From Azolla caroliniana (taxonomy: Eukaryota; Plantae; Polypodiophyta): a DNA stretch of 64,000 nucleotides. A program made the position numbers and the translations under genes. Position 1 is the first letter of the stretch; each line of letters begins with the position of its first letter. Of the stretch, positions 1 to 64,000 are shown piece after piece. The notes beneath the pieces are model-generated. The model did not search any database. It was not told the DNA's origin and saw nothing but the letters and a program-made list of their open reading frames with translations. The stretch is from contig JBHGNT010000009.1 of assembly GCA_043228905.1 (NCBI GenBank), positions 19,530,001 to 19,594,000 on the forward strand, given 5' to 3'.

Positions 1-235
1 ATTCATCATCCGGCTCCGTAGCCGGGGTCTTCATCATCCGGCACCGTAGCCGGGGTCTTCATCATCCGGCTCCGTAGCCGGGGTCTTCATCATCCGGCTC
101 CGTAGCCGGGGTCTTCATCATCCGGCACCGTAGCCGGGGTCTTCATCATCCGGCACCGTAACCGCAACCGGGCTTGCCGTCATTCATCTCCGGACATCCC
201 ATCCGGAGGGACCGAAATCCCAACAAACTCCCCCT

Positions 236-3200
236 TCACTTCGGCATGGGATGTCTCTCCAATCCGACCCTCTTCCGGCACGCTTCCAGCTTGTCGGGTG
301 TGAGCACTTTGGTCAGCATATCTGACCCGTTCTCTTCCGTGTGGATCTTCGTCAGCATGAACTCCTGGTCTTCTATCCTTTCCCGGATCCAGTGATATCT
401 TCGCTGGATGTGCTTCGTCCGGGAGTGATAGGCCGCGTTCTTCGCAAGGTGGATGGCACTCTGACTGTCGCAGTAGAGTCGGTACTCCTCTTGTCGGATA
501 CCGAGCTCTCTAATGAAGTCCTTCATCCATATTATTTCCTTGCCGGCTTCAACAGCCGCCATGTACTCCGCCTCCGTGGTTGACAACGCAACCGTCTTCT
601 GCAGCCTCGACTGCCACGAAACAGCTCCCCCTGCATACGTCATCACATACCCTGATGTGGACCGGCTGGTATCTGCATCAGCCGACATATCAGAATCAGT
701 AAAGCCGTCGAGTTCGGGCTTACCGGAGCCGAATCGGAGGCACACGTTTGCCGTGCCCTTCAGGTATCGGAGTATCCACTTGACCGCGTTCCAGTGCTCT
801 TTGCCGGGATTGCTCATGTACCGGCTCACAACTCCAACTGCATATCCTATGTCCGGTCTTGTACACACCATTGCGTACATTAAGCTTCCGACGGCAGAGG
901 CATATGGTACTTTCATCATGTCCTCCTTCTCAGCCTTTGTCTTGGGGCTTTGCTTGCTGGACAGCTTGCAGTTTGCCGGGAGGGTTGATCCGACCGGTCT
1001 TGCTTCCGACATGTTGAACCGTTGAAGCACCTTTGTCACGTACTTCTCCTGTGACAGCCACAACTGCTTCTTGCTCCGGTCCCGGATGATGTGCATCCCT
1101 AGTATTTGTCTCGCCGGACCCAAGTCCTTCATTGAGAAGGTTCGGTGAAGAGCCTTCTTCAGCATCCGTATCTTGACCTGGTCCCGTCCGACGATCAACA
1201 TGTCGTCCACGTACAGGAGGAGTATTAGAAAGTCTCCTCCTTCGAATTTCTTCACAAACACGCAGTGATCGGACTGCGTTTTGTGGTACCCTTCGTCGGT
1301 CATGAAGGAGTCGAACTTCCGGTACCATTGCCGGGGAGCCTGCTTCAGTCCGTAAAGGCTCTTCTTCAACCGGCATACCAGGTGCTCCTTCCCTTTCTTC
1401 TCGAAACCTTCCGGTTGCTGCATGTAGATCTCTTCTTCGAGGTCACCGTGAAGGAATGCCGTCTTCACGTCCATCTGTTCTACCTCGAGGTCCATGCTTG
1501 CCGCTATGCTCAGCACCGTCCGGATGGAGGTCATCTTCACTACCGGGGCAAATATCTCGTCGAAGTCGACGCCCTTCTTCTGCTGAAACCCCTTCACCAC
1601 GATCCTGGCTTTGTATCTCGGGGGGTTTCCGGCATCTCCCGGTTTCAGCTTGAACACCCACTTGTTTCGAAGTGCCCGCTTTCCTTTCGGCAATTCCATA
1701 AGTTCATATGTGTGGTTCTCATGCAGGGAATCCATCTCGTCCTGCATGGCACTCAACCACCTGCGGCTCTGGGTGTCGTGCTTTGCTTCTTCAAAGCTCT
1801 CCGGCTCCCCCTCGTCGGTTAGCAGCACGTGCTCTGGTTCCGGAAATCTCCGGGGGGCCCTTCTCTCTCTTAGAGGATATCTCCGTTCCGGAGCTTCGGT
1901 AACCGGTTCTTCCGATTCTTCTTCTTCCGAATCTATTTCGGGATCGGGGCCGGTTCCGGTATCGTTTTCATCTTCTTCGGCCGGTTCTGTTTCTTCACCG
2001 TCTTCGGCCGGATCCTCGAGTGCTAACCGGTCCCTTGCCGGTCGGGACTGCTCCTCGTAGAGTTTATCCTCACCGGTCGACTTGGGGCTCTTCATCTTCT
2101 TCTCCGACTCCCAGTCGGCGAGTGTCTTGTCCTCCATGAAGATGATATCTCGACTCCTGAATATCTTCTTGTCGACCGGGTCCCATACTCGGTAGCCGAA
2201 CTCGTCGTCGCCGTATCCGAGGAATATGCATGGCCGGGTCTTTGGATCTAGCTTTCCTCTCCGGTCCTTTGCCACATGCACGTATGCGAGACACCCGAAC
2301 ACCTTCAGATGCCGGTAGGACACTTCCTTACCGGTCCACACTTTCTGCGGCGTGTCTCCGTCCAAAGGTACTGAGGGTGATCTGTTTATCACGTATGTCG
2401 CCGTCGACATTGCCTCAGCCCAAAACCCCTTGGGTAATTTCGCATGCGCCAGCATACTCCGGACCCTCTCCATTATGGTCCGGTTCATCCTCTCGGCCAG
2501 CCCGTTTAGTTCCGGCGTCTTCGGCACAGTAAACTCGAGCCGGATTCCCTTCGAGCGACAGTACTCCTGGAACTGCCCCCGGTATTCCCCTCCGTTATCC
2601 GCTCGTATCGCTTTCAGCTTCTTGCCGGATTCTCTTTCCACTCTCGCGTGGAGTTCTTTGAAGACGGACAACACTTGGTCCTTTGTCTTCATCGGTGCCG
2701 TCCACAGTCTTCGGCTATGATCATCTATGAATGTTACGAAGTACTGGGCTCCGCCATGTGACTTCGTTTCTACCTGACACACATCGGTGTGCACCAACTC
2801 CAATGGTGCGCTACGTCTCGTCGGTGGCCTTGAGTGGAAGGAGGTTCGGTTCTGCTTACCGGCCAGGCAATCGGTGCACTTTTCCAGGTGCACATGCTTC
2901 ACTGGGATAAGGTTGTCTTCTGCAAGCCTCTTCATCCCCTTCTCACTCATGTGGCACAGTCTTTTGTGCCACAGCTCACCGGCAGTGTCGGCTGCCACAT
3001 TCAGCTCTTCCGGACATAGCCGGGAGTTCATCAGGTACAGTGTGTTGACCTTCCGGGCCCGAGCCACTATCAGGCTCCCCTTGCTGAACTTCATGACACC
3101 GTTCCGGATGCTACCCGTGTAGCCTTCATCATCTAGCCTCCCGGCCGAGATCAGGTTCAATCGGACCTCCGGAACGTGTCGCACATCCTTCAGCAGCATC

Positions 3201-4309
3201 TTGCATCCGGTTGATGTCATCAGCCACACGTCTCCTATGCCGGCAATCCGGCATGTGCCTTCATTTCCCATCCGGACACAGCCATGCTCACCGGCTGTGT
3301 AGGATGAGAAGTATTTCTTCTCCGGGGTCAGGTGGAACGACGCTCCGGAATCGACCACCCAGGTCATCTCTACACCGGCAAGGTTCAGCTCCCTCTCTTC
3401 GGTAATGAGCATTATCTCTTCTTCACTTGCCGCGAGTGCCGTCGTTCCTTTCCGGTCCTGCCCTTGCCGATCCGGACCTCTCCGGTCCGTGGCTCCCCGG
3501 TATGCACCGTTTCTCTCCGGTGACTTCTTCGAATCGGTGTCGTCGGCTCCGTTGTCCTTTCGGTAATGCCGACAATTCTTCCGGAAGTGCCCCGGCTTCC
3601 CACAGTGGAAGCATGTGGGCCTTCCTCTTGACTGCGACCGGGTCCCCGACTTCTCCCGTCTTTGCGGACTCCGGTTCCATTGTCTTCCCCGATCCGATTC
3701 GGTAAGCAGCGCCTTCGAGTCGGAGGCCGGTTCTTTATCTCTCCGACGCGCTTCTTCGTTCAAAATGCTTGTCTTTACCGTTTGTAGAGACAAGTTATCT
3801 TCGGTGCAGGAGGTGCTGAGAGTCACCACCAAGTTCTCCCAGCTTTCCGGCAATGTACACATCAGAATGATGGCTTGCATTGCATCCTCCAACGGGAACT
3901 TGATCGCCGCAAGCTGGTTCACGAATCCCATGAACGTGCTCACGTGTTCCACCATATTCTCGCCGTCCCGGTACTTGAGGTTCACTATCTTCCTCATCAG
4001 GGAGGTCCGGTTCAACGCATTCTTCCTCTCGTAGAGGCCCGACAGCTTCTTCCACATCTCATATGCGTTGGTGTCGTTCGCCACATGTTGTAGGACGCTT
4101 ACATCGACATATTGCCGAATCGTCGCTACGACTTTCCGGTTCAGGAGCTTCCACTCCGACTCTATTACTCCCTTGGGTATCTCGGCATTGTCGATCGGTT
4201 CGTACAGGTCTCGGACGATGAGAAGGTCTTCCATCTTTATCTTCCAGTCGGCGTAGTTCTGTGAGTTCAACACCATCATGCCCGGAGGCCCACTACCGCC
4301 GCCTTCCAT
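236..4309 (-). CDS. Copia Gag-Pol polyprotein (Gag with CCHC knuckle, protease, GAG-pre-integrase, integrase, RT, RNase H), ~1357 aa
   Basis: CFHCGKPGHFRKNC; WVVDSGAS; WHKRLCH/CTDC; VHTDV..RADNGGEY..NGLAERMN; QMDVKTAFLHG, LYGLKQAPRQW, YVDD; DSD..STTEAEY..CDSQSA..RTKHI. First ATG after the PBS is at 4309. Confidence 0.96.
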   Translation of the reverse strand: MEGGGSGPPGMMVLNSQNYADWKIKMEDLLIVRDLYEPIDNAEIPKGVIESEWKLLNRKVVATIRQYVDVSVLQHVANDTNAYEMWKKLSGLYERKNALNRTSLMRKIVNLKYRDGENMVEHVSTFMGFVNQLAAIKFPLEDAMQAIILMCTLPESWENLVVTLSTSCTEDNLSLQTVKTSILNEEARRRDKEPASDSKALLTESDRGRQWNRSPQRREKSGTRSQSRGRPTCFHCGKPGHFRKNCRHYRKDNGADDTDSKKSPERNGAYRGATDRRGPDRQGQDRKGTTALAASEEEIMLITEERELNLAGVEMTWVVDSGASFHLTPEKKYFSSYTAGEHGCVRMGNEGTCRIAGIGDVWLMTSTGCKMLLKDVRHVPEVRLNLISAGRLDDEGYTGSIRNGVMKFSKGSLIVARARKVNTLYLMNSRLCPEELNVAADTAGELWHKRLCHMSEKGMKRLAEDNLIPVKHVHLEKCTDCLAGKQNRTSFHSRPPTRRSAPLELVHTDVCQVETKSHGGAQYFVTFIDDHSRRLWTAPMKTKDQVLSVFKELHARVERESGKKLKAIRADNGGEYRGQFQEYCRSKGIRLEFTVPKTPELNGLAERMNRTIMERVRSMLAHAKLPKGFWAEAMSTATYVINRSPSVPLDGDTPQKVWTGKEVSYRHLKVFGCLAYVHVAKDRRGKLDPKTRPCIFLGYGDDEFGYRVWDPVDKKIFRSRDIIFMEDKTLADWESEKKMKSPKSTGEDKLYEEQSRPARDRLALEDPAEDGEETEPAEEDENDTGTGPDPEIDSEEEESEEPVTEAPERRYPLRERRAPRRFPEPEHVLLTDEGEPESFEEAKHDTQSRRWLSAMQDEMDSLHENHTYELMELPKGKRALRNKWVFKLKPGDAGNPPRYKARIVVKGFQQKKGVDFDEIFAPVVKMTSIRTVLSIAASMDLEVEQMDVKTAFLHGDLEEEIYMQQPEGFEKKGKEHLVCRLKKSLYGLKQAPRQWYRKFDSFMTDEGYHKTQSDHCVFVKKFEGGDFLILLLYVDDMLIVGRDQVKIRMLKKALHRTFSMKDLGPARQILGMHIIRDRSKKQLWLSQEKYVTKVLQRFNMSEARPVGSTLPANCKLSSKQSPKTKAEKEDMMKVPYASAVGSLMYAMVCTRPDIGYAVGVVSRYMSNPGKEHWNAVKWILRYLKGTANVCLRFGSGKPELDGFTDSDMSADADTSRSTSGYVMTYAGGAVSWQSRLQKTVALSTTEAEYMAAVEAGKEIIWMKDFIRELGIRQEEYRLYCDSQSAIHLAKNAAYHSRTKHIQRRYHWIRERIEDQEFMLTKIHTEENGSDMLTKVLTPDKLEACRKRVGLERHPMPK

Positions 4310-4340
4310 TTTCTGTGTTACCGTCGCTCTGATACCAGTT

Positions 4341-5073
4341 TGTTGAAAAAGGGGTGCTCGGCCACAACCGAGGAATGGGATCAACTCACAATAAAACAGG
4401 AAATACAAAATGCACAAAACAATAGAGAGAAAGGTACACTGGATGTTTTACGTGGAAAACCCTAAATGGGAAAAACCACGGGAGTCCTCAAACTCCAACT
4501 ATCACTATGAACAGGGATGTACACTGGTGAAGCTACAAGGCAACAACCTTGAGCTCACTGTCTTCGCCACAGGCGGCGGCAATACACAGAGGCAACGACC
4601 TCTTCGTCTCTCTCTCTCTCTCTCTCTCGGCTGCTCTCACTTCGCATGAAAATTAAGCAACAACAAAAACTGTTTGCCCTAAGTCATATTTATACACATA
4701 TGACTTTCGGGCTATTTACAAATATAGCCTCAAGGGCTCTTGGCAAACATATTCACAAATATGTCCCCGCATCCGGATCTCCCTCCGGGTACATTCGTCA
4801 TCCGGCTCCGTAACCGGGGTCTTCAGCATCCGGCTCCGTAGCCGGGGTATTCATCATCCGGCTCCGTAGCCGGGGTCTTCATCATCCGGCACCGTAGCCG
4901 GGGTCTTCATCATCCGGCTCCGTAGCCGGGGTCTTCATCATCCGGCTCCGTAGCCGGGGTCTTCATCATCCGGCACCGTAGCCGGGGTCTTCATCATCTG
5001 GCACCGTAACCGCAACCGGGCTTGCCGTCATTCATCTCCGGACATCCCATCCGGAGGGACCGAAATCCCAACA
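4341..5073 (-). repeat. 5' LTR (733 bp) of the Copia element
   Basis: TGTTG...CAACA termini, adjacent to the PBS, matches 1-225. Confidence 0.93.
4795..5012. repeat. ~8 copies of a 28-bp tandem repeat (catcatccggctccgtagccggggtctt) in LTR U3; same array at 1-165
   Basis: 28-bp period read directly (units start at 4, 32, 60, 88, 116, 144 in the 3' LTR). Confidence 0.93.
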
Positions 5074-6284
5074 CTTTCGTGGTATACTTTGGAGTTGACC
5101 ATGACTTCCTTGTTGCACACACTAGCTTCAACCCTTGCTTCCTTACCGCCACCGTCCTTCTCTTGGGTCTTACATCGGTTAATGCCCAAGTCTCTCGAAC
5201 GAGTGTGGAGGGATCCATATGTTTTCATAGTTTGTCTTTGTCGTGCTACCCTTAGCCGCTTCCACCTTATGGTTGTCCGCATTGGCTTTGACCTTTGTTT
5301 CTTTGCCGCCACCTTCGGTCTCTTGGGTCTTACATCAGTTAATGCCCAAGTCTCAAGAACCTTTGTGGGGAAAGTCTCTTCATGATCGTTGTCTACCCTC
5401 TTCGGCTTGACATCTCCATCTTCTTCGCACATATTATCTTCGGCCTTCACTTCCTTGCCACCACCTTCCGTCTCTTGGATCTCACGTTTGCTTTCCGACA
5501 CATTTGCCCAAGTCTCTGGAACAAGTGTGGAGAAAGTCTTGACACGGCCATCCGCCATTGACTCGTCCATAGCCACCTCTGACTCGATGTCATTTTTCGT
5601 GGCTATCTCCTCAATCATGTCGGCCTCACACTTTTTATTTCCCTTGATCATGGAAGCTTTGCTCATGCTTGCACCTTCATCACTTGATGTTTCAGACACG
5701 ATGCGTGTTCCAAAACATTTGTCTTTGCTTGAAGTGGCATTCGCCACCCTCGATTCATTTGTTTCATTCTTCATCATTGTTTCTTTGCAAGACGAGAAGG
5801 CATCTTGTTCCAAATCTTCTCTTGTGGTGTTGTCGTACCGAACTTGGGTCTTCGTATTGGTCATATCATGACTCCACCTTTGTTGGGAGGTCTCTTCTTC
5901 CTTGATAACAATTTTAATCGGTTTTGGTTCCATTATAAGATTCTCTTTGGCCTCGACTTGCACCTTTAATTTCTCATATGCCTCGTTTATGAAGGCCTCT
6001 ATGTCGAGTAACATCGAACCTTCCCTCTTCAAGCTCTCTTCTTTAGGTGGTAGTTTGTTGTTGCTTCCTCGATCGATCGATTTCACAAACATTAGGACTT
6101 TATCTTCCCCCACCAATCTTTGATTCTGCTCTGAGAGTTGTGTAAAGTGACACTCGAACTCAATGAAAGCATGCATGGCACTTTGGTGGGTCTTTAATGA
6201 TGATACCCATTGGCCGAACTCGTATAGGTTGCATCGCTTCGGCTCTTTGTATCTATATGCCTCCATAAGATATCCTCCTACCAC
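5074..6284 (-). pseudogene. Degenerate Gag-like ORF with low-complexity E/K-rich repeats
   Basis: Lies directly after the PBS; contains internal ETWALTDVRPKR-type repeats; runs into the Copia LTR. Confidence 0.5.
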
Positions 6285-6752
6285 CTTGTTTCACGTGGGG
6301 TTCACCAAAGATGCCGCGAAAATACGACGAGGATACATGAACTTGAGGTAGGACCCCGGGGCCTTCGACTGGAGGATATCACATTCGTGCTTTTATATTT
6401 TTAACAATTAACGGAAAGAAGAAATTTAATAATTTTTCATTAGCAAAGGAAAAGAAATTACAAGATATCCCAAGATTGGGATTCAGAAGTTTAGGTTTAC
6501 TAAGTTTAATAGAAAAGCAAAATTAGGGGTTTTGAGAGATATGGCTTCCGTAGAGAAATTAAGATTAGGTTATACGAGAGATATGGCTTCCGTAGGGAAA
6601 ATTAATATTAGGTTATACGAGAGATATGACTTCCGTAGGGAAAATTAGCATTAGGTTATATGAGAGATATGGCTTCCGTAAGGAAAATTAGGGTTTATGA
6701 GTGTTATGGCTCCGTGAGATAAGGGAACCGAGAAGGAAAAGAAAAAAATATT
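5074..6752 (-). mobile_element. 5' part of a Gypsy-type LTR element (partial 5' LTR 6312-~6752, tRNA-Trp-like PBS, decayed gag-like ORF), interrupted by the Copia at 5073
   Basis: Minus strand: ...CGCGGCA-tctt-TGGTGAACCCCACGTGAA (6307-6290) resembles the complement of the plant tRNA-Trp 3' end. An ORF starts right after it at 6284. Confidence 0.7.
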
Positions 6753-7162
6753 GGAGAGCCATAACACTCATAAACCCTAATTTTCCTTACGGAAGCCATA
6801 TCTCTTGTATAACCTAATGCTAATTTTCCCTACAGAAGCCATATCTCTCGTATAACCTAATCTTAATATTCCCTACGGAAGCTATATCTCTCGTATAACC
6901 TAATCTTAATTTCCCTACAAAAGCCATATCTCTCAAAACCCCTAATTTTGCTTTTCTATTAAACTTAGTAAACCTAAACTTCTGAATCCCAATCTTGGGA
7001 CATCTTGTAATTTCTTTTCCTTTGCTAATGAAAAATTATTAAATTTCTTCTTTCCGTTAATTGTTAAAAATATAAAAGCACGAATGTGATATCCTCTAGT
7101 CGGAGGCCCCGGGGTCCTACCTCAAGTTCACGTATCCTCGTCATATTTTCGCGACATCTTTG
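6306..7162. repeat. Long inverted repeat: ~400-bp arms (6306-6712 / 6756-7162), 43-bp spacer, arms contain ~42-bp tandem repeats
   Basis: aaagatgccgcgaaaatacgacgagg... is the reverse complement of ...cctcgtcatattttcgcgacatcttt, with near identity along the arms. Confidence 0.92.
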
Positions 7163-8016
7163 TGGGAAAGCAAACCGGAACCGGCTAGAAAGCAAACCGG
7201 AACCGACCGGAAAGCAAACCGGAGCCGGCTGGAAAGCAATCCGAAACCAGCCGGTAAGCAAACCAGAACCGGTTGGTAAACAAATCGGAACCGGCGAAAT
7301 CGACAATCAGATGGTGTCAAAAACCAGGCGGATCCGACAACCGGTGACCAGACGGAACCGGTGATCGGTCGGAATCGGCGACCAGACGAGCCTAGACGCG
7401 GACCGGACGGATTGGATGAGCGACAATCGAGACAAACAAATGATAGGATGATGTGGCTAATTAAAGTAAAGTAAAGAAAACTAAAGTAAAGGTCATGTGG
7501 ATGGTCGTATGCAACTAAAAGAAAAAGCCATGCAACTAAAAATAGATGCAACTAAAAGTGGACATGCAAAGTAACATTGAAGGCTATGATCAACGGAGAA
7601 CTCCATATAAAATTCCATTTTTTTCCTACACACATTCTCTCTCCATTTTATTTTTCTTTTCCTTCTTAGCTCCCTTATCTTATCGAAGCCATATCTCTCA
7701 TAAACCCTAATTTTCCCTATGGAAGCCATATCTCTCAAAATCTAAAATCTCTTATCAAAGCCAAAAACCCTAAATTTCTATTGAATCCATATTTAGTTTC
7801 TTCTAATCTATTATTCTAGTAATCTCCATAAGCTAAACTTTTGTAATCTCAATCTTGGGATTAATTGTAATCTTTCTTTCTATTTGTTAATGAAATTTGT
7901 CAATCTTTCTTATTTCCATTAATTGTTTAATATAAACATACGAATCTGATATCCTCTGGTCAGAGGCCCCGGGGTCCTGCTTCAAGTTCACGTATCCTCG
8001 TCGTATTTTCGCGACA
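7161..8016 (+). repeat. Full-length LTR (~856 bp) of the same tRNA-Trp-primed family, with ~22-bp gaaagcaaaccggaaccgg repeats in U3
   Basis: TGTGGG...TTTTCGCGACA; 3' half homologous to the palindrome arms; TATATAAA near 7606. No matching TSD seen. Confidence 0.75.
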
Positions 8017-8310
8017 TCGCTCAACACGGTTGGATGCAAGATATAGAAAAATGGTTTGGTAGATGGGATGCAAGACACTTGCTTCATGATGCATCACTAG
8101 ATTGCTCTGTAAATGAGGCCTTTTTGCAACGCCAATGTACCATGACATGGGACAAATGTGGAGGCTCACGCTTCACACATTATACTACACATGTTTCACC
8201 TAACTACAAAACCATATTCTTCGCGAAACGGGAAAAGCATACACATCGACACATGTTAGAGCCCATCCCGTTATTTGCCATTTGAACCATTGCTTCCATG
8301 CGACGTAGCT

Positions 8311-8608
8311 TGTTACCCCGTACGAGATGTACGGAGAGTCAAGTGTGATGAGCGAGGGTCGAATGTTATCATGATGTTGTTGTGTATGTGTAGGGGGCAT
8401 AAATGTAATTGTGAGTCTATATGTATGTGAACACATGCACACGTGTGTGCATGTGGATGGATACGAGGAGGTGTGAGTGAGTGTCCAGTGTGAATGCTCG
8501 AGGGGGCTTACACCCCTATGAATCTACCCCCTCTGGTACTATTTAACCCCTTATGGGGAATGAATGAAACATGAATAATCATTTTCTCTCTTAATCTCTC
8601 TCTCTCTG

Positions 8609-8640
<32 letters not shown>

Positions 8641-8841
8641 CCCCTCAACGTTGAATCCCCTTGGGAGGGGGGTGGAGCCATTCTAGGCATCACCCCCCAC
8701 CCCGCAATGCTTCTCTATGCTTCTCAATGCACATGATCTCTCTCGCCATCAATCCCATACTCTCCATCATCATCATAACCACCATGTCTATCTTTATCAT
8801 GATTATCATCGTCCTTAACCCTAACCCTAAAACCTACAACA
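8311..8841 (+). mobile_element. Solo LTR (531 bp), same family as the 61061 and 63927 LTRs
   Basis: TGTTACC...TACAACA, perfect TSD TAGCT (8306-8310 / 8842-8846). Confidence 0.92.
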
Positions 8842-9179
8842 TAGCTTGCATGCATTGCGATGTGAGACGGGGCGTTAGGGCACAAGTGATGAGAGTGGCC
8901 GGCTATGCACACTTTGATACAATGCTCTGCCTTTGATCATATTCGACCATGTTTTCCACATCCCTTCGACCGAGCCCAATCCATGCACGGATTTCTCTCA
9001 CAACCACAATGTGCACTCTCGATTGCAATATTCATTGGTAAAGTTCTTGAACATCGAGAGTCGCTACTCACTTTCACACGTATCACGTGAAATGTAATAT
9101 TTTTGGTCTCATAGGTCATATTTGACCTCCGAAGACGATAATATAATCTATCTATCTATCTATCTATCTATCCTTCTAT

Positions 9180-9360
9180 AAAAGTAAGTTCATAATGAAA
9201 AAATTACAAGAGAGCTTATGGACAAGTTATCTTTAGAAAACAACATAGCACCATTGATCACCTTTGTCACCCTTTGAATATGATTGAAAGAAGTTGTTTG
9301 AGAGGTAAGGGTTTATATCGTTGCTTCCTAGACTTCAAGAAAGATATTGATATGGTATAG
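9180..9360 (+). mobile_element. Short LINE RT remnant
   Basis: Homologous to 10940-11085 (..ttatggacaag..catagcaccattgatcacc..gacttcaagaaag). Confidence 0.55.
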
Positions 9361-9739
9361 ATACAGGTGCGGTCTATATAAACCGACAGAGTTCTACATC
9401 AATGTCAATATCATTGAGCCGGTTTATATAGAGTGAGTAGGGTTTATATAAACCGCCTTTGAAGTAGAGTGATTATGGTTTAGCTAATTAGCTATTGACC
9501 TTAATCATTCTTTGGCTCAATTGAAAGATATGGAGGAAAGAGTTTAGAGATCTAGTGCAATCTTATGTGAAAGAAAAGAACCACGAAGGAAGAAGAGCTA
9601 CTAAAATAATCAAATAGTGACTTTTATAGCTTTTTACAATGAGATTTGGCTCCTTAACATTAGGGTGGCGATTTGGCTACAAGCATTTTTTTGAGATTTA
9701 CTCTTACCCCCCATTTTGTAGTGTCTTCTTGAGCTTTAT

Positions 9740-10198
9740 TGTTGAGAATCAAGCTCAACCTAGTGCAACGTGTGAACACACGCTTTGAGAATCTATGATC
9801 AGTCAAAAGTCAAGAGTCACACCACTACTCTCTACACATTAACTATGTGTCATAGAATCATATTCTATGACACATAACTAATGAGTTCCATATTCCCCAT
9901 GACTATGAGTCTTCACATTCCCCAAGAGAGAGTTGTTGTTGTAGTGAGTTAATGAAGAGAGAGGGTGACCTTATATAAAGCACCCTTCTCCTACTTCATA
10001 CTAAGTTAGTTGTGACTCCTTGTAATGCTACATTTTGTATTTGCTATTCTACTTGTGAATATACACCTTCTTCTTGAGTACGTCATTTTCAATCGTCTAT
10101 CTATCTTGTGCTTCTCTTCTCTCCTCTCTTCTCTCACACATACACACACATAACACACATCTCTTCCGCTGCACAAGAATCATATCTGATTCTTTACA
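9740..10198 (+). mobile_element. Copia solo LTR (459 bp), same family as the 11324-29374 element, opposite orientation
   Basis: TGTTGAGAATC...TCTTTACA, TSD TTTAT on both sides; reverse-complement homology to the LTR at 23107. Confidence 0.9.
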
Positions 10199-10809
10199 TT
10201 TATGTATAGTCTTGGTGCCAATCTTCATGAGCTTTATGAAATTGGTCTCATGAAAGACAAACAATCTTCAATGTATAAAGGTTGAAATGCTCAAATGGAC
10301 GGGAAGGGAAACACATGTATGGATAAGCGACATGTTTAATGATGCATTGCAACATCGTATGTTGTATGATTGGACTACAAATTAGATCAAACCTATAAAT
10401 GTTAACGTGTGGAAGCTTGTAGACACAACCGGTTCTGACGGACAGCAACAAAAAACAGAATGAAGGTTTAATGGAAAGCTTCAAAATACACAGAGAATAC
10501 ACGAACGAGGCAGAGAGAGCAGAACACACAAAACTATATTCAAAATCCTCTATGGACTCTGTAAATCGAATGTGCTCAAAGATCACTTTTATACAAGTCC
10601 TTAAAAGGACTGACAAGTAGTTCAATGCTCATAACTGAGCTCTGACACTAACTCTTAAAACTATGTCTATCTACTAGGTTAAGTTCATAGGCCTCTAATA
10701 GAATAGCCTACCGGTTACACACTGATCCGGCTCCTGGTTCCGGATGTCGATCCGGTTGTGGCTTATTCAACTGATCCAGATCATGTTGAGCTTGTTCGGT
10801 CAGCGAAAC

Positions 10810-11323
10810 CTTTACATGAAGTTGGAGATGTAAACAATGTAAACAACTATCGAACCATCACGGTTGGCTCGTTAATGGCAAAACTATTTGGATGTATAAT
10901 GGAATCAAAGATAAGTTCATGGGCTAGAAAAAATGGTAAGAGACTTATGGACAAGCTGGCTTTCGAAAACATCATAGCACTATTGATCACCTTGTCACCC
11001 TTCGAGTATAAATGGAGGAAAATCGCCTTTAAGGTAAAAGTTTATATTGTTGCTTTGTTGACTTCAAGAAAGCTTTTGATATGGTACATCGTGGGCATCT
11101 TCGGAGGTGAAAGGAAGAACTCGAGGTGCCAAATGAATATATGCTTACAATTTCCCGAATATATGAGAAGGTTATATGTTGTGTGCGTGTGAGAGATAAA
11201 CTTTCAGATTTTTTCAATAACATTATTGATGTTAAGCAAGGATGCTCGCTCTCACCAACACAATTTCGTCTATGCATTGATGAATTGGAAGAATTGGTTG
11301 CCAAGTTTGTAAAGGAAGAATTT
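10810..11323 (+). pseudogene. Non-LTR (LINE) reverse transcriptase fragment; resumes at 29375-29424
   Basis: NNYRTITVGSLMAKLF, CCFVDFKKAFD, VKQGCSLSP. After the nested stack it continues as VEEVAIRNVVIMLL. Confidence 0.8.
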
Positions 11324-11689
11324 TGTAAAGAATCGTGTATGATTCTTGTGTAATGGAAGAGATGTGAAGACTTACAACAACCCTCTCTCTTCATTAACTT
11401 ACAATAACCACTTTCTCTCTTGGGGAATGTGAAGACTCATAGTCATGGGCAATATGTAACTCATTAGTTATGTGTAGAGAGTAGTGGTGTGACTCTTGAC
11501 CTTTGAGTAATCATGTATTCTCAAAAGGTGTGTTCACACGTTGCACTATGTTGAGCTTGATTCTCAACACGCCCCCTCAAGCTCAACTCGGGTCGGTTCC
11601 TTTTGATTGATGTCCTCTTCGATTGGTATCCGGTTCGGACGATCTCCGGTGTCCGCTTCGGCTCGTACCCGGTTCAGATGGTATCCAGT

Positions 11690-14600
11690 TCTCGCTTGTA
11701 CTCCCCCTCAAGCCTGGTAAGTCAAGGATCGTCAATCCAAGGTCTGACATGAATTGCCGAAGCTTGTCGGCTCCTAAGGCTTTGGAGAAGATGTCGGCCG
11801 TCTAAAGATTCGTGTTGATGTGTTGAAGGTCGACATTTCTGGCCTGTACGCGCTATTGAATGGAGTGATAGTGCACTTCGATATGCTTTGTGTGTGCGTG
11901 GAACACCGGGTTCCAAGCCAGATATATACTGCTCATGTTGTCGCAGTAAATGGGAGTCGGATCCTTGATGGGGACGCCCACATCCTTCAAAATTCTCTTG
12001 AGCCATAAGGCTTCACATGCAACTATGGCTGGGCCTTGTATTCGGCCTCCGTACTCGAAAGTGTGATAGTAGGCTGCTTCTTACTACTCCAAGATATTGC
12101 TCCGCTACTGAGCAAAAATACAAATCCAGAGGTTGATCGTCGATCGGCTTTGTAGCCTGCCCAGTCCGCGTCTGTGTAGCCTTCGAGTCGTATTGGTGTG
12201 GCCGATGCGTAGTGAACTTCTTAATCCATTGTGTCGCTCACGTATCGTAATACTCTCTTAGCGCAATCGAAATGGATATCTCGCGGAGTTTGCATGAATT
12301 GGCTAAGGAGTCCAATTGGATAGCTAATGTGGGTCGAGTGATCGTGAGATAGATGAGGCTCTTGATCAGTTGACGATATTGGGTCAGTTCGCATTCTTCT
12401 GTACTGAAGTTGGCATCCAATTTAAGGTTTCGATCGAGAGGGGTTGCCACAGATTTACACCGAGTCATCTCGAACTTGTATAACAAGTTGAGGATGTAGT
12501 GTCGTTGGGAGATCATAATGCCGGCCGAAGTCCGAATTACCTCGATGCCTAGGAAGTAATGAAGCTCCTTCATGTCCGTCATCTCGAATTTGTTGGAGAG
12601 GAGGGACTTCACCTTGTTGATGTCGACTAGATGTCCACCTCCAATGACCAGATCATCCATGTATAGGATGATGATAATTAGGCTTCTAGAGTCCTGCCAT
12701 ACGTAGAGGGAGTTGTCGGATTTCGACATTCGAATGCTAATTTGATGAAGATATTGCGTAATCTTCGAATGCCAAGCACGCGGTGCTTGCTTGAGGCCGT
12801 AGAGAGGCTTCTTGAGTTGGCATACGGATTTTGGAAGAATGCACGATTCGAAGCTAGGTGGTTGTACCATGTACACCTCCTTGTCTAATTCGCCTTGAAG
12901 AAAGGCATTCTTGACGTCCATTTGGTGGAGGTGCCACCCTTTTGCCGCTGCAAGTGCGATCACGGTCCGCACCGTCGTCATCTTTGCCACCTGGGCAAAG
13001 GTATCTTCATAGTCGACTCCATGTGTTTGTGCGTATCCTTTCGCTATGAATCAAGCTTTGTAACGGTTTACAGAGCCGTTGGCATTATACTTCACCTTGT
13101 AGATCCATCTGCAACCAATTGCCTTCTTGTGCGGTGAGTGGGGAACGAGATCCCACGTCTCGTTCTTGGAGAGTGCTTGCATCTCCTCATTCATCGCTTC
13201 AACCCATCTAGGGTCCGTCGCAGCTTCAGAAAACGTTTCCAGCTCCCGTACTGTCACTACCTTCATCATAAAAGCGTAATGGTACACCATATAATCGTTG
13301 TAGCCGAATCGACTTACGGGGTTCTTTTCACGGGTGGATCGGCAGAGCTTCTCGTTTGCGAATACTACGGCTTTCTCCACTCCATTTGTCCGGATCTCAA
13401 GGCCTTCGAACTCACTATCAAGGGAATGATTCGATTCGTTTTTGTTGAAGTGATCATCTTCATACTCTGGCATTTTCTCCTTCCCTTTGTCCATCTTCGT
13501 ACTCGGCCGAGATGTGCTTTGATCGTTCAGGGGCTCTCGGGCCCACTAAGCCTTGTCATAAGTGGGCTTTCTTCGAACATGCGCGTGAGTCGATCTTCGG
13601 CTTCTATCTCTATTTTGGCGGAATTTAGTCGAGCGGAATCGAAGTCAAAGTTTTCTCTGGTACGTACCAGGATGCGGACTCGTCGAAAACGACATCTCCA
13701 CTTACTCGAGATTTTCGAGTTAAGGGGTTGTAGCACTTGTACCCCTTTTGCTCCAGTGAGTATCCTACGAGGATACATTTCTCTGACTTCAGGTCAAGCT
13801 TTTGATGCTTCTCGTCGGGGATGTGCATGTACGCAATGGAGCCGAATATCCGAACATGTGATAGGTCCGACTTCTTTCCGAAAAACTTCTCGTGCAGAGT
13901 AAGTTCGTGCACAGCCGATGTCGTACACCGATTCATGAGGTTTACGGCCGTGTTAGCCGCTTCTTTCCAGTATGACTTTGGCATGTGCTTTTCGTTCATC
14001 ATGGCCCGTGCTACTTCGAGGATGTGCCGATTCTTTCGTTCGGCCACTCCGTTTTGTTGTGGCGTATGTCGACACGAAAACTCTCGCCAAGTTCCTTCTT
14101 TCCGTCGATACGTTGTAAACTCATCCGAGAAATATTTCTTGCCTCCATCCAACCGAAGACATCGTACATGTCGGCCCATGGCTTTCTCGACTTCATTCTT
14201 AAATTTTTGGAAGTGTCCGAACACTTCGCTCTTTTGCCGCATAGGGTAGATCCACGTGTGCCTAGAGAAGTCATCGATGAAGGTCACGTAGTATCGGCAT
14301 CCGCCGAATGTCGTCGTCTGAGCTGGACTCCATACATCAGAATGAATTATGTCGAGTACGCCTTTGCTCACGTTCCGCTCCTTCGAAAATGGGTGCCTAT
14401 ATTGCTTGGCAAATTCGCAAGCGGCACACACGCCTTCAATCTCTTTCTCCGTGAATGTCAGGAGGCCGATGACGACTCATTTCGATTGCATTGCCTTGAG
14501 CTTTTGGAGGTTGATATGGTCAATTCGCTTGTGTCATAACTCTATGTCGGAATCGTCTTTCATTCCCTTTGCAAACATGGCCGATTTCATCTCGTGTGAG

Positions 14601-14697
14601 TCGAGAATGAACATTCGGCCCTCTCTTCATCCGCGAGCAATGAGTCGGCCCTCTTTTTCAATGAAGCAACTGCCTTGATTAAATCGTACTTGCATTC
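11690..14697 (-). pseudogene. Copia pol remnant: integrase (13625-14431), RT (12238-13494), RNase H; frameshifted
   Basis: IHSDVW, QQNGVAERKNR, GCRWIYKVK, QMDVKNAFLQG, LYGLKQAPRAW, YMDD. Confidence 0.9.
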
Positions 14698-17600
14698 TGA
14701 TAGAGTGTATAAGATAATAGATAGTTATACACTATATGAGGGCTTGACCAAACCGATTAGATGGAGTTGAAAATCATAATATATTATATAGCTCTAGGTA
14801 ATTATGATTAGAGAATATAACTCAAGAAACTAAGAAAAAAGATAGAGAAAGCGAGCAAGAAATAAGAATGTTCTGATATTCCAACATCAAGAGAATACAA
14901 AGGAGACAAACTCCACATTGAACTAAAACCAAAGACCTTCCTCTTCTAAGACACTTCCTCTTCCACAAAGACACTTCTTCCTAACACTCCTCATCCACTC
15001 TTTGGCCTTCACTCTTAGCCCCCCTCCTCACTAATATTACTTCTTCTTTTATAACCTTCCTCTTCTTATCCACGTTCATGCTATTTTTAGAAGCTTTTTA
15101 TCTCCCTATTTTTAGCTATGACACATCAACCTTCTAATCGTCATATCTCCCTCATCCGATATCCAAATTAAGCGATTTAAAAAGCTATAGAAATCTCTTT
15201 TTACAAGCTTTCTAATCCATATTTAAACGTGATATTTGGATAAACAACGAGGGAGTTATGACCATTCTATTTTTACTGTTTTTTATAGTCTGCGTTTTCT
15301 CTTTTTACTTTTCTCTTGGTCTCGTACTTTTACTTTTGACTTCTTCCCTAAGGTCTTAGTTCGTGTTCTTATCCTCAAAAGGTGAATTATCTATACTTTA
15401 TATTCTCCTAATGTTCAATGGCTTAGATTCTAAAAACACTTTCACATTTAGCCCTCCCCCTTGTTAGAGGCTAAGCCATTTATGGCGAAGCACTTATTGG
15501 CAGTACTTAACAAACAAAAGCTCTCTCGCCAATCTCTTGGCTATAGACAATGAGAGAGATATAATAAAAAGAAAATAAAAAGATGTGAGTAAAACCCCCG
15601 CTAATCGGTAGGAAAAACCTCACATTCTCTACAAATAAAAAAAATAATCACTATTACCATCTTCCTTTTTGTTAATAGAGAGAAAGATGGGTCTACAATA
15701 TGGACTATTAAGAAAATAATGTATGGGGAAACAAGTCCACTTCTTGCTCCCATCCATCCGTATCAACAATATCATTAGTAACTTGGGGAATATAAGTAGG
15801 TCCCCGAGTTACATACTTTTTAAGGCGCCATCCGTTCACTCGATAAGAATGAAGTGCTCCATCCACATCTTTCAATTGGTAACTTCCGTTGTCATACTTT
15901 TTGTGAACCACAAAGGGTCCTTCCCACTTATTATCAAGCTTTTGTCCTTGAATATAATCATATCTATTATCATACCTAAGAACCAATGATCCTTCTTCAA
16001 TGTGGTTGCCCTTGTGTTTTTTGTCATATGCCTCCTTTCTCTTCATTGCTTGATTTAAGTAATGCTCCACAGCTTCTTCTCTTGAATATTGTAGTAGATG
16101 GTTGCTCGCTAAACGACTCATCACATCATTTCCTTTTGAGCGATGCGATGCCTCCATTAGTCTATTACTTTTGATCTCAAGTTCGATCGGAAGTAACGCT
16201 TCTTTTCCATAAACCAAATAAAAAGGAGTAAAACCTGTGGAGGATTTATAAGAAACTCTATAAGCCCAAAGAGTGTCATCCAAATACCTATCCCATGTTC
16301 TTACTTTGTCTTGCACTAACTTTGTCAAATTCTTCACTATAAGCCCATTCACTTTCTCAACTGCACCATTTGCTTGAGGATAATAAGGCGTTGAATATCG
16401 ATGCTTAATCTTCAACCTGCTTAATAGACAAGCTAACATTTCACTCCTAAAACCGGGTCCATGATCGGATACAATCTCCATGGGAACTCCAAATCTAGTA
16501 CAAATATTCTTATACACAAATTGGGCTACATCTTTGGCTTTAATCGAGGAAGTTGCTATAGCTTCCACCCACTTTGTCATGTAGTCAATGGCCACCAAAA
16601 TAAACTCTTTACCATGTTGAGTTTTCGGAAGAGGTCCTACTGCATCAATTCCCCATTTCTCGAATGGAGCAAACACCACAATGGGTTGTAAAGGTCCACT
16701 TTGTAGATGTCTTATTCCCGCTTTTTGACATGCATCACAAGATCTACACCAAACATGCACATCCCTATGGATAGTAGGCCATGTAAAACCAATTAGTAAA
16801 ATCTTTCTTATCATTATATCATGGGCTAAATGCCCACCACAAACTTCTTCATGCAACTTAAAGAGTATCTTTATAATCTCGCTTTTGTTAGGAACTCTTC
16901 GTAAAACTCCATCTTTCCCTTTGTTGTACAAATCTTCACCCACCAAATGATATTGTGAAGCCTTTGCCACCAAACGCTTTCTTTGCAAAGCATTGAGGTT
17001 ATTTGGAAACTCTCCTTTATTAAGAAAATTATGTACTTCCTCTAGGGAGTCTACATCTTTGCACGTCTCCAAAACACCAACGAAACCTTCCTTGATCTTA
17101 TCTAATTGGGCTTGAGCTAATGCATCCGCTTCTTTATTGTATAATCTCCTCACATGCTTAATCTGTATCTTTTCAAAAGACCTTAGTAGACTCATTGCTT
17201 CTTTATAAAAATTTCTAAGCCCATCACTTTGACATTTCCAATTGCCTTGAATTTGTTTAATTACCAATAAGGAATCACCCTTAAGAATTAATCTTTTTAT
17301 CTTCATAGCTTTACATAGACGAAGACCATAACACAAGGTAGCATACTCCGCTTCATTATTTGAATTCACACCACTTAATGTAATACCTTCACCTTTTACT
17401 CTGTCTCCTTGAGGATCCTTGAGAATAATCCCACCCACGGCTATGTTTGTGGCTTTGCGAAATGCCCCATCAAAGAATAAGGTGAATGCATCCTCCATAT
17501 CCGGCTCGGGAAGTGCCTTTCGTAGCTTTACCAAGTCTTCTTCATGAAAGGTTTCTCTAAAGGTGAGAAGATCCGCCAATTCGGCACGCATAGTTGATTC

Positions 17601-20600
17601 CAATTTGACTTCAAAATCAAACTCCGCCAATAGTAGAGCCCATTTAGCAATTCGTGCTGAAATGCTCACATGTTGGAGTACATATGGGAGTAATGACATG
17701 CTAGTGATTATTACAAAATGATGAGGTAGTAGAAAGCTTCTAAACTTTTTACAAGCATATATAAGAGCTAACATCCACTTTTCTACTTCTAAGAATTCTT
17801 TCTCTACATCAGACATGGCTTTACTAATAAAATATATAGGATGCATAAGCCTATTTTCAGAATCTTGTTGCATAAGAATGGCTCCTATAGCATGAGATCC
17901 AACACTAAGAGAAAGAAAGAAGGTAGATGTTCTATCAGGTGGCTTTAGAATAGGAGCATTACATAATAGTTCTTTTATTCTTACATATTGCTCTTCAGTT
18001 GTAGATGTCCACAAGAAGTTGTTGGTGCGAAGAATAATGCGAAAAGGATAGAGAATTTGGGCCAACATATGAATGAATCGTTCAAAGTAACGAACTTTTT
18101 GAACAAATACCTCCAAATCTTTGATACTCGTGGGTGTTGTCATCTTTTGAATTGCTTCAATCTTTGAGCTATCAACTTTGATTCCTTCTTGAGACACCAC
18201 ATGACCAAGCATCACCACCTCCTTTTCACCTATGTGACACTTCTCTGGGTTGAGTTGCATTTTGCATTCCTCCAATCTTTTGAATGCCAAGCGAACCTTT
18301 TCCAAATGGTCTTTCCTGCTACTATAAATTGCAAAGTCATCCATAAAGACTCTAACAAACTTTCCAAAGAATGGTTGGAATACATGAATAGCAAGACGAT
18401 TAAATGTAAAAACAGCATTTGTGAGTCCAAAGGGCATGCATCGATATGCAAAGCATCCCCATGGAGTGATGAATGTCGTCTTCTTTTGATCCTCTTCCGC
18501 AATACGAATTTGAAAATAACCTGAATAGCCATCACAAACAGAGTACATTTCATGACCCGCAATTTCATCTAATATTTCATCTTGGAAAGGGAGAGGAAAG
18601 TGATCCCTCTTGGTAGCCGCATTTAGAGGTTTGTAATCAACACAAACCCTCCATTTTCCATTCTTTTTAGGTACCACCACAATGGGCGAAACCCATTCAG
18701 AATCTTCCACTGGGTAAATGAATTGTGCACGCAACAAAGCTTTGACTTCCTTTAATAAGGCCTCCTTTTGCACGTGACCTAGCCTTCGCAACTTTTGCGC
18801 AACGGGAGTTGTACCCTCCTTTAGATTTATGTGATGTTGGATGACATCTACACCCCTAATATGAGCATAATCACTAATGAAAAGGTTAGGAAATTCAGAA
18901 ATCAAATTAATAAATTGTTGCCTCTCTTGCCCTTTAAGATCTTTAGAAATCATCTTCTCTTTTTGCTCCATAGTAATTAAACCTCCTTCATCATCTTCTT
19001 CCTTCAAAACGGCATATGATGTGGTCATTTCCCATTCTGACGAGGAATCTTCACTTTCATCACTTTCATATGCGGACCCACTATCATATTCAGTTATTCC
19101 ATCTTCTTCTTTCTCAATAAGTCTTTGTTGCCGCATATCATAATGTATGCTCACTCCTTTTGATGGCGTTATGGTCATCAAACCTTTGCTCCAATCTTGG
19201 ACAACATTGAGTTCTTGCATCCATGGTCGTCCTAGTACCAAAGAATATGACGGTCCTTTTAGTGGTATTACATGAAAATCCATGGAAATGCTTACCCCAA
19301 AACACTTGATGACAACATCCTCCACTATGCCAATGCAATGGACCACTCCACCATCGGCTACAGCCACTCTTGCCGAAGATGACCTACTTATAGGAATTCC
19401 CACTTTGTTTACCACAAATTCAGAAATCAAGCTTACTCTAGCACCACTATCAACCAACGCATCTTTGATGTGAAACCCTTTGATGGAGACGGGGATGGTG
19501 GGTCGTATGTCCTTTCGATCTTCTACTCGCACGATTCCCACATAATGCACAGTCTTCCGACTTTGGCGAATACTTGCAAGTCGCCCCCACTCCTTTCGTA
19601 ATGTGGGAGATAATTGGAGAAGTTGCGGCCATGTTATCCTTGGTCCACTTGAAATCAACTCATGCTTCAAATTGAAAGCTTCTACACCTTCACCCATAGG
19701 AATGTCCTCCATCTTGATCTTTCTTCTAGAGTGTCTCCTTCTCAATTTTTCCTCTTTCTCATTCTCCTTAGACTTCTTCTTTTGTCTTGAGGCACTAGAT
19801 TCTCCTTCAACTTCTTTCTCCTTTTGCGAGGACCTTGTCCTTTTCACAGGAGCTACTTCAAAAGAATTATCACTATCATCAATAAAATTAAGAAGATTCA
19901 CATTATGAGGAATTGTAGGAACCTGAGCCATAGGGAGTGTTACGTTTCCTTCGACTTCATTGTTGTTAGGTCGTTGTCCATTCCTTTGCACGTGATAAAT
20001 GCCTCTTCCCATGCCTCTTTGTTGTCGATGAGGACATCTTGTTGAGATGTGTCCCTCCTCTTGACAAGAATAACAAATTACACCGTGATGCCCTCTAGAG
20101 CCACCACTATCGGGAATAGTGTTGTGAATTGCTTGGGATTGTCGCAAGTGGGTCATCACTTCATCAAAGCGCCGATTTACCAATGCCATGGTATCTTGTT
20201 CACTCCTCACTTGTTCAACTTCTTGGGATATACTTGTTGGGTTTATTGTTGTGGTGGTATACACATTTGGAAACACTTGTCCCCCATGCACAATTGAAGA
20301 TGAGGCTTGAAAGTTGGCACGAGGCATCAAATTTGCACCCAAAGCCGTCATTTGGGGATCCCCCAAGGAGCTCATCATCTTCACTTGTCGATCATAAGCT
20401 TGACAAACTTGGATAAGAGCTTGAAACGATGTGGGATCCTTCAAGTTTGCTTCCAAACGGAAATACATATCAAGACCCATCTTGAATCGTTCCATTTTAA
20501 ACCACTCGTCTTCAGTGCCGCCACGAAGACGAATCCATGTAGTCCACAAATCCTTGAAATTTCTTTCATACTCAGTGAAACCAATTGGTGATTCCATCTT

Positions 20601-21704
20601 TAGTCGAAATAGCTCTTCCCTTACTTCGGTTGCACTTCGTCGTTGAATATATTTGGCACGAAACTGGTGCACCAACAATTGATATGCTCCCTGTTGGTTT
20701 GGAGGAAGAGAGTCATACCAATCTCGAGCTCGACCATAGAATGTAGCTACTAATAAAGGTAACTTCTCATTGTCGGTGATGCGTCCAATAGAGACAGCAT
20801 GATGCTCAAAAGATGCCAAAAAGGCACCCGCATCTTGTGTTCTTTCACCTGAAAATGCAAATTGCATAGCTAAGTTAATGTAATATAGTAACACAATTAA
20901 ATGATAAGTTCTCCCTCCTATACGGAAAGGATCCGCCCTCCCTGGAGCGCCAAAATGATAGAGTGTATAAGATAATAGATAGTTATACACTATATGAGGG
21001 CTTGACCAAACCGATTAGATGGAGTTGAAAATCATAATATATTATATAGCTCTAGGTAATTATGATTAGAGAATATAACTCAAGAAACTAAGAAAAAAGA
21101 TAGAGAAAGCGAGCAAGAAATAAGAATGTTCTGATATTCCAACATCAAGAGAATACAAAGGAGACAAACTCCACATTGAACTAAAACCAAAGACCTTCCT
21201 CTTCTAAGACACTTCCTCTTCCACAAAGACACTTCTTCCTAACACTCCTCATCCACTCTTTGGCCTTCACTCTTAGCCCCCCTCCTCACTAATATTACTT
21301 CTTCTTTTATAACCTTCCTCTTCTTATCCACGTTCATGCTATTTTTAGAAGCTTTTTATCTCCCTATTTTTAGCTATGACACATCAACCTTCTAATCGTC
21401 ATATCTCCCTCATCCGATATCCAAATTAAGCGATTTAAAAAGCTATAGAAATCTCTTTTTACAAGCTTTCTAATCCATATTTAAACGTGATATTTGGATA
21501 AACAACGAGGGAGTTATGACCATTCTATTTTTACTGTTTTTTATAGTCTGCGTTTTCTCTTTTTACTTTTCTCTTGGTCTCGTACTTTTACTTTTGACTT
21601 CTTCCCTAAGGTCTTAGTTCGTGTTCTTATCCTCAAAAGGTGAATTATCTATACTTTATATTCTCCTAATGTTCAATGGCTTAGATTCTAAAAACACTTT
21701 CACA
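14698..21704 (-). mobile_element. Intact Ty3/Gypsy Tat-type retrotransposon (7007 bp)
   Basis: 749-bp LTRs 14698-15446 and 20956-21704, no differences seen by eye; TSD CATTC; PBS TGGCGCTCCAGGGAGGG (from 20952); PPT AGGGGGAGGG at ~15452-15461. Confidence 0.96.
15708..20867 (-). CDS. Gag-PR-RT-RH-aRH-INT polyprotein, ~1719 aa
   Basis: CYSCQEEGHISTRC; ALVDSGA; WRVCVDY, MPFGL, FMDD; second RNase H LFFDGA..NNEAEY..GDS..NKEADALA; GGH..CDAC, WGIDAVGP, SDHG, QANGAVE, WEGPF. First ATG after the PBS is at 20867. Confidence 0.95.
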   Translation of the reverse strand: MQFAFSGERTQDAGAFLASFEHHAVSIGRITDNEKLPLLVATFYGRARDWYDSLPPNQQGAYQLLVHQFRAKYIQRRSATEVREELFRLKMESPIGFTEYERNFKDLWTTWIRLRGGTEDEWFKMERFKMGLDMYFRLEANLKDPTSFQALIQVCQAYDRQVKMMSSLGDPQMTALGANLMPRANFQASSSIVHGGQVFPNVYTTTTINPTSISQEVEQVRSEQDTMALVNRRFDEVMTHLRQSQAIHNTIPDSGGSRGHHGVICYSCQEEGHISTRCPHRQQRGMGRGIYHVQRNGQRPNNNEVEGNVTLPMAQVPTIPHNVNLLNFIDDSDNSFEVAPVKRTRSSQKEKEVEGESSASRQKKKSKENEKEEKLRRRHSRRKIKMEDIPMGEGVEAFNLKHELISSGPRITWPQLLQLSPTLRKEWGRLASIRQSRKTVHYVGIVRVEDRKDIRPTIPVSIKGFHIKDALVDSGARVSLISEFVVNKVGIPISRSSSARVAVADGGVVHCIGIVEDVVIKCFGVSISMDFHVIPLKGPSYSLVLGRPWMQELNVVQDWSKGLMTITPSKGVSIHYDMRQQRLIEKEEDGITEYDSGSAYESDESEDSSSEWEMTTSYAVLKEEDDEGGLITMEQKEKMISKDLKGQERQQFINLISEFPNLFISDYAHIRGVDVIQHHINLKEGTTPVAQKLRRLGHVQKEALLKEVKALLRAQFIYPVEDSEWVSPIVVVPKKNGKWRVCVDYKPLNAATKRDHFPLPFQDEILDEIAGHEMYSVCDGYSGYFQIRIAEEDQKKTTFITPWGCFAYRCMPFGLTNAVFTFNRLAIHVFQPFFGKFVRVFMDDFAIYSSRKDHLEKVRLAFKRLEECKMQLNPEKCHIGEKEVVMLGHVVSQEGIKVDSSKIEAIQKMTTPTSIKDLEVFVQKVRYFERFIHMLAQILYPFRIILRTNNFLWTSTTEEQYVRIKELLCNAPILKPPDRTSTFFLSLSVGSHAIGAILMQQDSENRLMHPIYFISKAMSDVEKEFLEVEKWMLALIYACKKFRSFLLPHHFVIITSMSLLPYVLQHVSISARIAKWALLLAEFDFEVKLESTMRAELADLLTFRETFHEEDLVKLRKALPEPDMEDAFTLFFDGAFRKATNIAVGGIILKDPQGDRVKGEGITLSGVNSNNEAEYATLCYGLRLCKAMKIKRLILKGDSLLVIKQIQGNWKCQSDGLRNFYKEAMSLLRSFEKIQIKHVRRLYNKEADALAQAQLDKIKEGFVGVLETCKDVDSLEEVHNFLNKGEFPNNLNALQRKRLVAKASQYHLVGEDLYNKGKDGVLRRVPNKSEIIKILFKLHEEVCGGHLAHDIMIRKILLIGFTWPTIHRDVHVWCRSCDACQKAGIRHLQSGPLQPIVVFAPFEKWGIDAVGPLPKTQHGKEFILVAIDYMTKWVEAIATSSIKAKDVAQFVYKNICTRFGVPMEIVSDHGPGFRSEMLACLLSRLKIKHRYSTPYYPQANGAVEKVNGLIVKNLTKLVQDKVRTWDRYLDDTLWAYRVSYKSSTGFTPFYLVYGKEALLPIELEIKSNRLMEASHRSKGNDVMSRLASNHLLQYSREEAVEHYLNQAMKRKEAYDKKHKGNHIEEGSLVLRYDNRYDYIQGQKLDNKWEGPFVVHKKYDNGSYQLKDVDGALHSYRVNGWRLKKYVTRGPTYIPQVTNDIVDTDGWEQEVDLFPHTLFS

Positions 21705-21709
21705 CATTC

Positions 21710-22939
21710 CTTCCTCTACAATTTGCCGATGGAGACCAAATTCTTCGTGATAGTTGGTACATGCAAGAAATTTTTAATATAAGTTTGCTTACCTTCTTCT
21801 CCGAACGGAACATTGCCGATGTGCCGAATCGGGTGCGTAGTGTCGTCTCCAGTTTCGACCAAGCCGGGTCGGTCCGGCTCTCAAAGTTCTTGGAACCATT
21901 CTTGATGCGACGTCATATGGTTCGAGGCACCGGAATCGACGAACCATACGTCTTCCGGACCGGAGGCATTAGTAGAAGTAGAGGCCGACATAGAATTCGC
22001 TCTCTGTCTCATCACGAACATTCCGCCGCAATCGTCATAGTCAAAGTTGATGGCGTAGTTGGTGAGTTGTCGGCTAGTGGAAGCCGACTCGCGTATCTAC
22101 TTACGGCATTCGTCTTCGTGGTTACCGATTTTTCCATAATATCCACATTCGACCGAGCTTTATCGGTTCGGACCAGAATGGAAACTCCCCCTTCTTTCGA
22201 AGGTTCCTCGATGGCTTCCGTCTTGATGCCGAAATTGCGAGTTGTTTTCATAAGTTGGGCCTCGTCCGCCTTGTCCTTGGCCGAATCGGCCTCTTCTTGC
22301 ACGGCCACGTCCTCTTCCTTCATCCGAATGCATGTAGAGCATGTGGCCTTCCAAGGCGTTGCTCCTCATTCGAACATGGTTTTCTTCGACCAACAACATA
22401 GATTGAAGATCGAAGGAGGGTGGATTCTCCCATGCTAGTACGGCGGTCCGCATCGCGTCGAATCGTGGTGCAAGGCCGCCAAGGCATATTTGCACAATCT
22501 CATCATCGTCCACATTGACGCTTATCGAGCCAAGGGAGTCACAAATCTCCTTGATCTTCAAGGTGTAGCTTTTGATGGACATATCCCTTTGTTGGATGTT
22601 GTTCAACTCTTGGCGGAGTTGAAGCTTTCTCGTGGTAGTGTTGGCGGTGAAAATCTTTTGTAGATTCTCCCACGCTTCCTTCGGCGTCTCGGCTTCTCGA
22701 ATGTACCCGATCATGTGGTCATGAACACATGTCGCCAAGCAATACATCACTTGGCTTGACGCTTGCTCCCACGTTGCATAGTCGACATCTTCTGGGTTGG
22801 GTCGGTTTTCTTGCGCTCCCTTGATGTAACCCCAATAGCCTTGGCCGACAAGGTATTGGTGCATCTCGTACTCCCAAGATGCGAAGTTGTTTCGGTCCAA
22901 CTTTTCGCTAGGGAGAGCGCTCCCCATTTGAGTATTCAT
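21710..22939 (-). pseudogene. Copia gag/protease remnant of the 11324-29374 element
   Basis: LDRNNFASWEYEM.., RKLQLRQEL (Copia Gag); WFVDSGASNHMT encoded near 21950. Confidence 0.85.
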
Positions 22940-23448
22940 TGTCGATTAAGCTTCCTTTCTTCGTTTCCTTCTCTCTCGAAAACGAGCTATGTAGTCGTAC
23001 TACGATAGCGATGAGCTGGTTCTTCTTGAACATTGGTGTAGAGCACAACACACGATCATGATGAGGCGAGTGGGCTAGATCGAGCTACCAAATCGCTCTG
23101 GTACCATGTAAAGAATCGTGTATGATTCTTGTGTAGCGGAAGAGATGTGTGTTAAGTGTATGTGTGAGAGGAATTAGAGGAGAGATGAGAGAACACAAGA
23201 TAGATAGAAAAAGGAATACTCAAGAAGAAGAAGATGTATATTTCACAAGTAGAATGGATATACAAAATTGTAGCATTACAAGGAGTCGCAGCCAACTTGA
23301 TATGAAGTATGAGGAGGGTGCTTTATATAGAGTCACCCTCTCTCTTCATTAACTTACAACAACCACTCTCTCTCTTGGGGAATGTGAAGACTCATAGTCA
23401 TGGGGAATATGTAACACATTAGTTATGTGTAGAGAGTAGTGGTGTGAC

Positions 23449-26400
23449 TGTCATGATATGGTAAGACTCGAACCCATGACCTTATGCTACATGGGTCGAG
23501 CTCTTAGCATTAGACTATGAATTGTAATTTGTAAGATATTATTTTCATTTATACTTTATCATAGAAAATTGATGTATATTCCAGATCTCTCTAGAACATT
23601 CTAGAAGCTTCAAGATTATTCCTAAAAACATTATAAAAGAGGCACAAGGCATTGTTTTGAACCAAATTGGTTCAACGCCAGTCTTAAGCCTCTTAGCCAC
23701 TTTGTACTTATCTTTCACATAATATATTAGCTGTTGTCATCATCTTTCTCTCTCTCTCATTCTCACTATCTCTCTCTCTCTCTACTCAAGAACTTTCTTA
23801 GCTTAAGCTATTTTCTTTTATTTTAGTTTTGATGATTGGATAAACGCTCATTTTTGTTGTAACCCAATTGTCTCATGGGCCAAATTTGGCCTTAGAAGAC
23901 GTTAATATATCTTTCTTTCTTTCTTTCTTTCTCTCCTCTTCTCTCTTTTTCTCTCGGGAATCTTACGCAGTCCCATCCTCTTAGTACTAATAGTACTTCT
24001 CTTCTCTAGTACTAATTCTCTCTCTGTTTAGTACTATTCCTAACAGTTTGAACCAATTTTCTTCCTCAAGTCTACTTGTCGTTTTCCCTCCTCCTCCTAT
24101 CCTTTTTCTATATTATGGCTACTGTTAACGCCCAAGAATATCAATCCGTTTTCTCTGAGCTACAGTGTCTAAAAGAAAAGTTTGTTGCCCTGGAACAAGA
24201 AAAGCAACGGTTGATAGGGGATCTGCAACAAATTACTTTAGGAAAACAACAAACGCAACAACAACATGGGGAGTTAGCGTTACGAGTACAACAACTCGAA
24301 GCATCGTTGCAACAACAAGGATCAAGTCCCCAAGGATTTCATAAAGAGCCCAAGATTGGACTTCCTGTGAAATTTGATGGAGCGCGATCGCAATTCCGGG
24401 GATTCCTTAATCAAGTACGCTTAGTCATCCAGATGCATCCTTCCCAATATCCCACTGATGCATCTCGAGTCGGCCTAATAGGCACGTTACTTAGCGGCTC
24501 AACCTTGGCATGGTTCGCTCCGCTTCTAGAAAAACAATCACCCTTGCTTAATAACTTTGAAGATTTTATTAGTGAGTTTAAAGCTTGCTTTGGAGATATC
24601 GACAACATGAGGACGGCGATCAACAAAATCTGAAGATTGTGTCAAGGCGATCGTCCAGCCTCTGCCTACGCGGCGAATTTCCGTCTACTCGCCTCAGATA
24701 TCCCTTGGGATGATCAGGCCCTCGTGGAGAAGTTTTGCTAAGGCTTGCGCAATGATGTCAAAGACTTGCTTTTAACCTTCCCCAAAGAAACAAAGTCTCT
24801 TACGGAGGCAATCAGTCGAGCGGTCTGATGCGACAACCGCCTTTTCGAACAGCGTTCGGAACGTCAGTTACAACTACCACGCTCTCGGCCAGAACCCACA
24901 TACGCTTCAGTCACGGCTAAACCGTTTGCACGCGACGTACCTCAAGCCAATATTCTGACACCGATGGAGATCGACACCATGCGTCGACGCGGCCCATTAT
25001 CGGAAGAAGAAAAGCAACGACGACGTGCCAATCGATTATGTCTTTATTGCGGTGGACCAGGGCATATCGCCATCAATTGTCCCCATAGGCCAAGAAGACA
25101 GGTAAATCAAATCGTCGCTTGTACTAAACCCGAGTCAATTCTTCCCTTCGGAGTGTCTGATAGTATTAATAGTACGAATAGAGTGTCCGATAGTATTCAC
25201 AGTACTAATAGCCCAAGTATCTCAAACAAATTTGAAATCCTTAGTTAATTAGATGAAGAGTTAAACGATTGAGTCCAGCCAAAATAGGAGCCATTTGGTT
25301 GGACAGCAGCCCTAGATCTCTACAACCCATTAGTGGTTCCATTCCTTCCAAACAAGTTAGCAAAGTGTTCCTAGCCCAAGTCATTGTTAGTACTAAAAGT
25401 ACTCCCCCAGTACCCATCCTAACACTTTTAGATTCCGGAGCTAATTCCTGTTTCATGGATCGAAATTTTGCCCAAGCTTCTCAGATATCCTTAAGAAAAC
25501 TTCCTTGTCCTGGATCTGTAGTAGTCATTGATGGTCGTCCCATTGCTTCCGGGAATATTGTAGAAGAATCAGAACCCATTCAAGTTGTCCTAGGTAGTTT
25601 TGTGTGTGTAGTATCATTTAATATAATTAGTAATCCAGAGCATCCCATTGTCCTAGGATTACCTTGGTTTGAATTACATAATCCAGCCATAGATTGGAGA
25701 ACAAGAGAAGTCTGATATCGACAACCCCAAGAATCTACTCACCGAGTTTCGACCATTTCACTCCATCAATTACACGATGAAGGACACAAGGAGGCAATGT
25801 TCCTATTTGCAATATCAGTACATCATTCCAGCACTATTCAGAAGGAATCCTCAGCACAACTTCTGGCAAAATATCATCCTTATGCCGATGTATTTGCAAG
25901 GTAAAAGTCGGTACCCTTCCTCATCACCGTCCCTATGACTGTCCCATCGATTTACAACCAGGAACCGAGCCACCATGGGGACCAATTTACAACTTGTCAC
26001 CCACCAAGTTAGAAGTCCTTCGAGCCTACATAGAGGAGAACTTGGCAAGCGGGTGCATCCGTCATTCGAAATCTCTGGCCGGTGCACCCATCTTCTTTGT
26101 CAAGAAGAAAGATGGCTCACTTCGTCTCGTCGTTGATTACCGCAGATTGAATAAGGTCACAATCTGGAATAGGTATGCACTTCCTCTTATATCCAGTCTT
26201 TTAGAGCGAGTTAATGGTGCCAAGTTTTTTTACCAAAATCGATCTACGAGGAGCGTATAACCTCGTGCGGATCCGACCGGGAGATGAATGGAAGACCACC
26301 TTTCGCACGCGGTATGGACATTTCGAGTATACTGTTATGCCGTTCGGCCTAACCAATGCACCCGCAGTCTTCCAACACATGGCAAATGATATATTAAGAG

Positions 26401-29293
26401 ACCTCTTGGATATCTGTTTGATCATCTATCTGGATGATGTATTGATTTATTCGAAGACCCAAGAAGAGCACGATTCTCATGTACTATTAGTACTAAAGCG
26501 AGTCCGCGAGAATGGTCTTTATGCCAGGCTAGAAAAATGTAGCTTTGACTGCAAGCAAGTGGAATTTCTAGGCTACGTCATCTCCTCAAAGGGCATCGCC
26601 ATGGATCTAGCTAAAGTCCAAACTGTACTAGAGTGGCAAATTCCACAGTCGGTAGGAGATGTACAATGTTTTCTAGGTTTTGCTAACTTCTACTGTAAGT
26701 TTATACATGATTACTCAAAGATTATTTTACCTCTCACACAACTTACGAAGAAAGGACAAGCAGTTCTTTGGTCCAATGAAGCAGATATGGATTTTCGGCA
26801 TCTTAGGAAAGCCTTTACATCAGCATTGATTCTAGCTCATGTGGATACAAGCAAACCATTCATCATGGAGGCTGACGCAACAGATTTCGCCCTCGATAGC
26901 ATCCTTTCTCAACAAAGAGATAAAGAAGAGTTACATCCTGTGGATTTCCATTCGCGCAAATTCGATGTCATGGAAATCAACTACGAAATACATGACAAGG
27001 AGTTATTAGCCATCGTGGATTCATTTGTGCAATGGCGGCATTTCTTAGAGGGCTCTCCACATCAAGTCATTGTCTTTAGTGATCATAAAAATCTTACTTA
27101 TTTCCAGAACGCTCGCGTACTAAATCGACGGCAAGCTCGGTGGGCTTAATTCCTCAAGCGTTTTGACTTCAAAATCACATATCGACCGGGGAAGCAGCAA
27201 GGAAAAGCAGATGCACTATCACGGCGTTCATATCTTGCACCTCATCCTGGTGATCCAGCATTTGATAATCAAAAGCAAGTAATCTTGGGACCAGCACGAT
27301 TGCACACAACGCGGATTTTTCACACCCCGATGGATTCACGGATTACCGATGACATACGTGCAAACTTGAAGACGGATAGTTTTGCTCAAGACATCCTGAC
27401 GCACATTGATACTTCTCGGGCATCCTGTTCTCAGTCTCAACAACTAGGTATTGACTACCGACAATTCGAATATCATGATGGTTTGTTATTCTTTAAAAAG
27501 CGCGTATATGTCCCTGATTGCTCTTGTCGCCTTCAAATCGTCCAGAATTGTCCCGACACCCATATAGCGGGACATTTCGGTAGTACTAAGACGTTGGATC
27601 TAGTGCAGCGATGTTTTTGGTGGCCCCACATGCGCCGTTTTGTCGACGACTACGTTCGGACCTGTGATGCTTACTGTCGAGCAAAGATGCCACGACACCA
27701 TCCATATGGCTTGTTGGAACCCTTACCGATTCCAAGTCCGTGGCAATCTATTTGTCTTGATTTTATCACCGATCTCCCGGTCTCGAACGGGTTCGATGCT
27801 ATCTTAACCGTCGTCGACTGATATACGAAGATGGCACATTTTGTGTCGTGTACTAAGGCCATCACTAGCGAGGAAACCGCCGCCCTCATCATGCGTGAGG
27901 TATTTCGGCATCACGGCCTCCCAGACAGTATCATCAGTGACCGGGAACCTCAATTCGTCTCCAAATTTTGGCAACGTCTCTTAAAGATGCTCAAGGTCTC
28001 TTGCAACCTCTCCTCCGGCTACCATCCCCAAACCGATGGGCAGGCGGAATGAACAAACCAAACACTAGAACAATATCTCCGGTGTTTCCTGAGTTATCAA
28101 CAGGACGATTGGGCTGAGATTCTCCACTTTGCGGAGTTTGTGTATAATAATGTTATTCACTCCTCGACTCGGATCTCCCCATTTTTCTCTTATACCGGTT
28201 TTCATCTTCATTGGTCGGTGATCGACACCCCGGAGCTACCTACCAACCCTCGTGCCGAGGATCATTTGGAGAGGCTACGCAAGATCCAGATGGATCTCTC
28301 TACTCACCTTCGTCATGCTCAACACACAGAGAAGACTTACGCGGATCGTCATTGGATTCCCTACTCTTTTGCCATCGGAGATCGAGTATGGCTCTTACGT
28401 CGTCACATCAAGACTACTCGACCGTGCAACAAGTTGGATTATCGACGACTCGGTCCTTTCCGTATTACGGGTAAGGTTAATGATGTCACATTCCGCCTTG
28501 ATCTCCCTCCGCAACTTCAGATACATCCAGTTTTCCATTGTTCTCTTCTTGAACCTTTTAAAGCAAACACCATTCCCGATGGTGTTACACCACCGTCGCC
28601 CCCGCTGGAGTTGGACGTCGGCCCTGAGTATGAAGTTGTTGCCATCCTCGATTCCAAACTTGTTCACAACAAACTTTATTATTTGGTCGATTGGCTCAGT
28701 TATAGTCCGAGCGAACGTACTTGGGAACTTGTCGAGCATGTTGCCAATGCTCAAGATCTTCTTGTTGATTTCCACCGAAAGTATCCAGACAAACCCGGTC
28801 CGCAATCAGCGCCGACTCGTTCCACTCGTCATCTTTAAGGGGGAGATAGTGTCATGATATAGCAAGACTCGAACCCATGACCTTATGCTACATGGGTCGA
28901 GCTCTTACCATTAGACTATGAATTGTAATTTGTAGAATATTATTTTCATTTATACTTTATCATAGAAAATTGATGTATATTCCAAATCTCTCTAGAACAT
29001 TCTAGAAGCTTCAGGATTATTCCTAAAAACATTATAAAAGAGGCACAAGGCATTGTTTTGAACCAAATTGGTTCAACGCCAGTCTTAAGCCTCTTAGCCA
29101 CTTTGTACTTATCTTTCACATAATATATTAGTTGTTGTCATCATCTCTCTCTCTCTCTCATTCTCGTTATCTCTCTCTCTCTCCTCTTCTCTCTTCCTCT
29201 CTCGGGAATTTTACGTAGTCCCGTCCTCTTAGTACTAATAGTACTTCTCTTCTCTAGTACTAATTCTCTCTCTGTTTAGTACTATTCCTAACA
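23449..29293 (+). mobile_element. Chromovirus (Tcn1/Tf1-sushi-like Ty3/Gypsy), full length but decayed
   Basis: LTRs 23449-24045 and 28850-29293 (TG..CA), TSD GTGAC, PPT AAGGGGGAGA, C-terminal chromodomain. Confidence 0.93.
24115..28838 (+). pseudogene. Chromovirus gag-pol (PEG10-like Gag, PR, RT, RH, INT, chromodomain) with multiple stops and frameshifts
   Basis: PVKFDGARSQFRGF, CLYCGGPGHIAINC, LLDSGA, MPFGLTNAP, YLDD, YEIHDKELLAI, YHPQTDGQAE, EYEVVAILDSK..YYLVDW. Confidence 0.92.
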
Positions 29294-29424
29294 GTGACTC
29301 TTGACCTTTGAGTAATCATGGATTCTCAAAAGGTGTGTTCACGCATTGCACTATGTTGAGCTTGATTCTCAACAAATGTGTCGAAGAAGTTGCCATTAGG
29401 AATGTTGTCATTATGCTTTTGCAT

Positions 29425-32400
29425 CTGGGCATATCCCTTTGCAACAAGTCTTGGTTTATGTCTACTAACATTTCCATTTGAATCATGCTTTGTTTTGTAG
29501 ACCCATTTGCAACCTACAACATTTTTTCCTTTTGGTAACTTTACCAAATCCCATGTTCTGTTTTCAGCCAATGCATCTATTTCTTCTTGCATTGCATTCA
29601 CCCATTTCTTATCAGATTTTGCTTCATCAAAATTATTTGGATCAGGGATTTGTACCACTTTAGGCATGTATGCATAATGCATAGCCATATATGTGTCATA
29701 ACCAAATCTTTCAACAATCTTTTTCTCTCTATCTTATCTTCTCAGTTTCTTATTTGCATCTTTCATTGTTTTTTCCATACGAGGGATTTTCAAGGCTCGT
29801 ATACCAAGCTCATCATTCAATGATGTATTTGAATCTACATCTTCCATGTTTCTAGACCCATCATCAAGCATTTCATATTCTGGCATCTTCTATTTTCCCT
29901 TTTTATCATCATATTTTTTGGTTCTTGCATTTTTTCCACTCCATGCATTAGATTCAGATTTACTACATGAGCTTCCAAATGGTCAAGTACATTCTATTTA
30001 TGTGGAACTTTGCTATCCAACATTGTTTCCATTTCCTTGGGAATCTCTTCCATTTTTAGATTTTTCTCTATCTTCATTTTCACAGTCTTCATCAATTTCT
30101 ACATTTCCTTTTGGGTTGTACCAGCTGCCCAACTCATCAAATATTGATAGGAACTGCACGCTCCCTATGCACAATGCTCGGCCACAACCAAGCTTAGAAT
30201 CATACACAAAAAACGGGAAATGAAACACACGACACAAAGGCGAGAAGAGTACATAGGATGTTTAACGTGGAAAACCCTGAGAGGGAAAAACCACGGGAGT
30301 CCACAGACTCCAAACTATCAGTATATAAGAATGTACGATGGTGGAGCACCAAGGCAACGACCTCGAGCTTGCTATCTTCGCCATAGTTGGCGGTTACAAC
30401 AGAGATACGAAACCTTCGTCTCTTTCTCTCTCTCTCTCTCTCTGTACACTGTTACGCGCTCTCTCTTCTTGGACCAACAAGAATGACAACCACACTCAAT
30501 AAGTTTTCCCTAAGTCATATTTATACTAATATGACTTTTTGGCTATTTACAAATATAGCCTCGATGGACTCTCAGAAACATATTTACAAATATGTCTCTT
30601 CATCCGGTGAGCACTCCTCACCGGGCCTGCATCATCCGGCGCTTGCCGGGTACTTGCCATCCAATTCTCACCGGGTCTTCCGTTTCCGAGTACTCCTCAT
30701 CCGGTTCTCACCGGGTTTGCACCATCCAGCTCTCCGTAGCCGGGTTCTCCTCATCCGGTTCTCACCGGGTCTACACCATCTGGCTCTCCGTAGCCGGGTT
30801 CTCCTCATCCGGTTCTCACCGGGTCTGCACCATCCGGCTCTCCGTAGCCGGGTTCTCCTCATCCGGTTCTCATCGGGTCTACACCATCCAGCTCTCCGTA
30901 GCCGAGTTCTCCTCATCCGGTTCTCACCGGGTTTGCACCATCCGGCTCTCTGTAGCCGGGTACTCGTCATCCAGTTTCGGCCTCGGTCGAGTTTGCTCAT
31001 CAGCACTGTTCTTTTCCCTTCCCATCCGGAGGGACCTTTCTCCCAACAAATATTACATCATGGTTTACCACAATCTTTTTTGTTAATGGGTTATAACGTC
31101 TATACCCTTTTTGCTCCTTCGAATATCCAACAAGAACACATTTTTCAGCTTTTGGATCAAGCTTACTTCTTACTTCAGCAGGTACATGGACATAGGCAAG
31201 GCATCCAAACACTTTTAAGTGTCCTAAACTAGGTTTCGTTCCATAGAAACATTCTTCAGGAGTTACTTCATGTACTCCAGATGTTATACATCTATTTAGA
31301 ATAAAGTTTGTTGTGTTTACAGCTTCTGCCCAGTAATACAATGGCATATTTTTTTTAGTCATCATGGCTCTTGCTATGTTCACCAGAGTTCTGTTTTTTC
31401 TCTTAGCAACTCCATTTTGCTGTGGAGTATATCTACATGTAAACTGTCTCCTTATTCCTTGATTACATAGAAAATCAAAAAATTCATCTAAGAAATATTC
31501 TCCTCCTCCATCAGATCTTAAACATTTTATTCTAATTCCAGCCTACTTTTCTACCATGCACTTAAACTTATGGAAGCAATCAAATACTTCAATTTTCTCT
31601 TTCATGAAATAAACCCATGTTTTCCTTTAGCAATCATCAATAAATGTTACATAAAACTTACATCCACTAATTGATGCATTTTTTGTTGGTCCCCATACAT
31701 TTGTATGTACCAAATCTAACAAATTTTTCCTTACATGTCTTTCATGAGGGAAAGGCAACCTGTTTTGCTTTCCATATTGACATGCTTCACATATTTTGCT
31801 CATCTCATCATCTTTCAACTCAGGCAATCTAGCCACTATATTTTTCCTTAGCATATTTTTAAAGGTTTGCATAATTATGTACCGATTCTTTTATGCCACA
31901 TTTCCGCATCTGAGATTACGCGCATTCCTTCTGCAAACATGGTTGTAATCTTTTTTGGCATATCCACATCTAACACAAACATTCTTCCTTGACATTTTCC
32001 TTTTGCAATAAGCTTTCCCCATTTCTCTTTAAAGCATCCACTTTGCTTAAACTTAACCTGCATTCCTTGCTCTACTATCTGTCCAACAGAAATCAGACTT
32101 TTTGCAAGGTTTGGAACATGCATCACATTCAACATATACTTTGTTTTTTGTTTTTCTTCCCACAATGGGATATCTCCAACATGCTCAATTGTATGAGTGG
32201 TGTTATCACCTGTTTGTACATAACCAAGAATCTCTGGTTCCCTTAAACTTTCAAACCAATTTGCATGTCCTTTCATATGATTAGATGCCCCAGAATCTAC
32301 ATACCACATAAAATATTCATTACATCTCTGTGAACATTCAGCCATTGTTGTTGTTTCATGTTGCATCACAAATGCACCATCTTTATCACAGTCTTCACTA

Positions 32401-33821
32401 GTTGAAGCATAATTATTTTGTTGTCTCTTCCCTCTTTTTTCATCATTTTGCTTTTTATAGCATTCAGCCTATGTATGGCCTGGTTTTCCACAATACCAAC
32501 AGCCATCATCATTCAAATAAGTTTGATTACCTCTACCTCGATTGCTCCCCCTACCTCTGATGTTGTTTCTTCCACTTACAGCCTGTTGTCTTCTTCCTCA
32601 GCCTCATCCAACACTAGTGTAGAGGGCTTTCCCCTTAGTCTCAGAGTTTCCTTTGTTTACATCATCCATCTGATTTCTTTCTTCCACTACAAGCATTGAA
32701 ACCAGATTTGGAAAACTTGGGATGTTATCCCTTGTGAGAATAGATGTTTTGAAGCTTTTATTTTGAGGTCCTAAGCCTCTTAAGCATATTTCCACCTTAT
32801 CATCATCTTCTACCTTCACATTAATAGAAGCAAGTGATTCATATATGCTCTTTATTTTCAGAGCATACTCATTCACTGACATCTTACCTTTTTCCAAGGT
32901 ATTTAGCTCAGTCTTCAACTGAAGCTTTCTAGCCTTTGTGTTCACTGCAAATAGTTTTACCAAACTGTCCCAAGCTTCTTTTGGAAGCATAGCATCTTGT
33001 ATGTGTCCAAGCATTGAATCCGAGATGCTAAGTGAGAACCAATGCAATACTTTCCTTGCCCCTTGATTCCAATCCTTAAATGCTTTAATCTGTGCAGCAG
33101 TTGCATTTTCCTTAGGGATCTTTAGAGCCTCTTCTAGGTCTCCTTCAATGTAGTCCCAATATCCTTTTCCCATCAATAAATTTTTCATTCTAAATTTCCA
33201 CGCAAGGAAATTGTTTTTATCTAGCTTTTTGTGACTATTTGGCTTCCATTCTCAACAGTCATTCTCTCTTTCAATTAGGGCTTTTGCTACGATTAACTTC
33301 ACAGACAACTCTCTACTTCTGATCAGCAACCATAACCAAACTTCTCATATCTGTACTGCTCTAATCTTCTTTACGAGAAACTCTGCTCTGATACCATGTT
33401 ACGAAGGCTCTCCAACTCTTCTTTATGCACAATGGATCGTGATGTGTTGGATCGTTTATTGTGCTCAAGATAGAAAGGAAGGGGAAGGAGACTTACCTCT
33501 CTGTAGCAAAACCAAAAGCTTCTATTTCATTACACGCAGAGCTCAACTCGCTCTCGTTAGTTTCCTATTTTTCTCCTCTCTCTCTCTCACTCTATTTTTT
33601 TCACTCACTCTCTTACTTTTTTACCTAAGTTATAAGTGACTTACATATGTAGCTAATTAGTTCTAACTAGCTAAATAGTTGTGCATGGCTAAATTAGTTG
33701 TAGATAGCTAAATAGTTGTTTCACCTTTATGTCCACTAGTAGCTAATTTCCTAATAGCTACTATAGGAGATCTCACTTACCAATATGCATCATATGCTTT
33801 TGTTGAGCTTGTTTCTCAACA
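29425..33821 (-). mobile_element. 3'-truncated, AT-rich decayed Copia (5' LTR 33397-33821, iMet PBS, gag, PR, INT, start of RT)
   Basis: PBS TGGTATCAGAGC 33396-33385; Gag 32604-33188; WYVDSGASNHM; LVHTNVWGP; [18 protein letters not shown], then the sequence breaks off. Confidence 0.87.
30145..31048 (-). mobile_element. Solo LTR (904 bp) related to the LTR of the first Copia, carrying 54-bp tandem repeats
   Basis: TG...CA, perfect TSD AATAT; shares tgctcggccacaacc, cgtggaaaaccct, ccacgggagtcc and cccatccggagggacc with 4341-5073. Confidence 0.9.
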
Positions 33822-34460
33822 CAAGGAACCAAGGAGACGGTTCACACGCAAAGAGAAGAGAAAGAAGAAGATGTCGGAGTACGACACTGGCAAATAAGAG
33901 TCGAAACGGAGCGAATCCAACTCTAGAAAGAATGAAGAAGAACCTTCAGGAACGAAGTCCGAGGCGGCCAAGAGGGCCCTGAAATCAACAAACGAGAAGT
34001 TGCGCCGATTCACTCGCCAGAAGAACCCCGTAAAACAGTATGGGTACAATGAGTACATGGCGCATCACTATGCGTACATGTCAACAGTGGCGGAAGTGCG
34101 TGAGCCGAAGAGCTATGCAGAAGCAACAAAGGACGCGCAATTGCGAGCCACTATGGAGGAAGAGATACGGGCACTCGATGCCAACAACACATGGGACCTA
34201 GTTGACCCTCCTCGACATTGCAAACCAATCAGCTGCAAGTGGGTGTACAAGGTAAAGTACAATGTTGACGGTTCGGTCAACCGGTACAAAGCTCGGTTAG
34301 TGGCCAAAGGGTATGCGCAAACCCACGGAATCGACTACGACGAGACCTTTGTTCCGGTAGTGAAGATGATGACAGTTCGTGTGGTACCGGCAGTTGCGGC
34401 ATAGGGGTGGCATCTTCACCAAATGGATGTGAAGATTGCGTTTCTTCAAGGTGGCATCTT
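33822..34460 (+). pseudogene. Copia RT N-terminal fragment
   Basis: [41 protein letters not shown]. Confidence 0.85.
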
Positions 34461-34859
34461 CACCAAATTCCACATGAAAATACCTTTAAGCTTCTTTATA
34501 TAGGCCTTCACCCCATGTCTATTATCAAACATGAAAGCATTACGCATATTCCAATTGTGTTGTAGACCCCAATAACGTAAAAATTGGAACAATATCTCCA
34601 TCTCATCATTTGAACCATTTTGAACATATTGAGAAAAAACCCATTGTTGAGGTCTCAAAACAACAACGGGTTAAAACGTGTCAAATGTCTGATAAGTACT
34701 CCCAAATGGTACACGTTATAGGATATTTAATGAACCTATGTATACCATTTGGATCATGTGCACACCCACACACAAAGCTTACTTATGTTGCATAGCACCA
34801 TCTACGCCTTTCTTTCCTAACAAGAATCATAAGTTAATCTTTGTACCGGATGTCTTACT

Positions 34860-36190
34860 CTTGTTTAACGTTGAAGTTTGCAATCCTAATCTTGTTCTTT
34901 ACTTCCATCTTCATTCAAACTTTCAACCCATAATCTTTCATCATCAACTTTTCCTTTTCCTTTGTTTGTACTTTCTATTGTGTCGTACGTGGAATTCTTC
35001 AACTTGCCAGTGCATGGACCTACTTCCTTTATTGATGTTGAAGGACTTGAAGTACATGGACCACTCAAGTTTGTAATCCCTTGTGACTTCTATTGAGCTT
35101 CCTTTTGTTTTGCATCAACAATTAATTCTTCTACCTGTAAAGCATTAGATCGCACATACCACGATGCCATTTCATCAAATATCACATCTCTACTTGTTAT
35201 GAACTCTTTGGTTATTGGATTATAAAAATGATAACCCTTTTGTTCCAATGAGTAACCAATAAGATACACTTTTCATATTTGGCATCCAATTTTGATCTTA
35301 ACTCACTAGGCACATGTACATAACAAATGCATCCAAATATTCTTTGATTTGATAAATTTGGTTTCTTACCACTCCAAATTTATTCAGGAGTCAATACATG
35401 TATTACTGTAGTTGGACATGTGTTTATTAAATACACAATAGTAGATAATGCAATATCCCAAAATAAATGTGGCATCCTCTTTTCATTGAGCATTGATCGT
35501 GCTACTTCAGCAATCACTCTATTTTTTTCTTTCCACGACACTATTATGTTGAGGTGTATATTTACATATAAATTGCCGTATAATCCGATTCTCAATGAAA
35601 AAATTAGAAAACTCATTGGAGAAATACTCTCCCCCTCCTTGTCATTTTTATTTGGATATTCACCTCGTTTTCAACTTGACTTCTAAATATATTAAAATAA
35701 TAAAACACATTCGACTTATTCTTCATGAAGTAGACCGATGTCGTCCTTCAGTAATCATCAATAAAACTTACATAATAACGATTACCTCCATGCGATGTTT
35801 CTCTTGTTGATCCCCACACATCTAAATGAACCAATTGCAACACATGCTCATATATTTGTCTATTTCAAAAGGCCATCGAGCTTGTTTGACAAGTTGACAA
35901 GCCTCACACACATAATGCAAACTCTTATCTTTAAATGTAGGAAACCATAAACACTTTCATTAGCTTGCATGCTTTTCAACTTTTGGAAATTTACATGGCC
36001 TATCATGTTTGACAAGCCTCACACACATAATGCAAACTCTTATCTTTAAATGTAGGAAACCATAAACACTTTCATTAGCTTGCATGCTTTTCAACTTTTG
36101 GAAATTTACATGGCCTATCATGTTATGCTACAAATCTACCTTATCCTTATTATGGGTGAAATACATTTTGTGAGTATCAACATTATTTAT
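34860..36190 (-). pseudogene. Highly decayed Copia integrase-region fragment, with a ~115-bp tandem duplication at ~35885-36122
   Basis: KNRVIAEVARSMLNEKRMP; CILIGYSLEQKGY-like; VHLDVWG-like. Confidence 0.7.
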
Positions 36191-36191
36191 A

Positions 36192-36495
36192 CTGCATTAT
36201 GACATATGATGGATGAATGGATGATACATATATATGTGTACATAATCCTGCATTATAATTTATGACATATGATGGATGAATGGATGATACATACATATGT
36301 ACATAATCCTGCATTATAATTTATGACATATGATGGATGAATGGATGATACATACATATGTACATAATCCTGCATTATAATTTATGACATATGATGGATG
36401 AATGGATGATACATACATATGTACATAATCCTGCATTATAATTTATGACATATGATGGATGAATGGATGATACATACATACATACATACATAATA
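36192..36495. repeat. 61-bp minisatellite, ~4.5 copies
   Basis: Unit cctgcattataatttatgacatatgatggatgaatggatgatacatacatatgtacataat, near-identical copies. Confidence 0.92.
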
Positions 36496-36598
36496 TCATC
36501 TGCTCTGTTTCTGTTTTGTTGTGCTCTGTTTCTGCTCTGTTTCTGTTTCTGTTTCTGTTTCTGTTTTCTGTTTTCTGTTTCTGGATCGAGGCCTTTTC

Positions 36599-39500
36599 AT
36601 GTTGTTGTCATGGCCGCCACGACTGTTCTGCCCTCTCTCCACGTCCTCACCCTCATCATCACTCCCTTCTCTCCGATGCCGACGACTCCATGCCCCAATG
36701 GAAAGACGAGGACCCTCCTTGGTTGTGATCTCTTCTGCTATCGGTGTTGGTGACCCACTCCCGAGACCTAATCATGATCATCAGCATCCTCAGACCCACG
36801 AGTTATCGTCCAGTACTGGCGTGGCGCCCTTGATCCCTCCCATCTCCATCAAGCTATGGAACCTTCCAGATCACCATTTGTTACTGCTCTCTACCGTTGC
36901 TTGCATGGTAAGTCTATTCTGACTTAGTGTAATAATCTGGTGCGTCGATGAGAGAGCAAGAGAGTCCACCTCGCGAAACAAATCATAAATACAAAAGTCG
37001 TTTTGGCATCAAGATTATAGAAGAAGGAGAAATGTCGCATGAAATATTGGACCAAAATCGAACAACCATATAAATGCTGAGGCAAACTCTCAGTTTCCTT
37101 TTGTATGTTGTAACTAACATTCATGAACACATTGACAGGGAAAAATTTGAACATGGTTTTCAAAGTAGTTTTAAACTCATTAACAGAGCAATTTTGTAAG
37201 GCTTTGTGATGTGCCATTATTGCCTCACACCACCACCCATCACGTGCATAGTAATTATGCTCTTTATGTCTGTAAAACAATCTTAAGGGTCATTAGTAGT
37301 CTTAGAACCACTTTTTATGCATTAACCACTATAATTTACCTCTAGGACTCTGAAATTTTCTTCAAAGATAATGTTTATACCAGTTGCTCTGAAGTTGTGA
37401 GAATCAGGAAGTGTTAGGAAAGACTACTTTATACTCCTAACATTGAGCATAAATGTAGCATAACTAATTCAGAGTATAGATACAACGTAGAAAAAACCAA
37501 ACCCCCTTTCCTCCAAAAATGAGATAGCTCACATAGTTTCTATTTGGCTTGCATGAACATTGTAAATCATGGGAATTTCCCTAACCAACCATCCTGTACT
37601 TGTCATTGCCTTAATTTCATTTGTTTGGTACCATTCAACAAATCATGCATGTATAAGCTTCTACTGGACAGAGGGACTTATTCATCACAATGTAGCTAAC
37701 ATTTTATGATTAAGGGACAAGAAAAATTCGTTGCTTCGTTATGTTACGATAATTAGTTAAATTTGACTGGCAAACTATTTCTATATAAGCCCCTACAGGA
37801 AAGAAAGAGACCTCGTGAAATTTTGAGCTCTAAAGACAAGCGGTGTATTTATGAGAAGAGGATAATTAGTCATATAATTTGGATTACTTGTTACTTAAGT
37901 ATTTAAATTTTGAAATGATGTATTTTTTCTTTTGCATTTTAGAAACCTCCAATGCTTGCTTTCTAATATAAATATTGACTTGAAATATTTGCACAGACAG
38001 GAGTTGCAGTCAGTGCTCTATTTTTGTCAGCCATTCCGACATTGTTGGTGAGTTTATTGCGTCATTTAACTTCAATTATCAGTTAATGTTGGTCCAAGCC
38101 TTCTAGTCTTGGAGTAAAAGGTTAGGTTCATATGAGGTAATAGATACCTGAAAAATATCCTTGCTTGTTTCACAAACAATAGATCTTTCCTCGAGTAGAG
38201 AGAGAAGAGAGTGTACTTACAAAAAGTAGGCTCCAATGTTAGAAGCATAATCTTAAGGACCACATCTATAGCTAATTTTAGTGGGTTAAGGGTAGGACGG
38301 TTGGGAAACCAATTATTGTAGTAACTGGGGGAAATGCATAAGCATTAGCCATAGAATTGGCCCTATAACATCCGATCACCATTTTGTTGGTTACTGTGGA
38401 GACATAAATGATGGGGTGTTGAGAATGTAGGGATTCTAGACTCAACCCACACAGCAAGACAAAGCAAAAGAGAAAACGAAGTTGCATATTGTATGTGAGG
38501 TCTAGTGTTGCATATGGACATAAGAGGGCATCAAATGGTTCTCCTTTGTCTTGAACCAGTTTGCACTCTTCAAACCTGAATCACTGCGTGATGTTGACTC
38601 GTGAAAAAATACCCTTTAACCATGATGAACTGAAAGTTCTCGTAGTAATGAACATGGCCAAGATCTGTAATTTTGAATGTCTTACTCAGATCATTCTTAT
38701 AAAGACTTGAGGCTTGCTTCAAGCCATACAAAACTTTATGAAATTTGTAAAGTTTAATGTCTGGACCTCTAGAGGCTGGGTAACAAGATCAGAACTAGAC
38801 TTCTTGTGAGAGGAAAAGGTGGCTTACAAATGCTCCTACACATACCTAGGAGTAACATTCACAGGGTCTCGGTTCTCCTAGGGGGAGGCTGCTTGTGCTC
38901 AACTTTCTCATGATAAGCAGCCCTTAGGTGCTCTCAAAAGACAATGCACATATTTGCAGTTCCAAGATCCACAAATTGAATTGTGGCTACTTGTCACGCC
39001 AACTCTTCTCAATAGAGTAGAAAACTACGGACTGAGTCCTAACAAGGTAAATAACTGGAAAGAGTTAGAGAGACCTTTATTGTCAATGATTGCCTGCATA
39101 ATGAGCAAAGCATTGGTGTCCCATGATATAATCTGACCAGACATGGGAGCAGCCCCAATAATCACTGAGGCATCATTCCGACCAGTGAACAATATACAAC
39201 GGCTTTGGGAGCTTACTAACTGCTATAATGTATAAAAGACTACTAAGTAATTTTTTAACTGGTTATGATATATTTGATGTTGGTTATTGTAACCAAGAAA
39301 TCATGATGTGGGAAGACCAACGGTCATAACCAAGAAATCGTGAAATGGGAAGGCCAGTGGTTAACTTAAGTGCTGGAATGAGGGGGGAAAACTCTTAAGC
39401 AGTTGTAAAACACGTGCTTCACACCAGAGCTTGCATCCCCATGTTATCCTTTGTCTATTCAATGCAAGCTCTGGTGTGAGGCACGTGTTCACACCAGAGC

Positions 39501-40641
39501 TTGCATTGAATACACAATGTAACATGGGGATGGTTTTGTATTGGATTTTGTGGATGTTTGTGTAAAGTTTTTGTGTATAGGTTCATGTGTATTTTTTTCC
39601 CTTTCCAGTATGTATAATACGTGTTAACAAAAATGAGCTGTTTACACCGTTTTAGGCTTTCAAGAGGGCTGCCGAATCATTGGAGAAACTTCTCGATGTG
39701 ACAAGGGAAGAATTGCCAGGCACAATGGCAGCTGTAAGGCTATCGGGGATGGAAATCAGTGACCTAACTATGGAACTCAGTGAAATAGGGTAAAGCAAAT
39801 TTATTTTTTGACAACCAGAATCAATATGTTGTTTCCAAGTGAGTAAAAGATGTGAAGTACATATTATGCCCATTTTATGGATCATTTGGGAAAATCGCAA
39901 TGATTTCAGCATGAAATTAATAACGTTGTCTCTAAATATTTCAAAATTGATCAAAGAAGATATATTGTTTGGATTCTGTTAATCAAGATCTTTCTTATGA
40001 CATGTCATATATAAATTCCCACATTGTTCTTAACATTGTTTATATTCATTCTTGTTTGAGACTGGAGAATTCCCAACATTATCTAGTATGGTTCTATATT
40101 AAACAGAAAAACAGTAAAATACATCTAATGTTTGGGTATTCACCAGAATGCCCAGCAAGTATTATCTATGCTCATATTATCTATTCTATCCCATTCAGGC
40201 AGGAGATTTCATCAGGTGTAAAAAGCTCTACTCGAGTAGTGCGTGCTGCACAAGATGGGCTGCGTCATGTGAGTAGCATCGCTACAGCAGGTTAGTATTT
40301 TGTTGCTTTGTCTTATATGGACATTCCTTTATGTAAAAAAACACTACTTTTGCAAGATCGTCTTTATGGGAGTTGATGAAAAGAAATTCTTTATCAGTTT
40401 TTTTCAAGATTGCCAACTAGCTTTTTTTTTCTGTTCAACTGTGGTAGCTCTTTTACAGGATCGAGTAATCTCAGCCCCAAGAAGATTAATGAAGCCAACC
40501 GTGTCAGTCGCAAGAGGTCTTCGTGAGAGTTTGACAGGCATGCGAACAATGTTTCGAAGCATTGTCACCCTAAAATATGTGATGAGCTGGATTGGAAAAT
40601 TCTGGAGCATGCGGGGGCGACTTTTGTTAAGAGGGCATTGA
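36599..40641 (+). CDS. Probable plastid-targeted single-TM coiled-coil protein, 259 aa (resembles Arabidopsis At5g09995/At1g08530 and cyanobacterial DUF948-like proteins, from memory). Exons 36599-36907, 37997-38047, 39656-39789, 40199-40290, 40448-40641
   Basis: All introns GT-AG; spliced length 780 nt, in frame; S/R-rich N-terminus; conserved AIPTLLAFKRAAESLEKLLDVTREELPGTMAAVRLSGMEISDLTMELS. Confidence 0.88.
38520..38765 (-). mobile_element. Old Copia RT remnant inside intron 2
   Basis: Minus strand encodes LYGLKQASS, close to the Copia LYGLKQA motif. Confidence 0.55.
39409..39531. repeat. Overlapping inverted repeats (A-A'-A) in intron 2
   Basis: cacaccagagcttgcat occurs forward (39420), reverse (39462-39478) and forward again (39490). 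Confidence 0.88.
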
Positions 40642-41964
40642 AATTGATTAATTCTTGAAAGCAGAAAGAGATTGGATTTAGATCTAGGTAGCTATTGCTA
40701 AAATATCTATATCAAGCTCAAGGTATAGATGGTTCCGCTATGGATATTTCATCCAAAAGTTTGTATCTATCCCAATATCACAATGGGTTAATGGGTTAAT
40801 GTTCTTGCTATGTGCACTTATTATGTAACAATCCTAAATTTCTACTTCCAATAGTTTGCATACATTCAGCTGTTGATTTGAAAACAAGATGGTTAACAAA
40901 TAACTTGTTTTTCGAAGGCAGTCTGCATTTGAGTGTCTTATTATTTAGATAACCTTTATTTGTACACAGTTGTAATCTGACACCTTTTGTGGGGAACTAA
41001 CATCATAGTATTTGTCAGAAACATGGAACACCAATAAGAAAGTTCGAAAAGTAACAAAAATAAGCTTGATATCTTTTGTTATTCTGAACAATCCTCAATA
41101 TTCCCGGAGTTATAGCTCTAATATAAAGATCATTTTAATACAACTTCGGGGTATTTATGGGAGCTCAAAATAGTAAATTTCGCTGCAAATGCTGTACACT
41201 GAATACTGGCTGGTTCCACAGCCAATTAACTGATTTAAATATTGCATTGGAAATGAGGTTTGATTTATGAGAAAGTGTATCAGTAATCTAATTTAGATTT
41301 ATAGCTTTGACTGACGGTATTTGTTATTCTTACCCACCTTACCTTTATGACATGATACATGAATTTCTCATCGCGTTGGCTTCAAAAGCTATTTTGGTGT
41401 TCAGTTCTTTTGTTCATGTTTACATGCAGCCCCTTACGAAAGTGTGATTTGATCGGAGAACTCTCTTTATCTTTTCAGGGATGGGTTTGAGCAATTTTGT
41501 TAGAGAATTAACATTTGGGGGATTTAGGTGTAACTTCATATAAAAGTCGTGGATAGTTGTCTACATGTATTACCCTAGATTTATTGTCCTAGTCCAAAAA
41601 ACCCTTGGCTTTGGCTATTTTCTTTGACCAATCATTAAGATTACTACCTAACAACCCTTCCTTTTCTATGCTTTCAAGTCATATGATGTGTTATAGGTCT
41701 CCTCACCTACCCCCATGGATGAGCATCTTTGTATGATTGTCTAAGGCTACATAATCTTTGCACTATGCAACACTTTTGGTACTTTTGAATGTGTAAATAT
41801 AGTATGCTTGTGAACAACTCTATTTGTGGCACTACTTGGCTGCATTGGGAGTCAGCAACAATTGGTATGACTTGAACCAAATTGTGGGATTGCAAGTTTA
41901 CTATTTGGTTCAAATTTAAAATTTGGCTCTATAAATAACTTGGATTATGAGAGAATTGCATGCA

Positions 41965-43545
41965 ATAATAACTTGGATACAAAAGAATCAGTATTAAAGA
42001 TGTCACCCCTCTTTTTGGTACTAGGTGATGAAAGTGCTATAAATCACCCATACTACTTGAACGAATTTATTTTGGCAAGGTAGTTTGATCGTTGCATTGT
42101 CTGGGAATTGCATCCGAGTCTGTACCGTGGAGGGGTACTATTCTACCAGTAAACCACCAATGCATACCATATATGGCTTACATTAGAGTTGTAATGAGAT
42201 TTATGGGCCCAAGAATCACCATTTAATTCAAATGTATTTTCATCACAATTTTTTACAACATTATCAGTGAATCCAAATTAATGTATGTTTCAAATCATCT
42301 TAACATCATTTTAGTATTGAAAATGGGCATCCTTCTAATCTTCAACTTTCTTCATAAAAAATTGACGCTCTATGGGTATATCACTGGTAACACAAAACAA
42401 ATTGCTATATTATACTCTTGTTAGTGTAGTGAAATTTGTAGGCTAAAGGAAATTACTTTCAAACAACAAGCACATACCTTACATTGACTCTCATTGTGGT
42501 TATTCTTCATCATCTATCTATATCAAATCTTATAACCTCTTGACCCCATTTTATGCTTTTTAAGGTAATTGGATTGTCCCACACAATCTATGATAATCAA
42601 GGGAATCGATATTCTAAGTTGTAGTACGAGTTAGACCAACAATGCCATGCGATATATAAATAACTTAGTTACAAATGAATCTATATTAGAGATGCAACCT
42701 CTTTTCTAGTACTAGTCGATAAAAGTGTTATAAATCATTGACACTACTCCAAGGAATTTTTAAACCTGGGCCTCTAGGTGGAATGGTACTATTCTCTAAC
42801 TAAGGTGCAAATAAATGCAATATATAGATAAGTTTTTTGGTTCTAGTCGATGAAAGCGTTATAAATCATTGATACTACTTAAAATGAATTTAATTCGGCA
42901 AGGTAGGTTGATCGTTGCATTCGCAAGAATTGGACACGAATTTGTACCATGGCAAGGTACTATTCTACCACTAGACCACCAATGCATGACAAATATTAAT
43001 TTCCACAAAAGTTTTGAAGTTTTATTTATGTAAGAATCGCCCTTTAATTCAAATATATATTTTTCACAATTGTTTACAAGATTATTTGTGAATCCAAATT
43101 AGCGTATTTTTCCAACCCTCCCAATAAAAAAATTGTATTGAAAATGGGCATCATTCTTATTCTCAACTTTATTCATCAAAGATTAACTCTCTATGGGTAT
43201 ATTTATGGTAACACAAAAGAAATCGCTAGGTTATAATGTTGTTAGTCTAAAGGAAATTACATTCAAACAACATGCAATACTTGATACTCACACTCATTGT
43301 GGTTATTCTTCTTCTTTTTTAAGTGCTCCAAATCTCATCACATCTTAGTTGATCTAGTATTGTGCTTTTTAAAGGTAATCTAGACTATTCGTGCCTTGAC
43401 TTGTGTGACGCAATGGACCATAATCAAGGGAATCGATATTCAAAATTCAAGTACTAGTTAGAGTATCCATGCATGCGATATATAAAGAAGTTGGATACAA
43501 AAGAATCTAGAGTAGAGATGCTACCCCTTTTCTAGTACTAATCAA
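41965..43545. repeat. Old degenerate tandem duplication (~0.7-0.8 kb units)
   Basis: Collinear blocks at 42020/42843 (gatgaaag..ataaatca..ggcaaggtag..gatcgttgcat), 42316/43136 and 42594/43421. Confidence 0.75.
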
Positions 43546-45407
43546 CAAAAGGCATGACATTACTCCACACTGTCGTCACGCCCAATCTTGACAGTGCCAA
43601 CATGGTTTGTTTCGCCTATCCATATGACATAACCATACAAGTCTGACGAGGACCAACTTCACCACCTCTTCACTACACTCCAACAACTCCATTGCCTCGC
43701 GGGGTGAACTCGCTCAAACCATCATGAAGAGTGACGATAGTTTGATCCCACCGCTACGCTTCATGCAATTAGGACTACGTGCCTAGCAAGCTACTTGGGA
43801 CAAGACTACTCACACCGGCATATTTAGCATTGAACTAGCTTCACTCTTCATGATGGCTCGAGTGTTGGTAGTTCTAAGGCCTGGTTTGGTTTGGTTTGAG
43901 TTCAACGGTTTTAAGTGTATATTTTTAAAATATTTGTTAGATATATTAACTCTATATAATACATAATGTGGTATAATATATTTGTTCTTTAAAAACAATG
44001 GCATTTATTTGTCAATTGTCATATTGACAAATGGGTCTTTAAAAACCATCTTATTTTTAGTTGACAGGGCAATCATGTAGCTCTACTTCCTACTGATCAA
44101 TCTACTATTCAAATATTCAGATATTTAACAATAACATTAACATGCTTTATAGCTATCCTATACCTTATGGTTCTGTGTCAATATGACCATATGATAATTC
44201 TTGTCTTTAGCACAACCTGTGTAATAGATTGATCCAAAAACTTCTAATTCAGATCTTCATTGTCATATGGTCGCAAAGAGTAAATTAGAAGTGAGAAATG
44301 ACACAAAGACTCATTACTTGCACCACAAAACAATCCAACTTAAGTACTGTATCATAGTAAAAAATTAAAGTTCATTAACGAAATCTAATGGTTGCAAAGG
44401 AGTTGCATGCTTTCACTCACAGAACCTATTTACGCCTCGTTTTGGTGGCACGTGATCTACCACTACATAACATCGTTAAGAAGGTAACAGTTGGTATGCT
44501 GGCAATTGTGATCACTCAAGTCACAAGCATAACATCAAGATGATTTTCAACAGCAATCACATCACTTGCATCAATCAACCATACATAGTCATTAGGCTCA
44601 AGCTTGAAAGGACATCAACCAATTGAGAGAATTATGAATATGTAACCTGGTGCAGTTGCAATTTTAACATCATATACAAAAAACATAAAAACCATGATAA
44701 AACCATGTTGCAATAACAATATTCTTTTCCAGACCTCTTAATGGGAGATTGATTGCTATTTTCAGCAACTGATGCTATGACACATCAAGACAGAAATAAT
44801 AAACAAAATCCACCACACTTCGCATATCGACATCTGCCACATTGCTTATAAGCATTGGTATCAAATAACCAGTGGCTGCAGAGAAACTTTACCTGCTAAG
44901 ACTGAAACACAAAATAGACGATTTTTTCCCCCTATTCGGAGATACATTCGGTGCAAAATTTTCAGGATCTCATTTCCTTCATAGAAAGTGAATGTTAATG
45001 TAATATATCCTGGTTTCCATTCTACGAGAGTAAATTTAATTTCACAAATTTTGTAACAATATAACAATACATCATAGGAAAGCAGAGATCATATCATTTA
45101 TCTGCACTGCTTCCCTCTTGAATGCAAATGGTCATGAGATATTCGCAGATCTAATCAGGACTACTTACATCAATGACTTCAAGAATAATCTCTTGACAAG
45201 CATAATCAGAAATTTACAAAATAGGGACGCTGTGATCATCTTATAGAACATAGAAAACCTGCGGAAAAAGAAGTGCATGGTACTCGTCAAAAATAGCTCC
45301 GGCGTTCCCTTTTCTCCTTGCTCAAACTTCTCGGTAGACATAAAACTGTGCAAAGACAATTCCCTTGATGTAAATAATGTGTTTTCTCTCCATGGAGATG
45401 GTTGTGA

Positions 45408-48400
45408 TCAAGCTCGAACTGTCTTCAAAGTTGATTCCGATAATCGACAATAGCCATTAGCTGGAGTCTTCAATTTCTTCTTCCCAGATGCAGTTCGACC
45501 ACCATTGGAAGTACTGCATTTTGGGCATATATACTCAAGCCCATCCGTTTTAGCATACTCCTAATATCAAACCACGGAAGGAAACTATTAAATATCATTA
45601 TTATATCGAGCACATAAAAAAATTATTAGCTGCAAGCAAAATTGTTGAACATTTTAAGGCCCCAATTGAACATTTTAAAGCATGATATGAAATTAATCAG
45701 ATACAAAAAAGACCTCTTTTACAAATGAGATGAACAATTAACTCTTGTCCTGGCATAGATGAAAATCCAGTATCTAAGATAACACTATCAACTGAAGGAT
45801 GAGACCACCAATAGCTTGAATGTGAGATCTGAAATCGCGTATGTTTCAAGTTAAGGTTTGAATCAGTAATTTCTCATGTCTACATTGTATGGTAATCTAT
45901 ATAATCATGTTAAGCTTTTCCAAGTGCTACCAGGGAAAGATATGCGGTTAGATCATTATAGTTCAATCCTTACAGATAAACTGTCTCCCCAGTTTAAATT
46001 TGCTTCCTGTGTCCATCTAGAATATTTTTTTAATATATAGCCTAGTATACAATGATATCAGAGATTATTAGCAAATATAGACAAAGGCAACTTAATATCT
46101 GCATCATAGCCAAGGATGAAACAGAACTGAATATAACCTTAAATGCACCCAATACATTCCGTTTGTCACAGCCATAATGTGCCCACTCTCCACAAATTCC
46201 ACAATTTACCCAATCACCAGCTGCGCTACTGAAAAAGTACCGAGTGTCAGACATCTTATTACGAAAACATTACATGACTTGCACTGGAAAAAGAACAGCA
46301 GAAAATTAGGTCTAACCTGTGGCATATGATACAACATTCACCATCCACATCATCATGTGCAAATTCGTACTCCAATAGGTATGTTTCATAGTGTTTCTTC
46401 AATGTATTCCCAACACCCTACACATTCCCACGCCATTGCAATTACAATATAATCTCCCTCTCTATCTCTCTCTATCTCTCTATCTCACATAGATCGCAAT
46501 CGGTCTCCCATGGACATTGAAAAGATATCTATCTATCTCTTTCTTTCCTAAAGAATATTGTTTTGTACAGCATACAAATTCACAAGATCGCTTTCAAACA
46601 TAAGAGAAATTGGAACAGTTGCAAATGACATGCTCTATCTTGCCATCAAGAATGTAACTGAAGCAGCTTCTCCAGATATAATGCTGGATATGGTACTAAA
46701 AATAATATGTTACCATGTGATGGCCACCCAGCTCATCACAAGGAAACATGTCCTCTGAGACTCTTTGAAATAGCCTGCACCTGTGACCATAAAGATGGAT
46801 GAAAATTATCTCTGGTAAGATAAACTTCCATGTACAGCCTGACATTTGAGAATAAATCCCCCATATACTGATATCCAAAAACCATATATACATCCAGAAA
46901 CTACTTAAAAAGCGTGATCAAAGTCACCATGAAACAGTATGATAGTTGTAGGTTGATCCTTTCGTGTAGCAGTCTGGAACCTAGTGCTTTATGCATCTGT
47001 AACTTTTATACAGCACCCTCTACAAGGGATTGAAAAAAGTTGAGGTGAGAACTGCATGTTTATTACTTAATGCTAAAGCAAATCTAGCATATCTGTCTTC
47101 TGATGTGATATTTGCATTTATGTTGTAATTAGAGAGTTTACTCTCTAAAAATATTCTAACACAACTTTCCATATGGGGACTAGAATATTACAGTCATTTT
47201 GTTGAGAATGGTATGGTTACGCATTTTTGAGAAAACTTGTCCCCTCCAATTGATGCCATTTCCTACATGGAACCCTCCTCTTGAGACCACCTGATTTTTA
47301 AGCACAAGAATGGCCTCAACAAAAAGTCTAAACTGACCTTCATATTACAATGCTCCAAAAACACAAACATATACCTCCTTATACAAGTTGTATAAATCAA
47401 GCCTTTTCCCATTTAACACAGCATCTGGAAAGGTTTCTACATCTGTTGACGCAGCAAGACGGCCGTGCCCACGTGAAATGAGAAACTGCATAACATCTTT
47501 CTTGAATTCCTCCTGTTCCATACCAGAAAAGTACATAAGAACATATATCTAATACAATCCATCGAGAGATGCTGCTATACAAGTACTGAACTTTGATGAT
47601 TCACCATAAACAAAAAGTGACATGGAACTCAAACCTCTGAGCACTCAAGCATGTGTCGGCGATTACAGCCATGTTTCTTCATTGGAACAGGGTTTAAAGA
47701 AAGCATTTGCGCAGGGGATGGAGCTCGAATACTTGGAGCTCTATTACTAACAGAAATGCTTGAATTCGGTGAGAGTATGGTTCCTATACTTGAGTTTGGC
47801 CGAGAAATTCTTCCACTTGAACCATTTGGCAAAGTTGCTTTCATGTTCAACATATTGTGAGCAGCAGCCACGACAGCTCCTGAATATGGCATTTCTTGGT
47901 TTGCATGCACATGAGGTATTGGTTTCATGGCCGCCATATAATTACATGTAGGTATCCGAGTTCCAATATCAGAAGATTCAGAATCTTCATCACCAGAAGA
48001 TTTACTATAGAAACTTCCATAACTGTCTATCCTTTGCCTTTTCCTACTTGGAACTGGGGGGGTTAACCACGATGGTATGTTAGAAGTATAATTACTATTA
48101 TCCTTTCTTCCAAGGTCAATTCTTCGGGGTAATAAGGTGAGAAACCTATCAGCATCCTTTCTTTGGAAAGAAGCTACTGGAAAACCTTGTATTCCAGCAA
48201 TACCCAATGCGACAAGCGTTCGAAAAGAGAGTTCAGGAGCAAGCTGTCGTAAGACCTGTCAGAAAGAAAAATAAGACCGAAGGAATAACATGGATAGAAT
48301 ACATGTATAGAATGACAAAAGCTACCTGCAATGCCCAAGTGGAGCTTCTAAACCTGACCTCCGTTACACTTTCACCACAGGCAATAGATGCAGATTTCCT

Positions 48401-51400
48401 TACATCTCCAACTGCACTTTTGCCATTTCTCGTCAAGGAAGATACAAATTTGCTTTTATCCATCAGTTCCTTCTTAATAGAATACTCTAGCATCTGTTAA
48501 GGATATAATGAATAATTACTTTACATTTTCATGGCATGCAGAGAAACTTTCACCAATTCAATAATTGCAAAGAGAAGATCTCGAACATCTAAATATTTCA
48601 GCACATTCAAACAAGTATATTGCTAACCTGATCATCCAAGCAAATATGTGCACTCCCAGCCACAAGAAGAGAGATCCGAGCAGACGCTGAAGTGCACACA
48701 TCACAGCGCATAGTCACAACACCTCGAGCTGGGGCTGTAATATTTGAAAGTGGTGAAGATGCACTAACATCCAGAAAAAAAAAAAAAAAGAATTAAACTA
48801 TGCCAACAAAGAAAAGTTAAGAATACAGGAGGAGATTCAAACTCAATATCTTGAATTGTGTTTAAACAGAAATTTAGAAATTTGCCCACTATAGAAAACA
48901 AGTACAGAAGTTTCTAACAGGAATAATATTTCGCATGAGGAGGCATACTGGCATTATCAGTATCAGATAAAAAAACCATTCTTGTTAGGTTTTCATAGGA
49001 AAGCACCTACTTCTCCAGATAATTGCTTCATATAGGTTGCCATAATCAAGGTTACCTAGACTACAGCATAGAGTGTTAAATGAATGACAATTTAACACCA
49101 GGTATCTGAAAACATCAGAAAAGTGCCTATGGAAAGCAAACAAACTCTCAAAATATGACAACTGTTTAGACATGTCCTCAAAGAAATAGCTTTTGGTTCC
49201 AGAAAACCAATAACCATAACCAAAACTTCAAAACATTTTTTTCGTAATTTGCATTCTCCATAAGTATCTATCACTCATTGTTGGTAAGAATCAGAACCTT
49301 GGTAATGATGGGGGACTAACATGACCCACAGGACCAGCAGTCGTTATAAAGCACTCTGTCCAGTCATTCAAGGTGGGGGTTTAAAATGGTAGAACAAAAA
49401 GAAATGTAAAATAGCCACTGCATTCAATTATTTCATGTTCCATGACTTTGGTTCTTTGGTTGATCAAAATAGACAAGCAATGAACCAAAGTTCATGAGTG
49501 ATATGGAACAAAAGCACACTCTCCAACTGGATGGGTAGGGGTTTTTAAATGGGAAAACAAAACGAAATGTAAAATGGTTGCTGAATTGAAACTGTTTCCA
49601 TCTTCCATGACTTCTGGCTGTTGATCAACAAGACAAAACGAAATGTAAAATGGTTGCTGAATTGAAACTGTTTCCATCTTACATGACTTCTGGCTGTTGA
49701 TCAACAAGACAAGCAAAGAACAGGCCTACCTTCTTCAGCAATGGTTCCATACTCATTAGGTATTCTTGAAATCTTGCTTGATAAAATCTTGATAAACTTG
49801 CTTGGATAATCTTGCTTAATATCTTCATAAGAGCAGCATTCTGAACTGATGTTCTTCCCCATAGTAGTCAAGAACAGTGAAATCCAGAAACAAGCTTAGT
49901 TTTTCATTTCAGCTTTTAGTTAAATTTTCTTTTATCTCTCATCTCACAGTTGAAGAGAGTGTTGGTCCTATGGATCATGTTTCATCCATCTGGTTGTTGT
50001 TTCTCATGTTGGTTATAAGAAATCCTAAAATAATCAATAAACCTCATGATACGTGGAATACTGGAGATAAATAACTTTGGGTTTTAATCCTGAAGTAACT
50101 GAGTTTTTGGGGAAAAGGTTTCTTTGTATGAGAGAACATAGAGTGAAAGATGAATGCAAGAGTTTAACATATGCAAATATTTCTCTACAGAGGCAGGCAT
50201 ATGACTGGCACGATTGCATAGAAATAGATTCCAAATACAATTAGTGGCATTGTGAATGCAATACAACTTCATCTGAATCAACCATAATAAGTATGAATTA
50301 TATTCACCTAATAGATCATAGGGGAACAAAAAGAAATTCCACCTCAAAACAATTGCCCATGCCATATAATAACTTACGGAGAGTGATATCAGCTATACAC
50401 TAGCCAAACATGATGTATTGAAATTGCTGCAAAATTTAGAAGCTGGTATCCCCAAATTTGATCACATGACTATACATGTAAGGATTAAGGACATGCAGAA
50501 GCCAAACCAATGCATTGCCCTAAGTTGGTAGTTTGAGAGATAAAAGGGCAGGAAAAATCACTTACGCTTACACATTGGGGAAATTGCTCACGTTTCACCA
50601 TATTCTGTATGATATTAAGAATGCATGGTCATTTTACAAAAATGCCATTTGAAGTAAAAAACACATGATGGGCGTTAATATAACGAAAATACAGACAAGG
50701 GGCACATCAGAATATGTGGTTAATGAAGACAATATGAACTTGACAGAGGAACACAAGGTGAATTGCATCTTAAAGGACCCAGATGGAACATGGAGAGTTA
50801 TCATCAAGTGAAGAAACATTTCTCCTCATGTAAAATCTTGAAAAGAATGGAAAAACTTGGATTATCGAGACACATGAAAGCAGTTGCAACCACTTATACC
50901 AATAAACAAGATGATGGTTGAAGACAAAAGAAGCCTGTTCTTTGTTCAAAGGTTTCTATTCAGTGCGTGGGCTTTTGCACATTGGAGTGATGGTACAGGT
51001 TATCCAAAGGTGGGCTTTGGGCATCGACCAGCAGCCAGCAGCTCTTGTTAATTTTCCCAATATTAATTATTAATAGGGCAACAATTGTATTCAACCTTAT
51101 ATCCATGTTCGGTCATTCTTCAATTATGTGTAGAGACTTCCAATGTGGCTAAGAAAAAGAACTCGTTTTCTCTCATCGTTTAATTTTCTTTTAAGTGCAT
51201 ATCCAAATATCTACACCAGGCCATCTGGCAAACCATTTCTAGATGTGTTGGACCCAATTTGGTGAGAAAAAATTGCTTTTGTAGTTTTTCTGTGTGAAAC
51301 TTTCATTGACAGACTAGATAAATGCCAGACAAATGTAAGTAAAAGTTACATTCTTGAACACAAAACATTATAGACTATCACCCTCTCACTAGTTAACCTT

Positions 51401-54400
51401 TAATGGTGAAACTTGAACACATGATATGTAAATCTGAAATTAAAATGCAGCACGATAGCTAGAGTCTGGAAACTGAACTATTCCAAATAATAGAAGAAGG
51501 CAATATCCAAGAATATCATGGGCAATAATTTCAATTGATCTTGAAACAAGACAAAGGTTTTGCAATAAAGCATGGAATCCAGAAAGAACTACATTTATGA
51601 TAAACATGAATAAAATGAATTACCTCACACGATGAAGAAGTCGCATGCCAATTACCTGAGGCACTCGCAAGTTAAAAAAGCATCCACAAATCAGATTTTT
51701 TATTATCGGGCCCCAAACTCAATAAAACTTCAATTTCATACTTACTTCCACCATGAGCAATGCATTTAAACCATCTTCCAAAGCACCAAAAATATTATTG
51801 TCCTGAAATTCATAAACAATTTACTAAAAGAAAAGAGCCCAAAAACATCTTCAAATCTATTATACATTATTTCATTTGTCTACATGACTTATGGAACACA
51901 TCATCATTAATAACACCAGCCTTACTCAACACGACAAATAATGAGCAGCTCTAAGATTAAGAATGTTCTTCCACTGCAAACATACCTGTCCATGTATTTC
52001 AGCAAGAACAAGCAGAGGAAAATCAGTTTCCTCATCATATATTTGAACTTTTGACAACATGCTTGGAGAACCGTCAACTTCGACAGACTCATTTATCTTT
52101 GGAGTTTCTAAAATCCCTTCCGGTGCATCCCCCAGAAGAACAGGGTTTACATTCTTTGAAGGACCAAGAGCAGAGCTTTGCGATTTCCAAATGCCACGAT
52201 AAAATCGGAAAGATGCAATTGCAAATTGGCATGCATTCCAAATCTGACTGAAAGGGCTGTAGTTTTTCCATGGTTAGAGATCATTTGAATTTTCCAGTCT
52301 TTGAGGAATCATGCTTAGTAATATTCCTACCATAAACTATTTGGAACGTACCTTCTTAATACAGCAAAAAGGGCCTGACGGAAATGATTTGCCCACAATA
52401 CTGTAAGTGGACCCTTCCAATAAATTACATGTGGTACACCCTAGTAGAAGTAAATAAAATATTTGTGTTATGCAGCAGACATTGGCAAATGAATCAAACT
52501 GAAAGTAATGCATGTGCAAGTACCTTGCTGTGTAAAGCATCACCAAATTTGCCTGCAGCATTGACCTCTAGACACACCTATAGCATAAAAGAATAGATCA
52601 ACTGAGCTAGGGCTTCAGTAAACAATGCATGTCAAGGTTAAGGAGAGACATGGAGCCAATTTGATATTAACTTCCACGTAGATTCAACAGCCTGATATGA
52701 AACAAATTTGGTTGCGATGCACAATTTAAAGATGCCAATGTCCAAGGAAGTAATGTACACGATGCATAATTCTAAGAGCAAACCCTAAAATATGCTTGCA
52801 AAACAAAGCATCCACAATTAAGGCCCATCATTTGCGCTAATCTTTCTTTCAGAAGTTATACTACAAAAACTCTAGGATCAATGAAAATTGCATTTGCAAA
52901 ACACAATGTGCAATCTTTCCCCGAACTATTTTAGTATAATAATTGTAAGACTGATGCAAAATATGTTTGTAAAACAAAATGTATACCCTCAGTCAAACAG
53001 TTATGGTTTGCAAATTACACTTACATAAAATGTTGTACATCCTTTAAAGCCCAATCTTTCTCTAGACAGTTTTGCTATAATATCCAACAATTGGTGCAAA
53101 TATGCTTGCAAAATAAAATATACAATAATCCTAAATTAATATGAAACATGATTGCAAAGCAAATGTACGTATGTTTGCGAAATAAATGCTTTCTTACTTG
53201 CTACAATCCTAAGATTGTTGCAGCATATGTTTGGAAAATAAAATGTCTTGCTAATATAACCGAAGCTCAATGCAAAGATATGTTTGCAAAACATACACAA
53301 AACCTTTAATGCCCAGCAGTTGTGACACTCTTTCTCCAAACAGTATTACTACATTAACCCTATTATTAATGCAGTATTCCTTTGCAAAATAAAAATGTAC
53401 AAGCACTAAAGCCCACCAAATATTATCTTTTTTAGAACAGTTCTACGACAATAATTCTAAGACTGATGTGATAATTCATTTGCAATATAAAAAAGCTACC
53501 AGTTGTGGTCATCTTTCTCTAGGCTAAAACTATCCTCATATCAACGCAAAACAGAATCCAGAACAATTGACCATACCAGTAGTTGAAAATCTTTCTCTAA
53601 ACTACAATATTCCTAACATCAGTGTGAAAATTAATTTGTGAGACAAAGTGTACAGCTGTTAAAGCCAATCAATTGTGATAATCTTTTCCCAAAATACAAT
53701 AATCCTAAGATAAATGTCAAAATACACTTGCACAACAAACAACAATAATAAATATCTGCAAGTCATCTTAACCTTTCCCTAAAGTATATTTACCCTAAGA
53801 TCAAAGAAAAACTCGTGGTACCTTACTAGTTAGGCCTATTAATGGTGACAAACCATTCTTCAAACTACAATAATCCTAAGTTTGAAACGAAATGTAGAAA
53901 TGTTGAGCCTACCAATTGTGGTAATCTTTCTCCAAACAGTTGTACTACATCTTCAGAGGTGGATATGTGGCCATCTGCAAGATCAAAGGGGCCGATGTCT
54001 TCGGTACCAGAAAGGCAGTCAGCCAGAAAATAGACTATGTCTGGTTCTAATGCTTCAAATGTCTGTTTGAATTCAGCCTTGTTAGGATTCTCCAGAACAT
54101 GAACCTACAGCAGGCATTAGAGAAATACAGTTAAAAACCAAAAACTGGATTTTACCTCATTTCTTCATGAAAGTAAAAAAGAATGTATCTTGTATAATGT
54201 GAACCTCGAGAAAGCCATCTGTTACTAGATCGGTAGAAGCCCTAAGAGTGAGATGGCTTTCTTCACTGGTCTGAGCAACTTCTCCTTCAACTGTCTCTGC
54301 ATTTTTGTTCAAGTTAATGGATTTTTCATGGACTGACGATGGTGAAGATTTGAATGCTTTAGAGGCAGAAACTTCTATTCCACCACTCTCCTGTATTTTC

Positions 54401-54477
54401 TTCTTCCCACAGTAAACCGCTAGCAGAGAATAGCCATATTTTCCAGCCTTAAGCGAACCTTGTGATCGCATCATCAT
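45408..54477 (-). CDS. ARID4: ARID/BRIGHT + PHD-finger protein (ARID4-like), ~824 aa. Exons 54477-54205, 54104-53913, 52577-52524, 52440-52352, 52256-51986, 51802-51746, 51655-51624, 48763-48628, 48493-48326, 48255-47635, 47512-47375, 47290-47192, 46417-46317, 46228-46138, 45560-45408
   Basis: GT-AG introns, phases sum in frame (2475 nt). Motifs GVPHVIYW, RGVVTMRCD, LNPVPMKKHGC, FPDAVLNGKRLDLYNLYKEVVSRGGF (ARID), WVNCGICGEWAHYGCDKR..YICPKC (PHD) match plant ARID4. Confidence 0.93.
49375..49720. repeat. ~75-85-bp tandem duplications within an ARID4 intron
   Basis: aaaacgaaatgtaaaatggttgctgaattgaaactgtttccatct..gttgatcaacaagac repeated at 49559 and 49635, with a diverged copy at ~49400. Confidence 0.75.
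52760..53950. repeat. Degenerate ~70-100-bp tandem array filling ARID4 intron 2
   Basis: Recurring taatcctaaga..tttgcaaaa..aaagcc..atctttctc. Confidence 0.7.
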
Positions 54478-55440
54478 TGTGTGATAACAGTAGCCTGATT
54501 ACCTGCATACCCTCGTGAAGGATTCCTTCACCATAGCTATGGGTTGGAGAAGCCGAGCTCTTAGAAATCGAAGAAGAAATGTGGCGATGAGGCAATCTAG
54601 CCACACAAAATCAAAGAGCACAAACCTGTTTGAGGAAAAATTGCTGTAATCTACAGCCTTTCACCATGGTTATTGCTTTGAGAAGCTCTGGGCTCTCAAA
54701 CCTCAACGAAAGGTGGCGATGAAGAAATCAATGTGAGGGAAGCTTAACTGTAAAACGAAGCTCAAAACAGCAGTCTTTTACGTTCATGGCTATGTCTTTG
54801 AGAAGCTGAGTTCTCAGAAGTGATAGAGGCGGGCAAGATATGAGAAATCGAAGAAGATGAAGCATATTGAATGAAACTAAAACTGTCAACTGAGGCTATA
54901 CAGGGTGGGAATGGAACATTCGACGGAAAAATAAGGGAATGAGGGAGGAGAGAAGACTTAACTGGATTTTGAAGATTTTCAAGAGGGAGCGAGGATCTAA
55001 CAGCCGAATGAAGATTTCAAGAGAGAAAAGGGACTGTCTAGCTAAAAATATGAAGATTTCAGCGTCAGGAAGGGAAGATTTAACAGCAAAATGACGATTC
55101 ACTGGTAACCGCAAAAATGGTGACGTTAAAGGGAGGGAAGGGAGATTAAAGAGCAAGATCAATATGTCTACGAGAAATGTAAATATTTACCTGAAAAACA
55201 GAGTTATAAAGCGTGAGCAGGTTTAATGTTTGAGCTCCGGAAATTCCAGATCTCTGCACAGAAAGCTAGAGGTCTGCAGTAAGAGGGGGAGAATCCGAAG
55301 AAACAGTGTAGGAAAGAAGACTGATAAGGGGGGGGAGGATTAGCGATGGCAAGGAGACGATGGAGGAGAGAAGTACGAAGAAGCAGAGAAGATGTAGCGA
55401 TGGCGAAGCTTTCTTCGTCGTCTTCCTTCCTTCCTTCCTT
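54478..55440 (-). promoter_or_regulatory. Probable ARID4 5' UTR with an intron (~54502-55190) and a CT-rich leader
   Basis: Minus strand CAG|GTAAAT at ~55190 and TGCAG| at 54502; pyrimidine-rich leader. Confidence 0.5.
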
Positions 55441-57260
55441 CTGCAGGGTAGAATTTTAATTAGTTTTATTAATTAATTGCTAATCTTAATTACGAGCTAA
55501 TGACTTGATTATTAATTCTAGTTCCATCTCTAATTATTCCTGATCTTAATCTTATTACCTGGTAATCGTTTGCTTAGCTGCTCACTCTAATTCTAATTCT
55601 AATTCTAATTCTAGTCCTACTTAAATTGTTCATTTCCACGACTCAATTCATATTAGTTGCCAAGTTTTCTGCTACGGCCTAACTAGTTGTTTTGCATAGC
55701 CACCGGATTCTAGTTCTTACAGATAACTAATTACTAGGTATTTTAAATTCTAATTATATTCCTGATTAATTGCTCATTTCGATTAATCCATTCATATTAG
55801 TTCCCAAGTGTTTTTGACCTGATTACTCATTCACGTAGCTACCAAATTCTAGTTCTTCGTCATTACTAATTACTAGTTATGACTTGCTTCGACCTAATTA
55901 AGCAATTTTGCCTAACTACTTGTTTCTAATACTAATCAGTTACAAATGACAAAATGATTGATTATTAGTTCTTGAACAGTTAATCCCACAACAAATTGAG
56001 TTGATTCCGTCCAGCCATCCACACAGTATACATCACGCTAGATCGAATAGCACGCAACACTCATCATCACCATTCTTCTTCTTCTTCTTCTTCTAGGAGT
56101 AATAAGAGGCTAGTGTGCACTGTGATCAGTTTGGAAGCTTGCCCACATTTGGCTCGACAAAAATGAACCGAACTTGAGTCTTGCATTCTTTAGTTGCGCA
56201 GCTAGGTTCCCTTTCCGTGCACAAGCAGCAAATTGTGATTTGGTCATGGAATACGTTACGAAGTTAAATGCATGAGTGGAGGAAGTGTGTCCTCCATGTG
56301 ACCACTCAACACAAGCGGATATTCATTGATATGGTGTTTTGACTTGTACCCTGTGATTATCCAATATTGCCTTCATGCCCCAATTTTACTTCAAATTTTT
56401 TGACCACATTGCCAAAGTGTTGACATGTTTCTTCAGTAGCTTTGGTTCTCCAGGGTTTGAAAAATGTAAGAAGACGTTGTTAGTGATTATGTACTCTTCA
56501 ACCAACCCACTATGAATCAATTCATGTTGTCTATGCATGTGATCAATATACTATTTCTATAGTTCAATGGCGTTTTGTTGGCAAACTTCCAAATTCTCAT
56601 TTAGCCCTTCTGAGCAGCGTTGCACTGACCTAACATCTCGGTCACATTTTGTCGTTAAATATTCTCATCAGTAGTTGGGCTATACAACTTCCCATTTGTT
56701 GTTTATATAAATTATCACATGAACTAGTGGCTTTGTTAAGGACAAGAATGTTGCATGGTGGGAGCATTTGGGTTGACCATAGTACCTATAAGATGCTTTA
56801 TGGACCAGAAAATGCCTTGAACGTGTAGTTGTTGGATAACATAATTTGATTTTGATCATTGTAACTAGCTAGCTTTTTAATGAATACAATCTAGTCATGG
56901 GTAGGATTTATTTTTATTTTGAAACTTGTGGCTATGGTTTACAATGGTTATGCATTTATTTTGAAACATGTGGATTCGTTGGATGCATTTTTCGTGTGTG
57001 GGAATTCGGAAGCAAGGAAGAAGGAATTGGGAAAAGCAATGTACAAGCAAAACACTCGTCATTGCATGTGAAATGGCATTGGCCTCATAAAGTGTTGAAT
57101 GAAACGCTTGTCATTGTTAAGAGAATGACATTTCACATGCAATGTCAAAGCAAATTCTCCCATGTGTTTTTTGGATGTTTCTAGAAAAAAAAAGGAAGGA
57201 TGGGAACACAACCTCGAAGTAAAGTATTAATGAGAGGAAAGATCTATGTAGTTGCGATTG

Positions 57261-57688
57261 AATACTTTAACCTACCCAAAAAAAGATCTATGTAGTGATA
57301 GACTATCACTGGTCTTGATGGGTTTGGTCTATGGTATTCTAGTAGTAAGCCGTGTTTGATCAACTGGTTGAGTGTTCAAAACTCACGATAAAAGAGGTAT
57401 GGTTAAAATATCTCAATATAGAATGTAGGTGGTTGAATTTGGCTGGATAACCTTACCAACCAAGCTATATCTATGTATGTAATACATTAACCTACACAAC
57501 GAAAAATCCATGTAGTGATAAGACTATCAATGGTCTATGGAATTCTAGTAGTAAGCCATGTTTGATCAACTTTGTTGGGTGTTCAAAACTCACAATAAAA
57601 GAGTGTGATTAAAATGTCTCAATATAGAATATAGGTGGTTGAATTCGGCAGGATAACCTTGCCAACCGAGCTATATCTATGTATGTAT
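57261..57688. repeat. ~215-bp tandem duplication
   Basis: 57261-57480 and 57481-57688 are collinear. Confidence 0.8.
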
Positions 57689-58016
57689 CGCTCAAACTCA
57701 TTGCCAAAGGTATAGATAGTTTTGCACACAACAATCCTTTTATGTATCAAATTAGTAACTTAGTATTAGAGCTATGATATAACGTAAGCATATGATAAGG
57801 ATAAAAGAATGATAGATAGATAGAAAGGAGAGAGAGAAAGAAGGGGAAGGGTGTCGATCCACCCGACCACCCCCGAGTGAAGGGATCGAGACGGACTTGA
57901 GCCTCGATCGGTGTCCCATACCACCGTCGTGGCGTCGAGTTGTACTTGGTGCTGGCACGCTCGCTACAAGAGTTGAACCACCACGAAACAGAGTCTTGAC
58001 GTAGTCAAAAGATGAT

Positions 58017-60328
58017 GAAATACATGACAAGGAATTATTAGCCATCGTGGATTCATTTGTGCAATGGTGGCATTTCTTAGAGGGCTCTCCACATCAGGTC
58101 ATTGTCTTTAGCGATCATAAAAATCTTGCTTATTTTCAGAACGCTCGCGTACTAAATCGACGGCAAGCTCGGTGGGCGCAATTCCTCATGCGTTTCGATT
58201 TCAAAATCACATATCGACCGGGGAAGCAGCAAGGAAAAGTAGATGCACTATCACGGCGTTCATATCTTGCACCTCGTCCTGGTGATCCAACATTTGATAA
58301 TCAAAAGCAAGTAATCTTGGGACCAACACGATTGCACACGACGCGGATTTTTCACACCCCAATGGATTCACGGATTACCGATGACATACGTGCAACCTTG
58401 AAAACGGATAGTTTTGCTCAAGACATCCTGGTGCACATTGATACTTCTGGGGCATCCTGTTCTCAGTCTCAACAACCAGGTATTGACTACTGACAATTCG
58501 AATATCATGATGGTTTGTTATTCTTTAAAAAGCGCGTATATGTCCCTGATTGCTCCTATCGCCTTCAAATCGTCCAGCATTTCACGACACCCATACGGCG
58601 GGACATTTCGATAATACTAAGACGTTGGAGCTAGTGCAATGATCTTTTTGGTGGCCCCACATGCGCCGTTTTGTCGACGACTACATTCGGACCTGTGATG
58701 CTTGCTGCCGAGCAAAGATGCCACGACACCATCCATATGGCTTGTTGGAACCCTTACCGATTCCAAGTAAGCCGTGGCAGTCTATTTGTCTTGATTTTAT
58801 CACAGATCTTCCGGTCTCGAAGGGGTTCGATGCTATCCTAACCGTCGTCGATCGATATACGAAGATGGCACATTTTGTGCCGTGTACTAAAGCCATCACT
58901 AGCGAGGAAACCGCCACCCTTGTTATGCGTGAGGTATTTCGGCATCATGGCCTCCCAAACAGTATCATCAATGACCGAGGACCGCAATTTGTCTCCAAAT
59001 TTTGGCAGCATCTCTTCAAGATGCTCAAGGTCTCCTGCAACCTCTCCTCCGGCTACCATCCTCAGACTGACGGGTAGGCGGAACGAACAAACCAAATGCT
59101 GGAGCAATATCTCCGATGTTTCCTGAGTTATCAATAGGACGATTGGGCCGAGATTCTCCACTTTGCAGAGTTTGCGTATAATAATGCTATTCACTCCTCG
59201 ACTCGGGTCTCCTCATTTTTCGCTTATACCGGTTTCCATCCTCGCTGGTCGGTGATCGACACCCCGGAGCTACCTACCAACCCTCGTGCCGAGGATCATT
59301 TGGAGAGGCTACGCAAGATCCAGATGGATCTCTCAAATCACCTTCGTCATGCTCAACACACAGAGAAGACTTATGCGGATCATCATCGGATTCCCTCCTC
59401 TTTTGCCATTGGAGATCGAGTATGGCTCTTACGTCGTCACATCAAGACTACTCGACCGTGCGACAAGTTGGATTATCAACGACTCGGTCCCTTCCGTATT
59501 ACGGGTAAGATTAATGATGTCAGATTCCGCCTTGATCTCCCTCCGCAGCTTCAGATACATCCGGTTTTCCATTGTTCTCTTCTTGAACCTTATAAAGCAA
59601 ACACCATTCCCAATCGTGTGACACCACCGCCACCTCCGCTGGAGTTGGACGCCGGCCCGGAGTATGAAGTTGCTGCAATCCTCGATTCCAAACTTGTTCG
59701 CAACAACCTTTATTACTTGGTCGATTGGCTCGGTTATAGTCCGAGCGAACGTACTTGGGAACCCGTCGAGCATGTTGCCAATGCACAGGATCTTCTTGTT
59801 GATTTCCACCGAAAGTATCCGGACAAACCTGGTCCTCAATCAGCGCTGACTCGTTCCACTCGTCATCTTTAAGAGGGAGATAGTGTCATGATATGGCAAG
59901 ACTCGAACCCATGACCTTATGCTACATGGGTCGAGCTTTTACCATTAGACTATGAATTGTAATTTGTAAAATGTTATTTTCATTTATGCTTTATCATAGA
60001 AAATTGATGTATATTCCAGATCTCTCTGGAACATTCTAGAAGCTTCAAGCTTATTCCTAAAAACACTATAAAAGGAGGCACAAGGCATTGTTTTGAACCA
60101 AATTGGTTCAACACCAGTCTTAAGCCTCTTAACCGCTTTGTACTTATCTTTCACATAATATATTAGCTGCTGTCATCATCTCTCTCTCTCTCTTTCATGC
60201 TCGCTATCTCTCTCTCTCCTCTTCTCACTTCCTCTCTCGGGAGTCTTACGCAGTCTCGTCCCCTTAGTACTAATAGTACTACTCTTCTTTAGTACTAATT
60301 CCATCTCTTTTTAGTACTATTCCTGACA
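58017..60328 (+). mobile_element. 5'-truncated second copy of the chromovirus (RH-INT-chromodomain, PPT, 3' LTR 59884-60328)
   Basis: Closely similar to 26985-29293; several in-frame stops. Confidence 0.92.
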
Positions 60329-61060
60329 GAACATTTACAATATCATATGGAAAAATCAAAGTCCTGGATGAAATCAGCCCATCGTGCCTTACGACCTTTC
60401 AGGTCTCGTTGGTCACAAAAATATTTCAAGGACTCGTGGTCCGTAGTTACCACAAAGCGATTTCCATAAACATAATGGCGCCATGTTTTGAGCGCATGTA
60501 TAACTGCAAATAATTCCTTTTCTTGAACGATATACTGACATTGAGCAGAATCAAGTTTCTTACTCTCGAATGCTATTGGTTTACCATCTTGATATAAGAC
60601 AACACCTATAGCATAATCGCTTGCATCGGTTTCAAACTCAAAAGGTTTTGAAGGATCAGGTAAAAGAAGTGAAGGAGCCTTGCACACCAGGTCCTTGAGT
60701 TCCTTAAAGGCGAGGTCTAGTGTAGCATTCCAGACAATAGGTTTTGTAGACTTATGCGTTTGACCTTTTAGAAGATCAGTAAACGGCGTCGTCAATTGGG
60801 AGTAATTACGAAGGGATTTTCGCAAAAACCCGACAAAACCAAGGAATGATCGAACTTCTCGAATATTCTGAAGAGTGGGCCAAAGCTTGATTTTCTCAAT
60901 GCAAGAAGGATCAATTTCAACTCCTTGTTCGGTTATGAGATGTCCAAGATAAGTAATTGATTTCTTGAAGAACTCACATTTTGAGATCTTCGCATAAAAT
61001 TGTTTGTCACGCAATGTTTGTAAAACAAAGCGAACATGTTTAGCATGTTCTTGTAATGTA
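60329..61060 (-). pseudogene. Gypsy RT/RNase H fragment of a different family
   Basis: SKCEF..YLGH, EVRSFLG, ETDASDYAIG, EKELFAV, TDHESL. Confidence 0.88.
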
Positions 61061-61329
61061 TGTTACCCCGTACGAGATGTACGGAGAGTCAAGTGTGATG
61101 AGCGAGGGTCGAATGTTATCATGATGTTGTGCGTGTGTAGGGGGCATAAATGTAATTGTGAGTCGATACGTATGTGAACACATGCACACGTGTGTGCATG
61201 TGGATGGATATGAGGAGGTGTGAGTGAGTGTCCAGTATGAATGCTCTAGGGGGCTTACATCCCTTTGTATCTACCCCCTCTTGTACTATTTAACCCCTTA
61301 TGGGGAATGAATGAAATATGAAATAATCA

Positions 61330-61386
<57 letters not shown>

Positions 61387-64000
61387 TCATCTCTCTTTGT
61401 CATCTCTCTTCCTCTCTCTCCCCTTAACGTTGAACCCCCTTGGGAGGGGGGTGTAGCCATTCTAGGCACCACCCCCCACCCCACAATGCTTCTCAATGCT
61501 TGTCTTGTTCTTCATGTTCTCTCTCACCATCATACCATTCATCATCTCCACTATTACACCATGTCTATCTTCGTCATCGATAATCATCATTACCATTAAC
61601 CCTAACTGTAAAACCTACAACACCTTTTGGCGACCACTAAGGCGACCCCCCTTTGGAGACGGAGTCGAAGAATGATACGCGGATGTGCAAGCCATAGCGA
61701 CTAAGTGCAAGAAATGGCGAAACGTAAAAATGACAGTGAAGATGTTGGAGGAAGTCTATGGAGGAATGCAGAAATGGAAACAACGTTTTGTGCAAGTCAA
61801 TGTGTCAATGTGCGTGGTTCCGAATGCGGTTAGCGACAATGTGTGTGTTTCGAATGCGTGGTGCAAGATGCACGGCTGGACAAACAGCGACGCAGAGGGA
61901 ACCGACGCCAGCACGACCGGAAAGAGAAGCCCACCCGGAGACTGCAGTGGAAGACGCAGTATGTGGAGCGGAGGCCGGCAAAATGTGTTGAGAATGCACG
62001 AGAGATGGTTCCAAACGAAGCAACACAGAGAGAGTCGGAACTGGAATCGGAACTAGACCCAAAGTTGGTTAACATAGAGGGGCCAACGTAGACAGAGAAG
62101 GAGACGCTGTCATTGACGAGACATTGACGGCCAGAAAAACTGACAACGCCCAAAAGACATGGAGGACTGACTATACAATATCAAAACAAAACGAGGCAAC
62201 CGGACAAGCTAGACTGCACAAGCACAGACAGAGACGAATGGATGGGCGAAAAGGAAGCATACAGACTCAAGCGACACAACCGAAAATAGGTAGGAAAGAA
62301 CCAGACAGATGACCGAGAAGACGGACCAGACGCACAGCCAAAAGACAACGGACAGACATCCGGATGGGCGGCCGGACAGGAGCCGGAGAGCCTGAATGGC
62401 CGGACAACAACGGCCACAACGGCAGTCTAACGTCATCCGTACGAAGACCGAATGAAGACTGATGGAAACCAATAGAGTCAGCGACATAGGATGACTGGAT
62501 AGAGACTGGCAAGGACGGGCAGAGATGGACGAATGACGGCCGGCAATAGCGATATTGGAATGGTCCAAACAAATGAACAGAATGACAGGAACCGACAGGA
62601 CAGCGACAGCTACGGCCGGAATATGATGACGACGCCGAATGGTGGCAAAATGTTCATTGAGAACGACGACGGCAAAAAAGCTACGGACAACGGTGAAAGA
62701 CAAGCCGGTGTGGCCGGATAGGAGCGGAAGAGCGGTCGACTGTATCCTACCCAGGGGGGTGACACCGATAGATATGGAAGAGAGGCCGGAAAAAGTCGGC
62801 TGAAGTGCGACCGAAGAGCAGTCGGAGTGGCCGAATGGCGCTGAAACGAAGGTGCCGGACCGGACGACGCTGAACAACGACAAACATGGAGATGGCCAGA
62901 CATCGGACGGACTAATGGCGGAAGCGTAATCGGTGCAACGTCTGGATAGGCGGCCGAAGACGGAGCCAAAGACAGAGATAAAGATGGCGACGACGCAAGA
63001 CACCGACGACCGGATGACGGTTGAAACGGTGACAAAGATGGACGACCGACAGAGGCAACGGACAACGATGATGATTGCCGGACGAGGCCAAGCGATGGAA
63101 ACGACGACGACAACGGAAACAGAGATGGCAACGATGATGGAGGCATCGACAGCCGACTAGCAGTAGGTCGACAACCGACGAAAGAGACGGTCGATGGGAG
63201 GAGAAAAAAAAAAAAGCAGCAAACGATGCCGGAAACAACGATGGCAGTAGAAGAAGAAAGAAGAAGAACAGAAATGAACAAGAAGAAGAAAAACGCAGAC
63301 CAAAGCAACACGAAAGAAGGAAACAGAGAGGAGGAGCAAAGCAAGATTCGGGCACTAGAGATAGAGGCATGGACAAAGAGAGAATCAAGCGGGAGAATCA
63401 GAGGGAGAGAAGAAGCAAAAGGAGACACAGACAGACAGGAGGAAGAGAAGAGAGAAGAAGACAAATACAGAAGGGAAGGTAAAAATGACCTAAAAGCAAA
63501 AGAGAGGGAAAAAGATAAAATAGGGGTACGAGACAAATTTTGAAACCCTGAGGGTATCGAGTAAAATTTCAAAAACTAGAGCGTACATAATTAAAATTTT
63601 AAAAATCAAAGGGCACCTACGAAATTTCGAAAACTCATCAACCTAAAAGAAATGGATGTGATCGACACACAACTCACAAAATCAACAAAAGGAAGATACA
63701 CATACACACAACGTTTTTGGACCCATGATATCAATGTTTGTGAACCGACAGAACGAGAATGTTCCTGTCGATGAAGTCGCTGACCGAAGGAGATATTCGA
63801 GTCAAGAGCTCCGATCGAGGGAGTCGATCGTTGAGAAGACCGATGGAAGTTCCGATCGAAGAAATATCATCATCAAGGCATGTGGGATCGGCGTGCAAGG
63901 CACTTTCCCACGGGCGTGCCATATTGTGTTACCCCGTACGAGATGTACGGAGAGTCAAGTGTGATGAGCGAGGGTCGAATGTTATCATGATGTTGTGTGT
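61061..64000 (+). mobile_element. Non-autonomous (LARD/TRIM-like) LTR element: LTR 61061-61622, 2.3-kb non-coding interior, second LTR from 63927
   Basis: Direct LTR copies starting TGTTACCCCGTACGAG; tRNA-Arg-like sites at both internal ends; no recognisable protein domains inside. Orientation inferred from TATTTAA followed by (CT)n. Confidence 0.8.

Follow-up and report, generated by a model that had tools for sequence, protein, structure and literature searches.

In Ty3 and in retroviruses the plus strand of DNA is primed from a polypurine tract (PPT), and retroviruses and LTR retrotransposons are generally regarded as starting their first strand from a tRNA and their second from a PPT (PMC5371799, PMC3185511). 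The 64,000-nt stretch of Azolla caroliniana DNA analyzed here (the window; contig JBHGNT010000009.1, positions 19,530,001 to 19,594,000) ends in an LTR element that raises a question about this scheme: how is its second strand started, if a tRNA match lies just inside each LTR and a PPT adjoins neither? An earlier note on this DNA had proposed priming by two tRNAs. The anatomy, the conservation and the matches to rice tRNAs favor that proposal; the step in which a second tRNA would act is one that we infer, and a tRNA-like segment of RNA from the element itself would fit almost as well.

Structure and coding content of the element

The left LTR (61061-61622 on the + strand, 562 nt) runs from TG to CA and is likely the 5' LTR if + is the sense strand. 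It is preceded by ATGTA (61056-61060, +), the predicted target-site duplication (TSD), whose right copy would lie beyond the end of the window, and its insertion point lies inside a gypsy RT/RNase H frame on the minus strand (60343-61062; Pfam RT_RNaseH). The right LTR is cut by the window end, and its first 74 nt (63927-64000, +) are identical to the left LTR at 73 of 74 bases. A solo LTR of the same family (8311-8841, +), 83.5% identical to the element's LTR, is flanked by the 5-bp TSD TAGCT, so that both LTR boundaries are fixed. The solo LTR with its 5-bp TSD also shows insertion of the integrase type; the coordinates that the earlier note had assigned to the LTRs, to both tRNA sites and to the solo LTR were all reproduced.

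Between the LTRs lies an internal region of 2304 nt (61623-63926), 67% purine on the + strand, with conserved ends and a diverged middle. The whole element measures about 3.4 kb with LTRs of 0.5-0.56 kb, and complete direct LTR pairs with TG..CA ends are present in the metagenome contig L006. Pfam returned no family in 18 frames from three internal regions, and tblastn with three proteins of the window gave matches in the flanks only and none internally. The gag-pol genes of an autonomous Ty3/gypsy element are thus absent from these regions, and no gag was found in them. No autonomous partner was retrieved from the searched contig collections. An intact element elsewhere in the window (14698-21704) was considered as the partner and set aside, as it has a different LTR and a normal PPT. 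The element is one non-coding LTR retrotransposon from a high-copy family, and is non-autonomous.

tRNA matches at both ends

The two ends are built alike. Read inward from the left LTR on the + strand, the order is ACCTACAACA, CCTTT and then TGGCGACCAC; read inward from the right LTR on the minus strand, it is CGGGGTAACA, CAATA and then TGGCACGCCCGTGGGA. At both ends the LTR terminates in AACA, and a 5-nt spacer and then a match to a tRNA 3' end lie on its inner side. CCA is added to tRNA 3' ends. It is encoded at the end of both sites, and plant tRNA genes, as represented in the rice alignment of PMC5492330 (supplement 1), lack it. This alignment served as our tRNA reference; the comparison was made by eye and covered Ala and Arg tRNAs of rice, not those of the host. 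In it, the tRNA-Arg(UCG) and tRNA-Arg(CCG) genes end in GTGGTCG, and one group of tRNA-Arg(UCU) genes ends in GTGGGTTCGAGTCCCACT-GGGCGTG (PMC5492330). The resemblance of both motifs to plant tRNA-Arg 3' ends, which had been noticed before, could thus be confirmed and assigned: the sites lie on opposite strands and match different arginine isoacceptors, UCG/CCG on the left and UCU on the right. Judged against rice tRNA-Arg, either site has the properties of the primer-binding site (PBS) of an LTR retrotransposon. A primer other than tRNA-Met is also what OTA elements use, a feature common to several clades and so not diagnostic.

The left match, site L (TGGCGACCAC, 61628-61637, +), is a 10-nt complement of the tRNA-Arg(UCG or CCG) 3' end plus CCA, has an expected count of 0.05 per shuffled window, and is likely the minus-strand PBS, as far as its sequence and position indicate. 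Its spacer, CCTTT (61623-61627, +), reads CTTTT or CATTT in other copies. A second block, GGAGTCGAA (61661-61669, +; expected 0.43 times per window), is complementary at 9 of 9 positions to the T-loop side of rice tRNA-Arg(UCG). It is perfect in three of seven left junctions, matches at 8 of 9 positions in two and is weaker in two; in L007, by our reading by eye, a change preserves a hairpin rather than the tRNA pairing. A firm second T-loop block is therefore upheld only in part, and GGAGTCGAA may be a hairpin arm instead of a tRNA match. The repetition of ggcgacc, which had been listed as a trait of this site, likewise does not extend to the family, with the second ggcgacc retained in only three of the seven junctions. 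A conserved, covarying RNA structure was also considered here, and the compensatory pairs that we sought were not seen.

The right match, site R (63882-63921, +), is a split sense copy, 40 nt long, of tRNA-Arg(UCU) positions 49-76 ending in CCA. It is likely the plus-strand priming site, judging from its sequence and placement. The earlier note had recognized its core, TGGCACGCCCGTGGGA on the minus strand (63921-63906, coordinates confirmed), as a PBS-like motif; the tRNA-Arg match is real, and its extent had been understated, as the whole of 63882-63921 follows the tRNA T-arm. The 16-mer occurred in none of 100 shuffles. Relative to rice tRNA-Arg(UCU) positions 49-76, 25 of 28 positions match in most copies and 24 of 28 in the copy in the window. 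The copy of the tRNA is imperfect in two respects: it lacks the base preceding GGGCGTG, and a 14-nt insert, which contains the hairpin GTGC-AAG-GCAC (63893-63903), replaces one T-loop base. Position 63891 reads A in nearly all of the depth in four of four sequencing runs (91,876 of 92,126 in run X1) and in all 10 locus rows of sufficient length, so the copy in the window has lost one T-loop match there; the second gcacgcc, which had been proposed as a repeated core of the family, is peculiar to this copy. Between site R and the LTR lies the spacer TATTG (63922-63926, +; CAATA on the minus strand), which is constant in the family.

We also compared each site with the rest of the element. Pairing of site L with site R yields -7.4 kcal/mol, where perfect 10-mers would give about -19 to -21 kcal/mol. 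In the LTR, the best complement of either site, on either strand, is 7 of 10. Self-priming of the Tf1/Tcn1/TAR type can be dismissed on this last count. Because the sites match different isoacceptors and pair poorly together, circularization does not explain their presence. ARAGORN detected no tRNA in the window and no tRNA-Arg in the contigs L001-L012, and a search of Rfam over 61000-64000 at E values up to 10 gave four chance matches and no tRNA. Viral loci with a tRNA-like arm ending in GTGGTCG (n = 11, three of them called tRNA-Arg) were set aside as carrying no evidence on host tRNAs.

Conservation in independent assemblies

We collected loci of the family with an exact LTR-start pattern, which gave 12 metagenome contigs (L001-L012). 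CCCACGGGCGTGCCA and TATTG precede the LTR start in 11 of the 12, and the twelfth has an unrelated flank, as expected of an outer end; L006 holds one further right junction, with TATG in place of TATTG. These loci are short-read contigs in which repeats are collapsed, and the right junction is represented by four distinct sequences among 10 locus rows, from which L002 and the first L006 junction are omitted as too close to a contig start. Because TATTG precedes the LTR start in 11 of 12 loci, it is not a TSD, which settles a check that the earlier note had suggested, namely whether TATTG might be the right LTR's own duplication. ATGTA follows none of nine LTR ends in these loci; the window's own right flank is out of range.

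Four contigs contain the whole internal region with both sites. Together with that of the window, these five internal regions are only 52-63% alike in pairwise comparison, and all retain both sites. In the middle, identity to the window is 27-51% per 100-nt bin; in the bin of site R it is 94%. The earlier note had also asked whether the sites and their spacers are conserved, and both sites are indeed kept across the family, with a spacer of 5 nt on the left and TATTG on the right.

Part of the stretch is present in 20 of 22 listed runs (10 studies), six of which were compared; over 61420-64000, in four of them, 1,389-3,379 contigs were aligned per run. The right junction is spanned by two contigs of organism C with at least 53 bases on each side; the left junction is spanned, at a bar of 31 bases, in organisms A, B and D, and in organism E the contigs listed include at most 28 LTR bases. 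Site L is unchanged in seven of seven left junctions. In organisms A, B, D and E, the variants listed within 61628-61637 are confined to a CpG pair (61631 C>T at 1.1-2.6% and 61632 G>A at 0-1% of depth); among the neighbors, variation reaches 21% at 61624 and, in organism E, 71% at 61638 and 94% at 61640. Conservation around site L thus ends at the 10-mer that pairs with the tRNA. The figures for 61560-61700 in these four organisms come from contigs at least 80% alike and from 24 of 170 loose-end rows, so that they describe the subfamilies sharing this inner end, and one with another inner end may escape. The two-site anatomy is family-wide and is found in at least five related organisms.

Among nine LTR ends in the metagenome loci, five are followed by 5 nt and TGGCGACCAC, three by unrelated flank and one by CTATTT and TGGCACACC; the contig L011 starts at site L itself. 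The exception follows the second, older LTR of L008 and is one of six inner LTR ends. Site L could have switched there to the other isoacceptor, as its sequence would allow, or could simply have decayed, and this end was given no weight as support.

At the right end, contigs in four of four runs (4, 5, 4 and 3 contigs) match from 63881 onward and diverge upstream, where agreement is 0.53-0.59 in three runs and 0.93, over a median of 10 bases, in the fourth. Since the loose ends of these contigs fall at 63881, the shared unit starts where the T-arm match starts; from these sequences, other families would seem to share only the last module, from site R onward. The family LTR had no match in the viral contig or genome contig collections, and the site R module had none in genome contigs. 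Matches to viral contigs (1 and 12) had no retroelement proteins and were taken as chance or phage tRNA.

Polypurine runs and strand polarity

If + is taken as sense, the 40 nt that precede the right LTR contain no purine run above 4 nt in any of 13 junctions; the longest is AAGG, 25-26 nt away, in 13 of 13. As a control, three other elements in the window have PPTs of 10-11 nt at 2, 3 and 5 nt from their LTR. A PPT directly upstream of the 3' LTR is found with neither polarity. The earlier statement that the element has no normal PPT stands insofar as none adjoins either LTR; it had overlooked a purine run on the minus strand, AAAGGGGG(G), whose distance from the LTR is too great for it to be a normal PPT, though it supports one of the alternatives discussed below. 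It had further been suggested to look for an ordinary PPT in other copies: they keep both sites, and none has a PPT at its LTR, among contigs at least 80% alike, a threshold that a PPT-bearing subfamily could escape.

We consider the + strand rather more probable than the minus strand to be the sense strand, on the following features of sequence. The LTR contains a TATA-like motif, TATTTAA (61287-61293, +), with AATGAA-type words and a CT tract after it, a weak pointer to + polarity; TATTTAA is present in nine of nine aligned LTRs, and TATA(A/T)A occurs on neither strand. The + strand is also A-rich, as are the window's copia and Tat-like frames. Counted for the minus strand are the longer tRNA match at site R, the better conservation of the LTR half beside it and the displaced G-run. 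The two-site anatomy is independent of polarity.

Priming of the second strand

Site R ends in CCA, lies at a PBS-like distance from the LTR, is conserved base for base and occupies the position of the PPT, and for these reasons it most simply marks the 3' end of a plus-strand primer. Each priming and trimming step proposed here, like the polarity and the partner, we infer; the anatomy, the conservation, the rice tRNA match and the absence of an adjacent PPT are observed. With the help of the partner's enzymes, tRNA-Arg(UCG/CCG) would pair with site L of the RNA, and minus-strand DNA would be made as usual. Degradation of the RNA by RNase H would expose, on the minus-strand DNA, the complement of site R, its first bases single-stranded ahead of the hairpin; the predicted fold of this DNA leaves most of the 10-mer unpaired before the hairpin. 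tRNA-Arg(UCU) would then anneal to it by 10 bp, possibly extending into the T-arm, and would prime plus-strand strong-stop DNA through TATTG into U3. Once RNase H had removed both tRNAs, each end of the linear DNA would extend 5 bases past CA, and integrase would trim these bases to give TG..CA ends and the 5-bp TSD. If the polarity is minus, the two tRNAs would exchange roles.

A second host tRNA would in this way prime the plus strand, each DNA strand being started by one tRNA, a proposal on which our own confidence is evenly divided. A host tRNA-Arg(UCU) is preferred as the primer because its isoacceptor differs from that of the PBS, the sites pair poorly, the LTR holds no self-primer complement and the 10-mer is mostly open. 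The broader proposition, to which we also assign an even chance, is that there may be a lineage of fern LTR retrotransposons without a PPT, in which two arginine isoacceptors prime both strands from mirror-image sites and integrase trims 5 bases per end, the 3.4-kb family being its minimal form, reduced almost to the two LTRs and the two tRNA sites. Several findings count against dual-tRNA priming: with the missing base and the T-loop insert of site R, bulges would be needed beyond 10 bp, the copy in the window has lost a further T-loop match, the minus strand carries a purine run of 7-9 nt, and only three of seven junctions have a perfect second block at site L. The predicted folds, which are no better than those of shuffled sequences (z from -1.5 to 0.6), and the lack of compensatory pairs at site L count equally against the alternative that comes next.

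That alternative, which we hold to be doubtful though a serious competitor, is that the copy of the tRNA end in the element's own RNA survives RNase H, is cut right after CCA, where a tRNA-DNA junction would also be cleaved, and replaces the PPT, no second host tRNA being involved. It would predict the same 5-nt spacer and CCA end, it would make a second tRNA in the particle unnecessary, and a hairpin resembling a T-stem and acceptor is the predicted fold of the + RNA there. PPTs, moreover, have no common consensus and tolerate one pyrimidine (PMC3185511). However, the predicted fold hides the CC of CCA and has the stability of shuffled sequences (z about 0), and RNA stably paired with the new DNA would presumably lose its hairpin. 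In addition, the copy follows a host isoacceptor different from that at the other end, which a mimic acting in cis need not do. The two leading models predict different primer RNAs, because the copy in the element lacks one tRNA base and carries the hairpin insert.

Ordinary priming with the minus strand as sense is unlikely. Site R would then be the PBS, the G-rich run AAAGGGGGG (61646-61654, minus) a displaced PPT 23 nt from the left LTR, and site L a relic or a protein-binding motif. The tRNA match is indeed longer at site R, and a purine run of 7-9 nt, similar to the control PPTs, is present 23-24 nt inside the left LTR in six of six junctions. R-U5 is often the better conserved part of an LTR, and here the half adjoining site R is 92-99% conserved versus 55-93% for the other half, with the CT tract excluded. 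Yet the boundary fixed by the TSD lies 23 nt from this run, versus 2-5 nt in the controls, so that the two ends would keep 23 and 5 extra bases. Conservation of site L also exceeds that of the purine run, TATTTAA and the A-rich strand favor +, and the 5-nt spacer as read on the minus strand is not always purine (AAATG in L008).

A role of the 3' tRNA copy outside priming, in packaging, as an RNA dimer or as a tRNA-fragment decoy, with the plus strand started from a short atypical RNase H fragment overlapping it, is about as unlikely. The roughly 350 nt upstream of site R are likewise well conserved, and the 3' PBS of Drosophila Gypsy is dispensable for cDNA synthesis (PMC1635307). However, in Gypsy and Ty3 the second site shares its RNA strand and its tRNA with the first and is not inverted, and no such role demands a CCA exactly 5 nt from the LTR that mirrors the PBS. 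Improbable to a somewhat greater degree is a two-way element, in which transcripts of both strands would serve as genome and the PBS would be whichever site lies downstream of the transcript's own 5' LTR. Symmetric anatomy and an internal region without a reading frame that fixes polarity fit it, but it still requires a second-strand primer and so reduces to another model; there is one TATA-like motif only, and the strands differ strongly and consistently in composition (AT skew of 0.44-0.51 in five of five internal regions). Finally, a solo or second LTR that landed by chance beside another element's PBS is largely refuted and very improbable, even though the right TSD lies beyond the window and the collapse of LTRs can create chimeric metagenome contigs: TATTG and site R recur before 11 of 12 LTR starts, the organism C contigs span the right junction, and four diverged internal regions contain both sites.

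Relation to known elements

Canonical Ty3/gypsy elements, as described for yeast Ty3 in PMC5371799, have the same TG..CA LTRs, 5-bp TSD and short host-tRNA PBS inside one LTR. The present element differs from them in having no PPT at either LTR, and in having a copy of a tRNA 3' end, ending in CCA, in the PPT position. The bipartite or double PBS of Ty1, Ty3 and Drosophila Gypsy likewise combines a match to the acceptor stem with matches to the T-arm, with a second site near the 3' end (PMC5371799, PMC1635307). According to these sources, the segments involve one RNA strand and one tRNA, serve minus-strand initiation or have no role in cDNA, and leave the PPT in place; in our element, by contrast, the second site is inverted and corresponds to a different isoacceptor. 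The 'two PBS' of PMC3212995, as presented there, is a different case.

Among plant OTA elements, a tRNA-Arg PBS is reported for 64% of TatIII, 89% of Ogre and 30% of Retand (PMC6317226). Athila has an AT-rich spacer of 3-6 bp between LTR and PBS, and the PPT at the 3' junction is conserved in 97% of Brassicaceae Athila according to ATHILAfinder (10.64898/2026.03.20.713144). The element shares with the OTA group (Athila, TatIII, Ogre and Retand), as these sources describe it, the use of tRNA-Arg, a short AT-rich spacer and a 5-bp TSD, and non-autonomous derivatives are common in that group. However, OTA lineages are set by protein domains, namely by RT, RH and INT phylogeny and the placement of aRH, and the element lacks these domains. 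Neither site motif was found in the examined supplements of PMC6317226 and PMC5389709. Our literature searches, which reached few subscription papers and whose scope ended short of the per-element table of PMC6317226 and of bioRxiv supplements, returned no description of a tRNA-primed plus strand or of an inverted PBS in the place of the PPT.

The novelty lies in a non-coding family that has symmetric 5-nt spacers and is sharply conserved in five related organisms; the priming route, if demonstrated, would also be new, and this applies to either leading model, a second host tRNA or a tRNA mimic cut from the element's RNA. TRIM, LARD and TR-GAG elements retain LTRs and cis signals without pol and reach high copy numbers, traits that the element shares; its size of about 3.4 kb falls between those typical of TRIM and LARD. 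These classes retain the PPT. A successful family without an adjacent PPT, present in at least five related organisms, suggests that another plus-strand primer works. Annotation tools that require a PBS plus a PPT would miss such elements, or possibly misorient them. Because it is short and non-coding, the element marks the cis signals and could offer a natural reporter backbone.

Genomic setting

Elsewhere in the window, we observed a fragment of an ARID-domain gene (47629-48258), whose matches probably indicate a fern host other than the two genera nearest to it. Its nearest named relatives are from Adiantum (51%) and Ceratopteris (46%), and named seed plants, moss and liverwort score 30-41% among 28 matches.

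Conserved LTR block and variant copies of the family

Within the LTR of the high-copy non-coding retrotransposon family, a GC-rich block (window 61421-61490) is 91-93% conserved across nine LTRs, is self-complementary and is flanked by two variable tracts. In the metagenome contig L008, and in this contig only, an older LTR of the family is followed by CTATTT TGGCACACC (3388-3405). This stretch may be either a decayed site L, the tRNA-Arg(UCG/CCG) complement that lies just inward of the left LTR, or a shift toward the other tRNA-Arg isoacceptor. We also found LTR-internal-LTR-internal paths, covering the whole of L006 and L002:1-700, in which a single LTR serves both site L and site R, the split tRNA-Arg(UCU) 3'-arm copy. 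These paths could be true tandem arrays, or an assembly artefact running through collapsed LTRs.

tRNA-Pro(TGG) was called twice on the minus strand of L008 (5196-5269 and 6205-6276), and the two calls lie among several similar short repeats, which may represent either clustered tRNA genes or SINEs derived from a tRNA.

Other repeats in the window

An intact-looking Tat-like element occupies 14698-21704 (minus strand), with 749-nt LTRs that are 100% identical, the TSD CATTC and a normal polypurine tract (PPT). In its 1768-aa frame, RH and integrase are separated by an additional RNase H domain (RVT_3), the order given in PMC6317226 for Ogre and Retand of angiosperms; the host here is probably a fern. 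The PPT is also normal in a chromovirus-like gypsy family, whose two plus-strand copies (23449-29183 and ~58017-60329) are 93% alike across 2.3 kb.

A Copia element lies at 1-5073 (minus strand; 1403-aa frame), with 28-nt tandem repeats inside its LTRs, and a related LTR-like sequence with 54-nt repeats was observed at ~30175-31050. There is also a long inverted repeat at 6306-7162, with an additional arm at ~7639-8018. Its 407-nt arms are 96% complementary and 43 nt apart, tandem units of 43 nt and 22 nt occur within it, and its structure resembles that of a foldback or MITE-like element.
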